From the sequence record SRR31156797_1719: a DNA stretch of 64,000 bases; one strand, written 5' to 3'. A program made the position numbers and the translations under genes. This document shows, piece by piece, positions 1 to 64,000 of this stretch; the first letter of the stretch is position 1, and each line of letters starts with the position of its first letter. The notes below the pieces were generated by a model. That model was not told the origin of the DNA. It was given only the letters and a program-made list of their open reading frames with translations, and did not search any database.

Positions 1-127
1 GATTCATCAGTCCCATAAATTATAGAGCCAGAATTTTTTCTCTGTATTCTCCTGCTTTTTTTGAGAACAGAAACAACAAGCTTATTCCATGCACCCATTT
101 TCTAAGAGTGAGTAATAAAGTAAATCA

Positions 128-163
128 AGCCCATTATTGTTGCATGTGCAACAATAATGGGCT
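128..163. promoter_or_regulatory. Perfect 17-bp inverted repeat, probable MarR operator
   Basis: AGCCCATTATTGTTGCA-TG-TGCAACAATAATGGGCT directly upstream of a TATAGT -10-like hexamer and the marR RBS. Confidence 0.75.
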
Positions 164-194
164 ATTATAGTGCTAGATAGGGAGGGGATAGTTC

Positions 195-647
195 GTGGAG
201 GATATCCTTCGTGAGATAGGTTCGATCAGTAGAATGTTGGAATCCATTGCTAATATTGAATTTAAAGAGGTTCAACTCAGTAAAGGACAATACATTTACT
301 TAGTTCGTATATTTGAAAATGAAGGAATTATTCCTGAACGATTAGCCGAACGGATCAAAGTTGATCGCACGACTTTGTCCCGGGCGGTAAAAAAGTTAGA
401 GGAAAATGGGTTTATTCTAAAAGAGTCAGACAAAGAAAATAAAAAAATCAAACACTTATACACAACCGCCAAAGGGAAACAAGCGGTTCAATTAATCATA
501 AGAGAAAATAACTATTCAAATAAAGTAGCGATTCAACAGTTATCTGCTTTAGAAAGAAAAAATCTTGCGGAAATGCTGAAAAAAATAAAATCTTCGGTAG
601 AAGTTGATTGGGTCAACGTCAAGAATGGGATCAAAAGAGACTATTAA
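195..647 (+). CDS. MarR family transcriptional regulator
   Basis: 150 aa, wHTH motif LAERIKVDRTTLSRAVKKLEENGFI...D.ENKK...LYTT.KG; GGAGG RBS, GTG start. Confidence 0.9.
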   Translation: MEDILREIGSISRMLESIANIEFKEVQLSKGQYIYLVRIFENEGIIPERLAERIKVDRTTLSRAVKKLEENGFILKESDKENKKIKHLYTTAKGKQAVQLIIRENNYSNKVAIQQLSALERKNLAEMLKKIKSSVEVDWVNVKNGIKRDY

Positions 648-833
648 ACGAATAACGCCGCTGGGGAGATTGGATCTGATTGAATGTACATTCATGCTAC
701 CTAGGGTAGGAAGCACAGGTAGCTGATATTTGGTTAAAAAGGATATAGCTCGGCTGGCTGCTGAAAAAACAGAGATCCTGAAAAATAAAGGACATGAATT
801 TGTTCAAATAAACTAAACAGGAGTGTAGAGAAA

Positions 834-1565
834 GTGAAGAAAATAATGATCGATCAAGAATTTTGGGCACTATTTCCAGAAGCACAAATCAACTGCCTTG
901 TTGTAAAAAATATAAACAATGTTGCCGATGCTGCACACGAAACGTTTTTTACTGACTTGCTAAAAAGTAGTAAAGAACAAGCAAAGCGCTACTTAACAAC
1001 CGACACCTTCAGTGAAAACCAAGTGATCCAAGAATGGCGAAGTGCTTTTCAGCAATTTAAAACGAAAAAAGGGGTACGCGCTTCCATCGAAGCACTGTTG
1101 AAACGGGTGAATCAAGACAGAGAATTTTCTCCCATCAATCCTTTAGTAGATATTTATAATAGTATTTCCTTGAAATATGGTGTCCCTTTAGGCGGAGAAG
1201 ACCTCGATACAATCGTTGGCGACCTTCATTTAGGCGTTGCAAAAGGTGGCGAATCTTTCTTTCCCTTAGGTGCAGATACTGATTCCCCAGCCTTGGAAAA
1301 GGAAGTCATTTACTATGATGAGAAAGGTGCAATCTGTCGATGCTTAAATTGGCGGGAAGCTCAACGTACGATGCTAACAGAAGAGACCACCAATGCTGTT
1401 TTATTCATTGAATCGATCAATGAAACGCAACGGGCTCGGGCGAATGAAGCAATCAAAGAGTTAAGTCAGTTGGTTCAAGAGTATTTTAAAGTAGCAGGTA
1501 ATGATTATGTGCTAAGTAAAGAAAGTCCTGAAATCATTTTGCAAGGGCGAGCTTCTTGTCTATAG
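834..1565 (+). CDS. Stand-alone B3/4 domain protein (PheRS beta editing-domain-like, putative aminoacyl-tRNA deacylase)
   Basis: Motifs SIEALLKR, INPLVDIYNSISL, GGEDLD, CRCLNWRE typical of B3/4 proteins. Confidence 0.85.
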   Translation: MKKIMIDQEFWALFPEAQINCLVVKNINNVADAAHETFFTDLLKSSKEQAKRYLTTDTFSENQVIQEWRSAFQQFKTKKGVRASIEALLKRVNQDREFSPINPLVDIYNSISLKYGVPLGGEDLDTIVGDLHLGVAKGGESFFPLGADTDSPALEKEVIYYDEKGAICRCLNWREAQRTMLTEETTNAVLFIESINETQRARANEAIKELSQLVQEYFKVAGNDYVLSKESPEIILQGRASCL

Positions 1566-1724
1566 GATAAGGATGTACACGTACTTTTTCTCGATTTTGC
1601 ATACCATTCTCTCATTTTGATTGATCGGTCATCGTGAAAATCTTGACCCAAATATTCGGATGTGCAATAATTAGGTGGAATTTAAATAATGACATTAGAT
1701 TTGTTCGCCGGAATAAATCTTATT

Positions 1725-1780
1725 GAAGTCAGAAAAACTAACCTTAGGCTTTTATGGTTAGTTTGTCTGACTTCTTTTTT
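1725..1780 (+). terminator. Intrinsic terminator in the 5' leader of the P-type ATPase gene (attenuator candidate)
   Basis: GAAGTCAGAAAAACTAACC...GGTTAGTTTGTCTGACTTC followed by T-run, lying between a TTGACC-17-AATAAT promoter (1643-1671) and the AGGAGG RBS. Confidence 0.65.
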
Positions 1781-1800
1781 GTTTTAGGAGGTATAGGCAG

Positions 1801-4362
1801 ATGTTAAAAGAACAATTGAAAGAAAAAGGAAAGAGCCCTAACCAGTCGGGACTTTCCAGTAAAGAAGCAGAAATGAAGCTAGAAAAATATGGGTTTAATT
1901 CCATAGAAAGCAAAGACGAGAAGCATTTTTATGACTATTTGAAAGAGTCGATGAAGGATATTACCATCTTGATTTTAATCGTTGCAACGCTCTTATCTAG
2001 TTACGTTGCATTTCAAAACCACCCTGATGATTTTACGGAACCAATAGTCATCTTTTCAATTGTCATTCTTAATCTATATTTGTCGATTCGACAGCAAAAA
2101 CATGCGGAAAAATCAATAAGTGAATTAAATAAGATAAGTGTTCCCGTAAGTAAAGTATTCAGAGATGGGGCGTTAAAAGAGATTGAAAGTTTGAACATTG
2201 TTCCTGGTGATATTGTTCAGTTGGCATTAGGGGACCGTATTCCAGCAGATGCTAAACTTTTAACTAGTAGTAATTTCTTTGTTGATGAATCGTTTCTAAC
2301 TGGTGAAAGTGAACCAAGTGAAAAAGATCCCACCTATATTTCTTCTAAAGAAGATTCTTTAGGGGACAGAAAAGACTTGGTTTTTTCTGGCTCATTAGTA
2401 GTCACAGGAAAAGCAAACGTTCGAGTTGAAAAGACAGGAATGAATACGGAAATTGGTAAAATATCGAGCTTATTAAGCAAGGAAGAAACAACCATAGCAC
2501 CTCTACAAATAAAAATGCAAAAACTTGGGAAAGTTCTAGGACTAATCGCTATTCTCTCTGGCTTTCTAGCGATTGCTATAGGAATCAGCAAAGGATTGTC
2601 TTTAGAGACCAGTATCATGACCGCAATATCCATGGCTGTTGCTGCTATTCCAGAGGTTTTGCCAGTCGTAGTAACAATCTCTCTAGCGGTTGGGATGAGA
2701 AATATGGCACTGAAGAAAACCATCGTTAGGACTCCTTCAACAGTAGAAACCGTTGGAGGTGTTTCAATCATCTGCTCAGATAAAACTGGAACGATTACGG
2801 AAAATAAGATGATCGTGAAAGAAGTTATTATCATGAAGGATAGACTGACTTCCTGCTTAGAAATAACAGAAGAGAAGGATAAAAATCTCTTATTTCTCTT
2901 CTATCTTGCTAGTTCGATGGAAGAAAATGCAACAGTAACCAGTAATCCAACAGAGTTGGCGATCAGAAAAAAACTGGCATCGCTCTTCACTAAAGAGGAA
3001 CTAGGTAAAGTCGCTTCAACCTTTGAACAGATTCATGAAGTTCCTTTTGATTCAAAACGAAAAAGAATGACTGTCTTATATAAAGTAAACAACCAATATG
3101 TTTCTGTCACAAAAGGGGCTTTTGATCGCTTGGATCTCATTGATGCGAACAACCCCACCTACGTGAGCAAGCATGATGAGTTGGCCAATCAAGCATACCG
3201 TGTTTTGGGCGTTGCTTATAAAAGATACGATGAAAAACCTACACGTCTTACTGAAGAAATTCTTGAAAGTCAGTTAGAGTTTGCAGGATTTGTTGGGATT
3301 ATCGACCCAGCTCGGCCCGAAAGCTATACGGCTGTTTCTATTGCAAAACAAGCAGGGATTCAAACCGTAATGATCACAGGGGACCACTTACTAACAGCAA
3401 AAAAAATCGCAGAAGATGTAGGAATTCTCACCGATGGGAAAAAAGCAATGACCGGCGCGGATTTACATGAAATGAGCGATGAAAAATTAGCCCATGTGAT
3501 TGATGACTATCGAGTCTTTGCCCGTACTTCCCCAGAAGATAAAATTCGAATCGTAAAAGCATTTCAAAAAAATGATGAGATTGTCGCTATGACTGGCGAT
3601 GGTGTCAATGATGCACCTGCATTAAAAGCAGCTGATGTAGGGATCGCAATGGGAGGTGGCACAGAAGTAGCAAAGGAAGCTTCTGATATGGTTTTAGTAG
3701 ACGATAATTTTGCGACGATTGTTCAGGCGGTTGAAGAAGGACGACGGGTATACAGCAATATCAGAAAATCATTATACGCGATGCTTGGTTGCAATATTTC
3801 TGCACTGACGATCGTTTTAATTTCCTTGCTCGTTGGGTGGGGAGCACCTGTTACAGCGGTTCAATTGTTAATCATAAAAGTAGTTGCAGATGGAATCCCA
3901 GGAATGAGTCTTAGCATTGAACCAGTCGATAAAAAAGCAATGATGGAAGCCCCGATCGCTAAATACACGAGCATTTTTGCGCAAGGATTATTGGTAAAAA
4001 TTGTAGAAATCTCAATTGTTTTTACAGGCGTCACATTAGGCGCGATTCTAATTGGACGTCTAGAATCGATAGAGGTTTCGCAGACAATGACATTTATTGT
4101 ATTGGGATTATCAACTATTGTGCATATGTTTAATTGTAGAAGTAAAGAATCTATTCTGAAGCTGCGTTTTTTGAGCAATCCGTTGTTAGTAATGACAACC
4201 TTCATAGGTGCATTGATCATTATCTTGTTAGTAACGATTCCATTCATGCAAACTATTTTTGGCTTTGTTTCTCTTCGTGCAGTTGACTGGCTATGGGTAA
4301 TCGGCTTATCCATTTTTCCTTTAGTGTATATTGAAGTGAAAAAATACTTTGGTTTCTTCTAA
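1801..4362 (+). CDS. Cation-translocating P-type ATPase (type IIA-like, Ca2+/Mn2+)
   Basis: TGES, PE in TM4 (AAIPEVLP), DKTGT phosphorylation motif, MITGDH, TGDGVNDAPALK. Confidence 0.95.
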   Translation: MLKEQLKEKGKSPNQSGLSSKEAEMKLEKYGFNSIESKDEKHFYDYLKESMKDITILILIVATLLSSYVAFQNHPDDFTEPIVIFSIVILNLYLSIRQQKHAEKSISELNKISVPVSKVFRDGALKEIESLNIVPGDIVQLALGDRIPADAKLLTSSNFFVDESFLTGESEPSEKDPTYISSKEDSLGDRKDLVFSGSLVVTGKANVRVEKTGMNTEIGKISSLLSKEETTIAPLQIKMQKLGKVLGLIAILSGFLAIAIGISKGLSLETSIMTAISMAVAAIPEVLPVVVTISLAVGMRNMALKKTIVRTPSTVETVGGVSIICSDKTGTITENKMIVKEVIIMKDRLTSCLEITEEKDKNLLFLFYLASSMEENATVTSNPTELAIRKKLASLFTKEELGKVASTFEQIHEVPFDSKRKRMTVLYKVNNQYVSVTKGAFDRLDLIDANNPTYVSKHDELANQAYRVLGVAYKRYDEKPTRLTEEILESQLEFAGFVGIIDPARPESYTAVSIAKQAGIQTVMITGDHLLTAKKIAEDVGILTDGKKAMTGADLHEMSDEKLAHVIDDYRVFARTSPEDKIRIVKAFQKNDEIVAMTGDGVNDAPALKAADVGIAMGGGTEVAKEASDMVLVDDNFATIVQAVEEGRRVYSNIRKSLYAMLGCNISALTIVLISLLVGWGAPVTAVQLLIIKVVADGIPGMSLSIEPVDKKAMMEAPIAKYTSIFAQGLLVKIVEISIVFTGVTLGAILIGRLESIEVSQTMTFIVLGLSTIVHMFNCRSKESILKLRFLSNPLLVMTTFIGALIIILLVTIPFMQTIFGFVSLRAVDWLWVIGLSIFPLVYIEVKKYFGFF

Positions 4363-4673
4363 TAAGAATGATAAATAGAAAATCCTCTGTTAACAAATTT
4401 TCTTGAGAAATGAGGGAGGGCAAAAACTGGGAAGTTTTTGCGTCTCCTTTAATTATTTACAGACGCTTATGATTTCTGGTTTGATATTATTTAGAAGATA
4501 TCAGAATGCATAGCAACTATTGTTGAAAGGAAGGAATCGGTAGTATGTTTCAGGAAAATCACCAGAAGTAGCTAAAAAAATCCCCTCTATTCTACTCTCT
4601 TTTTCAAGAATTCCTGTTAAATGGTAGGTTTTATGTCAAAATGAAAGGTAGAAATCGATGAGGAGTTGTTGAA

Positions 4674-5165
4674 ATGAAGGAAACAATATTAGCAATGAAG
4701 CTGAAAGAATATAGAGAAAAAAACAAGCTAACACAAAGTATGCTAGCAGAATTATTAGAAGTAAGTGACAAGACAATCTCAAAATGGGAGTTAGGTGCTA
4801 CGTACCCTAGCAAAAAAAATATGATCAAAATAGCCGAAGAATTGGATATCTCATTAGAAACATTACTTTTGGAAGAAACTAAGAAAGACAATGATGATTT
4901 AAAAGTAAGTATCAAGTATGGGGTGATTAGTTTTTGCTTGCTCTTTTTTGTCACGATGATCGTTACTTCGTTCAATCAAGACTTCAGCACGATTATGAAT
5001 CTTTCTATTCAAGAAAAATTTGGTGTACTTTTAAACACTGCTTTAAAATTATTGAGCATCTCGGTGCCGCCAGCGATCATCATTGGCTCCGTGTTTTATT
5101 TTTATATCTTCCCTAAAAATAAAAAAGAGAACGAACCATTTCCTCGGTTTCGACAGAAATGGTAG
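4674..5165 (+). CDS. XRE-family HTH regulator with C-terminal transmembrane helices
   Basis: LTQ..LAE.L.VS.KTISKWE.G..YP N-terminal HTH followed by two hydrophobic segments. Confidence 0.85.
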   Translation: MKETILAMKLKEYREKNKLTQSMLAELLEVSDKTISKWELGATYPSKKNMIKIAEELDISLETLLLEETKKDNDDLKVSIKYGVISFCLLFFVTMIVTSFNQDFSTIMNLSIQEKFGVLLNTALKLLSISVPPAIIIGSVFYFYIFPKNKKENEPFPRFRQKW

Positions 5166-5276
5166 ATTAGAGTATAGGAATCAAGTCATGGACAGAAAAA
5201 CGCATTTTAGATAAAAAGAATGCTCAGTCTGGCTAGTGTGAAAAGCGCATAAATTTTATAAGAAGGGGAGAACAGG

Positions 5277-5483
5277 GTGGGATTCTTTGGTAAAAAGAAA
5301 GAAGTCAGAAATTTAACGAAGGAAGAAGAAGCAGAGATCAAAGAAGAAATGGCACGACAAATTCTTTCGAAAAACGAAAATGATATTGGCATGGTCAAGA
5401 AAATTAAAGTCCTGACAAACATGCGTACAGGACAAGCGAAAGACCTATTCCTGAAATTTAGGGATGAGTTAACCGAGAATTAA
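5277..5483 (+). CDS. Small hypothetical protein
   Basis: 68 aa, AAGGGGAG RBS, GTG start, natural-looking charged sequence. Confidence 0.65.
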   Translation: MGFFGKKKEVRNLTKEEEAEIKEEMARQILSKNENDIGMVKKIKVLTNMRTGQAKDLFLKFRDELTEN

Positions 5484-5581
5484 TCGGATAGGGAATCAGA
5501 TAGCGATTGCCCTTCAAGAAGGCGATATTTTGCTTATTATGTTTCTTTCAAAATTGAGATGAATAGAAAGGGAGAATAGAT

Positions 5582-5665
5582 ATGAAGAAAAAAAACTCTG
5601 AAAAATGGTATTTTTGGGTACTTGTTGTCATAATGGTTGTTGTCTTTTTCTATCTTACTAAGTAA
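5582..5665 (+). CDS. Small single-pass membrane peptide (27 aa, MKKKNSEKWYFWVLVVIMVVVFFYLTK)
   Basis: Below the ORF-track cutoff; AAGGGAG RBS, basic N-terminus plus one hydrophobic helix. Confidence 0.5.
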   Translation: MKKKNSEKWYFWVLVVIMVVVFFYLTK

Positions 5666-5964
5666 AGAGAATGAATTTTCTTGAAAATAAACACTTACTA
5701 AGAATGACTATTTTTTAAGTTATGAATGGATGATGATTTTATGAAAAACGAATATGGATTTACCTTGATTTCAGTTTTAACTATGTTATCCATTAGATTA
5801 TTATATTGATGAATGAAGCATCCAGAGACCCATTGTTTTCTGAATGCTTTTTTCATCTACAAATCATTCTTTGAGAATCCGGCTGTTGCGAAAAATCAGT
5901 GATAGTGTATTAGAATATATGATGAATTCTGTTGAAGGGTGCGTTCATTAAATGGCTCGGGCGA

Positions 5965-7023
5965 TTAATTCCCTGTAGGGTTTCCATTAAAAGGACCACT
6001 TACAACGACTTTTCCCAACATATGGCCACTTTCGACATCTCTCGTTGCGCGCTTCAAATTTGCCGCGTTGATTCCATCCGAATAGACTTTGCTTAAGGTT
6101 GTTTTTAGTGTCCCTTCATTTGCTAAATCAGCAATCACTTTTAGCGCTTGTCCTTGTGTCTCGATTTGATAGTCGTGGTCTGTTTTAGCGAACATATACT
6201 CCCAATCAAAGCTAACAGAAAGGTTTTTCCATACACTTAAATCAAGGGGCTCGTGAAGGCCAACGATCGTGCCCACATGACCATAAGGTTTTACCAAATG
6301 GCTGATTTGATCAAAGTATTGGGTGATGTCAAACAAGACAGCGATATAGTCAACATTCGGAACGCCTAATTCTCGAAAGCTGTCCCTTAGGTCGTGATGG
6401 TAGTCTAAAGGGTGGTCAACCCCGGTTTTTTGAAGCCAGTCAAAATTTTTTGAACTAGCGGTAGCATACACTTCTAGACCTGCCCAATGAGCCAACTGAT
6501 TCAGTATCGATCCGACGCCACCCGCACCATTGATGACGAGAATACTTTTCCCTTGATTGGCGTTTTCTTTAGGAATCAAGCCGAATTTTTCAAACAGCAA
6601 TTCATAAGCGGTTAATGCAGTCAATGGGAATGCAGCAGCCTCTTCATCTGTTAAATTTTTAGGGGCTAGGGCAACGATCCGTTCATCGACTGCTTGATAT
6701 TCTTGATTGCTTCCTGATCGAGTGGTGGTTCCTGCATAAAAGACCCGATCACCAACAGTAAATTTCATGACATCTTTTCCGACAGCGACCACTTCTCCGA
6801 CCGCATCAAAACCTAAGATACGCAGGGCATTTCGCTTGCGAGTCGTTTGCCGTAATTTGGTGTCGACTGGATTGACCGAAACGGCTTTGATTTTTACTAA
6901 TAAATCACGAGGGCCTGGAACAGGGATTCCTTCTTTTTGGTCAATAAAACTATGCGTAGATTCAATTGGCAGGCCTTCGAAAAAGCCTATTACATTCATC
7001 GTTTTCTGTTCTGACATCTTCAT
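5965..7023 (-). CDS. Zinc-binding alcohol dehydrogenase family / quinone oxidoreductase-like protein
   Basis: AVSVNPVDTK, LGFDAVGEV, PLTALTAYE, INGAGGVGS NAD(P) motif. Confidence 0.9.
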   Translation of the reverse strand: MKMSEQKTMNVIGFFEGLPIESTHSFIDQKEGIPVPGPRDLLVKIKAVSVNPVDTKLRQTTRKRNALRILGFDAVGEVVAVGKDVMKFTVGDRVFYAGTTTRSGSNQEYQAVDERIVALAPKNLTDEEAAAFPLTALTAYELLFEKFGLIPKENANQGKSILVINGAGGVGSILNQLAHWAGLEVYATASSKNFDWLQKTGVDHPLDYHHDLRDSFRELGVPNVDYIAVLFDITQYFDQISHLVKPYGHVGTIVGLHEPLDLSVWKNLSVSFDWEYMFAKTDHDYQIETQGQALKVIADLANEGTLKTTLSKVYSDGINAANLKRATRDVESGHMLGKVVVSGPFNGNPTGN

Positions 7024-7092
7024 TCCTCCTTTTCTGGATAGAAAATCGCATTAGTTCTTTTACGTATTGCCCTCCCTTTGGATCAAGACCGG

Positions 7093-8181
7093 TTAGTTTG
7101 CTTTCGCAGGATTTTTTCCGATAAAAATGCGGAACAGACTGTAAGGCTTCTCTCTCAGGTCTTCTCCTTTGTGAAAACTAGCCTGCCGTTGCAGCTGGTT
7201 GGCGTTAAAATATAAGTATTGATCTGGTCCAATAGATAAAGTATCTGGCCATAAAATACGCGGATCGTGAGCCAAAGTCTCCATAGTACCATCCGTGTGA
7301 ATCACACGAATGCTGTTGTTTTCATAGTCGCCAGCATAGATCGTTCCATCTTCTGCCGTAATCATGCCATCAGAGGCGCCTTTTTCGCCCCAATCTTTAA
7401 CATGTGCTTCTAATGCGTGATCATCAATTTCTTTGTTGAAAATTTTATCGGTTTCAATTGAGTATAAATGTCGACTGGATAAAGGACTAAAAAACAAGGT
7501 TTTTCCGTCGGGAGAAATCGCTAGGCCGTCAGCTGCCACTTGCCAATGCGAAGTTGTTCCATCAGCCGAGCGATTTAACAAAATCTCGCCTTCAACTTTA
7601 GGAATAAAGGCTGGATCAACCGCGGTGGAGGGCGTGCCATCTAAAATACGGAATGCATCGCCAGTACCTAAATCGAGTACGATCAACGCACCAGGACCGG
7701 TAATAGAAGAATCGGTTATATAGGCTACCCCTTCAGAACCGCGGCGTAAATCAATTCGAACATCATTCAAATACGTAGAGTCTAGGACGACATCCGGTGA
7801 AAAAGTATAGACTTTGCGAATTTGATTAGTACTTAAATCCACAGCAACCAGTTTTGCCCCACCCTTAACAGGAACGGTGAATTTGGGTGCAGCGGTATCC
7901 AATACCCACAAAGTACCAGCACCATCAGCAACGATACTTTGTACACTTAGAAATCCGTTTTCCGGTTTTTGAGGATCAAATGTATTCGCTTCTTGGCTAG
8001 GATAAGGAATTAATTTGCCGTCTACTCGTTCAACGACTGTCGCGGTTACTTGGTCTCCCCATTCAGGAAAATTAATAAAGATTCTCCCGGTTTCCGATAA
8101 GCTAACGCCGGTAGGCATCGCATCATAAAATTCATGGACTTGTTCTAGTTTGCCAAAATAGTTTTCTTTTGCAGCATTCAT
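7093..8181 (-). CDS. Major royal jelly protein / yellow-like beta-propeller protein
   Basis: PTGVSLS..GRIFINFP, SVQS...D..GTLWVLDT, YLNDVRID, AYITDS, ADGLAISPDG, LWPDT motifs. Confidence 0.85.
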   Translation of the reverse strand: MNAAKENYFGKLEQVHEFYDAMPTGVSLSETGRIFINFPEWGDQVTATVVERVDGKLIPYPSQEANTFDPQKPENGFLSVQSIVADGAGTLWVLDTAAPKFTVPVKGGAKLVAVDLSTNQIRKVYTFSPDVVLDSTYLNDVRIDLRRGSEGVAYITDSSITGPGALIVLDLGTGDAFRILDGTPSTAVDPAFIPKVEGEILLNRSADGTTSHWQVAADGLAISPDGKTLFFSPLSSRHLYSIETDKIFNKEIDDHALEAHVKDWGEKGASDGMITAEDGTIYAGDYENNSIRVIHTDGTMETLAHDPRILWPDTLSIGPDQYLYFNANQLQRQASFHKGEDLREKPYSLFRIFIGKNPAKAN

Positions 8182-8207
8182 TACGTATCTTCCTCTCTGA
8201 GCTTTCC

Positions 8208-8738
8208 CTATTTCACTTCGACTTCAAAGTTCACAACACCACGAGCTAGGACATGTCCAAAGGTATTAAAAATGAAAAAAGCTGGGGTAGAATCCTCAGG
8301 AATTTCAACTTTCTCAATAGCCAATGCCCAAACCGTTAAGAAGTAGTGATGAACACCATGACCTTTGGGCGGCGCAGCACCAATATATTTTTTCATGCGT
8401 GCATCATTTGGTAATTGAACGGCTCCCGGTGGCAGCTTTGCGTTATCGCTACTGCCGGCTCCTTGTGATAATTCCTCTACAGAAGCGGGGATATTCATGA
8501 CTGCCCAATGCCAAAATCCTGATCCAGTTGGTGCATCAGGGTCGTATAAGGTAACCGCATAGCTTTTCGTATTGCTTGGTGCACCGGTCCAGTGAAGCTC
8601 TGGTGAAATATCTTGTCCATCCTCAATCCCAAAATCACCAGACATAAATTTTTTATCCATAAGTTTCCCGTCAACAATGTCCTTACTGGTCACGTGAAAC
8701 GCTGGCACGTCTTGTAATCCTAAAAATGGATCGTTCAT
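8208..8738 (-). CDS. YbhB/YbcL family PEBP (Raf kinase inhibitor-like) protein
   Basis: SPELHW, YDPDAPTGSGFWHW, GAAPP.GHG.HHY motifs. Confidence 0.92.
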   Translation of the reverse strand: MNDPFLGLQDVPAFHVTSKDIVDGKLMDKKFMSGDFGIEDGQDISPELHWTGAPSNTKSYAVTLYDPDAPTGSGFWHWAVMNIPASVEELSQGAGSSDNAKLPPGAVQLPNDARMKKYIGAAPPKGHGVHHYFLTVWALAIEKVEIPEDSTPAFFIFNTFGHVLARGVVNFEVEVK

Positions 8739-8799
8739 ACTATCTCCTCCTTGAAACGTGTTTTTGTAACAAGGATAGCGTAATCCTCGGTCAATGAAA

Positions 8800-8824
8800 T
8801 GTAAATTAGGGAATTTTTTTATAC
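8800..8824 (-). promoter_or_regulatory. Putative HxlR-family operator abutting the -35 of the PEBP-MRJP-ZnADH operon promoter
   Basis: Minus strand GTATAAAAAAATTCCCTAATTTACA ending in TTTACA, then 17 nt, then TACGCT; 24/25 identical to the site at 9987-10011. Confidence 0.7.
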
Positions 8825-8829
8825 CACAA

Positions 8830-9531
8830 TTAGAGGTGAACGAGTGTAAACTGACTTAAGAAGCCTGCTTGCCAGTCTTTATCCGATTTCAAATGGACTT
8901 GACCGTAATCAACTAGCCAACCATGAAAGTTTTGAGCTTGTTCATTGGTAAATGTATCTGGTAATTCGATCATATTTTGAAGGGTGAGGTAAGTAAGCGG
9001 CTCATTTAGGCCTAAGCGACTAAAAATTCGTTGTGCGTATTTATCAGCGATAAACACGACCTTATTAAACACAAAAACCATTAGTACATCTGCCGTTTCA
9101 TAGCCAACACCATAGATAGCTAGCAACTCTTTTCGTAACTCAGCCTGTTCTTTTTTCTGTAGAATACCGATATCATAGTTGTAGCGCTGAAACCAAGAAA
9201 AGATTTCTTTTATCGCGCGGGATTTATTTTTGTAGAAACCACTGGGCCGAATCAGATCCTGAAGAAGGAACTGATCAATTTCTGCCAATCTTTTCGGAGA
9301 AAATCCAATCTCTCTTCTGATGTTTGCTAAGGAATAGGCCACATTTTTCCAATTGGTATTTTGAACCAAAATTGATCCGACAACGATTTCCCATGGATTT
9401 TCTGTATCCCACCACGTTGAATGTTCCATTGATGTGCTTAATGCTTCATATAATTCTTCAATATTTTCAATCTTTTTCACGTTAAAAACCTCATTTTTAC
9501 TAGCAGTCGCGATCAATTGCAAGTTAAACAT
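8830..9531 (-). CDS. HhH-GPD family DNA glycosylase (endonuclease III-related)
   Basis: EIVVGSILVQNTNWKNV, IRPSGFY..K, LL.IYGVGYETAD helix-hairpin-helix. Confidence 0.88.
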   Translation of the reverse strand: MFNLQLIATASKNEVFNVKKIENIEELYEALSTSMEHSTWWDTENPWEIVVGSILVQNTNWKNVAYSLANIRREIGFSPKRLAEIDQFLLQDLIRPSGFYKNKSRAIKEIFSWFQRYNYDIGILQKKEQAELRKELLAIYGVGYETADVLMVFVFNKVVFIADKYAQRIFSRLGLNEPLTYLTLQNMIELPDTFTNEQAQNFHGWLVDYGQVHLKSDKDWQAGFLSQFTLVHL

Positions 9532-9881
9532 TCTTCTTCAAGTAATCCCGCGTTTTTGTGATTAAAATCTTCGCCCCAGCGATACAATAATTCAATGATC
9601 TCTTTTAAAGAGTAGCCATAATCGGTCATTCCATACACAACCTGTAATGGTTTTTCCTGAACGACCTTACGATAGATCAATCCATCCTTTTCTAAATCTT
9701 TCAACTGCAAAGAGACCATTCTTCTAGTGATGCCAGGAATCAGCTTTTGTAGTTCGTTATAGCGAAGTGACCCATCAAACATCAAATGATATAAGATAAC
9801 GCTTTTCCAACGACCTGAAATCATTTGTAAAGTCGATTCGACCGCGCAGCCATGTTCGCAATTGTATATTTTTCTTGTCAT
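9513..9881 (-). CDS. HxlR/DUF24 family winged-helix regulator
   Basis: GCAVESTLQMISGRWKSVIL, LRYNEL...IPGIT.RM.S.QLKDLE.DGLI; start moved to ATG 9881 behind an AAGGAG RBS; N-terminal Cys typical of redox-sensing members. Confidence 0.9.
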   Translation of the reverse strand: MTRKIYNCEHGCAVESTLQMISGRWKSVILYHLMFDGSLRYNELQKLIPGITRRMVSLQLKDLEKDGLIYRKVVQEKPLQVVYGMTDYGYSLKEIIELLYRWGEDFNHKNAGLLEEECLTCN

Positions 9882-9986
9882 CTTCCGTTGTCTCCTTTTC
9901 CGTATGTCTGAGAGTATCATAAGGATTTACTTACTATTTGTAAAACAATTCATCTCCTAATCGTAAGAAGGCAATAAGAAATAGAC

Positions 9987-10011
9987 GTATAAAAAAATTC
10001 CCTAATGTACA
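9987..10011 (+). promoter_or_regulatory. Putative HxlR-family operator abutting the -35 of the acetolactate synthase-like gene promoter
   Basis: GTATAAAAAAATTCCCTAATGTACA ending in TGTACA, then 17 nt, then TATAGT. Confidence 0.7.
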
Positions 10012-10121
10012 ACTCTTTCTTTTGAATCTATAGTACACGAGTAAGCAAATTTATTACCTTTACAGTTATCTCAAGTAATCCTAATAAACAACTTGCAAAA
10101 AACATTTAGGAGAGATTTATT

Positions 10122-11798
10122 ATGAATAAGAACGGTGCAGACTTGATTGTAGATACATTGATTAAAAATGGTGTGGAATATGTCTTTCAATTGCCAGGCG
10201 GCAAGTTGGGTCCGTTATTAATGGCTTTGAAAAAACGTGAAGAGATTAAAGTTGTTACGGTAAGACATGAACAAAATGCTGGTTTCATGGCACAAGGAAT
10301 TGGGCGCATGACTGGTAAACCTGGTGTAGTGATGACTACGTCAGGACCGGGGGCTTTGAATTTGGTCACGCCCTTAGCTACGGCGACTTCTGATGGTGAC
10401 CCGGTATTGGCTATTGCCGGACAAGTTCCACAAGCGAAGTTAGTAACACCGTATCCTCAAAATCCTAATATTTCTGGCGTAATGAATGATTCAACGATTA
10501 CTAAATATGCCAAGGAAATTCAGCATACCGATGCCCTTGCGGATGAAGTAGCGAATGCGTATGTCTCAAGTATCAATGGCAATCCCGGGGCCGTTTTTAT
10601 GGATATTCCAAGTAATATTCTGTTAGCTGAGACCACTAAATCTGGTTTGGCTTTTTCGACCTTAGTGAATCAATTGGACAATACGATTAGTGACGAAGCT
10701 GCCATTCTTAGTGCAGTTGAGAAAATCAAAGCGGCAAAACGCCCAGTTATTATCGTTGGTGCTCGGGCAGCCGATGATAATGCGGCGGCTGCCATTCAAG
10801 GGTTCGTTAAAAAAACGGGAATTCCGGTCGTGGAGACGTTCGAAGCTACAGGTCTATTGACGCATGAGTTTTCCCAAAACTATGTGGGTCGAGTGGGGCT
10901 GTTTAATAACCTGCCTGGGGATGAACTGGTTTTTAACAGTGATTTAGTGATTACATTGGGATTAAATTTGGTTGAATACTGGGCTTCTGTTTGGAATACC
11001 GATAACAAGCGCATTATTGATATTGATACTGTAGTGGATCATTTAGATGAAACTTATCTCCCTGACACCATCCTCTTAGGCAATATCGCAAAAAATCTAA
11101 AAAATATTACCAATAGCATAACGGAACAAGCCATTACGGATGAGTGGAAAATGGTGGTTCATGACTTGCAAGAAAAATTGACAGCGAAGAAAAAAGTACC
11201 CAGCCAAACACCTGAGGATGCACTACATCCATTGGAAATTGTTGACTCTTTGCAAAAAATAATCGAGGCTCATCCAAATACGACCGTTGTTATGGATGGA
11301 GGAAGTCATGAAGTGTGGCTGGGTTCGTACCTAAATGTGTATCGGCCAAAACATTTCTTAATGTCTGATGGGGAACAAACCTTAGGCGTCGGTCTTCCTT
11401 GGGCGATTTCAGCAGCACTGTTACGTCCAGAGGAAAAGATTTTGTCTTCAGGTGGGGATGGCAGCTTTATGTTTTCCTCACAAGAATTAGCTACAGTAGC
11501 CCATTACAATTTGAATATTGTGCAAGTAATCTGGGTGGATAAAGAATACAACATGGTTGAATTCCAACAAGAACTAGACTATAACGGACAAAAAGAAGGG
11601 GTCGATATCGATTATATTGGGTATAAAGAAATGGCTGAAAGCTACGGTATTAAAGCAGTTCGTGTACGTTCCAAAGAAGCTTTAGATGCTGCGCTGAAGG
11701 AAGCGTACGCTACGAGTGAACCAAGAGTGATTGAAATGATCGAAGACAATCATGAGAATATTCATTTACGAGATAAAGAACCGTTTAAAAAGTACTGA
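10122..11798 (+). CDS. alsS: ThDP-dependent acetolactate synthase-like enzyme (AlsS-type)
   Basis: RHEQNAGFMA, TSGPG, YVGRVGLF.N.PGD, GGDGSFMFSSQEL...NMV ThDP motif; several positions diverge from canonical AlsS. Confidence 0.8.
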   Translation: MNKNGADLIVDTLIKNGVEYVFQLPGGKLGPLLMALKKREEIKVVTVRHEQNAGFMAQGIGRMTGKPGVVMTTSGPGALNLVTPLATATSDGDPVLAIAGQVPQAKLVTPYPQNPNISGVMNDSTITKYAKEIQHTDALADEVANAYVSSINGNPGAVFMDIPSNILLAETTKSGLAFSTLVNQLDNTISDEAAILSAVEKIKAAKRPVIIVGARAADDNAAAAIQGFVKKTGIPVVETFEATGLLTHEFSQNYVGRVGLFNNLPGDELVFNSDLVITLGLNLVEYWASVWNTDNKRIIDIDTVVDHLDETYLPDTILLGNIAKNLKNITNSITEQAITDEWKMVVHDLQEKLTAKKKVPSQTPEDALHPLEIVDSLQKIIEAHPNTTVVMDGGSHEVWLGSYLNVYRPKHFLMSDGEQTLGVGLPWAISAALLRPEEKILSSGGDGSFMFSSQELATVAHYNLNIVQVIWVDKEYNMVEFQQELDYNGQKEGVDIDYIGYKEMAESYGIKAVRVRSKEALDAALKEAYATSEPRVIEMIEDNHENIHLRDKEPFKKY

Positions 11799-12366
11799 GT
11801 CTTTCTACTATGGGCCACAAAACATGTGTTAGAAAAGAATGGCAATGCACCTTTACTACGTTAAAGAAAAGAAAGTTCTTTTTACAATAAAAACAGTGCC
11901 TGACTAAAAATATGAAGTGGAATTTTTAGAGAATCCAGGACAGAAGTCTTTAATAAAATGCCGTTGGTAAGGACGATGATTCGTTTGCTGCTAGCGGTAT
12001 TTTTGTTAGCATCTCCTCTGATTTTTTCGGAGAAAAGGTCTGCCAATTCGGCACTGTCTTAAAAAAGCACATCGATACTCTAAATACGGTGGATAGCGGT
12101 GATTTGGATACGTGTTTCTAGTCTTCATAGAGGCAGATTTCAAGTAAGTCGAATGAAGGAAATTAAGCACTTCCTATGTTGTTTGATGGAAGAATTATTA
12201 GTGAGGAGACTCCTTTTTCCAGCTAAGGAATGACTTCTATAGGATGGTTTCCTTGTTAATTGTTGTAAGTATAATGTGTAAAAATATTTTAAGTTTCTTT
12301 TTTTAATGATTGATATGTATAATAAGATGGTAAAGCAATAAAGTGTATGCTGAAAAGAGGTCTCTT

Positions 12367-12615
12367 ATGAAAAAATTTGCACTCGGCGTTTTTTGTTTCA
12401 GTCTTTTTATCACGGTCGTTGGCTTTTTTTTACAAACGATTTTGATTCCTATTCAAGATTTTGACACAATAAGCCAAGAAGAGCTTAAGAATATCCAACT
12501 TGATCTTGCTATTAATTATCCATTAGGAACTGGTATGCTCTATGTCGGACTTCCTTTGTTAGTATGCTCGAGTGGTTATTTGGTTTATTGTTATTTTAGA
12601 GATAGGAAGAACTGA
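12367..12615 (+). CDS. Small membrane protein (two hydrophobic helices)
   Basis: Probable ATG at 12367 behind AAGAGG; two TM segments. Confidence 0.6.
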   Translation: MKKFALGVFCFSLFITVVGFFLQTILIPIQDFDTISQEELKNIQLDLAINYPLGTGMLYVGLPLLVCSSGYLVYCYFRDRKN

Positions 12616-12669
12616 AAGAAGAGTAAAACTATCTGGAGTATAAAGCTTTCGTTCATTAGGAGGGATAAG

Positions 12670-13284
12670 TTGAAAAGAGGGTTATTTTTATTGTTTTATG
12701 TCCTATGGAAGGGGCTAGCAATACGTGGCATTCCTTCTTTTTATGCAAGATATTTGATGAGTTATAATCATTTCGGAGTAAAACTATTGTTCGTTTTACT
12801 TGGTATCCTTCTTTTCCGTAACTATTTAGTAGAGAGTTATAAAAAGATAAATAAAATTGCGCTAATAAAAATCGGTCTCATCGTACCTACTAGTATTATC
12901 CTCACTATCGGTTTAATTAATATTCTTTTATTTCGTGATCTCAATGCGTTGATTTTTGTTTATCTCTCCGATCAAAGAACCCTTCCATTTGTATTCGATG
13001 TACTTTTGCTAGCACCTGTTTTCGAGGAAATGCTTTATCGCTATACACTGATTTATGTTGGAGAAAAACGATGGTTGAGAATCATCACTGCTGTCGGAAG
13101 CCTCTTGCTTTTTACTGAAAGTCATATCGTAAATGTGAACGGGAATCTTTTTGCTCTTTTTCCCTACTTTGTCATAGGGTTTTATTTGACGATCACCTAT
13201 TTACGTAGGGGAAATATTTGGGAATCCATTTTTGCACATAGCTTCTATAATTTCGTTGTGATGGCAGCAGCTATCTTGATCTAA
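12670..13284 (+). CDS. CPBP (CAAX/Abi) family intramembrane metalloprotease
   Basis: APVFEEMLYR, F..SH and H..YN motifs; hydrophobic protein; TTG start with GGAGG RBS. Confidence 0.85.
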   Translation: MKRGLFLLFYVLWKGLAIRGIPSFYARYLMSYNHFGVKLLFVLLGILLFRNYLVESYKKINKIALIKIGLIVPTSIILTIGLINILLFRDLNALIFVYLSDQRTLPFVFDVLLLAPVFEEMLYRYTLIYVGEKRWLRIITAVGSLLLFTESHIVNVNGNLFALFPYFVIGFYLTITYLRRGNIWESIFAHSFYNFVVMAAAILI

Positions 13285-13594
13285 AGATTTCTTCTTAATG
13301 TTTCCTCTTAATAGTAGAAGAATTGGGGGCAATTTATCTATTATGTACGTATAGAATCTCTAAAACATATTTGGTGAAAGTACATTTGAGAGGTCAGAGA
13401 AGCGTCTTAGGCATGTTGTTTTGTACAGTTCTTATCTACGAATGTCTGTCCTTCGTCATTTTTTAGATCATCATTTAGGTTCCACTGCTAAATATGAAAA
13501 GCAACTCCTTGTTCAAAGATGACTCACTGGCCCTATTTCCAAGAACATTGTCATACTGACAAAGAAAAGTGACGACATACAATTCAGTAAGAAC

Positions 13595-13642
13595 TAATAC
13601 AAGTCCGCTTCCTTTTGCAATGTGAGCGGACTTGTATTGGTT
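13595..13642 (-). terminator. Putative terminator downstream of the aldo/keto reductase gene
   Basis: AATACAAGTCCGCT...AGCGGACTTGTATT stem. Confidence 0.55.
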
Positions 13643-13660
13643 TTCTTCAATAAAAACCTA

Positions 13661-14527
13661 TTAACTTTCAGTATCTAACATCCGCTCCATAAACCATTCC
13701 ACTTGTTGGGGGGCATCGTGGTCAAAGAATGCGGACTCTTTTTTATCTAAAGCGGCTATTTTTTCAATGTCTTCTTGGGAAAGCTCAAAGTCAAAAATAG
13801 CAATGTTTTCAGCCATCCGTTCTGGACGAACTGTTTTTGCTAAAGCGACAATCCCTCTTTGCATCAACCAGCGAAGAACAACTTGACCAACCGTTTTGCC
13901 ATATTGCTTGCCAATTTCTGCTAATGTCGGATTGGTAAATAGGTCATGGCGTCCTTCTGCAAAGGGAGCCCAAGCTTCAACTTGGACGTCATATTTTTCA
14001 TGCCATTCCTGATCTTCCGCTCGTTGATTCCAAGGGTTCACTTCGATTTGATTGATTTGAGGTTTCGCCTCATTCAAGCCGACAAACTCGATCATCTTAG
14101 CTGATTTGAAATTTGAAACGCCAATTGCACGTAATTTTCCTGTTTTTTGAGCAGCAACCATTGAGCGCCAAGCACCATAAATATCTCCATATGGTTGGTG
14201 AATAAGGTAGAGATCAAGATAAGTTAATCCCATTGTTTCAAGCGAATGTTCAATCGTTTCTTTCGCTTTATCTTCGGAAGCTTGGAGAATAAATAATTTA
14301 GAGGTAACAAAAAGTTCTTCTCGAGTGACTAGACCTTCAGTGATGGCGCGCTTGATTCCCTCGCCTGTTTCTGTTTCATTTCCATAAATAGAAGCAGTGT
14401 CGATCAGTCGATACCCAGCTTTGATTGCTTGGTAAACAGCTTCTGCTGTTTCTTCCAAAGGTATTTGATAAACGCCAAATCCTAGTTGCGGCATGGTGAC
14501 ACCATTATTGAGTGTGATTGTTTGCAT
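13661..14527 (-). CDS. Aldo/keto reductase (2,5-DKG reductase-like)
   Basis: LNNG..MPQLGFGVYQ, GYRLIDTAS.YGNE, YLDLYLIHQP, IGVSNF; start at ATG 14527 with GAGGAGG RBS. Confidence 0.93.
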   Translation of the reverse strand: MQTITLNNGVTMPQLGFGVYQIPLEETAEAVYQAIKAGYRLIDTASIYGNETETGEGIKRAITEGLVTREELFVTSKLFILQASEDKAKETIEHSLETMGLTYLDLYLIHQPYGDIYGAWRSMVAAQKTGKLRAIGVSNFKSAKMIEFVGLNEAKPQINQIEVNPWNQRAEDQEWHEKYDVQVEAWAPFAEGRHDLFTNPTLAEIGKQYGKTVGQVVLRWLMQRGIVALAKTVRPERMAENIAIFDFELSQEDIEKIAALDKKESAFFDHDAPQQVEWFMERMLDTES

Positions 14528-14561
14528 AATGTTTCCTCCTCTAATTTTCATTGCATGTTCT

Positions 14562-14592
14562 ATCCTAAACCTTGGAGTTAAGTCCATAGCAA
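14562..14592 (-). promoter_or_regulatory. MerR-type promoter (19-bp spacer) for the aldo/keto reductase
   Basis: Minus strand TTGCTA-19 nt-TAGGAT with an imperfect dyad in the spacer. Confidence 0.7.
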
Positions 14593-14602
14593 GTGAAAGA
14601 TG

Positions 14603-15022
14603 TTACTTTTTTCGTTCCCATAATTTTTCCACTTTATCAGGGGTCATATTTCCTGCTTTAAATTTTGCGATATGCTCATCATACGTTTCTATCTTATAAA
14701 TAAGTAGGTCTCTTACTTCCTGCATTGCTGCTAACTTTTTCTCTAATTCTTCGAGTTGATCGGCTAAAATCTGTTTCTGAGCTGTTTCGACGTTTTGACT
14801 TTCACGTACTTGTGCCAATTGAGCAAATTCAATTAGCGATTCGATCGACAATCCTGCATTTCGTAAATGTTTTGCTAAATAGATCCAGTTTAGATCATTT
14901 GTTGTGTACACCCGATAGCCACTCTCATTGCGTTGGACAGGTGGAATCACACCGACTCGTTCATAATAGCGCAATGTGTCTACGCTCAAATCAAACATTT
15001 CCGCTGCTTTTTTTATATTCAT
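14603..15022 (-). CDS. MerR family regulator (AdhR/NmlR-like)
   Basis: MNIKKAAE...S.DTLRYYER.GVIPPV.RNESGYR.Y. Confidence 0.93.
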   Translation of the reverse strand: MNIKKAAEMFDLSVDTLRYYERVGVIPPVQRNESGYRVYTTNDLNWIYLAKHLRNAGLSIESLIEFAQLAQVRESQNVETAQKQILADQLEELEKKLAAMQEVRDLLIYKIETYDEHIAKFKAGNMTPDKVEKLWERKK

Positions 15023-15052
15023 CGTTGGTTCTCCTTATCTTTTCTATAAGTA

Positions 15053-15083
15053 ATCATAAACCCTGAAGTGGACTCTAGGGCAA
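15053..15083 (-). promoter_or_regulatory. MerR-type promoter (19-bp spacer) for the merR-family gene
   Basis: Minus strand TTGCCC-19 nt-TATGAT with CCCTAGAG...CTTCAGGG dyad. Confidence 0.7.
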
Positions 15084-15411
15084 GTGGTTTAAAATCGTTT
15101 ATTGAAAAGAATATATTTTGTTCGTTATGGCGACTATTCGGGAAGAAAAAGCTACAAGCATTTTTATTTCAACAGAATGATTTGAGAAATCATCAGTATT
15201 GAAAGCTCCTTTCTTAGTGTGTTTCAAAGCAAGTCATACTCTCTTAGAATTGATTGTTTCGTTATCTATTTGAGCGAGGCAGTTTTTATCCATAGATTTT
15301 AAATAAATCCATCTCATGTTATGATGATGTTGAAAATTCTTAACTTGGATCAATGAAACAGCGATTCTTGTTATGAAAAACGAAAATAAGCTGATGAGAG
15401 TGTGACTATCC

Positions 15412-15864
15412 ATGAATATAAAAGAAGTAAGTAGTATGAATCAAAAGTTAGAGCAACAATTAATTGAAGTATGGGAGAGTTCTGTTAAGGCGACGCACAC
15501 CTTTTTGTCAGAGACCGAAATCCAAGCCATTAAGCAATACATTCCAGAGGCATTGCATCATGTGCCACATTTGATTATCGTAGAAAGTGAAAATGGAGAG
15601 CCAGCTGGCTTCATGGGGATCTCGGATCGAAATCTTGAAATGCTTTTTATAGCAAATGAACAAAGAGGCAAGGGACTAGGAAGAAAACTCTTGGCATACG
15701 GGATGGAAAACTATTCTGTAAATGAACTGGGAGTAAATGAACAGAATCCTCAGGCGAAAGGATTTTATGAGCATATGGGATTTGAGGTATACAAAAGAAG
15801 CGAGTTAGACGAACAAGGAAACCCTTATCCAATTCTTTATATGAAGAAAGTTGATAACAAGTAG
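15412..15864 (+). CDS. GNAT family acetyltransferase (YjaB-like)
   Basis: VWESSVKATHTFL, LEMLFI, RGKGLGRKL, VNEQNPQA.GFYEHMGF, DEQGNPYP. Confidence 0.9.
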   Translation: MNIKEVSSMNQKLEQQLIEVWESSVKATHTFLSETEIQAIKQYIPEALHHVPHLIIVESENGEPAGFMGISDRNLEMLFIANEQRGKGLGRKLLAYGMENYSVNELGVNEQNPQAKGFYEHMGFEVYKRSELDEQGNPYPILYMKKVDNK

Positions 15865-15899
15865 CTGTTAAAAATTATTTGCGTTTGCGGGAAATATGT

Positions 15900-15943
15900 A
15901 AGAAGGAGTCGAGACATATATAGCTAGTCACGACCCCTTCTTT
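15900..15943. terminator. Probable bidirectional terminator between the GNAT and precursor genes
   Basis: AAGAAGGAGTCG...CGACCCCTTCTTT stem between convergent genes. Confidence 0.6.
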
Positions 15944-15994
15944 GATTGCTATTATCCTTATTAATAAGTAAAGTAAGGATCAAATGATTTTCTC

Positions 15995-16153
15995 TTAACT
16001 AGCTTTCTCTTCTTTTTTTATCTCTTCTTTTTTCTGATTTGAAAATGGTGTATCAGTCTCTTCAGGTAAGATGATTGGTGGATGATGGGAATGCTGATTA
16101 CTTCCACACATGGTGATGATTTGTTCTTTTGAAGCTTCAGAGATTACTTTCAT
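15995..16153 (-). CDS. Putative RiPP precursor peptide, 52 aa (MKVISEASKEQIITMCGSNQHSHHPPIILPEETDTPFSNQKKEEIKKEEKAS)
   Basis: Strong GAAAGGAGAGG RBS before ATG 16153 (the 74-aa track ORF is an upstream extension); directly downstream of the ABC exporter next to two rSAM/SPASM genes. Confidence 0.7.
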   Translation of the reverse strand: MKVISEASKEQIITMCGSNQHSHHPPIILPEETDTPFSNQKKEEIKKEEKAS

Positions 16154-16215
16154 TGTATACCTCTCCTTTCTTTTATATTTCCAGATGACATAAGGTAGGC
16201 CTATATCATCTAAAT

Positions 16216-17823
16216 TCATGATTTATTTAACTGAATTAGCTCATCAAATGAACCTAGAAATTCCTGATTTGTTGAGTGAGTAACGACAATGATTATTTTA
16301 TCTGTAAGTGAGCAGATTAAGTCACTGATAATCATCTCGTTTATACTGTCTAGACCAGATGTTGGTTCGTCAAAAAGAATAACATCGGAATCTTTAAAGA
16401 TTGCCCGAGCAATCTCAAGCCGTCTAAGCTCGCCGCCAGAAAGAAAGTTTATCCATGTATTATCTTGCGTATCGGTTAAATCATTGTTATCAAAGCGATC
16501 ATCTAATCCACTTCGTTTTAAAACATCAACGATTTTTTCAAGTTCGTATTCACTAAAAATAGAAACGTTGTAAGCAATACTCGTCTGGAAGATAGCAGTT
16601 TTTTGTTGGACAAGTGCAACTTTCTCATAAAGGGAGTCTCTAGATAGCTGATTCATCTCTTGCTGGTCAACCAATACTTGATGATCGTCGATAGGGTAAA
16701 TTCCCGCTAAAATATTCAATAGTGTCGACTTCCCGCTACCGCTTGCGCCAGTGATAGCATATTTTTTTCCACGCTCAAATGTTTGAGTAAAACCATTAAA
16801 AATCAAACGATTTCCATGATGGAAATGCAGATTTTCAATCGATAAAGTATTTATTGGTTCTGCAAGTTCAAGTGAGCGATTGGGCTCATCATCATCGGTA
16901 CCATCAATGAAAGCTATAAGATCGTCCGCGACCTTCTTGCTCGCTAAAATATCTGTAACTGAAGTACTGAAATACTCTAACGGACCGGCAATCGTACTCA
17001 TTAGTGTAGTCATCGCAATAAGATCGGGAATGGTGATTATTTTGGCAGCAACAAAGAAACCACCAACGATCCATGTCCCTGAATAGGCAAGATCCCCAAG
17101 TCCAAAAGAAATTGCATAAGTCAGTCCTTGTAAGGTTTCAAAAGTGATACTTTCCTTTTTTAATCGTTCACTACTGTTAGTAAAAATTTTCGTATATGTT
17201 GGAAAACCTTTGCCGACACGTAAGGTCAGGTATCCTGAGAGAAGTTGGTCAAATAAACTAAGTGTACGATCTTGCTCCAGAACAACGGACTTGCGACGAT
17301 CACTAAGGATTCGCTTAGCGAAATAAGGGGCTAGCAAAGGACTAAAAGCTAAGAGCAGCATAATCAATGAAAAAGAAGTGTTTAATTTTAGTGTGAATAA
17401 AAGAGAGAATAGAAAGGTAAAAATGCTTAAAATCAGTCCAAATCCGGGCTTTAAAAATTCTAATTCAACGACTTTCATTTCATTTGCCAACTTTGAGAGA
17501 TACTCGTTTTTCTCATTTTTAAGAAATAGTACCGGATTCATTCGAACGATTTTCTGCGAGAGACTCTCTCTCAGTTGATTCATTATTGATTGAACTAAGA
17601 CGGATTTACTTCTTCTTGGAATAAAATCGCTCATCGTGTTCAATAAGATGTAAAAGAAGGCGAATATACCAATAAATAAAAGTCTTTTTACATCTCCTGA
17701 CATAGCAACCTCGGTGATTTGTCTATACACCAAAGCAACCCCAACTTGAATGAGCGCTGCCATTGCGCATAAAATCACATGCAAAAAGAAAAGTGGTTGG
17801 TTTCTTTTTAATATTTTTTTCAT
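16216..17823 (-). CDS. ABC exporter, fused permease + ATPase (no C39 peptidase domain)
   Basis: N-terminal TM domain, Walker A GASGSGKST, signature LSGGE, Walker B ILFDEPTS; 535 aa. Confidence 0.92.
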   Translation of the reverse strand: MKKILKRNQPLFFLHVILCAMAALIQVGVALVYRQITEVAMSGDVKRLLFIGIFAFFYILLNTMSDFIPRRSKSVLVQSIMNQLRESLSQKIVRMNPVLFLKNEKNEYLSKLANEMKVVELEFLKPGFGLILSIFTFLFSLLFTLKLNTSFSLIMLLLAFSPLLAPYFAKRILSDRRKSVVLEQDRTLSLFDQLLSGYLTLRVGKGFPTYTKIFTNSSERLKKESITFETLQGLTYAISFGLGDLAYSGTWIVGGFFVAAKIITIPDLIAMTTLMSTIAGPLEYFSTSVTDILASKKVADDLIAFIDGTDDDEPNRSLELAEPINTLSIENLHFHHGNRLIFNGFTQTFERGKKYAITGASGSGKSTLLNILAGIYPIDDHQVLVDQQEMNQLSRDSLYEKVALVQQKTAIFQTSIAYNVSIFSEYELEKIVDVLKRSGLDDRFDNNDLTDTQDNTWINFLSGGELRRLEIARAIFKDSDVILFDEPTSGLDSINEMIISDLICSLTDKIIIVVTHSTNQEFLGSFDELIQLNKS

Positions 17824-17843
17824 TCTCTCCCTCCTATGTAAAA

Positions 17844-17896
17844 ACTATATCACAAATTAAAAAAAAATTGAAATATTATTTTGTGAAATGTATAAT
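17844..17896. promoter_or_regulatory. Divergent promoters of the rSAM-peptide cluster
   Basis: + strand TTGAAA(17868)-17 nt-TATAAT(17891); - strand extended -10 TGaTATAGT at 17844-17852. Confidence 0.6.
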
Positions 17897-17918
17897 TATT
17901 GAAAAAGGGGGTTAGGTG

Positions 17919-19187
17919 ATGCGTTTTTCACGGTATGTCGATATCATTGAGAACGGTAACGAGACTATTCTTTGCAATACATTAACGCAAGAAATAGTTA
18001 CTATTGATTCAAAAAAAATGAAAAGTAAAACGGAGATTTCGAGCGAAATAAGTGAAGGTGAACGAAAATATTTATTTGAAAATGGATTTATACACGGTGA
18101 TTTGGAAAGTTATAAACAGAAAACAATCAATTTAAAGAGAGACTTAGTTACTATCACTATAAATATCACAGAAGATTGCAACTTTTCGTGTACTTATTGT
18201 TACCAGAATGATTTCCTTTCTAAAAATGTTATTACTGATCAGACGATAAATAATATAATGCAATACATTTTAGACATTGCTCAGCTAGGCGTTCGGAGAC
18301 TATATATCTATTTTTTCGGGGGCGAGCCACTTCTTTATAAAAAAAGAATTCTCGCAATTAAAAGTAAGATTGATCAAATTGCGTCAGAGAAATCACTCTC
18401 AATTTCTTATGGTTTAGGAACAAACGCCTATCTACTCACTCCAGATTTTATAAATCATTTTGATTCTTTAATTGTCGATACTACACTAACATCTAGAAAA
18501 GATCATGATAGAAATAGATCTCTTAAGAGTGGAAGCGGAACGTATGATAAGATTTTTGAAAATCTAGCGGTAGCATCTAAGAGCGGACGTGTTAAAATCC
18601 ATATTGGTTATAATACATCTGATAAAAATACAGAAGAGTTTCAGTCTTTTCTCGTTACGATCCGCCAAAGTGATATCAAAGCCCATATCAATTGCTATTA
18701 CATTAATAACTATGAGTTTAATGAAAATTATTTCAATGCATTATCCTATGAAAAATATCTAAAGTGGGTATCTTCAACTGCAATTGATCACCTAATTGAA
18801 AACGGTTTCCTGGTGAATGTCTCTCCATTTTCTTCGTATCGCTTTGAGTGCGATGCGTATAATCCTTGGTCTGTAAAGTTTTTCTCTGATGGATCTATAG
18901 GGTTATGTAATGCAACAAATTTTTATGAACGTAGAATAATAAAAAGTTTTACAGAATCATCTTCTTTTGCAGAAGATGTTCAATATAGCCTTTATGACCA
19001 AAAGAGTGTTCTTCCGAAAAGCAACAATCAGTGTAATTCATGTGAATTAATTGCAGTGTGTCGAGGAAAGGTACAGTGTGATACTTCATGTAACCCCAAC
19101 TATTCAATTGATAGAGAAACATTCATACGTTCTTTTGTAAAGCATACAAATCTAGGTAACAGAAAATTTTTTACCCAATTTAATTAG
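17919..19187 (+). CDS. Radical SAM/SPASM domain peptide maturase 1
   Basis: CNFSCTYC (CxxxCxxC), FFGGEPLL, HD.NR...GSGTY; C-terminal Cys set ECDAY..GLC..CNSC.....C.....C...C; ~75-aa N-terminal extension (RRE-like); ATG 17919 or GTG 17916. Confidence 0.88.
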   Translation: MRFSRYVDIIENGNETILCNTLTQEIVTIDSKKMKSKTEISSEISEGERKYLFENGFIHGDLESYKQKTINLKRDLVTITINITEDCNFSCTYCYQNDFLSKNVITDQTINNIMQYILDIAQLGVRRLYIYFFGGEPLLYKKRILAIKSKIDQIASEKSLSISYGLGTNAYLLTPDFINHFDSLIVDTTLTSRKDHDRNRSLKSGSGTYDKIFENLAVASKSGRVKIHIGYNTSDKNTEEFQSFLVTIRQSDIKAHINCYYINNYEFNENYFNALSYEKYLKWVSSTAIDHLIENGFLVNVSPFSSYRFECDAYNPWSVKFFSDGSIGLCNATNFYERRIIKSFTESSSFAEDVQYSLYDQKSVLPKSNNQCNSCELIAVCRGKVQCDTSCNPNYSIDRETFIRSFVKHTNLGNRKFFTQFN

Positions 19188-19197
19188 GAGTGATTTT

Positions 19198-20460
19198 ATG
19201 AAATTATCGCAATATACGATTGTTGAAGAAGTGGATAATGAAATACTTTTGTACAATTCGGTATACTCTGCTATCGTTTTACTAACTCAAAGCGAGTTCC
19301 ATGATCTACAGACTTTTATTAATAACGATAACTTTGAGAAAACAGAATTATTCTCTTACTTAGAAAATCAAAATATCATTGTTTCCGATGAGATTGATGA
19401 AGAAGCAAGATTAGTGTCTGTGGCAAATGAAAAACGATATAATCCTAGTCAAGTAACTTTCACAATTGCCCCTACGATGAACTGTAATTTTTCCTGTTTT
19501 TATTGTTACGAGCAAGGGTTTAGACAACATACTATGACTACTGAAACTGCTAAGAAAACAGCTGAGTTTATTCTTAAAAATGTATTACCCCATCAGTCAT
19601 TGAAAGTAATTTGGTATGGAGGAGAGCCTTTGATGGGATTGAACTCTATTAAAGTTATAAGTGAAATAATAATGAAAAACGAAAAAAAATATAAAAATTT
19701 CAACGCAGAAATTGTATCCAATGGTTATTTGCTAACAGAAAAAGTTGCACAACTTTTAAAAAGTTATCACGTTAATTATGCTCAAATTACTCTGGATGGG
19801 GATCAGATAAATCATGATTCTAGAAGATGTTTAACAAATGGGAAAGGGACATTTGCAAGAATATTACAGAATATAGTTAAAACTCTAAAATATATTCCAG
19901 TAACTGTAAGAGTAAATATAGATAGGGAGAATAATCATGAAGATGTTATTCGTTTGATGAACTCGCTGGATAATTTTAATTTACTTAAGAAAGTTGGCTT
20001 TTATCTTGCGCCGGTAGAGGATTTTGATACCTACAAAACACCCACATGTTATACATCCCAAGAGTTTTCGAAAGAAGAAATAATGGTTTATAAAAGTCTT
20101 TTGGAAAGAGGGATAAATATTGTTGCCATACCACGGACAACGATTGGGTTCTGCGAAGCTATCAATCGAGATGACTATGTAATCGACCCTAATGGATTTT
20201 TATATAAATGCTGGGTTCATATTGGTAAAACGATTGGACGAGTTGGAGATATCTATACAGGAATACAATTGAACAGTGTGCATAAAACATTTACAGAGTA
20301 CAAATTTTTTTCGAAAGCGAAATGTTCAAGTTGTAAAGTTCAACCTTTGTGTTTAGGAGGCTGTCCGTTAATTCGAATGAATACAGGTGAGTCGAAGTGC
20401 GTTAGCTATAAGTACAATATTGAAGAGCATATAAAAATGGCTTCGGCAAGACTAATATAA
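19198..20460 (+). CDS. Radical SAM/SPASM domain peptide maturase 2
   Basis: CNFSCFYC, WYGGEPL, QITLDG...HD.RR, RVNID; SPASM FC..VIDPNG.LYKC..CSSC....LCLGGCP..C (7 Cys); RRE-like N-terminus. Confidence 0.92.
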   Translation: MKLSQYTIVEEVDNEILLYNSVYSAIVLLTQSEFHDLQTFINNDNFEKTELFSYLENQNIIVSDEIDEEARLVSVANEKRYNPSQVTFTIAPTMNCNFSCFYCYEQGFRQHTMTTETAKKTAEFILKNVLPHQSLKVIWYGGEPLMGLNSIKVISEIIMKNEKKYKNFNAEIVSNGYLLTEKVAQLLKSYHVNYAQITLDGDQINHDSRRCLTNGKGTFARILQNIVKTLKYIPVTVRVNIDRENNHEDVIRLMNSLDNFNLLKKVGFYLAPVEDFDTYKTPTCYTSQEFSKEEIMVYKSLLERGINIVAIPRTTIGFCEAINRDDYVIDPNGFLYKCWVHIGKTIGRVGDIYTGIQLNSVHKTFTEYKFFSKAKCSSCKVQPLCLGGCPLIRMNTGESKCVSYKYNIEEHIKMASARLI

Positions 20461-20654
20461 TCTGGTGGAATATTTTTGCTTCAGAAGATTGATAAGGTCT
20501 TCTTAAAAAAATAGCTTAGTTAAATAAGGTTACTATGTTACATTGTGAATAGAATCTATACTTACTTATGAAAATAGAAAGCGTAACTCAATTTTCTCAT
20601 TCATATTGTAATAAATGATTTCTCATATTAAAATTTTTATAAGAAAACTAAATA

Positions 20655-20811
20655 GTGAGCAAAGCTCACCCCAAGCAGCCTCCGAAACTGTTTTCGGGGG
20701 CTGCTTGAGGTTTGGGGGGCTTAGCTAGCTAAGTAATGATCGATCACTAAAAAAATGATCAAAACAGAATAGGCAATTTTTTCTTTTCAATCAAAAAATT
20801 TTGATCATTTT
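20655..20811. repeat. Cluster of palindromes / inverted repeats
   Basis: GTGAGC-AAA-GCTCAC; 16-bp stem CAAGCAGCCTCCGAAA/TTTCGGGGGCTGCTTG; CTTAGCTAGCTAAG; TGATCGATCA; AAAATGATCAAAA...TTTTGATCATTTT. Confidence 0.6.
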
Positions 20812-20980
20812 ATCAAGCAGAGGATGGCACAAGTAAGTGGAAAGTAGGTAGTGGCTATTTTTTTGTTCAGGATGGGGAAGTAGATTTGTCTAGGATACGC
20901 CGGAGGATAAACGTTTTGAGGATCATTTGTTTTTGACTTACCTATGTGCCATCACTGCGGAAACCCTGTGGATGAAGGCG

Positions 20981-21409
20981 TCATGTACGACACCAGATAC
21001 TCGGATGAGAGCTAAGGACGTTTGATTGCCGTGCCTGACACGCTTTTTCTAACCGCAAAGTCGTAGGGGCTAAAGAGCTACAGCGCTGAGACAGATGACT
21101 GCCCCGTGCGATTTTGGGTGTTTTTTGAACCCTACAAGCTGCTATTGCTACGCGTCTATTCGTCGCAAGCTTGGAAGGTCTTCTCATAAAATGCCCGTCA
21201 GCTGTCAACAGGCTGCCTTTTGCATCAGGAAGCATCAGCGTTCCAACAAATCTTTTTGATCCAGTAGTCGCCCACTCATTTTGGGCAACTTCTATCCGAG
21301 AAAACATTGCGTTAGAAGTATGTCTGTCCGTCTTTTCCAGATAAAAGTCAGCTGAAAGAGGGCTGATACTTAACAAAACGGCAGTTAGGACGACCACAAG
21401 CGCTCTCAA
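20981..21409 (-). CDS. Possible secreted hypothetical protein (doubtful)
   Basis: TTG start with GAAAGGA upstream and a signal-peptide-like N-terminus, but the rest of the sequence looks atypical. Confidence 0.25.
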   Translation of the reverse strand: MRALVVVLTAVLLSISPLSADFYLEKTDRHTSNAMFSRIEVAQNEWATTGSKRFVGTLMLPDAKGSLLTADGHFMRRPSKLATNRRVAIAACRVQKTPKIARGSHLSQRCSSLAPTTLRLEKACQARQSNVLSSHPSIWCRT

Positions 21410-21592
21410 AAAAACTCAGTCCTTTCTTTTCAATGGTCATTGTTCTTATCTGCACTTCATGATAGCATCGAAACGCGAATTATTTTTCGCGTTTTTTTGT
21501 TTTTAAAATAAAAAATTAGGTATTCGCTTTTTTGGGTTAAATGGTATACCTGAGATGGAATAAAAATAATAAAAGAAAGGACAGGATTTACA

Positions 21593-22234
21593 ATGAAGAA
21601 AACATCATTAGTTGCAGGTTTCGTTTTAGGTGTAGGCGTTTTGTTTACTCTAGGTGCATGCTCAACAGTGGAAGAATCAGGGGAAGTGGTCTCTGGGTCT
21701 GGAACGGAAACGTTGATCAGCGATTCGTCAGATGAAGTAGTTGTGGGAAGTGAAAAATTGAGTGATGACGGGTATTTTGAAGAAATCGTAACTAAGGGAA
21801 TCGATCCGAAAATCAAAGACGTCGTTTGGTATGAAACGAATTATGAAAATGCTGGTTGGGATCACATTCGCTTTTTAGTGAATCATGTAAAAATCGTGAA
21901 TGTAGAAGAATTCAAAGACAAAGACAAAGAATACAAAACATTGCTCTCACTGAAATATCAATTGTTTAATGAAGATTCGAAAGACAAAAAAATCAAACCT
22001 GACAAAGCCTATTTGGTGTTGAATGATGGCAAAAAAGTAGAAGCGGAAGTGTTTGTGGACTACTTAGATGATGAGATTTTGACCCATGACAAACATAAAG
22101 ATGGCTTTATTCATTTTAAAGTGGCGCAAGAACAAAGTTTGCCAGCGATCAAAGCGGTCGAAATCGAATTTAAAGCAGATGGAGATTTGACACATACGTA
22201 CCATATTGATCTATCTTCCGCTGCTGAAAAATAG
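21593..22234 (+). CDS. Lipoprotein of unknown function, first gene of the gad operon
   Basis: Lipobox LGAC after a hydrophobic signal; acidic linker; 25 nt from gadC. Confidence 0.8.
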   Translation: MKKTSLVAGFVLGVGVLFTLGACSTVEESGEVVSGSGTETLISDSSDEVVVGSEKLSDDGYFEEIVTKGIDPKIKDVVWYETNYENAGWDHIRFLVNHVKIVNVEEFKDKDKEYKTLLSLKYQLFNEDSKDKKIKPDKAYLVLNDGKKVEAEVFVDYLDDEILTHDKHKDGFIHFKVAQEQSLPAIKAVEIEFKADGDLTHTYHIDLSSAAEK

Positions 22235-22259
22235 TATCTAACGATAGGAGGTAAAAAAA

Positions 22260-23669
22260 ATGGATACTAGCAAGAAAAAACTATCATTGTTGAGTTTTTT
22301 TGCAATAACTGCTTCAATGGTGATGACGGTATATGAGTATCCAACCTTTGCGACATCGAAGATGAATTTAGTTTTTTATTTACTCGTCGGCGGTTTCCTC
22401 TGGTTTATCCCTGTAGCCCTTTGCTCTGCGGAGATGGCTACTGTAAAGGGATGGGAAAAAGGGGGACTCTATACCTGGGTCTCAAAAACATTAGGGAGAA
22501 AATGGGGCTTTGCTGCCATTTTCTTCCAATGGTTCCAAATCACGGTAGGCTTTATTACGATGATTTACTTTATTGTCGGGGCGCTTTCCTATGCCCTAAA
22601 TTGGCCGGCTCTTAATACGAATGTTTGGCTGAAGCTGATTGCCACTTTAGTGATCTTTTGGCTGATCACGATCTCGCAATTTGGCGGAACAAAAAATACT
22701 GCGAAGATTGCCAAAGTAGGGTTCTTTGTGGGGATCGTCGCAACAGGGATCATTCTTTTTATCTTAGGAATTGTCTACATTGCTCAAGGGAATCCCGTCA
22801 AAGTTTCTTTTGGATCAGGCGCTTGGATTCCTGATTTCACGAAAATCAATACGCTGGTCGTTTTTGTTTCCTTTATTTTAGCCTATGCAGGGGTTGAATC
22901 TTCTGCCAGTCACGTAAAAGATATGGACAATCCTGGAAAGAATTACCCGAAAGCTATTTTGATTTTAGTTGTAGCAACGATTCTTTTGGATACGTTAGGT
23001 GGGGCAACGGTGGCTGCCACGATTCCCCAAAATCAATTGTCTCTTGATACTGGCGTGATTCAAGCCTATTCTTATTTGATCCATCATTTTGGCGGCGGAG
23101 AATGGCTGGTTCGTTTGATTGCCGTGGTCATCTGTTTAGGTGTCATTGCAGAAATTGCTGCTTGGGTGGTCGGCCCATCGACTGCGATGCTTGAAGCAGC
23201 TGAAAATGGCTTGCTGCCAAAACAAATGGCCAAAGTCAATCAACACAATGTCCCAATCAATATCGTTTTGGTACAAGGCATCATTGTTTCCATTTGGGCG
23301 GTTGTCTTGACATTAGGCGGTGGAGGCGCCAATCTATCCTTCTTCGTTGCGATGGCGTTGACGGTCTGCATCTATCTGGTGGCTTATGTCCTCTTGTTTC
23401 TTTCCTATATTAAATTAGTCAAAGAAAAAGACGACTTAACAAGAACGTATCATATTCCTGGTGGGAAAAATGTGAAAATTGGTGTTGCGATGGTTGGTTT
23501 GCTTGTTTCTATTTTTTCTTTCTTTATTTCCTTCTTTCCACCGAGCGATATCGGCACCGGAAAGGGCGGAACCTATTTAGCCATCTTGATCATCAGTTGG
23601 CTGATTATTGTCGTGATACCGTTTGTCATCTATAAATATGTAGGTGAAAAAGCAAGCGATAAAAAATAA
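22260..23669 (+). CDS. gadC: Glutamate:GABA antiporter
   Basis: APC transporter with FFAITASMVM.VYEYPTFATS signature, directly upstream of the decarboxylase. Confidence 0.92.
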   Translation: MDTSKKKLSLLSFFAITASMVMTVYEYPTFATSKMNLVFYLLVGGFLWFIPVALCSAEMATVKGWEKGGLYTWVSKTLGRKWGFAAIFFQWFQITVGFITMIYFIVGALSYALNWPALNTNVWLKLIATLVIFWLITISQFGGTKNTAKIAKVGFFVGIVATGIILFILGIVYIAQGNPVKVSFGSGAWIPDFTKINTLVVFVSFILAYAGVESSASHVKDMDNPGKNYPKAILILVVATILLDTLGGATVAATIPQNQLSLDTGVIQAYSYLIHHFGGGEWLVRLIAVVICLGVIAEIAAWVVGPSTAMLEAAENGLLPKQMAKVNQHNVPINIVLVQGIIVSIWAVVLTLGGGGANLSFFVAMALTVCIYLVAYVLLFLSYIKLVKEKDDLTRTYHIPGGKNVKIGVAMVGLLVSIFSFFISFFPPSDIGTGKGGTYLAILIISWLIIVVIPFVIYKYVGEKASDKK

Positions 23670-23698
23670 AAAGCACAACCTATGAGGAGGAGAGCTGC

Positions 23699-25093
23699 AT
23701 GTTATTTAGTAAAAAAAATCGAAAAGAAGCCCAATATTTGGAGCCTATCTATGGGAATGAGGCAATGGATCAAGCGATCCCTATGTACAAATTACCAAAA
23801 GAGTCCTTGGTACCGCGGGATGCCTATGAATTAGTCAAAGATCAATTGATCGATGAAGGGGTCTCAAGACAAAATTTGGCGACGTTCTGTCAAACCTACA
23901 TGGAACCAGAAGCAGTCAAAATTATGAGTGAAACCCTTGATAAAAACGCCATCGATAAAACCGAGTACCCACGGACAGCAGAAATTGAAAACCGCTGTGT
24001 CAATATGATCGCTGATTTATGGCATGCCCCAGAAGCGTCCGATTTTATCGGTACATCAACGGTAGGCTCAAGTGAAGCGTGTATGTTAGGTGGATTGGCC
24101 TTAAAATTTGCTTGGCGCAATCGGGCAAAAAAACTTGGCTTAGATATCAATAAACAAAAACCAAACTTAGTGATTTCTTCTGCCTATCAAGTCGTTTGGG
24201 AAAAATTCTGTGTCTACTGGGACATTGAAATGCGAACGATCCCTATCGATGAAGAACATGGCAGCATTAATGTTGAAAAGGTCACGGACTATTTAGATGA
24301 ATATACGATCGGGGTCGTTGGTATTTTAGGAATCACTTACACTGGACGATACGATGATATCAAAGCACTAGACAAGAAATTAGAGGAATACAACAAACAC
24401 ACCGACTACAAAGTCTACATCCACGTGGATGCGGCTAGTGGGGGATTGTACACGCCATTTATGGAACCAGAACTTGAATGGGATTTCCGTTTGAAAAACG
24501 TTCGTTCCATCAGTACGTCTGGACATAAATATGGGTTAGTCTACCCTGGTATCGGTTGGGTGCTTTGGAAAGAAAAAGATTTCTTACCAGAAGAGTTGGT
24601 CTTTAAAGTAAGTTATCTTGGCGGTGAAATGCCAACGATGGCCATCAACTTTTCAAGAAGCGCCAGCCAAATCATCGGACAATATTACACCTTTATCCGC
24701 AATGGGTTTGAAGGCTACCGCTTGATCCACAAAAAGACCAGCGATGTTGCCCAATATTTAGCAAAAGAGATTGAAAACATGGGTTACTTCGATATTTATA
24801 ATGATGGTTCACGGTTGCCGATCGTCTGCTACAAATTAAAAGAAGATGCCGATATTTCTTGGAATCTGTATGATTTGACGGATGAATTTGCGATGAAAGG
24901 CTGGCAAGTCCCTACCTATCCATTACCTGATAATCTATCACATATCAATATCCAACGCTTTGTCTGCCGGGCAGATTTAAGTATGCAAATGGCAATGGAT
25001 CTGGTGCAAGACATGAAAGAAGGAATCGAGCGCTTGAACAAGCGACCAAGCCGTCATGTTTCATCCGATCAAACCTATGGCTTTTCACATTAA
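23699..25093 (+). CDS. gadB: Glutamate decarboxylase (PLP-dependent)
   Basis: QNLATFCQTYME, NAIDK.EYP, STVGSSEACMLGG, HVDAASGG, STSGHKYG (PLP lysine). Confidence 0.96.
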   Translation: MLFSKKNRKEAQYLEPIYGNEAMDQAIPMYKLPKESLVPRDAYELVKDQLIDEGVSRQNLATFCQTYMEPEAVKIMSETLDKNAIDKTEYPRTAEIENRCVNMIADLWHAPEASDFIGTSTVGSSEACMLGGLALKFAWRNRAKKLGLDINKQKPNLVISSAYQVVWEKFCVYWDIEMRTIPIDEEHGSINVEKVTDYLDEYTIGVVGILGITYTGRYDDIKALDKKLEEYNKHTDYKVYIHVDAASGGLYTPFMEPELEWDFRLKNVRSISTSGHKYGLVYPGIGWVLWKEKDFLPEELVFKVSYLGGEMPTMAINFSRSASQIIGQYYTFIRNGFEGYRLIHKKTSDVAQYLAKEIENMGYFDIYNDGSRLPIVCYKLKEDADISWNLYDLTDEFAMKGWQVPTYPLPDNLSHINIQRFVCRADLSMQMAMDLVQDMKEGIERLNKRPSRHVSSDQTYGFSH

Positions 25094-25193
25094 GAAACGG
25101 TATCGCTAGAAACCCTTTCATTGCTTTTTTCAATGAATAAAAAGTCCCTTTATGAAACGTTTTTTGCAAGACTGAATGAACATTGGTTTATAG

Positions 25194-25234
25194 AAAAATC
25201 AAAGGCGGTTGCATCGACTGCCTTTGATTTTTTT
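25194..25234 (+). terminator. Intrinsic terminator of the gad operon
   Basis: AAAATCAAAGGCGGT...ACTGCCTTTGATTTT followed by T-run. Confidence 0.75.
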
Positions 25235-25629
25235 GTTTGTAAGAACGGGTAAGCACTTGATAGTGTCGTTTTTTAAGAGAAAGTAAAAAAACAGTGCTTG
25301 ATAATTTCATTTATTGACATTTCTGACTTGTGATAGTATTAATTATTATGGTCTAAATATATTTTTTTAGAGAAGAACGTTTTACATAAACGAAAAGGAA
25401 ATCTTAGAACGTTGTCGTGAGGGAATTCTTAGGGAAATTCGTCTTGCATCGAGGGTTTTTGTTTGTCAGTCATGGTTTGTTGGGGAGTAAGTGAAGGAAA
25501 AGTATGTGTAGAAAGGGCCTGTTTTTACTGCGCTTGTTTGTTTCATAAGTAACGTACTGCTATCTTTTTCTGTAAATTGGTTGTAACTATTCTGAATGAA
25601 TATAGATTTACACTGGAGGAAAAACAGTC

Positions 25630-27078
25630 ATGTATAAAGAAGACTTACTGGATAAGGACTTAAAATTAGAGTATATCTTGCTCAAATTTTTGTATTTATC
25701 GACCGGTCATATCAAAAAAAGTGATGCGTGTCGGGAATTAAATATTACGATGCCGACCTTGACGAAATTATCAGAGAGCCTTCAACGGCAACTAAAAAAT
25801 GAGAAGGTCTCATTTATCATCAATCGTTATACGTTGGAACTGCAAGTAACCGATAGTGTCTCACTGGATGATTTGACCGACACGCTATTGAAAAAATCTG
25901 CTAAATATCAAATCATCCATTATTTGTTTCAACATGCAGGCTATGATGCCTTCGTCTTGGCTGATGAATTAAACATAAGTGTGGGGACCCTCAATCGGTT
26001 GATTGCTGAGTGCAATCAGTTGTTGCAGCATTTTGAATTAAAGATCAGAAACAAAAAACTAGTTGGAACGATGACACAACGCATTTATTTTTACTATAAT
26101 TTTTTCAAAATGGGTGCAACAACGATCGATTCTGTTTTGATCGATGACCTGGTTGCGGAGTTAGCGAAAAAAATAACCTTATCGATTGCCCAACAAAAGC
26201 AGCTGAAGATCTGGTTGTATGTGATTATGAAAAAAGTCACGTCTCACACGACCTTGGGAAGTTTAAGTCCGGAAGAACAAACCAAAATCGAGCGTTGCCA
26301 AGAGATGCCCCTCTGTCACTTTATTCGACAGATCTATGCTTCTAAAAAATGTATCTGCTCAGTAGATGAAGCGAAGATCGTGCCATTCTTTATCTGTCTC
26401 TTCCTCATTACGGTGGGCGGGATTCCTTACGAGGAACTTCGCTTAGGACTGTACACTAATAAAAATCCCGTCTTTGAGATCACCGATGAAGTCATGGCAG
26501 CAATCCAGTCCATTTATCGTCTTGATGCCTCGCATACGACGATCGATATCAAAGCCAATGTCTTTTCCTTAATCGCACAAGTTTATTACTTTCATGGAGT
26601 GAATTATTCCATCGATCGAGTCACGCTAAATTATTACCACAAAATGTTTCACAATTCCTTGCGGGATCAAGTGATCTCAGACATTCTGGAACACATTATT
26701 GCACCGACCAACTTGTTTACGCCCACGAAACTCAACTATCTCAAGAAACGCCTAGTCTTTTTAATTTATATGTTATCGCCTAAAGAAGAATATCGGGTAC
26801 GGATCGGGGTCTTAAATATGTGCTCTAGTCTTTTGGCGGATGCTTCGATTTACTTGTTAAAAAATGAACTAAAAGGCAAGCAAAATGTTGTTGTTTTACC
26901 CTATACTCCGGACGAGACGTTTGACTTGTTGATTTCCAATGCCAATCTCCCCCAATTAGGGAACAATTATGACCAATTTTATCAAGTGACCGCCATTGGT
27001 GCCGATTTAGACGTCAATCAGGTTTCTGCGATCGTCGATCAAATTGCTTATTCTAAGTATCATTCTTTTGTGGTGTGA
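25630..27078 (+). CDS. Mga/RofA-like helix-turn-helix regulator (candidate GadR)
   Basis: 482 aa, two N-terminal HTHs (ACRELNITMPTL; LADELNISVGTLNRLI), C-terminal EIIB-like FDLLISN. Confidence 0.8.
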   Translation: MYKEDLLDKDLKLEYILLKFLYLSTGHIKKSDACRELNITMPTLTKLSESLQRQLKNEKVSFIINRYTLELQVTDSVSLDDLTDTLLKKSAKYQIIHYLFQHAGYDAFVLADELNISVGTLNRLIAECNQLLQHFELKIRNKKLVGTMTQRIYFYYNFFKMGATTIDSVLIDDLVAELAKKITLSIAQQKQLKIWLYVIMKKVTSHTTLGSLSPEEQTKIERCQEMPLCHFIRQIYASKKCICSVDEAKIVPFFICLFLITVGGIPYEELRLGLYTNKNPVFEITDEVMAAIQSIYRLDASHTTIDIKANVFSLIAQVYYFHGVNYSIDRVTLNYYHKMFHNSLRDQVISDILEHIIAPTNLFTPTKLNYLKKRLVFLIYMLSPKEEYRVRIGVLNMCSSLLADASIYLLKNELKGKQNVVVLPYTPDETFDLLISNANLPQLGNNYDQFYQVTAIGADLDVNQVSAIVDQIAYSKYHSFVV

Positions 27079-27095
27079 GCCATCACTTGTTAGTT

Positions 27096-27136
27096 AAAAA
27101 GCAGCGAGTCAACGGATAGGTGATTCGCTGCTTTTT
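27096..27136. terminator. Intrinsic terminator
   Basis: AAAAAGCAGCGAGTCA...TGATTCGCTGCTTTTT. Confidence 0.75.
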
Positions 27137-27374
27137 CAATTATCTGCGAAGTAGGGAAAGGAAAAGGCGCTTGAATTGCTCTTATCATTGATGACGGAAT
27201 GAAAACAGGGATCAGTCAAGCAGCTTTCTGCTAGATAATGTGTCCAGTATCCTTGTATAACGTATCGCAACAGAGCAGAAGACATCAAGCGTGAAAATAA
27301 CAGAAGGGATTCAAAATGCTGGTTTTGGAAGGATGTAAAAAAAAGACCCACATAATGATGTGAGTCTGCAATCG

Positions 27375-27764
27375 TTAGTTCTGATTTTCTAATTTTTCTA
27401 GAACCTTTTTGGGAATTGCATCTTTTTCAACGCTATTCGGGCCTTTTATTGTGCGCTTTTCACTGATCACCGCTTTTACATAAGAATTTGGGGTTAAGGG
27501 TTTTGCGTTATCTTCTGATAATGAAACCTCGAGTGTTTGTGTGCTGCCATCTTCTTTTACAAAGTTTAACGTGTAATCGTAAGAATACCAAGGCGACTGG
27601 TCGCCGATGCCACTTTTACTTTCATGTTCTACCTTAGGGGGAATCTCAGATGGGACATACGCGTAAGCTGTTTGTCCTGAGTAGGTGGATTGATAATATT
27701 CATAGCCTTTGTATCCGGCAAACCCTAAAAGTACGACTAAGACGAATCCGATTATTTTTTTCAT
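27375..27764 (-). CDS. YxeA/DUF1093 family protein
   Basis: N-terminal membrane anchor, YY..TY.G..AY, Y.Y.LNFV.EDG, GPN.V.K..IPKKV; start ATG 27764. Confidence 0.8.
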   Translation of the reverse strand: MKKIIGFVLVVLLGFAGYKGYEYYQSTYSGQTAYAYVPSEIPPKVEHESKSGIGDQSPWYSYDYTLNFVKEDGSTQTLEVSLSEDNAKPLTPNSYVKAVISEKRTIKGPNSVEKDAIPKKVLEKLENQN

Positions 27765-28097
27765 ATAAACCATCCTTATCCTCAAATATGGAGCTATTAT
27801 AACAGAATGGTTCTATAGATGACCTTTCATCAGACGAACAGTTTTGCAAGGAGAAATGTTACTAGCCAGTCGTGGAAAAGTGGGGAACGCCGCTAATAAA
27901 GGGTTCTATCTATAAATCGTCAGGGTATTGTTGCTTAGAGTGACTAGAAATAAGTGCGGAATCAGGCGACAAGACCTTAATAAAAAAACATAGCAAGTAG
28001 TATGACCTTTTTTGTACGCACAACAACTGACTACTTGATGAGGTGAGCCGTTTGTTTTTTCACTATAGAAAGGTGAAAAACGGCGCACCAGTTTAAT

Positions 28098-28146
28098 AAA
28101 AAACCAGCAAAGACGCTCTGTAAGAGCCCGTCTTTGCTGGTTTTTT
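28098..28146. terminator. Intrinsic terminator downstream of the photolyase gene
   Basis: AAAAAACCAGCAAAGACG...CGTCTTTGCTGGTTTTTT. Confidence 0.75.
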
Positions 28147-28183
28147 CTACCGAAAATGTTTGAGAGCAGGCCATGACAGCTGC

Positions 28184-29605
28184 TTACGGCTCGATTTTAC
28201 TATACAAATCGAGGGCTCTTTTTCTGGCTTCGTTGTGATCAACTATAGGCAACGGATAGTTGGTGCCTAAAACTACCTTTAGGTCGGCTTGTTCTTCGTC
28301 AGTCATCAGGTAAGGTTCGTGGATGAATTTTAGCGGCAACTGGGCGAGTTCGGGAACAAATTGTTTGATAAACGTCCCCTCTTTGTCGAATTTTTTCCCC
28401 TGAGTGATGGGGTTGAAAATTCGAAAGTAAGGAACGGCATCGGTGCCGGTCGAAGCTGCCCACTGCCAGCCGCCGATATTGCTGGCAGCGTCGTAGTCGA
28501 TCAATTGTCGAGCAAAATAGGCTTCTCCTTGCCGCCAATCGATCAATAGATCTTTGGTTAGAAAGGAAGCGACGATCATCCGTAGACGGTTATGCATCCA
28601 ACCGGTTTGATTCAGCTGCCGCATCGCGGCATCAATAATCGGATAGCCGGTTTGTCCTGCTTGCCATTTGTTAAAGGCCTCTTCATCCTTTTGCCAATCC
28701 ATGTTTCGATATTTCTCAATGAGTTCATAGTTTTTTTGCTCCGGATGAGTGAAGTAGATCATATGATAAAAATCTCGCCAAGCCAGTTCTTTTAAAAAGG
28801 TCGCTTTGCCAGTGCTGGGTGGCATTCCTTGGCAAGCGGCCCAAACCTTCCGAATAGAGATTTGTCCAAAAGACAAGAAAGGGGACAGGCGGCTGGTTCC
28901 TTTGATTGAAGGGAGATCTCGGTCTTTTTCATAGGCAGCCAAACGCTTTTGCACAAAGGCCTGCAATTGTTTATGCGCATAGTCTTCCCCAACGATCGTT
29001 GAAAAATCGGTCTTTCTATTGTTTAGCACCTCAGCAAGCAGCGCTGTCCCTGCTTTGAAGTGAGGTGCATCATTAAAATGAGCGGCTTTTTCAAAATCAA
29101 GGGCCTGCTTTTGATACACCGGTTTGGGCAGTTGGATCCATTTCTTATAATAGGGCGTAAATTTTTTGTAATACGTCCCGTCCTCTTTGGTGACTTCCGT
29201 TGGTTGGTGTAGATGATGTTCTTCAAAGGAATGGACAGTGACGCCTTTTTTCTCGACCAATTCTTTTATGTAGAGGTCGCGTTTACGACCATATCCACGG
29301 TTATCAAAGTTGAAGTAAAGCTGGCTCCATTCTGGATAGCAAGCGAACAACTGATCAAAGGCTTCTGTCAACGTTCCCGTCAAGAGGTGGATCGTCAGAT
29401 TTTGCTTTTTGGCAGCCTCGATAAAGTGAGCAACCGCGCTAAAAAAGTAATCATGGCTTGGTGCATCGGGGAGAAACTGCTTTTCATTGAGATGAAACAC
29501 ACACAACAATTGGTCGTTTGCTTGAAGAGACAAAAGCGCCTCAGTAAGCGCCGTATTGTCCTCTAAGCGCAGATCCTTTCTAAACCACATCACATGAATT
29601 GCCAT
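28184..29605 (-). CDS. phrB: Deoxyribodipyrimidine photolyase (class I CPD)
   Basis: WFRKDLRLEDN, TSRLSPFL.FGQIS, ELAWRDFY, GQTGYPIIDAAMRQL..TGWMHNRLRM, N.GGWQW; start ATG 29605 with AAGGAGG. Confidence 0.93.
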   Translation of the reverse strand: MAIHVMWFRKDLRLEDNTALTEALLSLQANDQLLCVFHLNEKQFLPDAPSHDYFFSAVAHFIEAAKKQNLTIHLLTGTLTEAFDQLFACYPEWSQLYFNFDNRGYGRKRDLYIKELVEKKGVTVHSFEEHHLHQPTEVTKEDGTYYKKFTPYYKKWIQLPKPVYQKQALDFEKAAHFNDAPHFKAGTALLAEVLNNRKTDFSTIVGEDYAHKQLQAFVQKRLAAYEKDRDLPSIKGTSRLSPFLSFGQISIRKVWAACQGMPPSTGKATFLKELAWRDFYHMIYFTHPEQKNYELIEKYRNMDWQKDEEAFNKWQAGQTGYPIIDAAMRQLNQTGWMHNRLRMIVASFLTKDLLIDWRQGEAYFARQLIDYDAASNIGGWQWAASTGTDAVPYFRIFNPITQGKKFDKEGTFIKQFVPELAQLPLKFIHEPYLMTDEEQADLKVVLGTNYPLPIVDHNEARKRALDLYSKIEP

Positions 29606-29958
29606 ACAAACCTCCTTGATGGTATAACCGTACAAAAAAACGATCGAATTTCGTTTATAGTAATGGAAAGATGGGATTTATTCAAATTTGGCGATTGCGT
29701 AAAGAAAATTGCTGTTGCAACAAGTCGAGGGATGCTTACAGGGTTTGTTTTAATTGGTGCACCGATTTGAATAGGCGCTTGTCATTTACCGTTTCGTTTC
29801 TACAAATCGTCTCTTCTTAATAAATAATAGGTAAAAAATGAGTAGTAGGGGATGAAATGAGTTACATTTGCGTAACGAGAACGTATATAATCATAGTATA
29901 TAGTGAGGCTTTTTACTTTAGCGTTTATTAATAAGCGCATATTTGGATGGAGTGAAGG

Positions 29959-31488
29959 ATGATCAAAAACAAATTACAGCAATACAAAATTTTAACGCTT
30001 TTACTGATACTTGTGACGGTTGGATTAATTCTCTTTTTAAATCAGATGATTTATGCTTGGCAGGCCATTGAAATTTTGGCGATTCTTCTTTGTGGCTACT
30101 TAGTGGTTTTTGATCAAAGGGATGGAACTTCGAAGATTGCTTGGATCTTAGCTTTATTGTTTTTACCGATTGTAGGAGTCATGTTGTATTATTTAATTGG
30201 TCGTGAACCTCGATTAAGGAAGTTGCCCAAACAGCAGATACAAAATGAACGGGAAGTGCAGCGAACGGTTTCGGCTATTTTGCAAGAACATTCAGAGGTC
30301 ATTCATGGGAAACATGATCTCTCCACTGAGATTTTTCATCTTTCAGGCAAATATCCCACAATCAATAATCATCTGACTGTATTAAATGAAGGCGCTGAGG
30401 CGTTCGCTTCTTTGCTAGAAGATATCAAGAAAGCCAAGCATCATGTGCATGTGTTTTTTTATATCGTTAAAGGGGATGAAACAGGGGAGGAGCTGACAAA
30501 TGTTCTGGTCGAAAAGGCCAAACAAGGGGTGGAAGTTCGGTTTATGTACGATAGCGTGGGGTCGATCGCCTTTCCTAATCAATTATTATTATTGATGCGA
30601 AAGAATGGGGTAGAGGTACGCACGTATGATTTGTTGAACTCGCCTTGGCTAAGTAATAAAGCGAACTGGCGCAATCACCGTAAAATGGTCGTTATTGATG
30701 GTGAGATTGCACATACAGGAGGCATGAATATTGGAAATGAATATAGTGGGCGAGGCAGTAAGTTTTCTTATTGGCGAGACACAAACATCCGGATAGAAGG
30801 ACCTGCTGTTCTAGAAGTACAAGAGTGCTTTATTTATGATTGGCTCTTTCTTGATGAAACGGAAGAAACGGTCACTCATTTTTTGACACAGACAGCTACG
30901 TATTTTCCGTTGAAGACCGACGTTCAAAGCGGTTCGGAAATCGTTCAGGTAATCTACGGTGGACCCTATGATAGCGAGCGAATCATTAAGGATTCCTTTA
31001 ATGACCTCATTGGAAAGGCAACGGATTCGATTAAGATCGCAATGCCTTACTTTATTCCTGATGAAGAAAGTTTAGGTGCGCTTAGAAGAGCAGCACGGTG
31101 TGGGATCAACGTGCAATTGATTGTGCCGGGAAAAGGGGATCGAGGAATTTCTTTTCATGGCACGAATTCGTTTATTGATGAATTATTATCTGCCGGCGTC
31201 GAAGTCTACACCTATGATGAGACTGCTTTTATTCACTGTAAATATATGATCGTCGATGAGTTTGCTGCAACGATCGGGTCAACAAATTTTGATATTCGTA
31301 GTTTTTACCTTAACCATGAGTTATCTATGTTCATCTATGGGCCGTCGAAAATAATCACAGAGTTAAATCAGCAATTTATGGAAGACTTAGCTCATGCAAA
31401 ATTAGTAGAAAAAGAAGAATGGCAAGCCAGAAGCCTTTTGACGAAAACAAAAGAAAAAATCAGTGGCTTGTTTGTTCCGATTCTTTGA
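29959..31488 (+). CDS. cls: Cardiolipin synthase
   Basis: Two HKD motifs (RNHRKMVVIDG; IHCKYMIVD), N-terminal TM helices, GSTNFDIRS. Confidence 0.92.
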   Translation: MIKNKLQQYKILTLLLILVTVGLILFLNQMIYAWQAIEILAILLCGYLVVFDQRDGTSKIAWILALLFLPIVGVMLYYLIGREPRLRKLPKQQIQNEREVQRTVSAILQEHSEVIHGKHDLSTEIFHLSGKYPTINNHLTVLNEGAEAFASLLEDIKKAKHHVHVFFYIVKGDETGEELTNVLVEKAKQGVEVRFMYDSVGSIAFPNQLLLLMRKNGVEVRTYDLLNSPWLSNKANWRNHRKMVVIDGEIAHTGGMNIGNEYSGRGSKFSYWRDTNIRIEGPAVLEVQECFIYDWLFLDETEETVTHFLTQTATYFPLKTDVQSGSEIVQVIYGGPYDSERIIKDSFNDLIGKATDSIKIAMPYFIPDEESLGALRRAARCGINVQLIVPGKGDRGISFHGTNSFIDELLSAGVEVYTYDETAFIHCKYMIVDEFAATIGSTNFDIRSFYLNHELSMFIYGPSKIITELNQQFMEDLAHAKLVEKEEWQARSLLTKTKEKISGLFVPIL

Positions 31489-31507
31489 AGGAAGATAGTG
31501 AACAGAG

Positions 31508-31546
31508 AAAAAAACTCGATTCCATCATCTGGAATCGAGTTTTTTT
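31508..31546. terminator. Bidirectional terminator
   Basis: AAAAAAACTCGATTCCA...TGGAATCGAGTTTTTTT between convergent genes. Confidence 0.8.
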
Positions 31547-31549
31547 GCG

Positions 31550-32023
31550 TCATTTTCTACTAGCAGCTCGAAAATAATTGATCCCGGTTCCCGCAAATAC
31601 TACGAAACTAGCCAATAGGAACAAAAATCCTACGGGGATTAGATAGAAATTTTCATGTAAAATGCCGGATTGATCGATGTATTCCACGGAGCTTGCTTTG
31701 ATGAAGAAGCAGGCAAAGCCGAATAGTAGTAAAAATGTTCCGATCAAGGTCGTGATCAAATTGAGTTTGGCGCGTCGAGTCTCGCTGCCGTCTTTGATTA
31801 GTTTTTCAGTGATCTTGTTCACTTGAGTTCCTCCTAAAATCAATTCATCAAGCGAGAGTTGAAAAATCGTGGCGATGGCAATCAACATTTCTAAATCTGG
31901 TAGATTGCGATTGTTTTCCCAGTTCGAAACGGCTTGTCTTGTCACGTGTAGTTGAGTAGCAAATTGTTCTTGGGTCAAGTTATTTCTTGTGCGTACTTCT
32001 TTGATTTTTTCGCCAAATTCCAT
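31550..32023 (-). CDS. XRE-family HTH regulator with C-terminal membrane (DUF3955-like) domain
   Basis: LTQEQFA..LHVTRQAVSNWEN.RNLPD; EYIDQSGILHENFYLIP. Confidence 0.85.
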   Translation of the reverse strand: MEFGEKIKEVRTRNNLTQEQFATQLHVTRQAVSNWENNRNLPDLEMLIAIATIFQLSLDELILGGTQVNKITEKLIKDGSETRRAKLNLITTLIGTFLLLFGFACFFIKASSVEYIDQSGILHENFYLIPVGFLFLLASFVVFAGTGINYFRAASRK

Positions 32024-32386
32024 CTTTTTTTCCTTTCGCTGATGTGACTTAAGCATAGTCGAAACCCGCGTTGTTTCCAAGAAAGCAGGGCTTGCTTCTT
32101 GATAAATCAAGGGAAAGTGGTGCTTGCGTCGTTTTTTATCTGCTGTTTTTTTGAGAGGAGCATCGTTTTCATTCTGAGGTCGTGAAAAACGTCTGTGACA
32201 AAGTGACCTTGAAGCATGTTATTTTTACTGCATATCATTTTGTTTATTATAGCACTGAGGCTAAGGGGAAGGAAATATGTGGCTCGTTTTTTCTCTTGCT
32301 TGATTGGTACATGTCCGATACATGACAGTTTATCGAGTGGGGAGCAACGCAACAGCAAGTTTCTTTTCTTAAAGAAAATCACTTAG

Positions 32387-32432
32387 TTGACAAATAGGGA
32401 AACATCTTGTTTAATATACCCCGAGGGGTATA
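32387..32432 (+). promoter_or_regulatory. Promoter with CstR/CsoR-type operator
   Basis: TTGACA-17-TTTAAT; palindrome TATACCCC-GA-GGGGTATA at 32415-32432, typical of CsoR/CstR family sites. Confidence 0.8.
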
Positions 32433-32447
32433 AGAAAGGAGCAAGAA

Positions 32448-32762
32448 ATGTTTTCATTATTTAAACGCATACCAAGTATGTCAACAGCAGATTTACAAAA
32501 AGAAGGAGCCAAAGAATGGACGGTTCTGGATGTTCGCACGCCGGCGGAGTACCGTAGCGGGCACATTGCCTACGCCAAAAATGTACCGTTAAACAAGATT
32601 GCGGGCTTCACTAAAAAAGGTGACAAGAAACTGGCAGTCATTTGCCAATCAGGGATGCGAAGCAAACAAGCAGCCAAAATCCTAAATAAAAAGGGGTTTG
32701 ATGTGGTCAATGTTCGCGGTGGCATGAATCAATGGCGGGGAACAACCAAAGGAGGAAAGTAA
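32448..32762 (+). CDS. Rhodanese-like sulfurtransferase
   Basis: LDVRTPAEY..GHI..A.N.PL, ICQSGMRS, GGMNQW. Confidence 0.9.
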   Translation: MFSLFKRIPSMSTADLQKEGAKEWTVLDVRTPAEYRSGHIAYAKNVPLNKIAGFTKKGDKKLAVICQSGMRSKQAAKILNKKGFDVVNVRGGMNQWRGTTKGGK

Positions 32763-32764
32763 CG

Positions 32765-34423
32765 ATGGAAAAAATAGTTATTGTCGGTGGGGTAGCAGGA
32801 GGAATGTCTGCAGCAACGCGCTTACGTCGGCTTAAAGAAGTAGCGGAGATCATTATTTTTGAAAAAGGTCCTTTTGTCTCTTTTGCGAATTGTGGACTGC
32901 CGTATGCCATTTCTGGTGAGATCGAAGAGCGAGACGCCTTATTGGTCCAAACACCTGAGGCATTAAAAAAACGGTTTAACCTAGATGTGCGGCCTCTTCA
33001 TGAAGTGCTGGCGATCGATCCGGAGGAGAAAACGGTCACGGTCAAACATGGCGAACAGGTCTTCACGGAATCTTATGATGCGTTGATTTTATCACCGGGG
33101 GCAAAACCGCTAGTACCAGCGATCAAAGGGCTAGAAGAAGCAACCAACGCCTTTTCTTTGCGCAATGTTCCTGACTTAGACCAAATCATGACACATCTTG
33201 AAGACAAAAAGCCTCAAAAAGCGACGATCATTGGCGCTGGGTTTATTGGGTTAGAAGTCGCTGAAAATTTACATAAAAAAGGCCTACAAGTAACGATCGT
33301 GGAAAAAGCACCCCACGTATTGCCACCTTTGGATGAAGAAATGGCGGTGTATGTCAAAAATGAATTGATCAAGCAAGGGGTCAATGTTTTGACCTCGCAG
33401 TCAGCGACCGCTTTTGAAAAAGCAGGGCAAGAAATCGTTCTGGAGGATGGAACGGTTCTGGCTTCAGACATCACGATTCTTTCGGTGGGTGTCCAACCAG
33501 AAACGGATTTGGCGAAACGTGCTGGTATCCAATTAGGACACCGGGGGGGTATCCTGGTAGATGAGCAATACCAAACCAGCAAGAAAGACATTTACGCGGT
33601 GGGAGATGCCATCGTTGTGAAACAACAAATCACTAACGAAGACACGCTGATCTCCTTGGCGTCACCAGCCAATCGCCAAGGTCGGCAAGTGGCTGATGTA
33701 TTGGGAGGACTGACTCGCAAAAACAAAGGCAGTATTGGGACGGCGATCGTGCGCGTATTCGATCTTGCCGCAGCGTCCACTGGGTTGAGTGAGCGCAGTG
33801 CCAAACTGGCGGGGCTAAATCCTCAGGTGGTTCATCTTTCAGGCAAAGACCATGCTGGGTATTATCCTGATGCGACGGATATTTATTTGAAGCTGATTTT
33901 TGATGCTGACACTGGAAACATCTATGGTGCGCAAGGCATCGGTGCCAAAGGGGTCGATAAACGGATCGATATTTTGGCAACAGCGATCAAAGGCGGCTTA
34001 ACGATCTTTGACTTGCCTGAACTGGAATTCACCTACGCGCCGCCTTTTGGCTCAGCGAAAGATCCAGTGAATATGATTGGCTATGCAGCGATCAATCTGG
34101 CAGAAGGAATCAGTGAGAATATCCAATGGCACGAATTGACGGAGGCCTTAGAAAACGGTAAGCAGTTGTTGGATGTTCGTTCAGAGATGGAATTAGCCAA
34201 TAATGGGCGTTTTCAAGAGGCGCTCCACATTCCGTTAGATGAATTGAGAGATCGGTTGTCTGAATTGGATCCAAGTGTTTCGTATGTTGTTACGTGTCAT
34301 AGCGGATTGAGAAGCTACATTGCCGAACGCATCTTAAAACAAGCGGGCATCAATTGTCAAAACCTCGATGGTGCCTTTTCGTTGTATAATACTATTAAGC
34401 CGGAGATGATTATTCATGATTAA
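32765..34423 (+). CDS. CoA-disulfide/persulfide reductase with C-terminal rhodanese domain
   Basis: GGVAGGMSAA, SFANCGLPY, GAGFIGLE, YAPPF, C-terminal CHSGLRSY. Confidence 0.92.
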   Translation: MEKIVIVGGVAGGMSAATRLRRLKEVAEIIIFEKGPFVSFANCGLPYAISGEIEERDALLVQTPEALKKRFNLDVRPLHEVLAIDPEEKTVTVKHGEQVFTESYDALILSPGAKPLVPAIKGLEEATNAFSLRNVPDLDQIMTHLEDKKPQKATIIGAGFIGLEVAENLHKKGLQVTIVEKAPHVLPPLDEEMAVYVKNELIKQGVNVLTSQSATAFEKAGQEIVLEDGTVLASDITILSVGVQPETDLAKRAGIQLGHRGGILVDEQYQTSKKDIYAVGDAIVVKQQITNEDTLISLASPANRQGRQVADVLGGLTRKNKGSIGTAIVRVFDLAAASTGLSERSAKLAGLNPQVVHLSGKDHAGYYPDATDIYLKLIFDADTGNIYGAQGIGAKGVDKRIDILATAIKGGLTIFDLPELEFTYAPPFGSAKDPVNMIGYAAINLAEGISENIQWHELTEALENGKQLLDVRSEMELANNGRFQEALHIPLDELRDRLSELDPSVSYVVTCHSGLRSYIAERILKQAGINCQNLDGAFSLYNTIKPEMIIHD

Positions 34424-34715
34424 AGCCATATCTATGGAGGAATTTACCCAAAAAGAAAAACGTGAGGCGCTTGAGATCCTTGATGTCAGAGAAGTTGATG
34501 AGTTTGCACAAGGACACATCAAAACAGCACAAAACCTACCGTTGAGCGAGCTTACGGAACAAATCAGCAACTTAAAGAAGGATAAAAATTACTATGTCAT
34601 CTGTCATTCAGGGGCTCGTTCGCAAATGGCGTCTGAGTTTTTGAACCAGCAAGGGTTTCAAGTGACCAATGTCCTCGGCGGCATGTCAGCATGGAGAGGA
34701 GAAATCAAACGATGA
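34416..34715 (+). CDS. Rhodanese-like sulfurtransferase
   Basis: LDVRE..EF..GHI, ICHSGARS, GGMSAW. Confidence 0.9.
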   Translation: MIKAISMEEFTQKEKREALEILDVREVDEFAQGHIKTAQNLPLSELTEQISNLKKDKNYYVICHSGARSQMASEFLNQQGFQVTNVLGGMSAWRGEIKR

Positions 34716-34972
34716 CCGCATGCAACAAAGATATTTTGAATCGGTTAAAACGAACCGAAGGCCAGTTGCGGGGGATTCAAAAAATGATCGAAGACGAGAA
34801 AGAATGCGTCGATGTCATCACGCAATTGTCCGCCGTCAGTTCCAGCGTCAACCGTATTATGGGGATCATTGTCGCTGAGAATTTGAAAAATTGTTTGGAA
34901 AATCCAGACAGCGACACGGAAACCCAAAAGCAGAAAATCGATCAAGCCGTTCAGCTGATCGTGAAGAAATAG
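34712..34972 (+). CDS. cstR: CsoR/CstR family persulfide-sensing repressor
   Basis: NRLKRTEGQLRGIQKM, C.DVITQLSAV, ENLKNC; located in a rhodanese/CoA-reductase operon. Confidence 0.8.
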   Translation: MTACNKDILNRLKRTEGQLRGIQKMIEDEKECVDVITQLSAVSSSVNRIMGIIVAENLKNCLENPDSDTETQKQKIDQAVQLIVKK

Positions 34973-35100
34973 CGGGATTTTTGACAGTGTTACGACTTAG
35001 TTTTGTTTGAAAGAGTCTGTTTGTCATCTAGATGTAAGATTCGAAGCTGACCGCAAAAGAAGGGAAATACCTATTTTGCGGTTTTTTGTACATAAAAAAA

Positions 35101-35132
35101 TGATTGCGTTTTCTTTTTTTGGATGCTATGAT
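35101..35132 (+). promoter_or_regulatory. Promoter with overlapping cre-like site
   Basis: TTGCGT-17-TATGAT with extended TG; TGATTGCGTTTTCT cre-like box over the -35. Confidence 0.55.
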
Positions 35133-35163
35133 TAATTTAAGAAATAAATAGTGATTTTTTTTA

Positions 35164-35248
35164 TGTGTATGTGACTGTACGGCAGGCAAGGCATAATAAA
35201 ATCAATTTTGCGAAGGTTCGCAGATTTGATTTTATTATGCCTTTTTTT
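35164..35248 (+). promoter_or_regulatory. RAT antiterminator overlapping a leader terminator
   Basis: GTATGTGACTGTACGGCAGGCAAGGC resembles the RAT consensus and overlaps the AGGCATAATAAAATC...GATTTTATTATGCCT-T7 terminator. Confidence 0.85.
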
Positions 35249-35278
35249 ACGCTCAGAAAGGAGGAAGGAGAAGAATAC

Positions 35279-36121
35279 ATGTATTTGATTAAGAAGGTTT
35301 TGAATGTAAACGTTATTATTGTTGAGAAAGACAACAAAGATGTTATTGCTTTTGGCAAGGGTATCGGTTATCAGCAAAAGAAAGGTCAATTGATTTCGGA
35401 AGAGAAAATCTCTAAATTTTATCTTCCGATTGAAGATAATCGAATGGAGTCCTTGATCACTTTTATGAACAATGTACCTGTAAAGTATATCGAGCTAGCG
35501 TATGAAGTCATCCAAGAAGCGGAGAAATATCTAGATACGGAGTTATCTGCTAATACACTCTTTTCACTGACCGATCATATTTATTTTACTGTCGAGAGGA
35601 TCAGAGACAATGTCATTATGACTTCTTCAATGTATTGGGAGTTCAAACGATTTTATCCTGAAGAATTTCAGGCTGCTCAAAAAGGTGTTGCCATTATTGA
35701 AAAAGCACTTGGTGTTTCTTTGAATGAACAAGAAGCAGCGAACATTACTTTCCATATCATTAACGGAAATAGTCGCTCAGCAATTCATGCCAATGCTATC
35801 CAAATCACAAAAATCGTGACAAATATTTTAAAGTCTGTACAAATGTTGGTGAAGAAAAAATTGGATAGCCACAGTCTGCACTATGAGCGTCTGGTTACAC
35901 ATGCCAAATTTTTTGCAGAACGCTATTTAACGAACACGATGTTAAACAATGATGCAGTTTTAATAAAGACAGTCTCTACGCTGTATCAAGAACCGATGGC
36001 CTATAGTCAGCGAATAAAACGGACTTTAGAAGAAATCTATGAGAAACCAATCACTGAAGAAGAAATTGCATATTTAGCTATTCATATTAATAGACTATTA
36101 CTATCACAAAATGAGGAGTGA
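35279..36121 (+). CDS. BglG/LicT family transcriptional antiterminator
   Basis: KKVLNVN, GKGIGY (CAT domain), LTDHI and IAYLAIHI PRD histidines; start ATG 35279. Confidence 0.92.
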   Translation: MYLIKKVLNVNVIIVEKDNKDVIAFGKGIGYQQKKGQLISEEKISKFYLPIEDNRMESLITFMNNVPVKYIELAYEVIQEAEKYLDTELSANTLFSLTDHIYFTVERIRDNVIMTSSMYWEFKRFYPEEFQAAQKGVAIIEKALGVSLNEQEAANITFHIINGNSRSAIHANAIQITKIVTNILKSVQMLVKKKLDSHSLHYERLVTHAKFFAERYLTNTMLNNDAVLIKTVSTLYQEPMAYSQRIKRTLEEIYEKPITEEEIAYLAIHINRLLLSQNEE

Positions 36122-36126
36122 ACCAA

Positions 36127-37995
36127 ATGGTTGATAAAAAGAAAGAATCAGTAGACAAAATCATTCAATCGATTGGTGGAGAGAAAAATATTAACGCGGT
36201 CTATCATTGTGCAACTCGCCTTCGCTTCCAGTTAAAAGATACCACGCAATTCAATCAAGCACAGGCGAAGGAAATTCCAGGAGTACTAGGGACCAAATTG
36301 ACTGGAGATGAAGTACAATTTGTGATTGGCGGAGAAGTAGGAAATTACTATTCGACTGTAATCAATCAGTATAAAATCACGGAAAAAAACAGTGATGAAG
36401 CTGCAGATACACCTAAAAACGGACTTGTGAAACGAATCGTCGAAAACATTGTTGGTGTAATGGCGCCAATCATTACAGCATTGATCGGATTTGGTTTAAT
36501 TCGGGCGGTTTTAGCTTTACTGGTCCTTTTGGGATTGAGTAGAGAAAGTTTAAATTATCAAATCATCAATATGATTGGAGACGCCGCCTTTTACTTTTTG
36601 CCTTTTTTAATTGCGGCCAGTGCGGCACGGCAATTTAAAACCAATCTTTATTTAGCATTGGGGATCACAGGTGTCTTATTACATCCAACATTTCAGAGTC
36701 TGGTTGCCTCGGATGTTTCTATGCAGCTGTTTGGGCTTCCGATACGTGAAGCCGCTTATTCAGGAACGGTTATCCCAATCATCTTGATCGTCTGGGTTAT
36801 GAGTTATGTTGATCGTTTATCTGAAAAGATCATTCCAAGTGTTTTAAAAACCATGTTGAAGCCGCTTTTTATCGTGATCATCATGGCTCCGCTCGCACTG
36901 ATGATCTTAGGACCCATCGGCGCGATTTTTGGAGATGGATTGTTCTTTGTTGTGGATTATCTGCGAGTGACTGTTCCATGGCTCGTGCCGACACTGATGG
37001 GCATCTTCACGCCTTTATTAGTAATGGTTGGTATGCACACGGCTTTGACTCCGATTGCGCAAGTCTCCTTTTCAACCGTAGGCTTTGAAATCGTCCAAGG
37101 ACCAGGTATGTTAGCAAGCAACATTTCGCAAGCGGGTGCCGCCTTTGGGGTATTTGTTAAAACCAAAGACAAACAGATGAAACAAATTGCTTTTTCCAGC
37201 GGCATCACGGCGCTGTCTGGTATCACGGAACCTGCGCTGTACGGGGTTAACTTGAAACTGAAAAAACCACTGATTTATGTGATGATCTCAGGTGGAATTG
37301 CTGGTTTTTATGCGGGTATCAGCGGACTAGTCCGCTATTCATTCGGATCGCCAGGGCTTTTGACCTTGCCGGTATTTTTCGGAGAGGATGCCTCTAATAT
37401 TGTAAAAGCAGCCATAACATTGGCGTTAGCTTTTTCGATATCATTTGTTTTGACAGTCATTTTTGGTTTTGAAGAGAGTATTGAAGAAGATATGAAAAAG
37501 TTGGAGAAGCCTTCACCGATTGTTTTAGAAAAACGGACAGCGGCTGAAGAAGCATTGATTCAAGGCTTTGTCCGCGGCAGCGTTTTGCCGTTGAGTGAAG
37601 TAGCTGATGAGGTTTTTGCCACCGAACAAATGGGTCCAGGGCTAGCGATCGATCCTGTGTCGGGAGAATTCCATTCACCGATTGAAGGCACGATAACAAC
37701 TGTCTTTCCAACAAAACATGCCATCGGGTTGCGGCATGATAATGGATTAGAAATGTTACTGCATATTGGATTAGATACAGTGAAACTGGATGGAGAGGGA
37801 TTTGAACTTTTTATTGAGGAAGGTCAGCGAGTAAAGGCGGGTGATTTGCTAGCCCGTGTTGATATTGATTTTATCAAGTCTAAAGGCTACGATCCAACTT
37901 CTGTTTTGATTTTTATGAACAATCAGAATGAACCGGTATTTTTTGAGCACGATGAATTGATTGATTACTCGAATAAATTAGTAACAATTATTTAG
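36127..37995 (+). CDS. PTS beta-glucoside transporter EIIBCA
   Basis: HCATRLRF (EIIB), GITEPALYG (EIIC), TKHAIG...LLHIGLDTV (EIIA). Confidence 0.93.
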   Translation: MVDKKKESVDKIIQSIGGEKNINAVYHCATRLRFQLKDTTQFNQAQAKEIPGVLGTKLTGDEVQFVIGGEVGNYYSTVINQYKITEKNSDEAADTPKNGLVKRIVENIVGVMAPIITALIGFGLIRAVLALLVLLGLSRESLNYQIINMIGDAAFYFLPFLIAASAARQFKTNLYLALGITGVLLHPTFQSLVASDVSMQLFGLPIREAAYSGTVIPIILIVWVMSYVDRLSEKIIPSVLKTMLKPLFIVIIMAPLALMILGPIGAIFGDGLFFVVDYLRVTVPWLVPTLMGIFTPLLVMVGMHTALTPIAQVSFSTVGFEIVQGPGMLASNISQAGAAFGVFVKTKDKQMKQIAFSSGITALSGITEPALYGVNLKLKKPLIYVMISGGIAGFYAGISGLVRYSFGSPGLLTLPVFFGEDASNIVKAAITLALAFSISFVLTVIFGFEESIEEDMKKLEKPSPIVLEKRTAAEEALIQGFVRGSVLPLSEVADEVFATEQMGPGLAIDPVSGEFHSPIEGTITTVFPTKHAIGLRHDNGLEMLLHIGLDTVKLDGEGFELFIEEGQRVKAGDLLARVDIDFIKSKGYDPTSVLIFMNNQNEPVFFEHDELIDYSNKLVTII

Positions 37996-39480
<1,485 letters not shown>

Positions 39481-39507
39481 GATAATCGAAAATTCATTTT
39501 TTTACAG

Positions 39508-39541
39508 AAAAAGCGAAGGCCCAACTGGGCCTTCGCTTTTT
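39508..39541. terminator. Bidirectional terminator
   Basis: AAAAAGCGAAGGCCCA-AC-TGGGCCTTCGCTTTTT. Confidence 0.85.
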
Positions 39542-39572
39542 GTCACCCGGAATTGGATCGGGGAATGGGGGA

Positions 39573-39779
39573 TTAATTTTGGGTGACTTCTTCGTAAAAG
39601 ATAGCGTTGCGTTCTGCAATCAGTTGGGTTTCCCTTCGCTCTAATTCAAGAAAGGTTTCGTCTGCCAGCAATTCGGCAGCGGAGTAGCCGGCCGCCAAGA
39701 AGTTTTCTGCATAGGTCAATTTCTGATTCGTGATGTTTCTTCGTTGCTCGGCAATGACGAGCAGCTGTTTCACATTCAT
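39573..39779 (-). CDS. Small hypothetical protein
   Basis: 68 aa, GGAGTGAG RBS, helical/coiled-coil-like composition. Confidence 0.6.
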   Translation of the reverse strand: MNVKQLLVIAEQRRNITNQKLTYAENFLAAGYSAAELLADETFLELERRETQLIAERNAIFYEEVTQN

Positions 39780-40142
39780 ACACTCACTCCATTCTTATAT
39801 AAAAAGCAAGTACTAAAAGAGGACAGCTAATAATACTTGCAAGTCAACGGTGAAGGCGGGATATCAATCATGCTCGGCTATTCATAAATAAGAGAAATAC
39901 GGTAGGTTCGTTTCTGATTGGTCGTTTTATACGGAAGCTTTGTACTAAGTATAAAAAAATTTCCCCCGTAGTAACAGAACCTAGTCGTTTACATAAAGCA
40001 ACGATTGGTTTACATTACTCGGACAAGTGGGTGTTACAAGAAAAACAAGTAATTTTTCCTAGGGGAACGGCGGGATTTGACGACAAAAAAACCTGCGATC
40101 GCCTCAGGCGGATAGCAGGTTTCGCGGGCTAGTAGAAATAGC

Positions 40143-40883
40143 TTAAACGGTTTGTTTTGCTGGGCGCAGCAAGACTTCGCTGATCGCCACATGTTTGGGC
40201 TGTTGAATGGCATAAACCACTGCATTTGCTACATCTTCTGGCGTTAGGCTGTTGCCTTCTACGCGAGAGGTTTCTTTCAAGGCTGCTTCTAGTTGAGCAT
40301 TACCTACGGTTTCAAACAATTCCGTGGAGACCATTCCCGGAGAGACGATGGTGGAGCGAATGCCATGTTCACGTTCTTCTTGGCGCAAGCCTTCCATGAT
40401 TGCACGAACCGCAAACTTTGTCCCGTTGTACACAGCAGATCCCGGGTAAATGACATGTCCAGCAACTGAGTCAGTGGCGATGATTAAGCCGTCTTGTTGT
40501 TTTTGCATGATGGGCAGCACAGCGCCGATCCCGTTCAATACCCCCATGATATTGATATCCAGCATTTTTTGCCAGCTGTCATAGTTCAACTCTGCCAAGT
40601 TTCCTTGAGGCATGATGCCAGCATTATTGAAAAGGACATCAATTCGACCAAAGGAGGTCATGGCTAAATCAATGACTTGTTGGACTTGTTCGCGATTCGT
40701 GACATCGGCTGTTTGATACAAAACATTTTCTCCTAGTTTTTCAGCCAGTGCTTTAATGCGCTCTTCGCGGCGGGCGGCGATTACTACTTTTGCCCCTTGT
40801 TCGGCTAGCTTAACGGCGGTTGCTTCCCCAATTCCTGAAGAGGCTCCCATAATTACGATAACTTTTTCTTTGATTTCTGTCAT
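40143..40883 (-). CDS. SDR family oxidoreductase
   Basis: GASSGIG, NNAG, YNGTK catalytic YxxxK. Confidence 0.93.
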   Translation of the reverse strand: MTEIKEKVIVIMGASSGIGEATAVKLAEQGAKVVIAARREERIKALAEKLGENVLYQTADVTNREQVQQVIDLAMTSFGRIDVLFNNAGIMPQGNLAELNYDSWQKMLDINIMGVLNGIGAVLPIMQKQQDGLIIATDSVAGHVIYPGSAVYNGTKFAVRAIMEGLRQEEREHGIRSTIVSPGMVSTELFETVGNAQLEAALKETSRVEGNSLTPEDVANAVVYAIQQPKHVAISEVLLRPAKQTV

Positions 40884-40989
40884 TTGTCTTTCCTCCAGTG
40901 AATGATTTTTTCATCGAATCCTGCTACTGCCAAACCCAAACCTGCGAGATGACGGGTGATTGACAGTACAGTGCTTGCGGTGTATTTTT

Positions 40990-41020
40990 ATTGTAGAACC
41001 TGAAGTTAGGTTTAGGTCAA
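40990..41020 (-). promoter_or_regulatory. MerR-type promoter (19-bp spacer) for the SDR gene
   Basis: Minus strand TTGACC-19 nt-TACAAT with ACCTAAA...TTCAGGT dyad. Confidence 0.72.
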
Positions 41021-41048
41021 GCGATAAACAAAATTTTTTTTAGGAGCG

Positions 41049-41486
41049 ATGCAAGTGAGTTACTCGATTGGTGAAGTATCAAAAACGACTAACATCCCTA
41101 TCTCGACACTACGTTACTACGATCGAGAAGGAATGTTTCCCAATATGGCCCGTAGCAATGGCGGCATTCGGGTGTTTTCAGAAAAAGAAGTGGCGACGAT
41201 CAGAGTGATCGATTGTTTGAAGAATACCGGCATGCCCATCAAAGACATCAAGAATTTCTTGGATTGGGGCGAAGAAGGCGATGCGTCTTTGCAGAAACGG
41301 CAGCAGCTGTTTCATGAACGTTTGGAAGAAGTCACCAAGCAAATGGCAGCCTTGCAAGAAACGATGAATACGATCAAATACAAATGCTGGTACTACGATA
41401 CAGCGATGGCAGCAGGTACCGAAGCGGTAGTAAAAGAGCTACCGCTAGAAGAAATACCAGAAGAAGTCCGAGCATACAAACTGTAA
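41049..41486 (+). CDS. MerR family regulator (AdhR-like)
   Basis: YSIGEVS, STLRYYDREG, GGIRVF, CLKNTGMPIKDIK. Confidence 0.92.
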   Translation: MQVSYSIGEVSKTTNIPISTLRYYDREGMFPNMARSNGGIRVFSEKEVATIRVIDCLKNTGMPIKDIKNFLDWGEEGDASLQKRQQLFHERLEEVTKQMAALQETMNTIKYKCWYYDTAMAAGTEAVVKELPLEEIPEEVRAYKL

Positions 41487-41490
41487 GTCC

Positions 41491-41531
41491 ATCGAAAAAC
41501 CACCTGCTGTTTTTGCAGGTGGTTTTTCGAT
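41491..41531. terminator. Bidirectional terminator
   Basis: ATCGAAAAACCACCTGC...GCAGGTGGTTTTTCGAT. Confidence 0.8.
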
Positions 41532-41627
41532 TCTACTGGTTTTGCTGGGAAAATCAACCTTGCCAGTTGCCGTTTTCTAATGAAAGACTGACAATCCTAC
41601 GAAAATGGGCTCTGTTATTCAGTAGCG

Positions 41628-42377
41628 CTACTCAATAACCCCCACTGGAATCAAATAGCGGGGTTCATTTTCCGTCGGCAGTTGTAATAATTCTTTGAGT
41701 TCATGATCCGTGAAGGCGCCGATCGGCACAGCGCCTAAGCCTAACGCTTGGGCTTGTAAAAGGACGTTTTGGGCGGAATGACCGACTTCGATATAGGCAT
41801 AGCGTTCGATTCCTCGGTCCCCATAGCGCTCAATCAGTCGTTCATAAACCACTGTATAAAGCAATGTGGCAGGTGCCTGTTGGATCGCTTGCTGATCCAA
41901 CGAACCTTCCGCCAATACGGTCCGAAAATCACCAGCAAGGATTTTTTCTAAGGCATGTTGCTCAGGTTGATACAGATAAAGCCCTGGCTCAAGCCCCGTT
42001 ACCTGTGTAACCACGACATAGAGGTCTAAGGGATACAAGGCACCAGCCGAAGGCGCTGTCCGGCGACCATCTTCTGTAGTGACACCGGCAGCGGCCCATA
42101 AAAGCTGTGCCAGCTGTTCTTGTGTTAGCTCGGTGTCTTGAAAATCCCGTTGCGAGCGCCGATTGAAGAGAGCTTCCGCCACACTGGTTTCCCCATCTAA
42201 GATCGGTTGCGGCAATGGAAAAGTTTCATAGGAAACCGCTGGTTCAAAAGGAGTGACCGTGTCAGTAGTCGGTTGTTCTTCAATTGGTGCCGTATCCGCA
42301 CTGCAGCCAGTGAGGAGTAAGCCCAACACCAAAAAAGCGCCTAAATGAACAAAGCGAAATCGTTTGTAACGGGTCAT
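41628..42377 (-). CDS. SagB/ThcOx-type nitroreductase-family protein with lipoprotein signal
   Basis: RRSQRDF, LAQLLWAA.G, RTAPSAGALYP, E.GH.AQNV.L.A..LGLG...IGAF; lipobox LTGC. Confidence 0.85.
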   Translation of the reverse strand: MTRYKRFRFVHLGAFLVLGLLLTGCSADTAPIEEQPTTDTVTPFEPAVSYETFPLPQPILDGETSVAEALFNRRSQRDFQDTELTQEQLAQLLWAAAGVTTEDGRRTAPSAGALYPLDLYVVVTQVTGLEPGLYLYQPEQHALEKILAGDFRTVLAEGSLDQQAIQQAPATLLYTVVYERLIERYGDRGIERYAYIEVGHSAQNVLLQAQALGLGAVPIGAFTDHELKELLQLPTENEPRYLIPVGVIE

Positions 42378-42628
42378 GAGGATTCCTCCTTTTTACTATG
42401 GACTTCGTGTTATTTATAAGTATAACAAGGATTGCTTTTCCATGCGCTTTTATTCACAAGTAGATAATTAGGGAGGTAAGCAGTCTCTCAGTCGTATCAT
42501 AGGCTGATTGTGCTTTTTAATATTTTCTAAAGACCTAGATAATGAGTAGTATCGTATGAACTTGCTATGAATATTTTTTATGAAATCCAAACCGACTGCA
42601 ATCAAACGTAAGAGAAAAAAGGCCATAC

Positions 42629-42662
42629 AAAAACCCTCCAGCAACGAATTGCTGGAGGGGTT
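42629..42662 (-). terminator. Terminator of the symporter/dehydrogenase operon
   Basis: CCCTCCAGCAA...TTGCTGGAGGG stem with a T-run on the minus strand. Confidence 0.7.
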
Positions 42663-42665
42663 CAT

Positions 42666-43766
42666 TTAATTCGCAGCTGCCAATGCTGCTTGGTTTTGTT
42701 TGGCATGATAGGCTTCCACGTCTAGGATTGCTTGTTTGAACATTTCTCGCGTGATCTCATAAGGCACATGGACGATGTCATTGGTGGTCATTGCTTTGTC
42801 TAAGATTGCCTCAAGGTCGCTGGTGTCGTTAAGGCCCATATCAGCTAAGCAAACCGGCAGTTTGTTTTCCTTCATAAAGGCGTAGATGCGCTGGAAGAGG
42901 GCTTCTTGCTGATCGAGCTGCAACAAGGCCAAAACGCCGTAACTAACGGATGCGCCGTGTAAATAGTCTTCCATTTTTTCCAAAACGGTCGTTCCGTAGT
43001 AAAAGGAATGGGCAAGGGCGGAGTTGTAATCATTGATGACTAAGACGGAAACTAAGCCGGTAGTCACGATGATGTCCAAGACGACTTGCTCAATGGCATA
43101 AGATGGCTGATTGGCGGCACTGTCTTTCAAGGCTTGTGTGCCGTATTGCAATAAGCGTTCCGTGCACATTTTGCCGATTTGGATGCCTAACCCATCGGTA
43201 TAGTCTAACTCATCGCCCCGAGCTGAAAACGTCGATTCGATCTCTTTGGAGAGGGCATCACCGATTCCTGCCCATAAGTACTTATCGGGGGCCTGGGCGA
43301 TGATCTCACTGTCGATAAAGGCATGGGTCGGTGGTTGCGAAGGGAAAAACAGCCCTTGCATCTCGCCGTTTTCTTTATAGATGACACAGACCGCGGTGAC
43401 TGGCGAGCAGTTGGAGCCGATCGTCGGGAAGGTGAAGACTGGTTTGCCAGCTTTTTCTCCAACCACTTTGACGGTATCGCAAACGCGGCCGCCACCAACG
43501 GCGAATAGAACATCGGCGGCTTGGACACTTGGATTGGCTAACAGCTGATCGACGTTTTCATAGGTCGAGTTGCCGCCGTACCACAAGGTATCCGTCACTT
43601 GGACTGCTGACGTTAAACCGGCTTTGATCTTGTCTTCGGCTTTTTCAAGGGCGGTTTTTCCGCCGATGATCACGGCATTGGTGCCGTATGGTTTTACGAT
43701 GTCATTTACTTTTTCGTAGGCGTCCGCCCCGATTGTGTAGTTTGGCAAAAAGATACTTTGACTCAT
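42666..43766 (-). CDS. Iron-containing alcohol dehydrogenase family protein (GldA/HcxA-like)
   Basis: AVGGGRVCDTVK, PTIGSNCSP, AGIGDALSK, ALAHS, LHGA.VSYG. Confidence 0.88.
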   Translation of the reverse strand: MSQSIFLPNYTIGADAYEKVNDIVKPYGTNAVIIGGKTALEKAEDKIKAGLTSAVQVTDTLWYGGNSTYENVDQLLANPSVQAADVLFAVGGGRVCDTVKVVGEKAGKPVFTFPTIGSNCSPVTAVCVIYKENGEMQGLFFPSQPPTHAFIDSEIIAQAPDKYLWAGIGDALSKEIESTFSARGDELDYTDGLGIQIGKMCTERLLQYGTQALKDSAANQPSYAIEQVVLDIIVTTGLVSVLVINDYNSALAHSFYYGTTVLEKMEDYLHGASVSYGVLALLQLDQQEALFQRIYAFMKENKLPVCLADMGLNDTSDLEAILDKAMTTNDIVHVPYEITREMFKQAILDVEAYHAKQNQAALAAAN

Positions 43767-44703
43767 ACTGTTTTCCTTCTTTCTTGGCCACGAGATTGGC
43801 TAAAATTGGTCCGGTAATTTGATGGATCACCATGCCGACTGCGGCAGGGGTAACGGCTGCAGCAATGGCGGCAAAGTGGGCATTGGCTAACGAGATCGCT
43901 AGGCCGGTATTTTTCATCCCTAATTGAAACATGATGGATTTGGCTTGGGTGGCACTGACGCCCATCACACGGCTCAGACCATAGCCTGCGCCGTAGCCGA
44001 TCAAGTTATGGAGCAAGACTAAGAAAATCACGATCAAGCCAGATTGGACGATCACGGCACCGTTGCGAGCGACAGTTCCGGCAACGATCAATAAGATACT
44101 AACGGAAGAAATCAACACAAATGATTGCAGAAATCGCTCGATGTGCTTGGCAATGAGTTTGTGGACGATCACCCCTAAAATGATCGGCAAAAGCACCATC
44201 TGCAAGACAGACAAGAGCATTTCCCAGAAGGAGATCTCAGTATACTGACCAGCCAAGATGTAAACCAAAAAGGGGGTAACGACGGTCGCTAACAAGGTCG
44301 ATACCGTGGTCATGGAAACGGTGAGGGCGACATCGCCTTTGCCGATAAAGGTCATGACATTGCTGGCGGTTCCACCAGAAACGCAACCTAGTAGGACAAA
44401 CCCGATGATCAAACCGGAAGAAAGACCAAACAGCTGCGCTAAGCCGTAAGCCACCAAAGGACTGATGGTGAACTGGAAAAGCACTCCTAAGATGAATGCT
44501 TTAGGCTGTAAGACGACCATTTTAAACGCAGCAACGTTTAAAGTCATCCCCATACAAAACATGATGATGCTCAAAAGAATCGTTGTACGAGACGGAATCC
44601 ATAAGAAGGGTTGCGGGAAAAAATAAGAGACGATCATCAATAAAATCATGATATAGATCAAATACTTGTTTACAAAAGCAGCGATCGTGTTGACGGTTTT
44701 CAT
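43702..44703 (-). CDS. Bile acid:sodium symporter (BASS) family transporter, PanS-like
   Basis: LSIIMFCMGMTL, QF.I.P..A, GC..GGTASNVMT....GDVAL.V.MT..STL, GMKNTGLA. Confidence 0.88.
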   Translation of the reverse strand: MKTVNTIAAFVNKYLIYIMILLMIVSYFFPQPFLWIPSRTTILLSIIMFCMGMTLNVAAFKMVVLQPKAFILGVLFQFTISPLVAYGLAQLFGLSSGLIIGFVLLGCVSGGTASNVMTFIGKGDVALTVSMTTVSTLLATVVTPFLVYILAGQYTEISFWEMLLSVLQMVLLPIILGVIVHKLIAKHIERFLQSFVLISSVSILLIVAGTVARNGAVIVQSGLIVIFLVLLHNLIGYGAGYGLSRVMGVSATQAKSIMFQLGMKNTGLAISLANAHFAAIAAAVTPAAVGMVIHQITGPILANLVAKKEGKQYESKYLFAKLHNRGGRLRKSK

Positions 44704-44882
44704 AAGAAAAAATCATCCTTCCTTTTTCTGCATGACCAATCAAGTGTTCAAACAGAAGGGGTCTTTAGAATAAGTGCAGTGCATAACTGTGGGGAATCGA
44801 CAGCAGTTGTTCAACGAGCGTTTCGGGTCTATCTGACATCAATGTGTCAGTTTGCAAAAGGCCGCTTCCTTGAAAATGGGTA

Positions 44883-44932
44883 TAAAAAAACACTCCATCT
44901 CAAGAAGTTGATCTTCTTTTTGGATGCAATGT
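44883..44932 (-). terminator. Attenuator terminator in the leader of the symporter operon
   Basis: Minus strand CATTGCATCC..AAGAAG-ATCAA-CTTCTT..GATGGAGTG followed by T7. Confidence 0.6.
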
Positions 44933-44972
44933 GAATAGGGACTCTTTGAATGTATAAATCAAACAGTCCCGT

Positions 44973-45017
44973 CTATAATAATAAAATAATTCGTTTGCTA
45001 TCATTGGTGCAGGTCAT
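44973..45017 (-). CDS. BCAA-sensing leader peptide MTCTNDSKRIILLL
   Basis: 14-aa uORF ending ATT ATT TTA TTA TTA TAG, with a GGCGGTG RBS, located between promoter and terminator. Confidence 0.72.
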   Translation of the reverse strand: MTCTNDSKRIILLL

Positions 45018-45046
45018 ATACGCCACCGCCCTTTTCTTTATTTGGA

Positions 45047-45105
45047 ATTTTCTAAATATTTAAATTATTGCTACCTAGTCTACAAAAGAGTCAAGGCTTT
45101 GTCAA
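45047..45105 (-). promoter_or_regulatory. Sigma-A promoter with CodY-like box
   Basis: Minus strand TTGACA-17-TAGACT; AATTTTCTAAATATT (45047-45061) is 2 mismatches from the CodY consensus. Confidence 0.65.
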
Positions 45106-45300
45106 TCGTTTGAGAAAATTTTTTCATTTTTTTGGGTGTTTTTTTTAAAACATGGGTTTCTATGGGGAAAAATAGCAAGAATTGGTTTGTGCTGTGCCTT
45201 TTTCTCCTTCGTTTAGAAACAGAATAGTTGTTGGATCTAGGTTTTTGTCCTACGATGATACTAGAAAGAGTTGGAAAAAGAATCGAGAGGAGTAAAGAAA

Positions 45301-45936
45301 ATGAAAATTTTTGTCGTTGGTGCTACCGGACGGGTGGGCCAAAAATTGATCGCCTTTCTAGAAAAACAAGGACACATCGTTTATGCTGGTGCGCGCAGCA
45401 GTGAGAAAATCACAGAAACGGAGAATATCAAGCCCGTGTTCTTTGATTTACACACGGAACCGGAAGAGATGGCGGCCAAATTCGCAGATGCGGAAGCGGT
45501 ATACTTCGTGGCGGGTTCCCGAGGCAAAGACTTGCTGCAATCTGATCTGTATGGTGCGGTCAAAGTGATGCAAGCCGCTGAATCAAAAGGAATCAAGCGC
45601 TACATCCACCTTAGCTCAGCTTATGCCTTAGAACCTGAACAGTGGCAAAGAGAAGGCATGGCGTCATTGATGGATTACACGATCGCCAAATTTTTCTCTG
45701 ATCGCTGGCTGATCGACAATACCGCACTAGACTATACGATTTTGCAGCCGGGTGCGTTGAAAGAAACTCCAGGATCTAGTTTGATTGAGATCAGTGAAAC
45801 GACCTCTGGTGCGATCCCGATCGAGGATGTCGCCGTCTTGTTGGGTGAAATGCTGGAGCGTCCAGCAACTTATCAAAAAGTCATCAAAGTCCAAGCAGGA
45901 GAAACACCGATCAGCGAGGCACTGGATCAGCTTTAA
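45301..45936 (+). CDS. NAD(P)-binding atypical SDR / NAD(P)H-binding protein
   Basis: VVGATGRVG, YF.AGSRGKDLLQ.DL.GAVK, LDYTILQPG.L. Confidence 0.88.
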   Translation: MKIFVVGATGRVGQKLIAFLEKQGHIVYAGARSSEKITETENIKPVFFDLHTEPEEMAAKFADAEAVYFVAGSRGKDLLQSDLYGAVKVMQAAESKGIKRYIHLSSAYALEPEQWQREGMASLMDYTIAKFFSDRWLIDNTALDYTILQPGALKETPGSSLIEISETTSGAIPIEDVAVLLGEMLERPATYQKVIKVQAGETPISEALDQL

Positions 45937-46039
45937 GGCGTGCCTTTGGGCTTGAAGAGAATGTACTGAAGGAAGCTGCACGGCAATAAATCGTTGTCGT
46001 GCGGCTTTTTTTGTGAAGAAGCCAGTCACTTTTCATTTT

Positions 46040-46083
46040 TGAAAGCGATGACTCTTGACTTTGAAAAAATAGTTTGTTACGCT
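46040..46083 (+). promoter_or_regulatory. Promoter of the second P-type ATPase with upstream cre-like box
   Basis: TTGACT-17-TACGCT with extended TG; TGAAAGCGATGACT at 46040-46053. Confidence 0.55.
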
Positions 46084-46276
46084 TATTGCTAACTTTAGAG
46101 GGGGTGGTAAACGAATGTCAAGCGACTCGAGTGACGGTGAGCAGAAACACTATTTTGACTTACCTTACTTTTTAATTGAATAGGAGACCAACAACAGCGC
46201 GTTATTTAGGAGCAGTTTCTAAATAAGGGGCTTATTTGTGTTATCCATCAATGAAAAAGAAAAGGAAGAAGAATAA

Positions 46277-48925
46277 ATGAATAAAAAAGAGTTTCAATTA
46301 TCAGTGTCAGAAACAATCGAACAGTATCAGGTGCCCTCTATCGATCAAGGATTGACTGAGGCACAAGTAACCGAGCGGTTAGAAACCTACGGATTGAATC
46401 AATTAGCGGTCAAAAAAACCGCCAAGTGGCGGTTGCTGCTGCGGCAATTCCATAACACGATCATCTACATTTTGATTTTCTCCGCCATCTTAACGCTGCT
46501 GATGGGGCATTTCTCTGATGCCGTGATCATTGGCATCGTCGTACTGGTCAATGCGTTGATCGGTTATTACCAAGAAGCCAATGCTTCCGATGCGTTAGAA
46601 CGAATCAAAGAGATGCTATCAGCAGAAGCCACGGTCTATCGGAATGGGATTCGGCAAGATATTCCAGCTGCCGAAGTCGTTCCAGGGGATGTCGTATTCC
46701 TAGAAGCTGGTGACAATGTGCCCGCAGATCTGCGGATCATCGAAGCCGACAACTTGCGTATCCAAGAATCCGCCTTGACTGGTGAAGCCGATTCGGTGGA
46801 AAAAATAACAGATGCCTTAATGGATGAAGCAACTCCATTAGCGGAACAACGGAATTTGGCGTTTGCTTCGACTTCCGTGACGTCAGGAAGCGGGAAAGGG
46901 ATCGTGATCGCTACCGGCGCCACGACTGAGATCGGGAAAATCTCAGCTGAAGTCAATCAAACGGAAGAACGAAAAACGCCGTTGATGAAAGAGATCGATG
47001 GACTGGGGAAAGGCATCACCTATGTGATCATGGGCGTGGCGGTCTTGCTATTTGTCGTCAGTTTGTTCCAGCAAACCTATGCGATCTCTGTCTTATCCTT
47101 AGCCGTTGTCACCATGATCGTCGGCTCGATCCCAGAAGGATTGCCAGCAACGACCTCGGTGGTTTTGGCGATGGGTGTCAGTGACATGGCAAAAAACAAG
47201 CACACCATCATCAAAACGCTGCCAGCGGTTGAAACGCTAGGCTCAGTGGATGTGATCGCGACGGATAAAACAGGTACCCTGACCAAAAATGAAATGACGG
47301 TCAAAGACATCGTATTGGCTGAGCAGGAATATGAAGTGACGGGTGACGGCTATGCGCCGGTGGGAGAAATTCGTCCAAAGCAGGAGGAGGTCCACGCGCA
47401 AGACACCTTGCAGTTGTTTTTGGAAGCTGGTTACGAAGCCAACGATACGGTACTGGTCCCAGAAGGAAATCACTGGACGATCAATGGGGAACCAACAGAC
47501 GGCTCCTTTTTGACGCTGTATCATAAGCAATTTGCCTATCCGCAAGCACCTGCTTACCAAGAGCTGGATATGCTGCCCTTTGATTCGGACAACCGCTACA
47601 TGGCGAAACTAGTGGCAAACCCTGCGGGGGAACGCTTGCTATTTGTTAAAGGCTCCCCAGATAAATTGTTTGAAATGGTGCAAAAACAAGCGGCGCCTTT
47701 TGATGAAGCCTATTGGACAGGCCATGTCCGCCGCTTGTCGGCAGAAGGCAAACGAGTGGTAGCGGTGGGCTATCAGAAAGTTTCGATCGATCACATTGAT
47801 GAAACGATTTTTGAGCGAGGGCTGCAATTACTAGGGATCGCTGGGATCATCGATCCGCCGCGAGAAGAAGTGATTGCCTCCCTGAAGGAAATGAACCAAG
47901 CCGGTGTTCAAGTGAAAATGATCACTGGCGATCACCCTCTGACCGCCAAAGCGATTGGGGAAAAGCTTGGCTTAGCGGATGAGATTCACGTCGTGACTGG
48001 TGCCGAGTTGGATCAGATGAGTGAAGCCGAATTTCAAGATGCTGCCTTGACGAATCAAGTCTTTGCACGAACCACGCCGAAAAATAAATTGGACATTATC
48101 AAAGCGCTGCAAGCCAAAGGCAAAGTCACGGCGATGACAGGGGACGGCGTTAACGATGCCCCCGCGTTGAAGCGGGCGGATATCGGTGTAGCGATGGGGA
48201 TCAGCGGCACGGATGTAGCCAAAGATTCTGCTGATATGATCTTGACCGATGACAATTTCGGTACCATGTCCTTAGCGATTCGCGAAGGACGCAGGATCTA
48301 TGACAACATCAAAAAGAGCATTCTGTTTCTGTTGCCGACATCTTTTGCCGAAGGGCTGATCATTGCCTTTACGATCATGATGCAAAAAGAATTGCCGTTG
48401 CAGGCGACGCAACTGCTGTGGATCAACATGGTTTCTGCTATTACGATCCAGTTTGCGTTTATTTTTGAACCAGCAGAGTCTGGGATCATGAGCCGCAAAC
48501 CGCGAAAGACAGGTAATAAATTGTTGAATCGTCACGATATTTGGCAGATGGCGTATGTATCGATCTTGATGGCAGTCATCAGTTTGATCGCCCATGACTG
48601 GCTCTTGCTACAAGGCGTCAGCGAAGCCGTTGCTAGTACCATGATGGTCAATATCGTGGTCTTAAGTAAGATTTTCTATTTGTTCAACATCCGTACCAGT
48701 GCACCAGCGTTTTCTAAAGCTTCCTTCACCAATCCAAAAGCGTTCGTGATCATTGGTGTGATGCTAGTTCTGCAACTGTTATTGACCTATGTTCCATTTA
48801 TGCAAAGCGCCTTTCATACGGAGGACATGTCCTTGATCGGCTGGGTCATCTCAGCAGCTTCCGGGATGGTCGTCTTACTCGTGACGGAGTTCGATAAATG
48901 GCTTCGCTCGAGAAAAAATATTTAA
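46277..48925 (+). CDS. Cation-translocating P-type ATPase (type IIA-like)
   Basis: TGEA, GSIPEGLP, DKTGT, KGSPD, MITGDH, TGDGVNDAPALK. Confidence 0.95.
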   Translation: MNKKEFQLSVSETIEQYQVPSIDQGLTEAQVTERLETYGLNQLAVKKTAKWRLLLRQFHNTIIYILIFSAILTLLMGHFSDAVIIGIVVLVNALIGYYQEANASDALERIKEMLSAEATVYRNGIRQDIPAAEVVPGDVVFLEAGDNVPADLRIIEADNLRIQESALTGEADSVEKITDALMDEATPLAEQRNLAFASTSVTSGSGKGIVIATGATTEIGKISAEVNQTEERKTPLMKEIDGLGKGITYVIMGVAVLLFVVSLFQQTYAISVLSLAVVTMIVGSIPEGLPATTSVVLAMGVSDMAKNKHTIIKTLPAVETLGSVDVIATDKTGTLTKNEMTVKDIVLAEQEYEVTGDGYAPVGEIRPKQEEVHAQDTLQLFLEAGYEANDTVLVPEGNHWTINGEPTDGSFLTLYHKQFAYPQAPAYQELDMLPFDSDNRYMAKLVANPAGERLLFVKGSPDKLFEMVQKQAAPFDEAYWTGHVRRLSAEGKRVVAVGYQKVSIDHIDETIFERGLQLLGIAGIIDPPREEVIASLKEMNQAGVQVKMITGDHPLTAKAIGEKLGLADEIHVVTGAELDQMSEAEFQDAALTNQVFARTTPKNKLDIIKALQAKGKVTAMTGDGVNDAPALKRADIGVAMGISGTDVAKDSADMILTDDNFGTMSLAIREGRRIYDNIKKSILFLLPTSFAEGLIIAFTIMMQKELPLQATQLLWINMVSAITIQFAFIFEPAESGIMSRKPRKTGNKLLNRHDIWQMAYVSILMAVISLIAHDWLLLQGVSEAVASTMMVNIVVLSKIFYLFNIRTSAPAFSKASFTNPKAFVIIGVMLVLQLLLTYVPFMQSAFHTEDMSLIGWVISAASGMVVLLVTEFDKWLRSRKNI

Positions 48926-49121
48926 CCTAGGTTTTCTTGTATTTTTTTTCAGGCAAAATCGCCTTGCTGCAGCTTAGAAAAATGGCGGAACGACAAGGGA
49001 TTTCTGCTGTCGCTGCTTTGGGGTTGCCAAAAGAAAAAGCCAAGAGGAATTCCTATCGGCTCGTGATCAGACCTATTGACAAACAAAAATGGTCGGGCTA
49101 AAATGCACATGAATTGAATAG

Positions 49122-49256
49122 TATTCTTCGGGGCAGGGTGTAATTCCCGACCGACGGTGACAAGCGCAACGCTTGAAGTCCGTGACCCGCATAGCTATGC
49201 GGTGGAGCCAGTGTGAATCTGGCACCGACAGTGAAAGTCTGGATGGGAGAAGAAAA
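49122..49256 (+). ncRNA. FMN riboswitch (RFN element)
   Basis: TTCTTCGGGGCAGGGTGTAATTCCCGACCGACGGT...AGTCCGTGACCCG...GTGTGAATCTGGCACCGACAGTGAAAGTCTGGATGGGAGAAGAA upstream of ribD; TTGACA/TAAAAT promoter at 49076-49104. Confidence 0.97.
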
Positions 49257-49318
49257 ACCACAAAATTTCAAGGGGCGCAGTGCGTCTAAAATTGATTTTT
49301 TGCCGGTCTTGTTTGTCT

Positions 49319-49352
49319 ATGCCTCGTGAGATTCTCACGAGGCATTTTTTTA
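49319..49352 (+). terminator. Riboswitch expression-platform terminator
   Basis: ATGCCTCGTGAGA-T-TCTCACGAGGCAT followed by T-run. Confidence 0.88.
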
Positions 49353-49370
49353 TTGAAAGGAGGAAGGAAG

Positions 49371-50447
49371 ATGCATAACGAATACATGCGTTTGGCGATC
49401 GCAGAAGCCAAAAAAGGGCGTTACCAAACCTTTACCAATCCGCTAGTGGGCGCTGTGATCGTCAAAGAGCAACGGGTCATTGCTAAAGGGGCTCACTTAG
49501 TCTATGGGCAGCCCCATGCGGAACGAAACGCCATCGAACAATGCCATTCCTCCGAAGACCTAATCAATTCGACTTTATACGTGACGTTAGAACCTTGCAA
49601 CCATCAAGGAAAACAGCCGCCTTGCACCCAGCTGATCATCGACAGCGGCATCAAAAAGGTAGTCATCGGCCAGTTAGACCCTAACCCGATCATGGCTGGA
49701 CAAGGCAAGCGCTTTTTAGAAGAACAGGGCATCGACGTGTTGGTGGGCATCGAAGAAACAGCGGTGCGCCGTTTGAATCCACACTATAATTTTTACCATC
49801 AGCATCAGCGACCTTACGTGGCGTTGAAGCAAGCGATCACTTTAGATGGCCGGATCGCTCATGATGCGTTAACCCGCAGTGCGATCACTGGTTCAGCGGT
49901 TTGGCAAAACGTCCATCAAGAACGTGGAGACTATCAAGGAATCTTAGTGGGCAGTCAGACGGTGTTGACGGATGATCCCACGTTATTGACCACGGTTGAA
50001 ACCAACTTTCCGCCGATTCGCATCGTGTTAGACCGTCGGGGGCGAACGCTGTCGCAACCCCATTTGGCACTGTTTGCCGATGATTCGGCACCTGTGTGGA
50101 TTTTTACGCAGCAGACAACTGTCAGTGATTTGCCAGCTCATGTGTCAGTGATCCAGCTGGAAGAGTTGACAATTGTTTCATTGCTGAAGGAGCTTGCCGC
50201 ACGACAGGTCCAATCGCTTTACGTAGAAGGAGGCGCTGCGATCCATGATGCCTTTTTAGCCAGCGGACTGTGGCAAGAAAGCATTACCTATGTGGCGCCA
50301 AAGTTTCTTGGGGGCAATAGTCTCGCAAGTTTTACCAGTGAGCGTACCCCGAAACAGCTGCAGCAGCTAACAGAAGTGACGGTGACTGCAGTTGGGGAAG
50401 ATGTTTGCATCCGAGGAAGGAGACCAGAGGAATGTTCACAGGATTGA
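49371..50447 (+). CDS. ribD: Bifunctional pyrimidine deaminase/reductase
   Basis: NPLVGAVIV, HAE, YVTLEPCNH....PPC, DDPTL, VEGG. Confidence 0.95.
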   Translation: MHNEYMRLAIAEAKKGRYQTFTNPLVGAVIVKEQRVIAKGAHLVYGQPHAERNAIEQCHSSEDLINSTLYVTLEPCNHQGKQPPCTQLIIDSGIKKVVIGQLDPNPIMAGQGKRFLEEQGIDVLVGIEETAVRRLNPHYNFYHQHQRPYVALKQAITLDGRIAHDALTRSAITGSAVWQNVHQERGDYQGILVGSQTVLTDDPTLLTTVETNFPPIRIVLDRRGRTLSQPHLALFADDSAPVWIFTQQTTVSDLPAHVSVIQLEELTIVSLLKELAARQVQSLYVEGGAAIHDAFLASGLWQESITYVAPKFLGGNSLASFTSERTPKQLQQLTEVTVTAVGEDVCIRGRRPEECSQD

Positions 50448-51019
50448 TTCAGGAAAAAGGCCGCATCAAAGAGATCCGCAAGCAAAGCCGCACGATCCAG
50501 CTAACTTGCAGTGCGTCCGAAGGATTACTGGCGGATTACCAGATCGGAGACAGTATGGCGATCAACGGGACGTGTTTGACGGCGATCGCCAAACAAGCGA
50601 CGACGTTTACGGTGGATATCATGCCAGAAACCTTTCAACGAACGACCTTTAAACAACTCTCGGTGGGTGCCGAAGTCAATTTGGAGCGAGCGATGGCAGC
50701 AACGCAGCGTTTTGAAGGCCACTTTGTCGCTGGCCACATTGATGTAACGACCCGTTTGATCCAGAAAAAGCAGTTGGAAAATGCCTTGATCTTGACGTTT
50801 GCTTATCCTGTCAGTGTGCAAGGGGAAATCATTCCGCAAGGGTCGATTGCGATCAATGGCGTCAGTTTGACGGTTATCCAGACGACGGCACAGGCATTTT
50901 CCGTTAGCTTGATCCCCCATTCCAAAGACCAGACGACGCTGGGGCAGTTGAAACAAGGGGAGTGGGTCAATATCGAGACGGATATGATCGGGAAATATGT
51001 CAAATACCAACGAAAATGA
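50432..51019 (+). CDS. ribE: Riboflavin synthase
   Basis: MFTGLI start, GDSMAINGTCLT, VNLERA, GH.VAGHID. Confidence 0.95.
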   Translation: MFTGLIQEKGRIKEIRKQSRTIQLTCSASEGLLADYQIGDSMAINGTCLTAIAKQATTFTVDIMPETFQRTTFKQLSVGAEVNLERAMAATQRFEGHFVAGHIDVTTRLIQKKQLENALILTFAYPVSVQGEIIPQGSIAINGVSLTVIQTTAQAFSVSLIPHSKDQTTLGQLKQGEWVNIETDMIGKYVKYQRK

Positions 51020-51032
51020 AAGAAGGCAGACG

Positions 51033-52208
51033 ATGCATAAAGTAGAACAAGCAGTGGAATGGTTAAAAAAAGGCGGCTTAGTGATTGTCGCCGATGATGA
51101 AAATCGAGAATCAGAAGGAGATTTGATTGGGATCGCTGAATACGCAACGCCAGAAGCCGTCAATTTTATGGCGACTTATGGCCGCGGCTTGATCTGTGCA
51201 CCCATCTCACAAGCGATCGCTGAAAAGCTGGCATTGCCTGAGATGACCGCCAATAATACGGATGCCTTTGGCACCGCGTTTACCATCAGTGTCGATCACG
51301 TGACGACGAGTACGGGAATTTCTGCGAAAGACCGGGCAGTGACGATTGAAAAATTGGCTGATCCTGCGTCACAAGCTGCGGATTTTTATCGCCCTGGCCA
51401 TATCTTCCCATTGACCGCTCAACCTGGCGGCGTGTTGGAACGCAGAGGACATACAGAAGCGGCTGTGGATTTAGCAAAGCTTGCTGGCAGCGTGGAAGCA
51501 GCCTACATTTGTGAGATTTTAAATGAAGATGGCACGATGGCTCGGGTCCCAGAATTGAAAAAATTAGCAGAAAAATGGCAGCTGCCGTTTTTGACCATTG
51601 ATGAGTTGGCGGAATATCTACGAGGAACCACGCCTATCACGGTGGATCTGCCAACGGCTTTTGGGGCGTTCCAATTGACCTTATTTGAAGATGAGTTCGG
51701 CAATGAACACCTTTTATTAGCCAAAGGCGAGATTCAACATACTACCGAGCCGCTGTTACTACGGATCCATTCAGAGTGTTTAACAGGCGACGTCTTCGGC
51801 TCTCATCGCTGTGATTGCGGCGAACAGCTGCAAGAAGCGATGCGGCAGATCGAAGCAAAAGGCCGCGGTGCGATTTTGTATCTACGCCAAGAAGGCCGCG
51901 GTATTGGCTTGCGGAACAAGCTCCGTGCCTATCAGCTGCAGGAACAAGGCATGGATACTTATGAAGCAAATATTGCATTAGGGTTTGCAGCAGATGCCCG
52001 TCATTACACGTTTGCCGCTGATGTTTTACGTTTCTTAGAAGTGCAGGAGATTCAATTGATGACCAACAACCCTGACAAAGTGAAGGAATTAGAAAGATTA
52101 GGGATTAAGGTAGCAGAACGAGTACCGCTGGAGATGCCTGCGCATAAAGAAAACAGCAGCTATTTGAAAACGAAGAAAGAAAAGTTTCACCATTACCTAT
52201 CTATTTAA
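51033..52208 (+). CDS. ribBA: Bifunctional DHBP synthase / GTP cyclohydrolase II
   Basis: DDENRESEGD, RPGHIFPL, R.GHTEA, RIHSECLTGD...S.RCDCG.QL, QEGRGIGL, TNNP.K. Confidence 0.96.
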   Translation: MHKVEQAVEWLKKGGLVIVADDENRESEGDLIGIAEYATPEAVNFMATYGRGLICAPISQAIAEKLALPEMTANNTDAFGTAFTISVDHVTTSTGISAKDRAVTIEKLADPASQAADFYRPGHIFPLTAQPGGVLERRGHTEAAVDLAKLAGSVEAAYICEILNEDGTMARVPELKKLAEKWQLPFLTIDELAEYLRGTTPITVDLPTAFGAFQLTLFEDEFGNEHLLLAKGEIQHTTEPLLLRIHSECLTGDVFGSHRCDCGEQLQEAMRQIEAKGRGAILYLRQEGRGIGLRNKLRAYQLQEQGMDTYEANIALGFAADARHYTFAADVLRFLEVQEIQLMTNNPDKVKELERLGIKVAERVPLEMPAHKENSSYLKTKKEKFHHYLSI

Positions 52209-52229
52209 TCAACCAAAGGAGAATGAGCG

Positions 52230-52703
52230 ATGACAGTATTTGAAGGAACGTTTCAGGGAGAGGCAGTCAAAGTAGGGATCGTGGTCTCACGATTCAACGA
52301 GTTTATCACTTCCAAGTTAGTGGAAGGCGCCAAAGACAATTTGTTGCGTCATGGAGTCAAAGCAGAAAACATCGATGTGTATTGGGTTCCAGGGGCTTAT
52401 GAGATTCCGTATATTACCAAAAAAATCGTTGACCACAAACAATACGATGGGATCGTGACATTAGGTGCCTTGATTCGCGGAGCAACGACCCACTATGAAT
52501 TGATCTCAAATGAAGTGGCGAAAGGCGTAGCCCAAATTGGTCTGAATGCCGACATTCCGATCATGTTTGGTGTGTTGACGACTGAAACGATTGAACAAGC
52601 CATTGAACGGGCGGGAACCAAAGCTGGCAACAAAGGCAGCGAAGCCGCTCAAGGTCTTTTGGAGATGATTTCGTTGAATCAGCAAATCCTTGGCAACGCA
52701 TAG
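52230..52703 (+). CDS. ribH: 6,7-dimethyl-8-ribityllumazine synthase
   Basis: [36 protein letters not shown]. Confidence 0.97.
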
Positions 52704-52768
52704 GTTTCACGTTCGAACAAAGGGAAGCTAGCAAGAACAAGCCTGCCTGAGCATAGGCATCAGACTGG

Positions 52769-52806
52769 AGACAGACTTCGTACAAAATGAAGTCTGTCTT
52801 TTTTTC
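52769..52806 (+). terminator. rib operon terminator
   Basis: AGACAGACTTC...GAAGTCTGTCT followed by T-run. Confidence 0.8.
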
Positions 52807-52934
52807 ATCATAAAAAAACACTTGATTATTATGCCAAAGGATTCGCTTCTTCACGGGTACCGTATTTTCGATAGGTCAATGGAGAGGAAAACGCCCAATC
52901 AAACACGAACATTAGAATAACTCTTATTTAAGGA

Positions 52935-53006
52935 AATTTTCAGAAAATTATTTACATTTCACAAAAGGTTCCTTATAATGACTCTATTCATTGAGAGTGA
53001 TTCTCA
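52935..53006 (+). promoter_or_regulatory. Promoter with a perfect CodY box and a Fur-like box
   Basis: AATTTTCAGAAAATT (52935-52949), TTTACA-17-TATAAT (52951-52979), TGAGAGTGATTCTCA 7-1-7 dyad (52992-53006). Confidence 0.75.
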
Positions 53007-53175
53007 TTTGCAAATAGATGTCAAAGCAGCACATGACCTTGGCGCTTTTCATGAGAAGAACTGTTATAAGCGAAAAAACGCACAGATGCTTCTTTTATGA
53101 TGGCGGCGAGGCAACAGTCAAGGTTGTTTTTGCTGTGAAATCAGGAGGGAGTCGTGCTGAATAAAGGAGAATCAC

Positions 53176-54249
53176 ATGTCGGTAGGGTTGATTAAATCAA
53201 ATCGTTGGATGGTTTCGACAATCATTTGCTGTGTTTTAGTTGTCGCCATTCTCTTATCTGCAGGAGTTGCTTTGGCAAACGGCCAAGCCAATATCACCCT
53301 TGGCGAAGTTTACCAAATTCTCTTCTATAAAATCAGCCATGGATTGGTTGGTGATCTTTCAGGCATTTCAGACGCAAACATCAATATCGTCTGGTTTGTT
53401 CGGGCACCGCGGGTCTTGCTTTCTATTTTTGTAGGCATGGGGTTAGCGATCAGCGGGGCAGTGATGCAGGCAGTGGTCCAAAATCCGCTGGCAGATCCCT
53501 ATATCTTAGGAATCTCTTCTGGCGCATCCTTAGGGGCGACCTTCGCCATCTTAGTCGGTTTTGGCGGCTCGGCGCTAGTCTTGCAGCTGGGCTTATCGTT
53601 TGGTGCCTTTGCAGGAGCGGGGATTGCCACCATTTTGGTGCTGCTGCTTGCCAGTATCGGTGGGAAAATGACGTCCACAAAACTCGTGCTGTCGGGGACG
53701 ATCGTCAGTGCCTTATGCAGCTCTGTTTCAAACTTGATCATCTATCTGGCTAGCAATGCGGAAGGGATGAAGACTGTGGCGTTTTGGTCGATGGGCAGCC
53801 TAGCCTCGGCTTCTTGGAACAAATTGGGCTTTATCGTGGTTCTGGTTTCTTTGATCACGCTGTTCTTCCTGACGCAATACCGTGTTTTGAATACGCTTTT
53901 GCTGGGAGATGAAGTTGCTTCCACCTTAGGGGTTAAGCTGACCTTCTATCGTCGTTTTTACATGCTGCTAGCAGCGCTATTAACTAGTATCATCGTTGCG
54001 AATTCTGGTATGATCGGCTTTGTCGGTTTGATTATTCCTCATATCGTACGTGGAGTCAGCGGGTCGGATCATCGCCTGTTGATGCCTTTGACCGCTTTGA
54101 CAGGCGCGTTATTTTTGATTTGGGCGGATGTGATCGCCCGCTCGACCCTGCAAGGAGTCGAACTGCCGATCGGGATCATTACAGCGCTGATCGGTGCACC
54201 GATCTTTATCTATATCATTGTCAAACGGCAATACAACTTTGGGGGGTGA
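53176..54249 (+). CDS. FecCD family iron-chelate ABC permease
   Basis: R.PRVL....VG.GLA.SGAVMQA...NPLADPYILGISSGASLGA, IGFVGLIIPH. Confidence 0.93.
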   Translation: MSVGLIKSNRWMVSTIICCVLVVAILLSAGVALANGQANITLGEVYQILFYKISHGLVGDLSGISDANINIVWFVRAPRVLLSIFVGMGLAISGAVMQAVVQNPLADPYILGISSGASLGATFAILVGFGGSALVLQLGLSFGAFAGAGIATILVLLLASIGGKMTSTKLVLSGTIVSALCSSVSNLIIYLASNAEGMKTVAFWSMGSLASASWNKLGFIVVLVSLITLFFLTQYRVLNTLLLGDEVASTLGVKLTFYRRFYMLLAALLTSIIVANSGMIGFVGLIIPHIVRGVSGSDHRLLMPLTALTGALFLIWADVIARSTLQGVELPIGIITALIGAPIFIYIIVKRQYNFGG

Positions 54250-54253
54250 CGGA

Positions 54254-55036
54254 ATGAAATTAGCAGTTGAAAAGCTCAATCTGACGATCGGGGATCAGCA
54301 GATACTAAAAGACATCTCCGTCCAAACCGCACAGGGGCAATTTGTCGGCTTGATTGGTTCCAACGGCAGCGGCAAATCTACATTGTTAAAAGCTATCTAC
54401 AAAACGTTGAAACCTGACAGCGGCGACATTTATTTAGGTGAGATGAATATTTTGAAAAGTTCCGAAAAAAAAGTCGCCCAGCAAGTCAGCGTCGTCAGTC
54501 AGTTCAATGAGTTGAGCTTTGATTTAACAGTAGAACAGATGGTACTTTTAGGCCGCACGCCCCACAAGGGTCTATTGGAACAAGACACCAAAGCCGATCA
54601 TGAGCTGGTCACCGAAGCCTTAGCCAAAACAGGGTTAAGTGCCTACAGAAAACGCAGTTACCTCTCATTATCAGGAGGCGAAAAACAGCGGGTCGTCCTT
54701 GCTCGTGCCATCACCCAAGAACCGAAATTTATGATTCTCGATGAGCCGACCAATCATTTGGATATCCGATATCAACTGGAAATCTTAGAGACCGTCAAGC
54801 ATCTGAAGATTGGCTTGTTGGCGGCGCTGCATAATTTGGAACAAGCAGCCAACTATTGCGACATCATCTATGCCTTAAAAGATGGTCGGGTCGTAGGGTA
54901 TGGCGAGCCAGAAACGTTGCTGACAGAAGAACTGATCGAAGAAATCTATGGCGTGAAATGCAGTATTTACCATCATCCGATCACAGGCGGATTAGGGTTT
55001 CATTATTATTTTGAAAAGGAGCAAACAGATGAATAA
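54254..55036 (+). CDS. Iron-chelate ABC transporter ATP-binding protein
   Basis: GSNGSGKST, LGRTPH, LSGGEKQR, LDEPTNHLD. Confidence 0.93.
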   Translation: MKLAVEKLNLTIGDQQILKDISVQTAQGQFVGLIGSNGSGKSTLLKAIYKTLKPDSGDIYLGEMNILKSSEKKVAQQVSVVSQFNELSFDLTVEQMVLLGRTPHKGLLEQDTKADHELVTEALAKTGLSAYRKRSYLSLSGGEKQRVVLARAITQEPKFMILDEPTNHLDIRYQLEILETVKHLKIGLLAALHNLEQAANYCDIIYALKDGRVVGYGEPETLLTEELIEEIYGVKCSIYHHPITGGLGFHYYFEKEQTDE

Positions 55037-56042
55037 ATGGGGAAAAATGATTGGGGTAGGATTGGCAGTCTTTACATTAAGCGCTTGCGGCAATGCGAAG
55101 GATGAAGGAACTTCGGCTTCTTCCTCACAGGCAGAAAGTACGTATCCTTTAACCATCAGCAACTACACCAAAGCAGAGGGCGGCACGCAGTGGACTGCCA
55201 AGGACCAAACCTTTAATGAGGCACCGAAAAAAGTCGTAGCCAACACACGACCAGCAGCGGAATTGCTGCTGCATCTCGGCCTCAAGGATCAGATTGCGGG
55301 TGTCGGGGCAACCTTTGGTGCCGCCGATGAGGAAGTTGCTGCCGATTATGCAGAACTAAACGACCTGGGCAGCGACTATATCAGTAAAGAAACGGCGCTC
55401 AGTGTGGATCCAGATTTGATTTTTGGTCGCGGGGGACTTTTCGATAACCAAGATTGGGGCGTCGGCACCGTTGATTCCTTGAACGAGATGGGCATTCCGA
55501 CTTACGTCCAAGAAACCTCTGTCACTGGGGCGACGTTTGATTCCGTTTATCAAGACATTGAAAACCTTGGTAAGCTCTTCAATGTCCCTGAGGCAGCCGC
55601 TGCTTTTGAAAAAGAATTAAAGGATCGCCAGAGTGCCTTGGAAGAAAAAGTAGCAGACAAAGAAGAGCAAACCTTTGCCCATCTCTTTATGTCTGATCCA
55701 AGTGTGGTCAGTGTCTATGCCGCTCAGGACGAATCTTTTTTCAACAGCAACTTTGACATGATCAAACTGAACAATGTGTTTCAAGACTATTCAGGAGAAG
55801 TCAGTGTCGAAACCTTGATCGAAACGGATCCCGATGTCTTGATCGTCGGTGACTGGTCAACGATCGAAGGCAGTGTTTCTGGTCAAGAAATCATTGAAGG
55901 CTTGTACAAAAATGACAAACTTTCCAGCATGAAAGCCATCAAAAACAAACAAGTCTACAGCATGGACTACAATTATCTCTTTGGCTACGGCTACCAAGCC
56001 TTGACTGGATTGGAAGAACTGGTAGAGCAAATGGCACAATAA
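55029..56042 (+). CDS. Iron-chelate ABC substrate-binding lipoprotein
   Basis: Lipobox LSAC, PKKVV, S.E..LS.DPDLI, VSVE.LI..DPDVLIV, AIKNKQVY. Confidence 0.9.
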   Translation: MNKWGKMIGVGLAVFTLSACGNAKDEGTSASSSQAESTYPLTISNYTKAEGGTQWTAKDQTFNEAPKKVVANTRPAAELLLHLGLKDQIAGVGATFGAADEEVAADYAELNDLGSDYISKETALSVDPDLIFGRGGLFDNQDWGVGTVDSLNEMGIPTYVQETSVTGATFDSVYQDIENLGKLFNVPEAAAAFEKELKDRQSALEEKVADKEEQTFAHLFMSDPSVVSVYAAQDESFFNSNFDMIKLNNVFQDYSGEVSVETLIETDPDVLIVGDWSTIEGSVSGQEIIEGLYKNDKLSSMKAIKNKQVYSMDYNYLFGYGYQALTGLEELVEQMAQ

Positions 56043-56091
56043 GCACCTCCTACTGCATAAAAAGGAGAACCAACTTTTTATATAATAGAAG

Positions 56092-56139
56092 AAAACCAAC
56101 GTTTCACTGGCCGATCGACCACAGAAACGTTGGTTTTTT
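56092..56139. terminator. Bidirectional terminator
   Basis: AAAACCAACGTTTC...GAAACGTTGGTTTT. Confidence 0.75.
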
Positions 56140-56191
56140 GTATTTGGGAAAAGCAACCTTTGCCGCTGCCCGTTCCGCAACAAGTAGCCCG

Positions 56192-56533
56192 TTAGCTGTT
56201 TTTTTCTGTCACGTGGTCCATTTGATAGCGAGATAATAGCTTCTCTTTGTGTTTTTGCATGATCGTTTCTAGAGAAATATCATATTTATCGGCGAGAATA
56301 AATAAGTTATCCAGTACATCACCCAATTCTTCCGTCAGGTTTGCCAGTTTTTCTTCTGGCAAGCCTTCTTGTTCATCGGGACGGTCGCGACCGATCTCCA
56401 ATGTCCGAATGGCACGGCTCACTTCACCGACTTCCTCTGCTAAAAAATTCGCCCGAATAAACGGATCGTACTGATACCAGTTGCGGGCTTTGTAGAAGTC
56501 ACTGATAAATCGTTGATACTCCTCAATGTTCAT
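56192..56533 (-). CDS. MazG-like nucleotide pyrophosphohydrolase
   Basis: LAEEVGEV...EELGDVL; start ATG 56533. Confidence 0.88.
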   Translation of the reverse strand: MNIEEYQRFISDFYKARNWYQYDPFIRANFLAEEVGEVSRAIRTLEIGRDRPDEQEGLPEEKLANLTEELGDVLDNLFILADKYDISLETIMQKHKEKLLSRYQMDHVTEKNS

Positions 56534-56619
56534 AAATTTTTTTCCATCCTTTCCCAGAACCTTTATCAGAATCATGATATACTATTTCAAAATGATTGAG
56601 AAGGATGATGGAGAGTTTT

Positions 56620-57180
56620 ATGAAAATTGCAGTCTATTGTGGTGCCAGTGTCGGTAATGAACCTAGTTTTGCAACAGCCGCCCAAGAATTGGGGCAGTGG
56701 ATCGCCTCACGAAAAAATACGCTGGTTTATGGTGGCGGAAAAGCGGGCTTGATGGGCGTATTGGCAGATGCTGTCTTAGAAAATGGCGGTCAGGTGATCG
56801 GGGTGATCCCAACCTTTTTAAAAGATCGGGAACTAGCACATCCTGGATTGACCGAGCTCCATGTCGTCGAGACGATGTCAGAAAGAAAACGGAAAATGTT
56901 CGAATTATCTCAGGCCTTTGTCGCACTACCAGGCGGTCCTGGTACGCTGGAAGAAATCACGGAGATGATCTCATGGTCAAGAATCGGTCAGAACCCGAAT
57001 CCGTGTGCTTTTTATGATGTGAACAATTTTTACCGCGCAACGAGAGCCTTGTATGACAATATGGTGGAAAATGAGTTCTTGACGCAGGCCGATCGCGAAA
57101 AAATTGGCTTTGCGCAAACAACGATTGAACTTGAAGCCTTTATTCAAGCCTACGAACCACCAGTTATTCGGCAGTATTAA
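56620..57180 (+). CDS. LOG family (TIGR00730) nucleotide phosphoribohydrolase
   Basis: VYCGAS.G, LVYGGG..GLMG, M.ERK, PGGPGTLEE. Confidence 0.92.
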   Translation: MKIAVYCGASVGNEPSFATAAQELGQWIASRKNTLVYGGGKAGLMGVLADAVLENGGQVIGVIPTFLKDRELAHPGLTELHVVETMSERKRKMFELSQAFVALPGGPGTLEEITEMISWSRIGQNPNPCAFYDVNNFYRATRALYDNMVENEFLTQADREKIGFAQTTIELEAFIQAYEPPVIRQY

Positions 57181-57327
57181 GCGTCTGTTGCAAAAGAGCA
57201 AGGCGAAGCACCGACGGGTGTCGTCTTGCTCTTTTGCTTCTTTGACGCATTCTTAGTATAATGGGGTTTGTTTTGCAAGTGGGGGTCATAAAAGAAGATC
57301 CTTGGACAAAGAAATGGAGCGTAAATC

Positions 57328-58296
57328 ATGACAACAAATTTTTGGGCTGAATTGCCGAAGCCTTTTTTTATCCTAGCACCAATGGAAGATGTCACCGATG
57401 TCGTTTTTCGGCATGTCGTTCAAGCTGCCGGCGCACCAGATGTTTTCTTTACGGAATTTACCAATTCCGATAGTTACTGCCATCCAGAAGGACGCGACAG
57501 TGTGCGAGGACGTTTAGTCTTCACCGAAGATGAGCAACCGATGGTGGCCCACATTTGGGGCGACAAGCCAGAGTATTTCCGTGAGATGAGTATCGGCTTA
57601 GCGGAGATGGGCTTTAAAGGGATCGACTTAAATATGGGCTGCCCAGTGCCAAACGTTGTCGGACGAGGCAAAGGCAGCGGCTTGATCTTGCGACCAGACG
57701 TTGCTGCTGAGCTGATCCAAGCAGCCAAAGCTGGCGGTCTGCCGGTCAGTGTCAAGACTCGTTTGGGCTATACCGAACTAGGAGAAATGGAAGCTTGGTT
57801 GACCCATGTCCTGCAACAGGATATCGCCAACCTTTCGATCCATTTGCGAACCCGCAAAGAAATGAGCAAGGTCGATGCTCATTGGGAATTGATTCCTGAA
57901 GTGGTTACCTTGCGGGATAGAATCGCCCCACAAACGAAGCTGACGATCAACGGCGATATCCCTGATCGTACCAAAGGTTTGGAGCTAGCAGAAAAATATG
58001 GCGTAGACGGAATCATGATCGGCCGGGGTATTTTCAAGAATCCCTATGCCTTTGAAAAAGAACCGAAAGAGCATACCTCAGAAGAGCTATTAGGCTTGTT
58101 GCAGCTGCAATTAGATCTGCAGGACCATTACGCCAAAATGGTGCCACGCTCGATCGCAGGATTGCATCGTTTCTTTAAAATCTATGTCAAAGGCTTCCCT
58201 GGAGCCAGTGATTTGCGGGCAAAATTGATGAATACCAAATCAACGGATGAAGTTCGGCAACTGCTGGCAGAGTTTGCTGAGGGAAAGACAGAATAA
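57328..58296 (+). CDS. dus: tRNA-dihydrouridine synthase
   Basis: [39 protein letters not shown]. Confidence 0.93.
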
Positions 58297-58390
58297 CTTA
58301 GGCTGCTCCTTAAAGAAAGACGAGTGAAATAGATCGAAAGTAAGATGATCGTTTGCTGAACGGGTGATTATTAATAAATGTAAACATAAT

Positions 58391-58437
58391 AAAGCAGTTC
58401 CCTTTTTCTTTTATTCGAAAAATGGGACTGCTTTTTT
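58391..58437 (+). terminator. Intrinsic terminator
   Basis: AAAGCAGTTCC...GGGACTGCTTT followed by T-run. Confidence 0.7.
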
Positions 58438-58565
58438 GTTTTTGCATTGATCGATAGTGAAGCAACTATGTTTCTTATCTGTAGATAGTTCAATTAATAT
58501 CGGTGAAAAGTGAATTGTATCCGTTTTCTATCTTGCTTAAAATAAGAAAAAAAAGGAGGAATTCC

Positions 58566-61271
58566 ATGAATATCAGGAAGATAATAATCAATCACTTAGA
58601 AGCACCAATTGGTGTTGGCGGAGAACAAGTAAGTTTTTCGTGGCAAATCGATTCGGAAGATAGGAATATTAAACAAAAACGGTATGATTTGCAACTATCA
58701 TTAGACAATGAGTTTAAAACGGTTATCTGGCATCACAATGAGTGGAGCGAGCAATCAACGAATATCCCATATAAAGGCCCCAAGCTGGCTTCTCGACAAA
58801 CCTATCATGTACGGGTAAAAAGTCTGGCGAGCACTGGACAAGAAAGTGATTGGGGAGTAACTCATTTTGAGACAGGCTTGCTTGAAGCAGGTGATTGGCA
58901 AGCCGATTGGGTGACAACAAAATGTCCCATTGTTGAACAAGGGAAAATAAAACCGTTTACAGGTGCTTACAAGTTTACGATTCAACAAGAAGTTGTGAAA
59001 GCCAGAATTTATCTCAGTGCTCTGGGTATCTATTTTGCAGAATTAAATCAAATGAAAATTGGGGATGATTATTTTACTCCAGGCTGGACAGACTATAACG
59101 ATCGTATTCAATATCAAGTTTATGACATCACTTCGCAGTTGCAGCGCCAAAACGAAGTGCAAATAACCGTTGCGGAAGGATGGTATAGCGGCTATCTTGG
59201 TTGGGAGAAAAAGAAAGACACTTATGGAAACTTTAATGCATTTATTGCTCAGATTGAACTGACTTATGCAGATGGATCCACCGAAATAATCGGTAGTGAT
59301 GAAACGTGGCAGGAGTATAGCAATCAATGGCTTTTTGCTGATTTATACAATGGCGAGGAGCAAAATCTTCTTCTAGAAAGAAAGTATAACGGTCATTTGA
59401 AAGCGATATCTTATTCGAAAAAACAATTAACCAATCAAGAAAATGAGCCAGTACGAAAGCAAGAGGAATTGACCCCGATTGATTTGTTCCGTGATCCTTC
59501 AGGGCGTCTGGTTTTAGACATGGGACAAAATATGGTGGGATGGGTGCGTTTTACGATTAAAGGAGAAAAGAACCAAGTCGTTCGTTTGATACACGGAGAG
59601 GTGTTAGATCGAGACGGTAATTTTTATCGTGGCAATATACGGGATGCCCAACAAACAGATACGTATACATTAGACGGTTCTGTTCAAACGATCGAGCCGA
59701 TGTTCACCTTTCATGGCTTCCGTTATGTTCATTTAGAAAACTTTCCTGAAGGCATCAAAAAAGAAGATTTCTCAGGTGTGGTTTTACATTCTGACATGCC
59801 AAAGACTGGCCTTTTCGAGACCTCTGATGCAGCAATTAACCAACTACAGCACAATATTCTTTGGGGACAAAAAGGAAATTTTTTAGATGTCCCTACCGAT
59901 TGCCCGCAAAGAGATGAACGGCTAGGCTGGACTGCTGATGCACAAATTTTCTTTCCTACGGCTAGCTTTAATATGGATACGTATCAATTCTTTTATAAGT
60001 GGTTGAAAGATTTACGCTTTTCTCAAATGAAAGATGGATCAGTTCCCTTTGTTGTTCCGGATGTCTTAAAAGGGGTCTTTGCAGATAATGCTGCAAGAAC
60101 AACCGCAGCTTGGGGGGATGCTGCAACGATTGTACCGTGGGAAATGTATCAACGATACGGGGATCGCCAAATCTTAGAAGAAAGCTTTGACAGTATGAAA
60201 GCTTGGGTGGATTACATCCGAGGACAAGGGCCCGAAGAAGCGCTGTGGAATACGGGATTGCAACTTGGGGACTGGTTAGCGCTGGATGCAGAAGAAGGCA
60301 GTTTTTTTGGCGCAACGGATGAAACACTCGTTGCTACTTGCTATTTTGCTTATTCTACCAGAATCGTTGCAAACACTGCTCGCATATTAGGGAAGTATCA
60401 AGAATACAAGATTTATGATGAGCTGTATCGCACAGTCAAAACGAAAATAGGAGAAACTTATGTTACAGATAATGGGTTAACTAGCGATACTCAAACAGCC
60501 CATATTCTTATCCTGATGTTCGAACTTTATCCAGAAGGGCAAAAGCTTTCTATTGTCAATCGACTAGTAGAATTGATTGAACAAAAAGATCGGCACCTCG
60601 ATACAGGCTTTATTGGGAGTCCCTATATCTGCCACGTTCTCTCGGAAAATGGTCATTTAGATTTAGCCTACCAGTTACTTTTTAACAAAGATCTTCCCTC
60701 ATGGTTGTACCAAGTAGAAAAAGGAGCGACAACGGTTTGGGAGCATTGGGATGGAATCAAAAATGACGGAACGTTTTGGGATGATGGGATGAATTCGTTT
60801 AACCATTATGCATATGGATCGATTGGTAATTGGATGTATGAAACAATCGCCGGCATTAAGGTAAAAGCTCCGGGTTATCAGCAATCAATTATTGCTCCTA
60901 AGTTATCTCAGCACTTAACACATTGCAATGCTTCATTAGAAACGATGTTTGGTTCCTTGTGCAGTAGTTGGAAACGAAACGAAGAGACTTATGAACTAAC
61001 GGTTGTAGTACCTGCTAATACAGAAGCAGAGATCGTTTTACCATCAGTAGCTGATCAAGAAAACGTGCAAAGAGAAATCAGTGAAACCTGGCAGCCAAAG
61101 CGATTTGGTCACAGATCAGGGCGCACAGTCGTTGATATCGGCATTGCGAAATATGTGGAACATGAAGCAGAGTATCCATCGGTACAAGAAGGACCAAATG
61201 ATCTCACAGTCTTCGTGGGATCAGGCACCTATCATATACGTTATGAATTAGAAAGGAAAGAAAATAAATGA
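58566..61271 (+). CDS. Alpha-L-rhamnosidase (GH78)
   Basis: PGWTDY, DMGQNMVG, FTFHGFRY, PTDCPQRDERLGWTADA, GDWL, GATTVWEHW, MNSFNHYAYG; start ATG 58566. Confidence 0.94.
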   Translation: MNIRKIIINHLEAPIGVGGEQVSFSWQIDSEDRNIKQKRYDLQLSLDNEFKTVIWHHNEWSEQSTNIPYKGPKLASRQTYHVRVKSLASTGQESDWGVTHFETGLLEAGDWQADWVTTKCPIVEQGKIKPFTGAYKFTIQQEVVKARIYLSALGIYFAELNQMKIGDDYFTPGWTDYNDRIQYQVYDITSQLQRQNEVQITVAEGWYSGYLGWEKKKDTYGNFNAFIAQIELTYADGSTEIIGSDETWQEYSNQWLFADLYNGEEQNLLLERKYNGHLKAISYSKKQLTNQENEPVRKQEELTPIDLFRDPSGRLVLDMGQNMVGWVRFTIKGEKNQVVRLIHGEVLDRDGNFYRGNIRDAQQTDTYTLDGSVQTIEPMFTFHGFRYVHLENFPEGIKKEDFSGVVLHSDMPKTGLFETSDAAINQLQHNILWGQKGNFLDVPTDCPQRDERLGWTADAQIFFPTASFNMDTYQFFYKWLKDLRFSQMKDGSVPFVVPDVLKGVFADNAARTTAAWGDAATIVPWEMYQRYGDRQILEESFDSMKAWVDYIRGQGPEEALWNTGLQLGDWLALDAEEGSFFGATDETLVATCYFAYSTRIVANTARILGKYQEYKIYDELYRTVKTKIGETYVTDNGLTSDTQTAHILILMFELYPEGQKLSIVNRLVELIEQKDRHLDTGFIGSPYICHVLSENGHLDLAYQLLFNKDLPSWLYQVEKGATTVWEHWDGIKNDGTFWDDGMNSFNHYAYGSIGNWMYETIAGIKVKAPGYQQSIIAPKLSQHLTHCNASLETMFGSLCSSWKRNEETYELTVVVPANTEAEIVLPSVADQENVQREISETWQPKRFGHRSGRTVVDIGIAKYVEHEAEYPSVQEGPNDLTVFVGSGTYHIRYELERKENK

Positions 61272-62434
61272 CGAAAAAACGAGGTTTCCTATTTAAGTTA
61301 ACGCTTTTGTCAATCTCTTTATTACTAACATCGGCGAATGCTATTTCCATGACAATTCCTATGATTCAAGCTAATTTTCCAGATATCAGCCAAACGACAA
61401 TTGAATCTTTAGTGACCGTCCCCTCTTTTACCATGATGATTTTTGTCTTGTTAAGCGGTTTTATTTCATCAAAAATTGGAAGCAAGAAAACTGTTATGCT
61501 AGGCTTGTTGCTCTCTTTGGTTGGTGGTGTGTTTCCCCTATTTACCCAGAATTTTACGTTGATTTATCTGTCTCGCTTTATTTTTGGGGCAGGTCTAGGC
61601 TGTTACAACTCTTTAGCTGTAAGTTTGATCAACGATTTTTATGAAGGTGATGAAAAGCAAGCGCTGATTGGGTTTCAAAGCGCTGCCCAAAGTTTAGGAT
61701 CAAGTTTTGCAACGTTTTTAGCAGGGATCCTTGCGACTGTCAATTGGCATTATGCTTTTGCCGTCTACTTATTAGCATTGCCTCTCTTGATCTTATTTCA
61801 GTTTGTTGTACCAGAGACTCAAGGAGCTTCTCAACAGATGAAAAAGACAAAACAACAGATCAATCTGCCAACGTTTTTTTATGCAGCTGGCCTCTTTGCG
61901 CTCTTGGCAATGGTAATGGTCGTCTTTACAAAAGTAGGCTCTTTGGTCAGCGAACAGCAGATGGCGCATGCTAATTTTCTAGGGACAGCACTCTCCTTAA
62001 TGACGTTAGCAGGGTTTATTAGTGGCTTAGTGTACGGAAAGTTCTTTCAGATTTTTCGCCAATTTACCCCTGTGGTTGGTGGGGGAGTGGCAACGATCAG
62101 TTTCTTTTTGCTTTCGATGGCTACTAACATCTATGCAGTGACTAGTTATCTTGTGTTGATTGGATTTTGTTTATCTTTGTTCATTCCTTACATCTTTGGT
62201 GCTTTGCTGGGCGCTGCACCAAAAGGATCAGAAACATTAGCAGTTTCGGTGGGGATGGTCGGCTCGAATCTAGGGTCTTTTTCTTCCCCTTACATTAGTT
62301 CTTTTTTCGCTCGTATTTTTGGAAACACCACAGCAAGTTTTGCTTTAGGAATTGCTGGTGCTGGCTTTCTTATGTTAACGGTGATTTTCTTTGTGGATAT
62401 TTTAAGAAAAAGAAAGCAGGTAGCCAATAACTAA
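61268..62434 (+). CDS. MFS transporter
   Basis: About 12 hydrophobic segments, G.ISSKIG.KK motif A, R.IFG.GLG. Confidence 0.88.
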   Translation: MTKKRGFLFKLTLLSISLLLTSANAISMTIPMIQANFPDISQTTIESLVTVPSFTMMIFVLLSGFISSKIGSKKTVMLGLLLSLVGGVFPLFTQNFTLIYLSRFIFGAGLGCYNSLAVSLINDFYEGDEKQALIGFQSAAQSLGSSFATFLAGILATVNWHYAFAVYLLALPLLILFQFVVPETQGASQQMKKTKQQINLPTFFYAAGLFALLAMVMVVFTKVGSLVSEQQMAHANFLGTALSLMTLAGFISGLVYGKFFQIFRQFTPVVGGGVATISFFLLSMATNIYAVTSYLVLIGFCLSLFIPYIFGALLGAAPKGSETLAVSVGMVGSNLGSFSSPYISSFFARIFGNTTASFALGIAGAGFLMLTVIFFVDILRKRKQVANN

Positions 62435-62454
62435 ATGATTTTGCTGAACACACC

Positions 62455-63453
62455 CTAATGAGTTTTTTCATGGCTCCGCATACTTTTGGGAGTCGTTTGA
62501 AACACTCGTTTAAATTGCCGATAAAAATAGCTTGTGGAGTGAAAGCCTGCAGTAGCAGCAATTTCTTCTATTGAATAAGTCGAATGCAACAGTAAATCTT
62601 TCGCAACTAATAGCCTTTTTTGGAGGAGAGTCTCTTGGAAATTTTTCCCAGTTCCTTTTTTTAACGCGTTGCTGATATAGTTTGCATTGAAGTTGAAGAC
62701 TTGACTAAGCTCGTTTAAGGACACACTTTGGTAGTGTTCATCAATATATTCAAGAACATCAAGCGCATTAAACTGACTGGTCTGATTTCTACTAACTTCG
62801 ATCGTATAAAGCCGCATCAATTCTGAGAGGATCAGTTGTAAATATTGGCTAATAAAACGAAAATCGATGACTTCTGATCGCCAGTACTCTTGCAACAGTA
62901 ATTGAACTTGGGTATGTAAGTGCGGCGTAGAGCTGGTATGAAAAAGTAGGAACTGATCATGTTGGGCTTGTTCATCAAATGCAGTAGCCAAAAAATTCCC
63001 GATCAAGCTATTATTACGTTCTAACTGTAGGCAAAATAATGAAGTAAAGGTTTGATCATTAATTAATATATTGATGAGTAAGTCGTCTTCTTTTAATGGA
63101 TCGATAGAGTGGGGAACATCGCGATCTAACACACAAAAATCGCCTTCAGTCAGGAGTATTTTTTGACCTTTGATGTATTGGGTACATTCGCCACTATAAA
63201 CATAATTTATTTCAATAAAGTCATGAATGTGTTCGATCATCGGCCCAAAACGATTGTGCTTTGCAATATATACCTGATTTCCTTGGAAAAACGGGGCTTT
63301 GGGCAGTCGGAAATGACCTGTCGCAGAATCAAATAAATCGTTACCATTATCTGAAAGGTTCGGAATATTATTGATGCTCGTCCCTGTTTTTCGTTGTTCT
63401 TTTTCGTAGTCATTGATCTCTCTAAGGTAGGTTTCTAATTCTTGTTGATTCAA
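62455..63453 (-). CDS. AraC family regulator with cupin sensor domain
   Basis: H.HDFIEINYVYSG, C-terminal IA..AGF.S.SYFYRQFKR; TTG start with AGGAGG. Confidence 0.9.
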   Translation of the reverse strand: MNQQELETYLREINDYEKEQRKTGTSINNIPNLSDNGNDLFDSATGHFRLPKAPFFQGNQVYIAKHNRFGPMIEHIHDFIEINYVYSGECTQYIKGQKILLTEGDFCVLDRDVPHSIDPLKEDDLLINILINDQTFTSLFCLQLERNNSLIGNFLATAFDEQAQHDQFLLFHTSSTPHLHTQVQLLLQEYWRSEVIDFRFISQYLQLILSELMRLYTIEVSRNQTSQFNALDVLEYIDEHYQSVSLNELSQVFNFNANYISNALKKGTGKNFQETLLQKRLLVAKDLLLHSTYSIEEIAATAGFHSTSYFYRQFKRVFQTTPKSMRSHEKTH

Positions 63454-63522
63454 GAGCGATATCCTCCTATTAATTTAAAACATGGTATGTAATAAAAGTA
63501 GCAAGAGAAAGGAAAGATAGCA

Positions 63523-64000
63523 ATGAAAACTTATTTGGCAATTGATATTGGTGGAACATATTTGAAATTCGCGCTAATCGATGCGTTTGGAAAAATGCAA
63601 GACGTCCAAAGAGAGAAAACGCCGCAAACCTTGTTCGGGTTAAAGCGATTGTTAGTATCGATCATAGCTGCACAAGGAGGAGATATTGCTGGTGTAGGAA
63701 TTTGTTGCCCTGGTAAAATCGATCATACTCAAGGGATAATATTTAATGGAGGGGCATTACCGTTTCTACATGAATTTGCTATTTGTGATTTTATTGAAAC
63801 AACATTTAATCTCCCTTGCTTAGTCTGCAATGATGGAAAGGCAGCAGCATTAGCTGAATTATGGTTGGGTAATCTAAAAGGAAAGAAGAACGCTGCAGCG
63901 ATCGTTTTAGGAACAGGCGTCGGAGGTGGAATCATTTTAGATGGAGCGATTCTTCAGGGAGAGCATTTTCAGGCAGGGGAATTGAGTTTTTTGCCACGAA
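63523..64000 (+). CDS. ROK family sugar kinase/regulator (truncated by window end)
   Basis: Translated by hand: MKTYLAIDIGGT, GICCPG, NDGKAAALAELWLG, LGTGVGGG, AGELS. Confidence 0.9.
   Translation, partial: MKTYLAIDIGGTYLKFALIDAFGKMQDVQREKTPQTLFGLKRLLVSIIAAQGGDIAGVGICCPGKIDHTQGIIFNGGALPFLHEFAICDFIETTFNLPCLVCNDGKAAALAELWLGNLKGKKNAAAIVLGTGVGGGIILDGAILQGEHFQAGELSFLPR

What the first reader, a model, noticed from the sequence alone, without database searches (positions are those of the whole stretch)
15995..20460. Putative new RiPP system: two radical SAM/SPASM maturases, an ABC exporter and a His/Pro-core precursor
Seen in the sequence: two tandem, clearly divergent rSAM enzymes, each with CxxxCxxC, GGEP, a Cys-rich SPASM tail and an N-terminal extension. 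They are transcribed divergently from an ABC exporter plus a 52-aa ORF with a strong RBS, and the block is visibly AT-richer than the 21-58 kb region. Established: rSAM/SPASM enzymes with RRE domains next to a small ORF and an exporter are the hallmark of sactipeptide, ranthipeptide, streptide-like and cyclophane RiPP clusters. Inference: this cluster makes a crosslinked peptide. The precursor does not resemble precursors I know (SCIFF, subtilosin, streptide, enteropeptin). The block has no SHP/Rgg regulator and no dedicated peptidase, so it may be an undescribed enterococcal RaS-RiPP family.
Basis: partly seen in the sequence, partly recalled or inferred. Interest (0 to 1): 0.9.

Follow-up and report, generated by a model that had tools for sequence, protein, structure and literature searches.

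The report
Two-maturase radical SAM peptide cluster
A small, strain-variable four-gene cassette in an Enterococcus genome looks built to make, crosslink and export a short peptide, and it belongs to a family whose chemistry has not been worked out.

Summary
Window 15907-20715 is a 4.8-kb cassette. It holds a 52-aa ORF, a peptidase-less ABC exporter and, on the other strand, two radical SAM/SPASM enzymes that share only 27-29% identity. The nearest genome (G001) lacks the cassette and carries a WxL surface-protein cluster at the same site.

Neither enzyme reaches the cut-off of any NCBIfam family. Their best partial matches are all peptide maturases, and the closest solved structure is CteB.

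The 52-aa ORF is a real, conserved gene. Relatives with 46-74% identity over the matched stretch occur in Streptococcus suis, Vagococcus acidifermentans and an unnamed assembly. They conserve the N-terminal 25 residues, with one invariant Cys-Gly followed by N-Q/K-x-S/A-H-H, and they differ after that. Small ORFs with a Cys-Gly motif lie next to rSAM1-clade genes in 8 of 9 lineages and next to none of 78 rSAM2-relative loci. Their sequence link to the close group is not statistically significant.

Best reading (0.7): an uncharacterised RaS-RiPP. rSAM1 acts on the Cys-Gly site, probably forming a thioether. rSAM2 adds a second modification, and the ABC protein exports the product.

The S. suis counterpart may be one of the catalogued but uncharacterised streptococcal subfamilies (for example "KIS"). 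I could not check this. The complex prediction never ran.

The parts
15907..20715 (.). Strain-variable cassette holding the four genes
   Evidence: The nearest genome G001 matches window 9000-15906 and 20716-27000 at 99-100% identity, with 9.9 kb of other DNA in between. The junctions are clean, with no repeats or IS elements. GC content is 0.31-0.37.
15995..16153 (-). 52-aa putative precursor peptide. Residues 1-15 look like a leader. Cys16-Gly17 is invariant, followed by N-Q-H-S-H-H and a variable Lys/Glu-rich tail.
   Evidence: Strong RBS. Relatives P0234, P0236 and P0237 score E 2e-10 to 3e-4 against 1.84 billion proteins. Alignment A3. The DNA is identical in 5 of 5 other copies.
16216..17823 (-). 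ABC exporter with fused permease and ATPase and no peptidase domain
   Evidence: Pfam ABC_membrane and ABC_tran. Best NCBIfam matches are bacteriocin and sactipeptide exporters, below their cut-offs. Homologues lie next to the peptide in G032 (47% identity) and G108 (37%).
17868..17896 (+). Promoter-like site for the rSAM1-rSAM2 operon, in the 92-bp divergent intergenic region 17824-17915
   Evidence: TTGAAA-17-TATAAT, 11 of 12 positions, the best site in the region. This is a consensus match only.
17916..19187 (+). rSAM1, a radical SAM/SPASM maturase of a rare clade that travels with Cys-Gly peptides. The real start is probably the ATG at 17919.
   Evidence: AlphaFold model with pLDDT 80.7. 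Best Foldseek hit is CteB (5why, E 2e-14). The clade has 100/100 support.
19198..20460 (+). rSAM2, a radical SAM/SPASM maturase of a large clade related to TIGR04463 and Clo7bot
   Evidence: TIGR04463 scores 254.7 bits against a cut-off of 525. 5322 relatives were found. AlphaFold model with pLDDT 90.4. CteB is the best solved relative, E 8e-38.
15900..15942 (-). Hairpin after the peptide gene, probably the end of that operon, lying at the left junction of the cassette
   Evidence: Folding energy -23 kcal/mol, z -6.2, and 0 of 200 shuffles fold as well. The terminator scan did not flag it.
20659..20725 (+). Long hairpin after rSAM2, lying at the right junction of the cassette
   Evidence: Folding energy -41.6 kcal/mol, z -5.8, and 0 of 200 shuffles fold as well.

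Best explanation
The cassette is a self-contained biosynthetic cluster for a radical-SAM-modified ribosomal peptide (RaS-RiPP) of an uncharacterised family.

Proposed mechanism (inferred throughout):
- The 52-aa ORF is the precursor. Its first ~15 residues serve as a short leader that docks on the N-terminal RRE-like domain of the enzymes.
- rSAM1 acts at the invariant Cys16-Gly17 site. Its clade is the one that co-occurs with Cys-Gly peptides. The most likely reaction is a thioether from the Cys sulfur to a carbon of a nearby residue, as in its closest characterised relatives. I put this step alone at about 0.45.
- rSAM2 occurs together with rSAM1 only in the close group, whose peptides carry the extra N-Q/K-x-S/A-H-H segment. 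It adds a second modification, probably in that segment.
- The peptidase-less ABC protein exports the product. The leader or tail is trimmed by a protease encoded elsewhere.

What is shown: the genes, their motifs and folds, the conservation of the peptide, and its linkage to the rSAM1 clade and to the ABC protein. What is inferred: that the peptide is the substrate, which enzyme does what, the chemistry, and export. The biological role (antimicrobial or signal) is unknown.
For: 1. Both enzymes have the full catalytic and auxiliary-cluster Cys sets and an RRE-like N-terminus. All their leading family and structure matches are peptide maturases: CteB, TigE, SuiB, SkfB, ChlB, PapB, CefB, Clo7bot and TIGR04463.

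2. The small ORF is conserved as protein across genera. Over the matched stretch, identity is 56% to P0234 (named Vagococcus acidifermentans), 74% over 27 residues to P0236 (S. suis), and 46% to P0237. The start at MK(V/I)I is conserved, which favours the 52-aa reading.

3. The peptide keeps its neighbours:
- In G032 it directly follows a 47%-identical ABC gene.
- In G108 a Cys-Gly small ORF lies between a 37%-identical ABC gene and a 47%-identical rSAM1 gene.
- S. suis has both enzymes under consecutive accession numbers.
- An unnamed assembly has both enzymes on contigs of the same lengths.

4. Small ORFs with a Cys-Gly motif about 15 residues from the start lie beside rSAM1-clade genes in 8 of 9 lineages. 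These are this one, G032, G108, L118/119, L120, L121/122, L123 (weak) and G769. None was found on the 3-kb contig L117. None scored E<0.01 beside the 78 rSAM2-relative loci or beside 68 more distant loci.

5. The G769 peptide was found by the profile without having been used to build it. It scored E 6e-6 in a search of the six-frame segments of that 11-kb locus alone.

6. Operon layout supports co-expression: strong RBSs, a divergent promoter-like site, and hairpins at both ends. All four ORFs are intact here and in 5 of 6 other copies. Four of those are complete. L013 was checked only at the two enzymes (tblastn) and by ungapped DNA alignment.
Against: - No product or modification has been observed.
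- The sequence link between the close peptides and the distant Cys-Gly peptides is not significant. A profile built from the four close peptides finds none of the distant ones at E<10, except G769 at E 9. A profile built from the distant ones finds the Vagococcus peptide at E 0.04 and this one at E 1.9. Four of the distant peptides were first picked with a loose pattern.
- In S. suis, adjacency of the peptide to the enzymes was not shown, because I could not obtain S. suis DNA.
- The precursor has only one Cys and no recognisable cleavage motif.
- Neither Pfam SPASM nor PqqD matched.
- The family shows decay elsewhere: rSAM1 is frameshifted in G108 and in copy L116, the rSAM is truncated in G032, and one assembly holds a frameshifted peptide (P0233).
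- Within the species, non-synonymous changes equal or exceed synonymous ones in the ABC gene and rSAM1.
Confidence: 0.7

Rival explanations
1. The small ORF is not the substrate. It is an accessory of the ABC transporter or a chance-conserved ORF, and the two enzymes mature some other peptide or protein encoded elsewhere.
For: In this genome and in G032 the ORF sits with the ABC gene, not with the enzymes. G032 keeps the ABC gene and the peptide but has only a 117-aa rSAM fragment. The peptide has a single Cys, unlike the Cys-rich substrates of the nearest families.
Against: Distant rSAM1-clade genes that lack an adjacent ABC gene still have a Cys-Gly small ORF right beside them: L118, L121 and G769. 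No other candidate small ORF with an RBS lies in the cassette. Nothing else in the 4.8 kb could be a substrate.
Confidence: 0.1
2. The cassette is an inactive relic that is no longer expressed or no longer makes a product.
For: Homologous clusters are visibly decaying in G108, G032, copy L116 and variant P0233. The ratio of non-synonymous to synonymous changes is high in the ABC gene (9 to 5) and in rSAM1 (7 to 5) between copies. The cassette is rare and patchy.
Against: All four reading frames, all catalytic Cys, the RBSs and a near-consensus promoter are intact here. The four genes are intact in 4 of 5 metagenome copies, and the peptide DNA is unchanged in 5 of 5 other copies.
Confidence: 0.1
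3. Only rSAM1 works on this peptide. rSAM2 is redundant, acts as a partner without catalysing its own step (as reported for one enzyme pair in thuricin CD), or serves another substrate.
For: The peptide family tracks the rSAM1 clade only. G108 lacks rSAM2. A paper on thuricin CD reports two rSAM enzymes acting synergistically (PMC12093266, seen as a search listing and abstract only).
Against: rSAM2 keeps every catalytic and auxiliary Cys. It is paired with rSAM1 in S. suis and in an unnamed assembly at 53-60% identity. The H-H segment appears only in the peptides of the lineages that have or had the pair, but that rests on 3-4 lineages.
Confidence: 0.1

Closest known systems
CteB / SCIFF and the ranthipeptide-sactipeptide maturases (PapB, TIGR04463, Clo7bot CtpM, CefB)
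   Same: They share the three-part build of RRE-like N-terminus, radical SAM core and SPASM domain with seven conserved Cys. CteB is the best solved relative of both enzymes. TIGR04463, Clo7bot and CefB are the best profiles for rSAM2.
   Different: No curated cut-off is reached (254.7 of 525, 226 of 600, 192 of 600). Their substrates, as the family names say, are Cys-rich. This peptide has one Cys.
Streptococcal RaS-RiPP operons (streptosactin GggA/B/C, NxxC, suisactin and others)
   Same: Both are small operons with a precursor, an rSAM/SPASM enzyme and a peptidase-less ABC exporter in Lactobacillales. The ABC protein aligns end to end with the streptosactin exporter profile GggC. S. suis holds the nearest homologues.
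   Different: This cassette has no rgg/shp, two enzymes rather than one, and profile scores far below the cut-offs (GggB 57 of 650, GggC 142 of 750, ryptide not among the best 25 shown for these two enzymes; it scored 50 of 600 for the L118 relative). The conserved motif sits near the N-terminus rather than the C-terminus.
'KIS' and 'CGx' subfamilies of the 2018 streptococcal network (uncharacterised)
   Same: KIS is listed as S. suis-only, and the S. suis peptide P0236 ends in K-I-S. CGx and this peptide both carry C-G-x. Both subfamilies are listed as 'function not characterized' in 2026 (PMC13361665, passages).
   Different: Membership cannot be verified because the primary paper is not held. 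Rgg-linked loci in family f3 have precursors ending G/V-C-G-S-G-C, with enzymes in a separate clade 26-27% identical to rSAM1. They would fit CGx better than this cluster does.
Two-enzyme sactipeptide systems (thuricin CD TrnC/D, ruminococcin C RumMC1/2)
   Same: They also have two rSAM/SPASM genes in one RiPP cluster with an ABC transporter (papers seen as search listings and abstracts only).
   Different: Those systems have two or more precursors (recalled). Only one was found here. The RumMC profile scores 65 of 720.

Membership tests
RaS-RiPP biosynthetic cluster (generic) | Radical SAM enzyme with CxxxCxxC and a SAM-binding GGE motif | tested here: met
   C88/92/95 and C96/100/103 are present and GGEP is invariant. 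Pfam Radical_SAM scores 51.8 and 60.1 bits.
RaS-RiPP biosynthetic cluster (generic) | SPASM/twitch auxiliary-cluster cysteines | tested here: met
   Seven C-terminal Cys are conserved in 6 of 6 and in 24 of 24 relatives. The PF13186 profile itself did not hit.
RaS-RiPP biosynthetic cluster (generic) | RiPP recognition element | tested here: inconclusive
   The models show three strands followed by two helices (rSAM1) or three (rSAM2) at residues 7-81. CteB aligns over 419 alignment columns. There is no PqqD Pfam hit, and no RRE-specific tool was available.
RaS-RiPP biosynthetic cluster (generic) | A co-conserved precursor gene in the cluster | tested here: met
   Caveat: the distant peptides are linked by context and motif, not by significant similarity.
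RaS-RiPP biosynthetic cluster (generic) | Peptide shown to be modified | not testable with these tools
   This needs co-expression and mass spectrometry.
Sactipeptide / ranthipeptide | Cys-to-carbon thioether in the product | not testable with these tools
   A single invariant Cys is available as donor. The chemistry is inferred only.
TIGR04463 family maturase | Score at or above the curated cut-off of 525 bits | tested here: not met
   rSAM2 scores 254.7 bits and rSAM1 98.8 bits.
Clo7bot (CtpM), CefB, PapB, SCIFF, CcpM, GggB, RumMC, ryptide maturases | Score at or above each curated cut-off | tested here: not met
   All are below their cut-offs for both enzymes and for the S. suis homologues.
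Rgg/SHP-controlled streptococcal RaS-RiPPs | Adjacent rgg regulator (and shp) | tested here: not met
   There are only four genes between the cassette junctions. The flanking MerR and GNAT genes are shared with G001, which lacks the cassette. The S. suis loci were not seen.
'KIS' subfamily (S. suis) | Precursor belongs to the KIS cluster of the 2018 network | not testable with these tools
   The paper and its supplements are not held. The only lead is the K-I-S ending of P0236.
Thuricin CD-like two-component sactibiotic | Two precursor genes for two enzymes | tested here: not met
   One small ORF with an RBS lies in the cassette. The profile search finds one copy per locus.

The most novel reading that the evidence does not exclude
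The family makes a new kind of crosslinked peptide. rSAM1 modifies the invariant Cys-Gly. rSAM2 installs a second, non-thioether link within the conserved N-Q-x-S-H-H segment, for example one that involves a histidine. The resulting Cys/His-rich product could bind metal rather than act as a classical bacteriocin. That would be a new RaS-RiPP class shared by S. suis, E. casseliflavus and Vagococcus, spread as a regulator-less cassette.
Probability: 0.2. Interest if true: 0.75.

Novelty: new variant of a known kind. Interest (0 to 1): 0.5.

Why it matters
RaS-RiPPs have repeatedly yielded new enzyme chemistry, including carbon-carbon, ether and thioether crosslinks, and peptides that shape streptococcal and gut communities.

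This cassette defines a compact, testable system of four genes with one 52-aa substrate. Its enzymes fall outside every curated family. Its precursor has an unusual layout: a short leader, a single Cys-Gly and a His cluster.

It links an Enterococcus casseliflavus-group cassette to a cluster that is common in the pig pathogen S. suis. It also suggests a division of labour between two maturases that can be tested by co-expression.

If the S. suis counterpart is one of the six streptococcal subfamilies still listed as uncharacterised, this work supplies a second, Rgg-free host and a wider family context for it.

The finding is not surprising in kind. Many uncharacterised RaS-RiPP families exist.

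Tried and rejected
- Complex prediction (rSAM1 alignment A2 with peptide alignment A3) never ran. The machine gave no usable answer. There is therefore no result either way.
- I could not obtain S. suis DNA. A sample of 401 genomes of family f3 gave only G108. A sample of 401 genomes of genus g19 gave 0 hits with P0256. The metagenome scan returned only near-identical Enterococcus-type copies and distant relatives. The viral scan gave 4 distant hits. Plasmid tblastn gave nothing above 28% identity.
- A sample of 401 genomes of the order gave 0 hits at E<=1e-30.
- Rfam found nothing in 10-26 kb.
- Neither NCBIfam nor Pfam has a family for any of the peptides. The ESM Atlas gave no usable hit.
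- Literature: 'casseliflavus + radical SAM + RiPP' gave one listing, which I did not open. The motif search 'IITMCG' gave 0 papers. Bushin 2018 is not held. The bioRxiv preprint 10.1101/467670 (passages) describes other types.
- Earlier findings of this scan: nothing was returned. One search was a malformed query and was not repeated.
- I looked by eye for precursors of rSAM2 relatives upstream of 8 of the 78 loci (a ninth, L053, had too little upstream DNA) and found no consistent candidate.
- Within-species variation was too low to test selection on the peptide: 0 differences in 159 nt.
- I considered the 74-aa reading of the ORF and rejected it, because homologues start at the internal MK(V/I)I.
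- I considered the CAAX-type protease at 12670-13284 as a cluster peptidase and rejected it, because it lies in a flank shared with G001, which lacks the cassette.

Full report
**What is there**

Between 15995 and 20460 the window holds four ORFs:
- On the minus strand, an ABC protein (16216-17823, 535 aa) followed by a small ORF (15995-16153, 52 aa; 74 aa if read from 16219).
- On the plus strand, two radical SAM genes: rSAM1 (17916-19187, 423 aa) and rSAM2 (19198-20460, 420 aa).

The 52-aa reading has AAAGGAGAGG six bases before its ATG. The ABC gene, rSAM1 and rSAM2 also have good ribosome-binding sites. The 92-bp divergent spacer contains the best promoter-like site of the region, TTGAAA-17-TATAAT at 17868-17896. 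Strong hairpins follow both operons, at -23 and -41.6 kcal/mol, with z scores near -6.

**The enzymes**

Both hit Pfam Radical_SAM and Fer4_12 only. In NCBIfam their leading matches are peptide-modifying rSAM/SPASM maturases, but none reaches its curated cut-off:
- rSAM2: TIGR04463 254.7 of 525, Clo7bot 226 of 600, CefB 192 of 600.
- rSAM1: geopeptide 106 of 400, TIGR04463 99 of 525.

The two enzymes are 27-29% identical to each other.

I built two alignments. A1 holds rSAM2 and 23 of the 120 listed hits. A2 holds rSAM1 and 7 of 110 hits. In these alignments:
- CxxxCxxC and GGEP are invariant.
- Seven C-terminal Cys are conserved in 24 of 24 rSAM2 relatives.
- Seven C-terminal Cys are conserved in 6 of 6 full-length rSAM1 relatives. 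I left out two truncated rows.

The AlphaFold models have pLDDT 80.7 and 90.4. Each starts with three strands followed by helices, which is the topology of an RRE. Foldseek places rSAM1 next to CteB, anSME, TigE, SuiB, ChlB and SkfB. By sequence profile, CteB is the best solved relative of both enzymes. The Pfam SPASM and PqqD profiles did not hit.

**A cassette in a variable site**

The window's own assembly is not held. The nearest genome, G001, matches window 9000-15906 and 20716-27000 at 99-100% identity. In between it carries 9.9 kb of other DNA. That DNA encodes an amine oxidase, an Mga-like regulator and a WxL surface-protein cluster.

The junctions are clean, with no repeats or IS elements. 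The cassette is therefore 15907-20715 and holds nothing except the four genes. The MerR, GNAT and CAAX-protease genes to its left belong to the shared flank.

The same cassette occurs at 98% DNA identity in G003 and in L013, whose record title is Enterococcus casseliflavus NBRC 100478. It also occurs in five metagenome contigs.

The family is rare in the samples searched:
- Among the 134 genomes searched of the family (f1), only G003 has it. G769 has a 29%-identical rSAM1 relative.
- A 401-genome sample of the order gave 0 hits at E<=1e-30.
- A 401-genome sample of family f3 gave one close hit, G108.

**The small ORF is a real gene**

A word-based search of 5.8 billion proteins found only the same protein and a frameshifted variant. 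A full HMMER search of 1.84 billion representatives found three relatives:
- P0234, 50 aa, E 2e-10. Its cluster is named Vagococcus acidifermentans.
- P0236, 46 aa, E 5e-5, from S. suis.
- P0237, 49 aa, E 3e-4, unnamed.

All start at MK(V/I)(I/F), which supports the 52-aa reading. They conserve residues 1-25, including one invariant Cys-Gly and N-Q/K-x-S/A-H-H. After that they differ, ending in Lys/Glu-rich tails.

**Linkage to neighbouring genes**

- In G032 the peptide gene directly follows a 47%-identical ABC gene. Further along lie a 117-aa rSAM fragment, a second ABC gene and IS remnants.
- In G108 a 44-aa ORF with I-I-M-G-C-G-A lies between a 37%-identical ABC gene and a frameshifted, 47%-identical rSAM1 gene. 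There is no rSAM2.
- S. suis has rSAM2-like (60% identity) and rSAM1-like (47% in alignment A2) proteins under consecutive accession numbers. They were seen on about 125 contigs.
- An unnamed assembly has both enzymes on contigs of equal lengths.
- I could not obtain S. suis DNA, so peptide adjacency there is not shown.

**Wider pattern**

More distant rSAM1 relatives (27-34% identity) from metagenomes, and G769, each have a short ORF right beside the enzyme. Each ORF has a similar start (M-x-V-I/V) and a Cys-Gly motif about 15 residues in.

Counting lineages, 8 of 9 rSAM1-clade loci have such an ORF. The 3-kb contig L117 has none.

A profile of the eight peptides gave no hit at E<0.01 in the 78 loci of rSAM2 relatives or in 68 loci of more distant enzymes.

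A tree of 25 chosen sequences separates three clades:
- an rSAM1 clade, support 100/100;
- an rSAM2 clade, support 100/98;
- a clade of Rgg-linked enzymes.

Evidence against this wider pattern: in leave-out tests the close and distant peptide groups do not find each other significantly. The best results are E 0.04 for the Vagococcus peptide, 1.9 for this one and 9 for G769. Four of the distant peptides were first picked with a loose pattern. The wider link therefore rests on context plus motif.

**Reading**

The simplest account is a RaS-RiPP cassette, as set out in the best explanation. rSAM1 is the enzyme tied to the Cys-Gly peptide. rSAM2 is an addition seen with the H-H-bearing peptides. 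The ABC protein exports the product.

A thioether from the single Cys is the likeliest first step, given the relatives of the enzymes, but nothing here shows it.

Decay of homologous clusters, and relaxed substitution patterns between copies, fit an accessory, dispensable trait.

**Comparison with what is known**

A 2026 review (PMC13361665, passages read) lists 16 streptococcal RaS-RiPP subfamilies. Six have no structure shown among the characterised ones: CGx, SSH, KIS, NEF, VSA and CGG.

KIS is listed as S. suis-only, and P0236 ends in K-I-S. This is a lead that I could not test, because the 2018 primary paper and its supplements are not held.

Rgg-linked loci in family f3 have precursors ending G/V-C-G-S-G-C and enzymes in a separate clade. 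They would fit CGx better than this cluster does.

The motif search found no paper, and the casseliflavus search gave one listing that I did not open. The PMC9389541 review (passages read) does not mention a two-enzyme S. suis cluster.

**Verdict**

This is a new variant of a known kind, with moderate interest.

Noticed in passing
L098 (G001:C47:38800-49900), equivalent to window 15907-20715: At the same site the nearest genome carries a 9.9-kb block with a flavin amine oxidase, an Mga-like regulator, an LPXTG protein and a WxL / WxL-interacting surface-protein cluster. The site therefore looks like a hotspot for cassette exchange.
   Followed up: partly
window 20716-21590: About 0.9 kb, conserved with G001 at 99% identity, has no convincing gene. 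A 142-aa minus-strand ORF (20981-21409) with a signal-peptide-like start has no Pfam family, and there is no Rfam match.
   Followed up: partly
It is probably the precursor of another uncharacterised RaS-RiPP subfamily, possibly 'CGx'.
   Followed up: partly
L124, L126-L129, around 1285-1458: Metagenome loci with 25-26% rSAM1 relatives hold a conserved ~40-aa ORF that starts M-K-I-V and contains G-C-G-V/L-C, about 3.5 kb upstream of the enzyme. It may be another related precursor type.
   Followed up: no
L002 (G001:C60:2052-6257): The nearest genome has a different rSAM/SPASM maturase-like gene (28% identity to rSAM2) interrupted by a TAG codon, next to an ABC gene. It looks like a second, broken RiPP-like locus.
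   Followed up: no
L116 1053-2295; P0233: One metagenome copy of the cassette has an indel that shifts the rSAM1 frame near residue 55. One assembly has a frameshift in the peptide gene within the H-H-P-P codons.
   Followed up: partly
window 12670-13284 (+): A CAAX/Rce1-like intramembrane protease gene lies 2.6 kb left of the cassette, in a flank shared with G001. This family is often linked to bacteriocin immunity (recalled). No tie to the cassette was found.
   Followed up: partly
window 22260-25093 (+): An amino-acid permease gene is followed by a pyridoxal-dependent decarboxylase gene. This looks like a glutamate decarboxylase / antiporter acid-resistance pair.
   Followed up: partly
window 43000-52000: GC content rises to 0.49-0.51 here, against 0.31-0.44 in most of the window. 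I did not examine this region.
   Followed up: no
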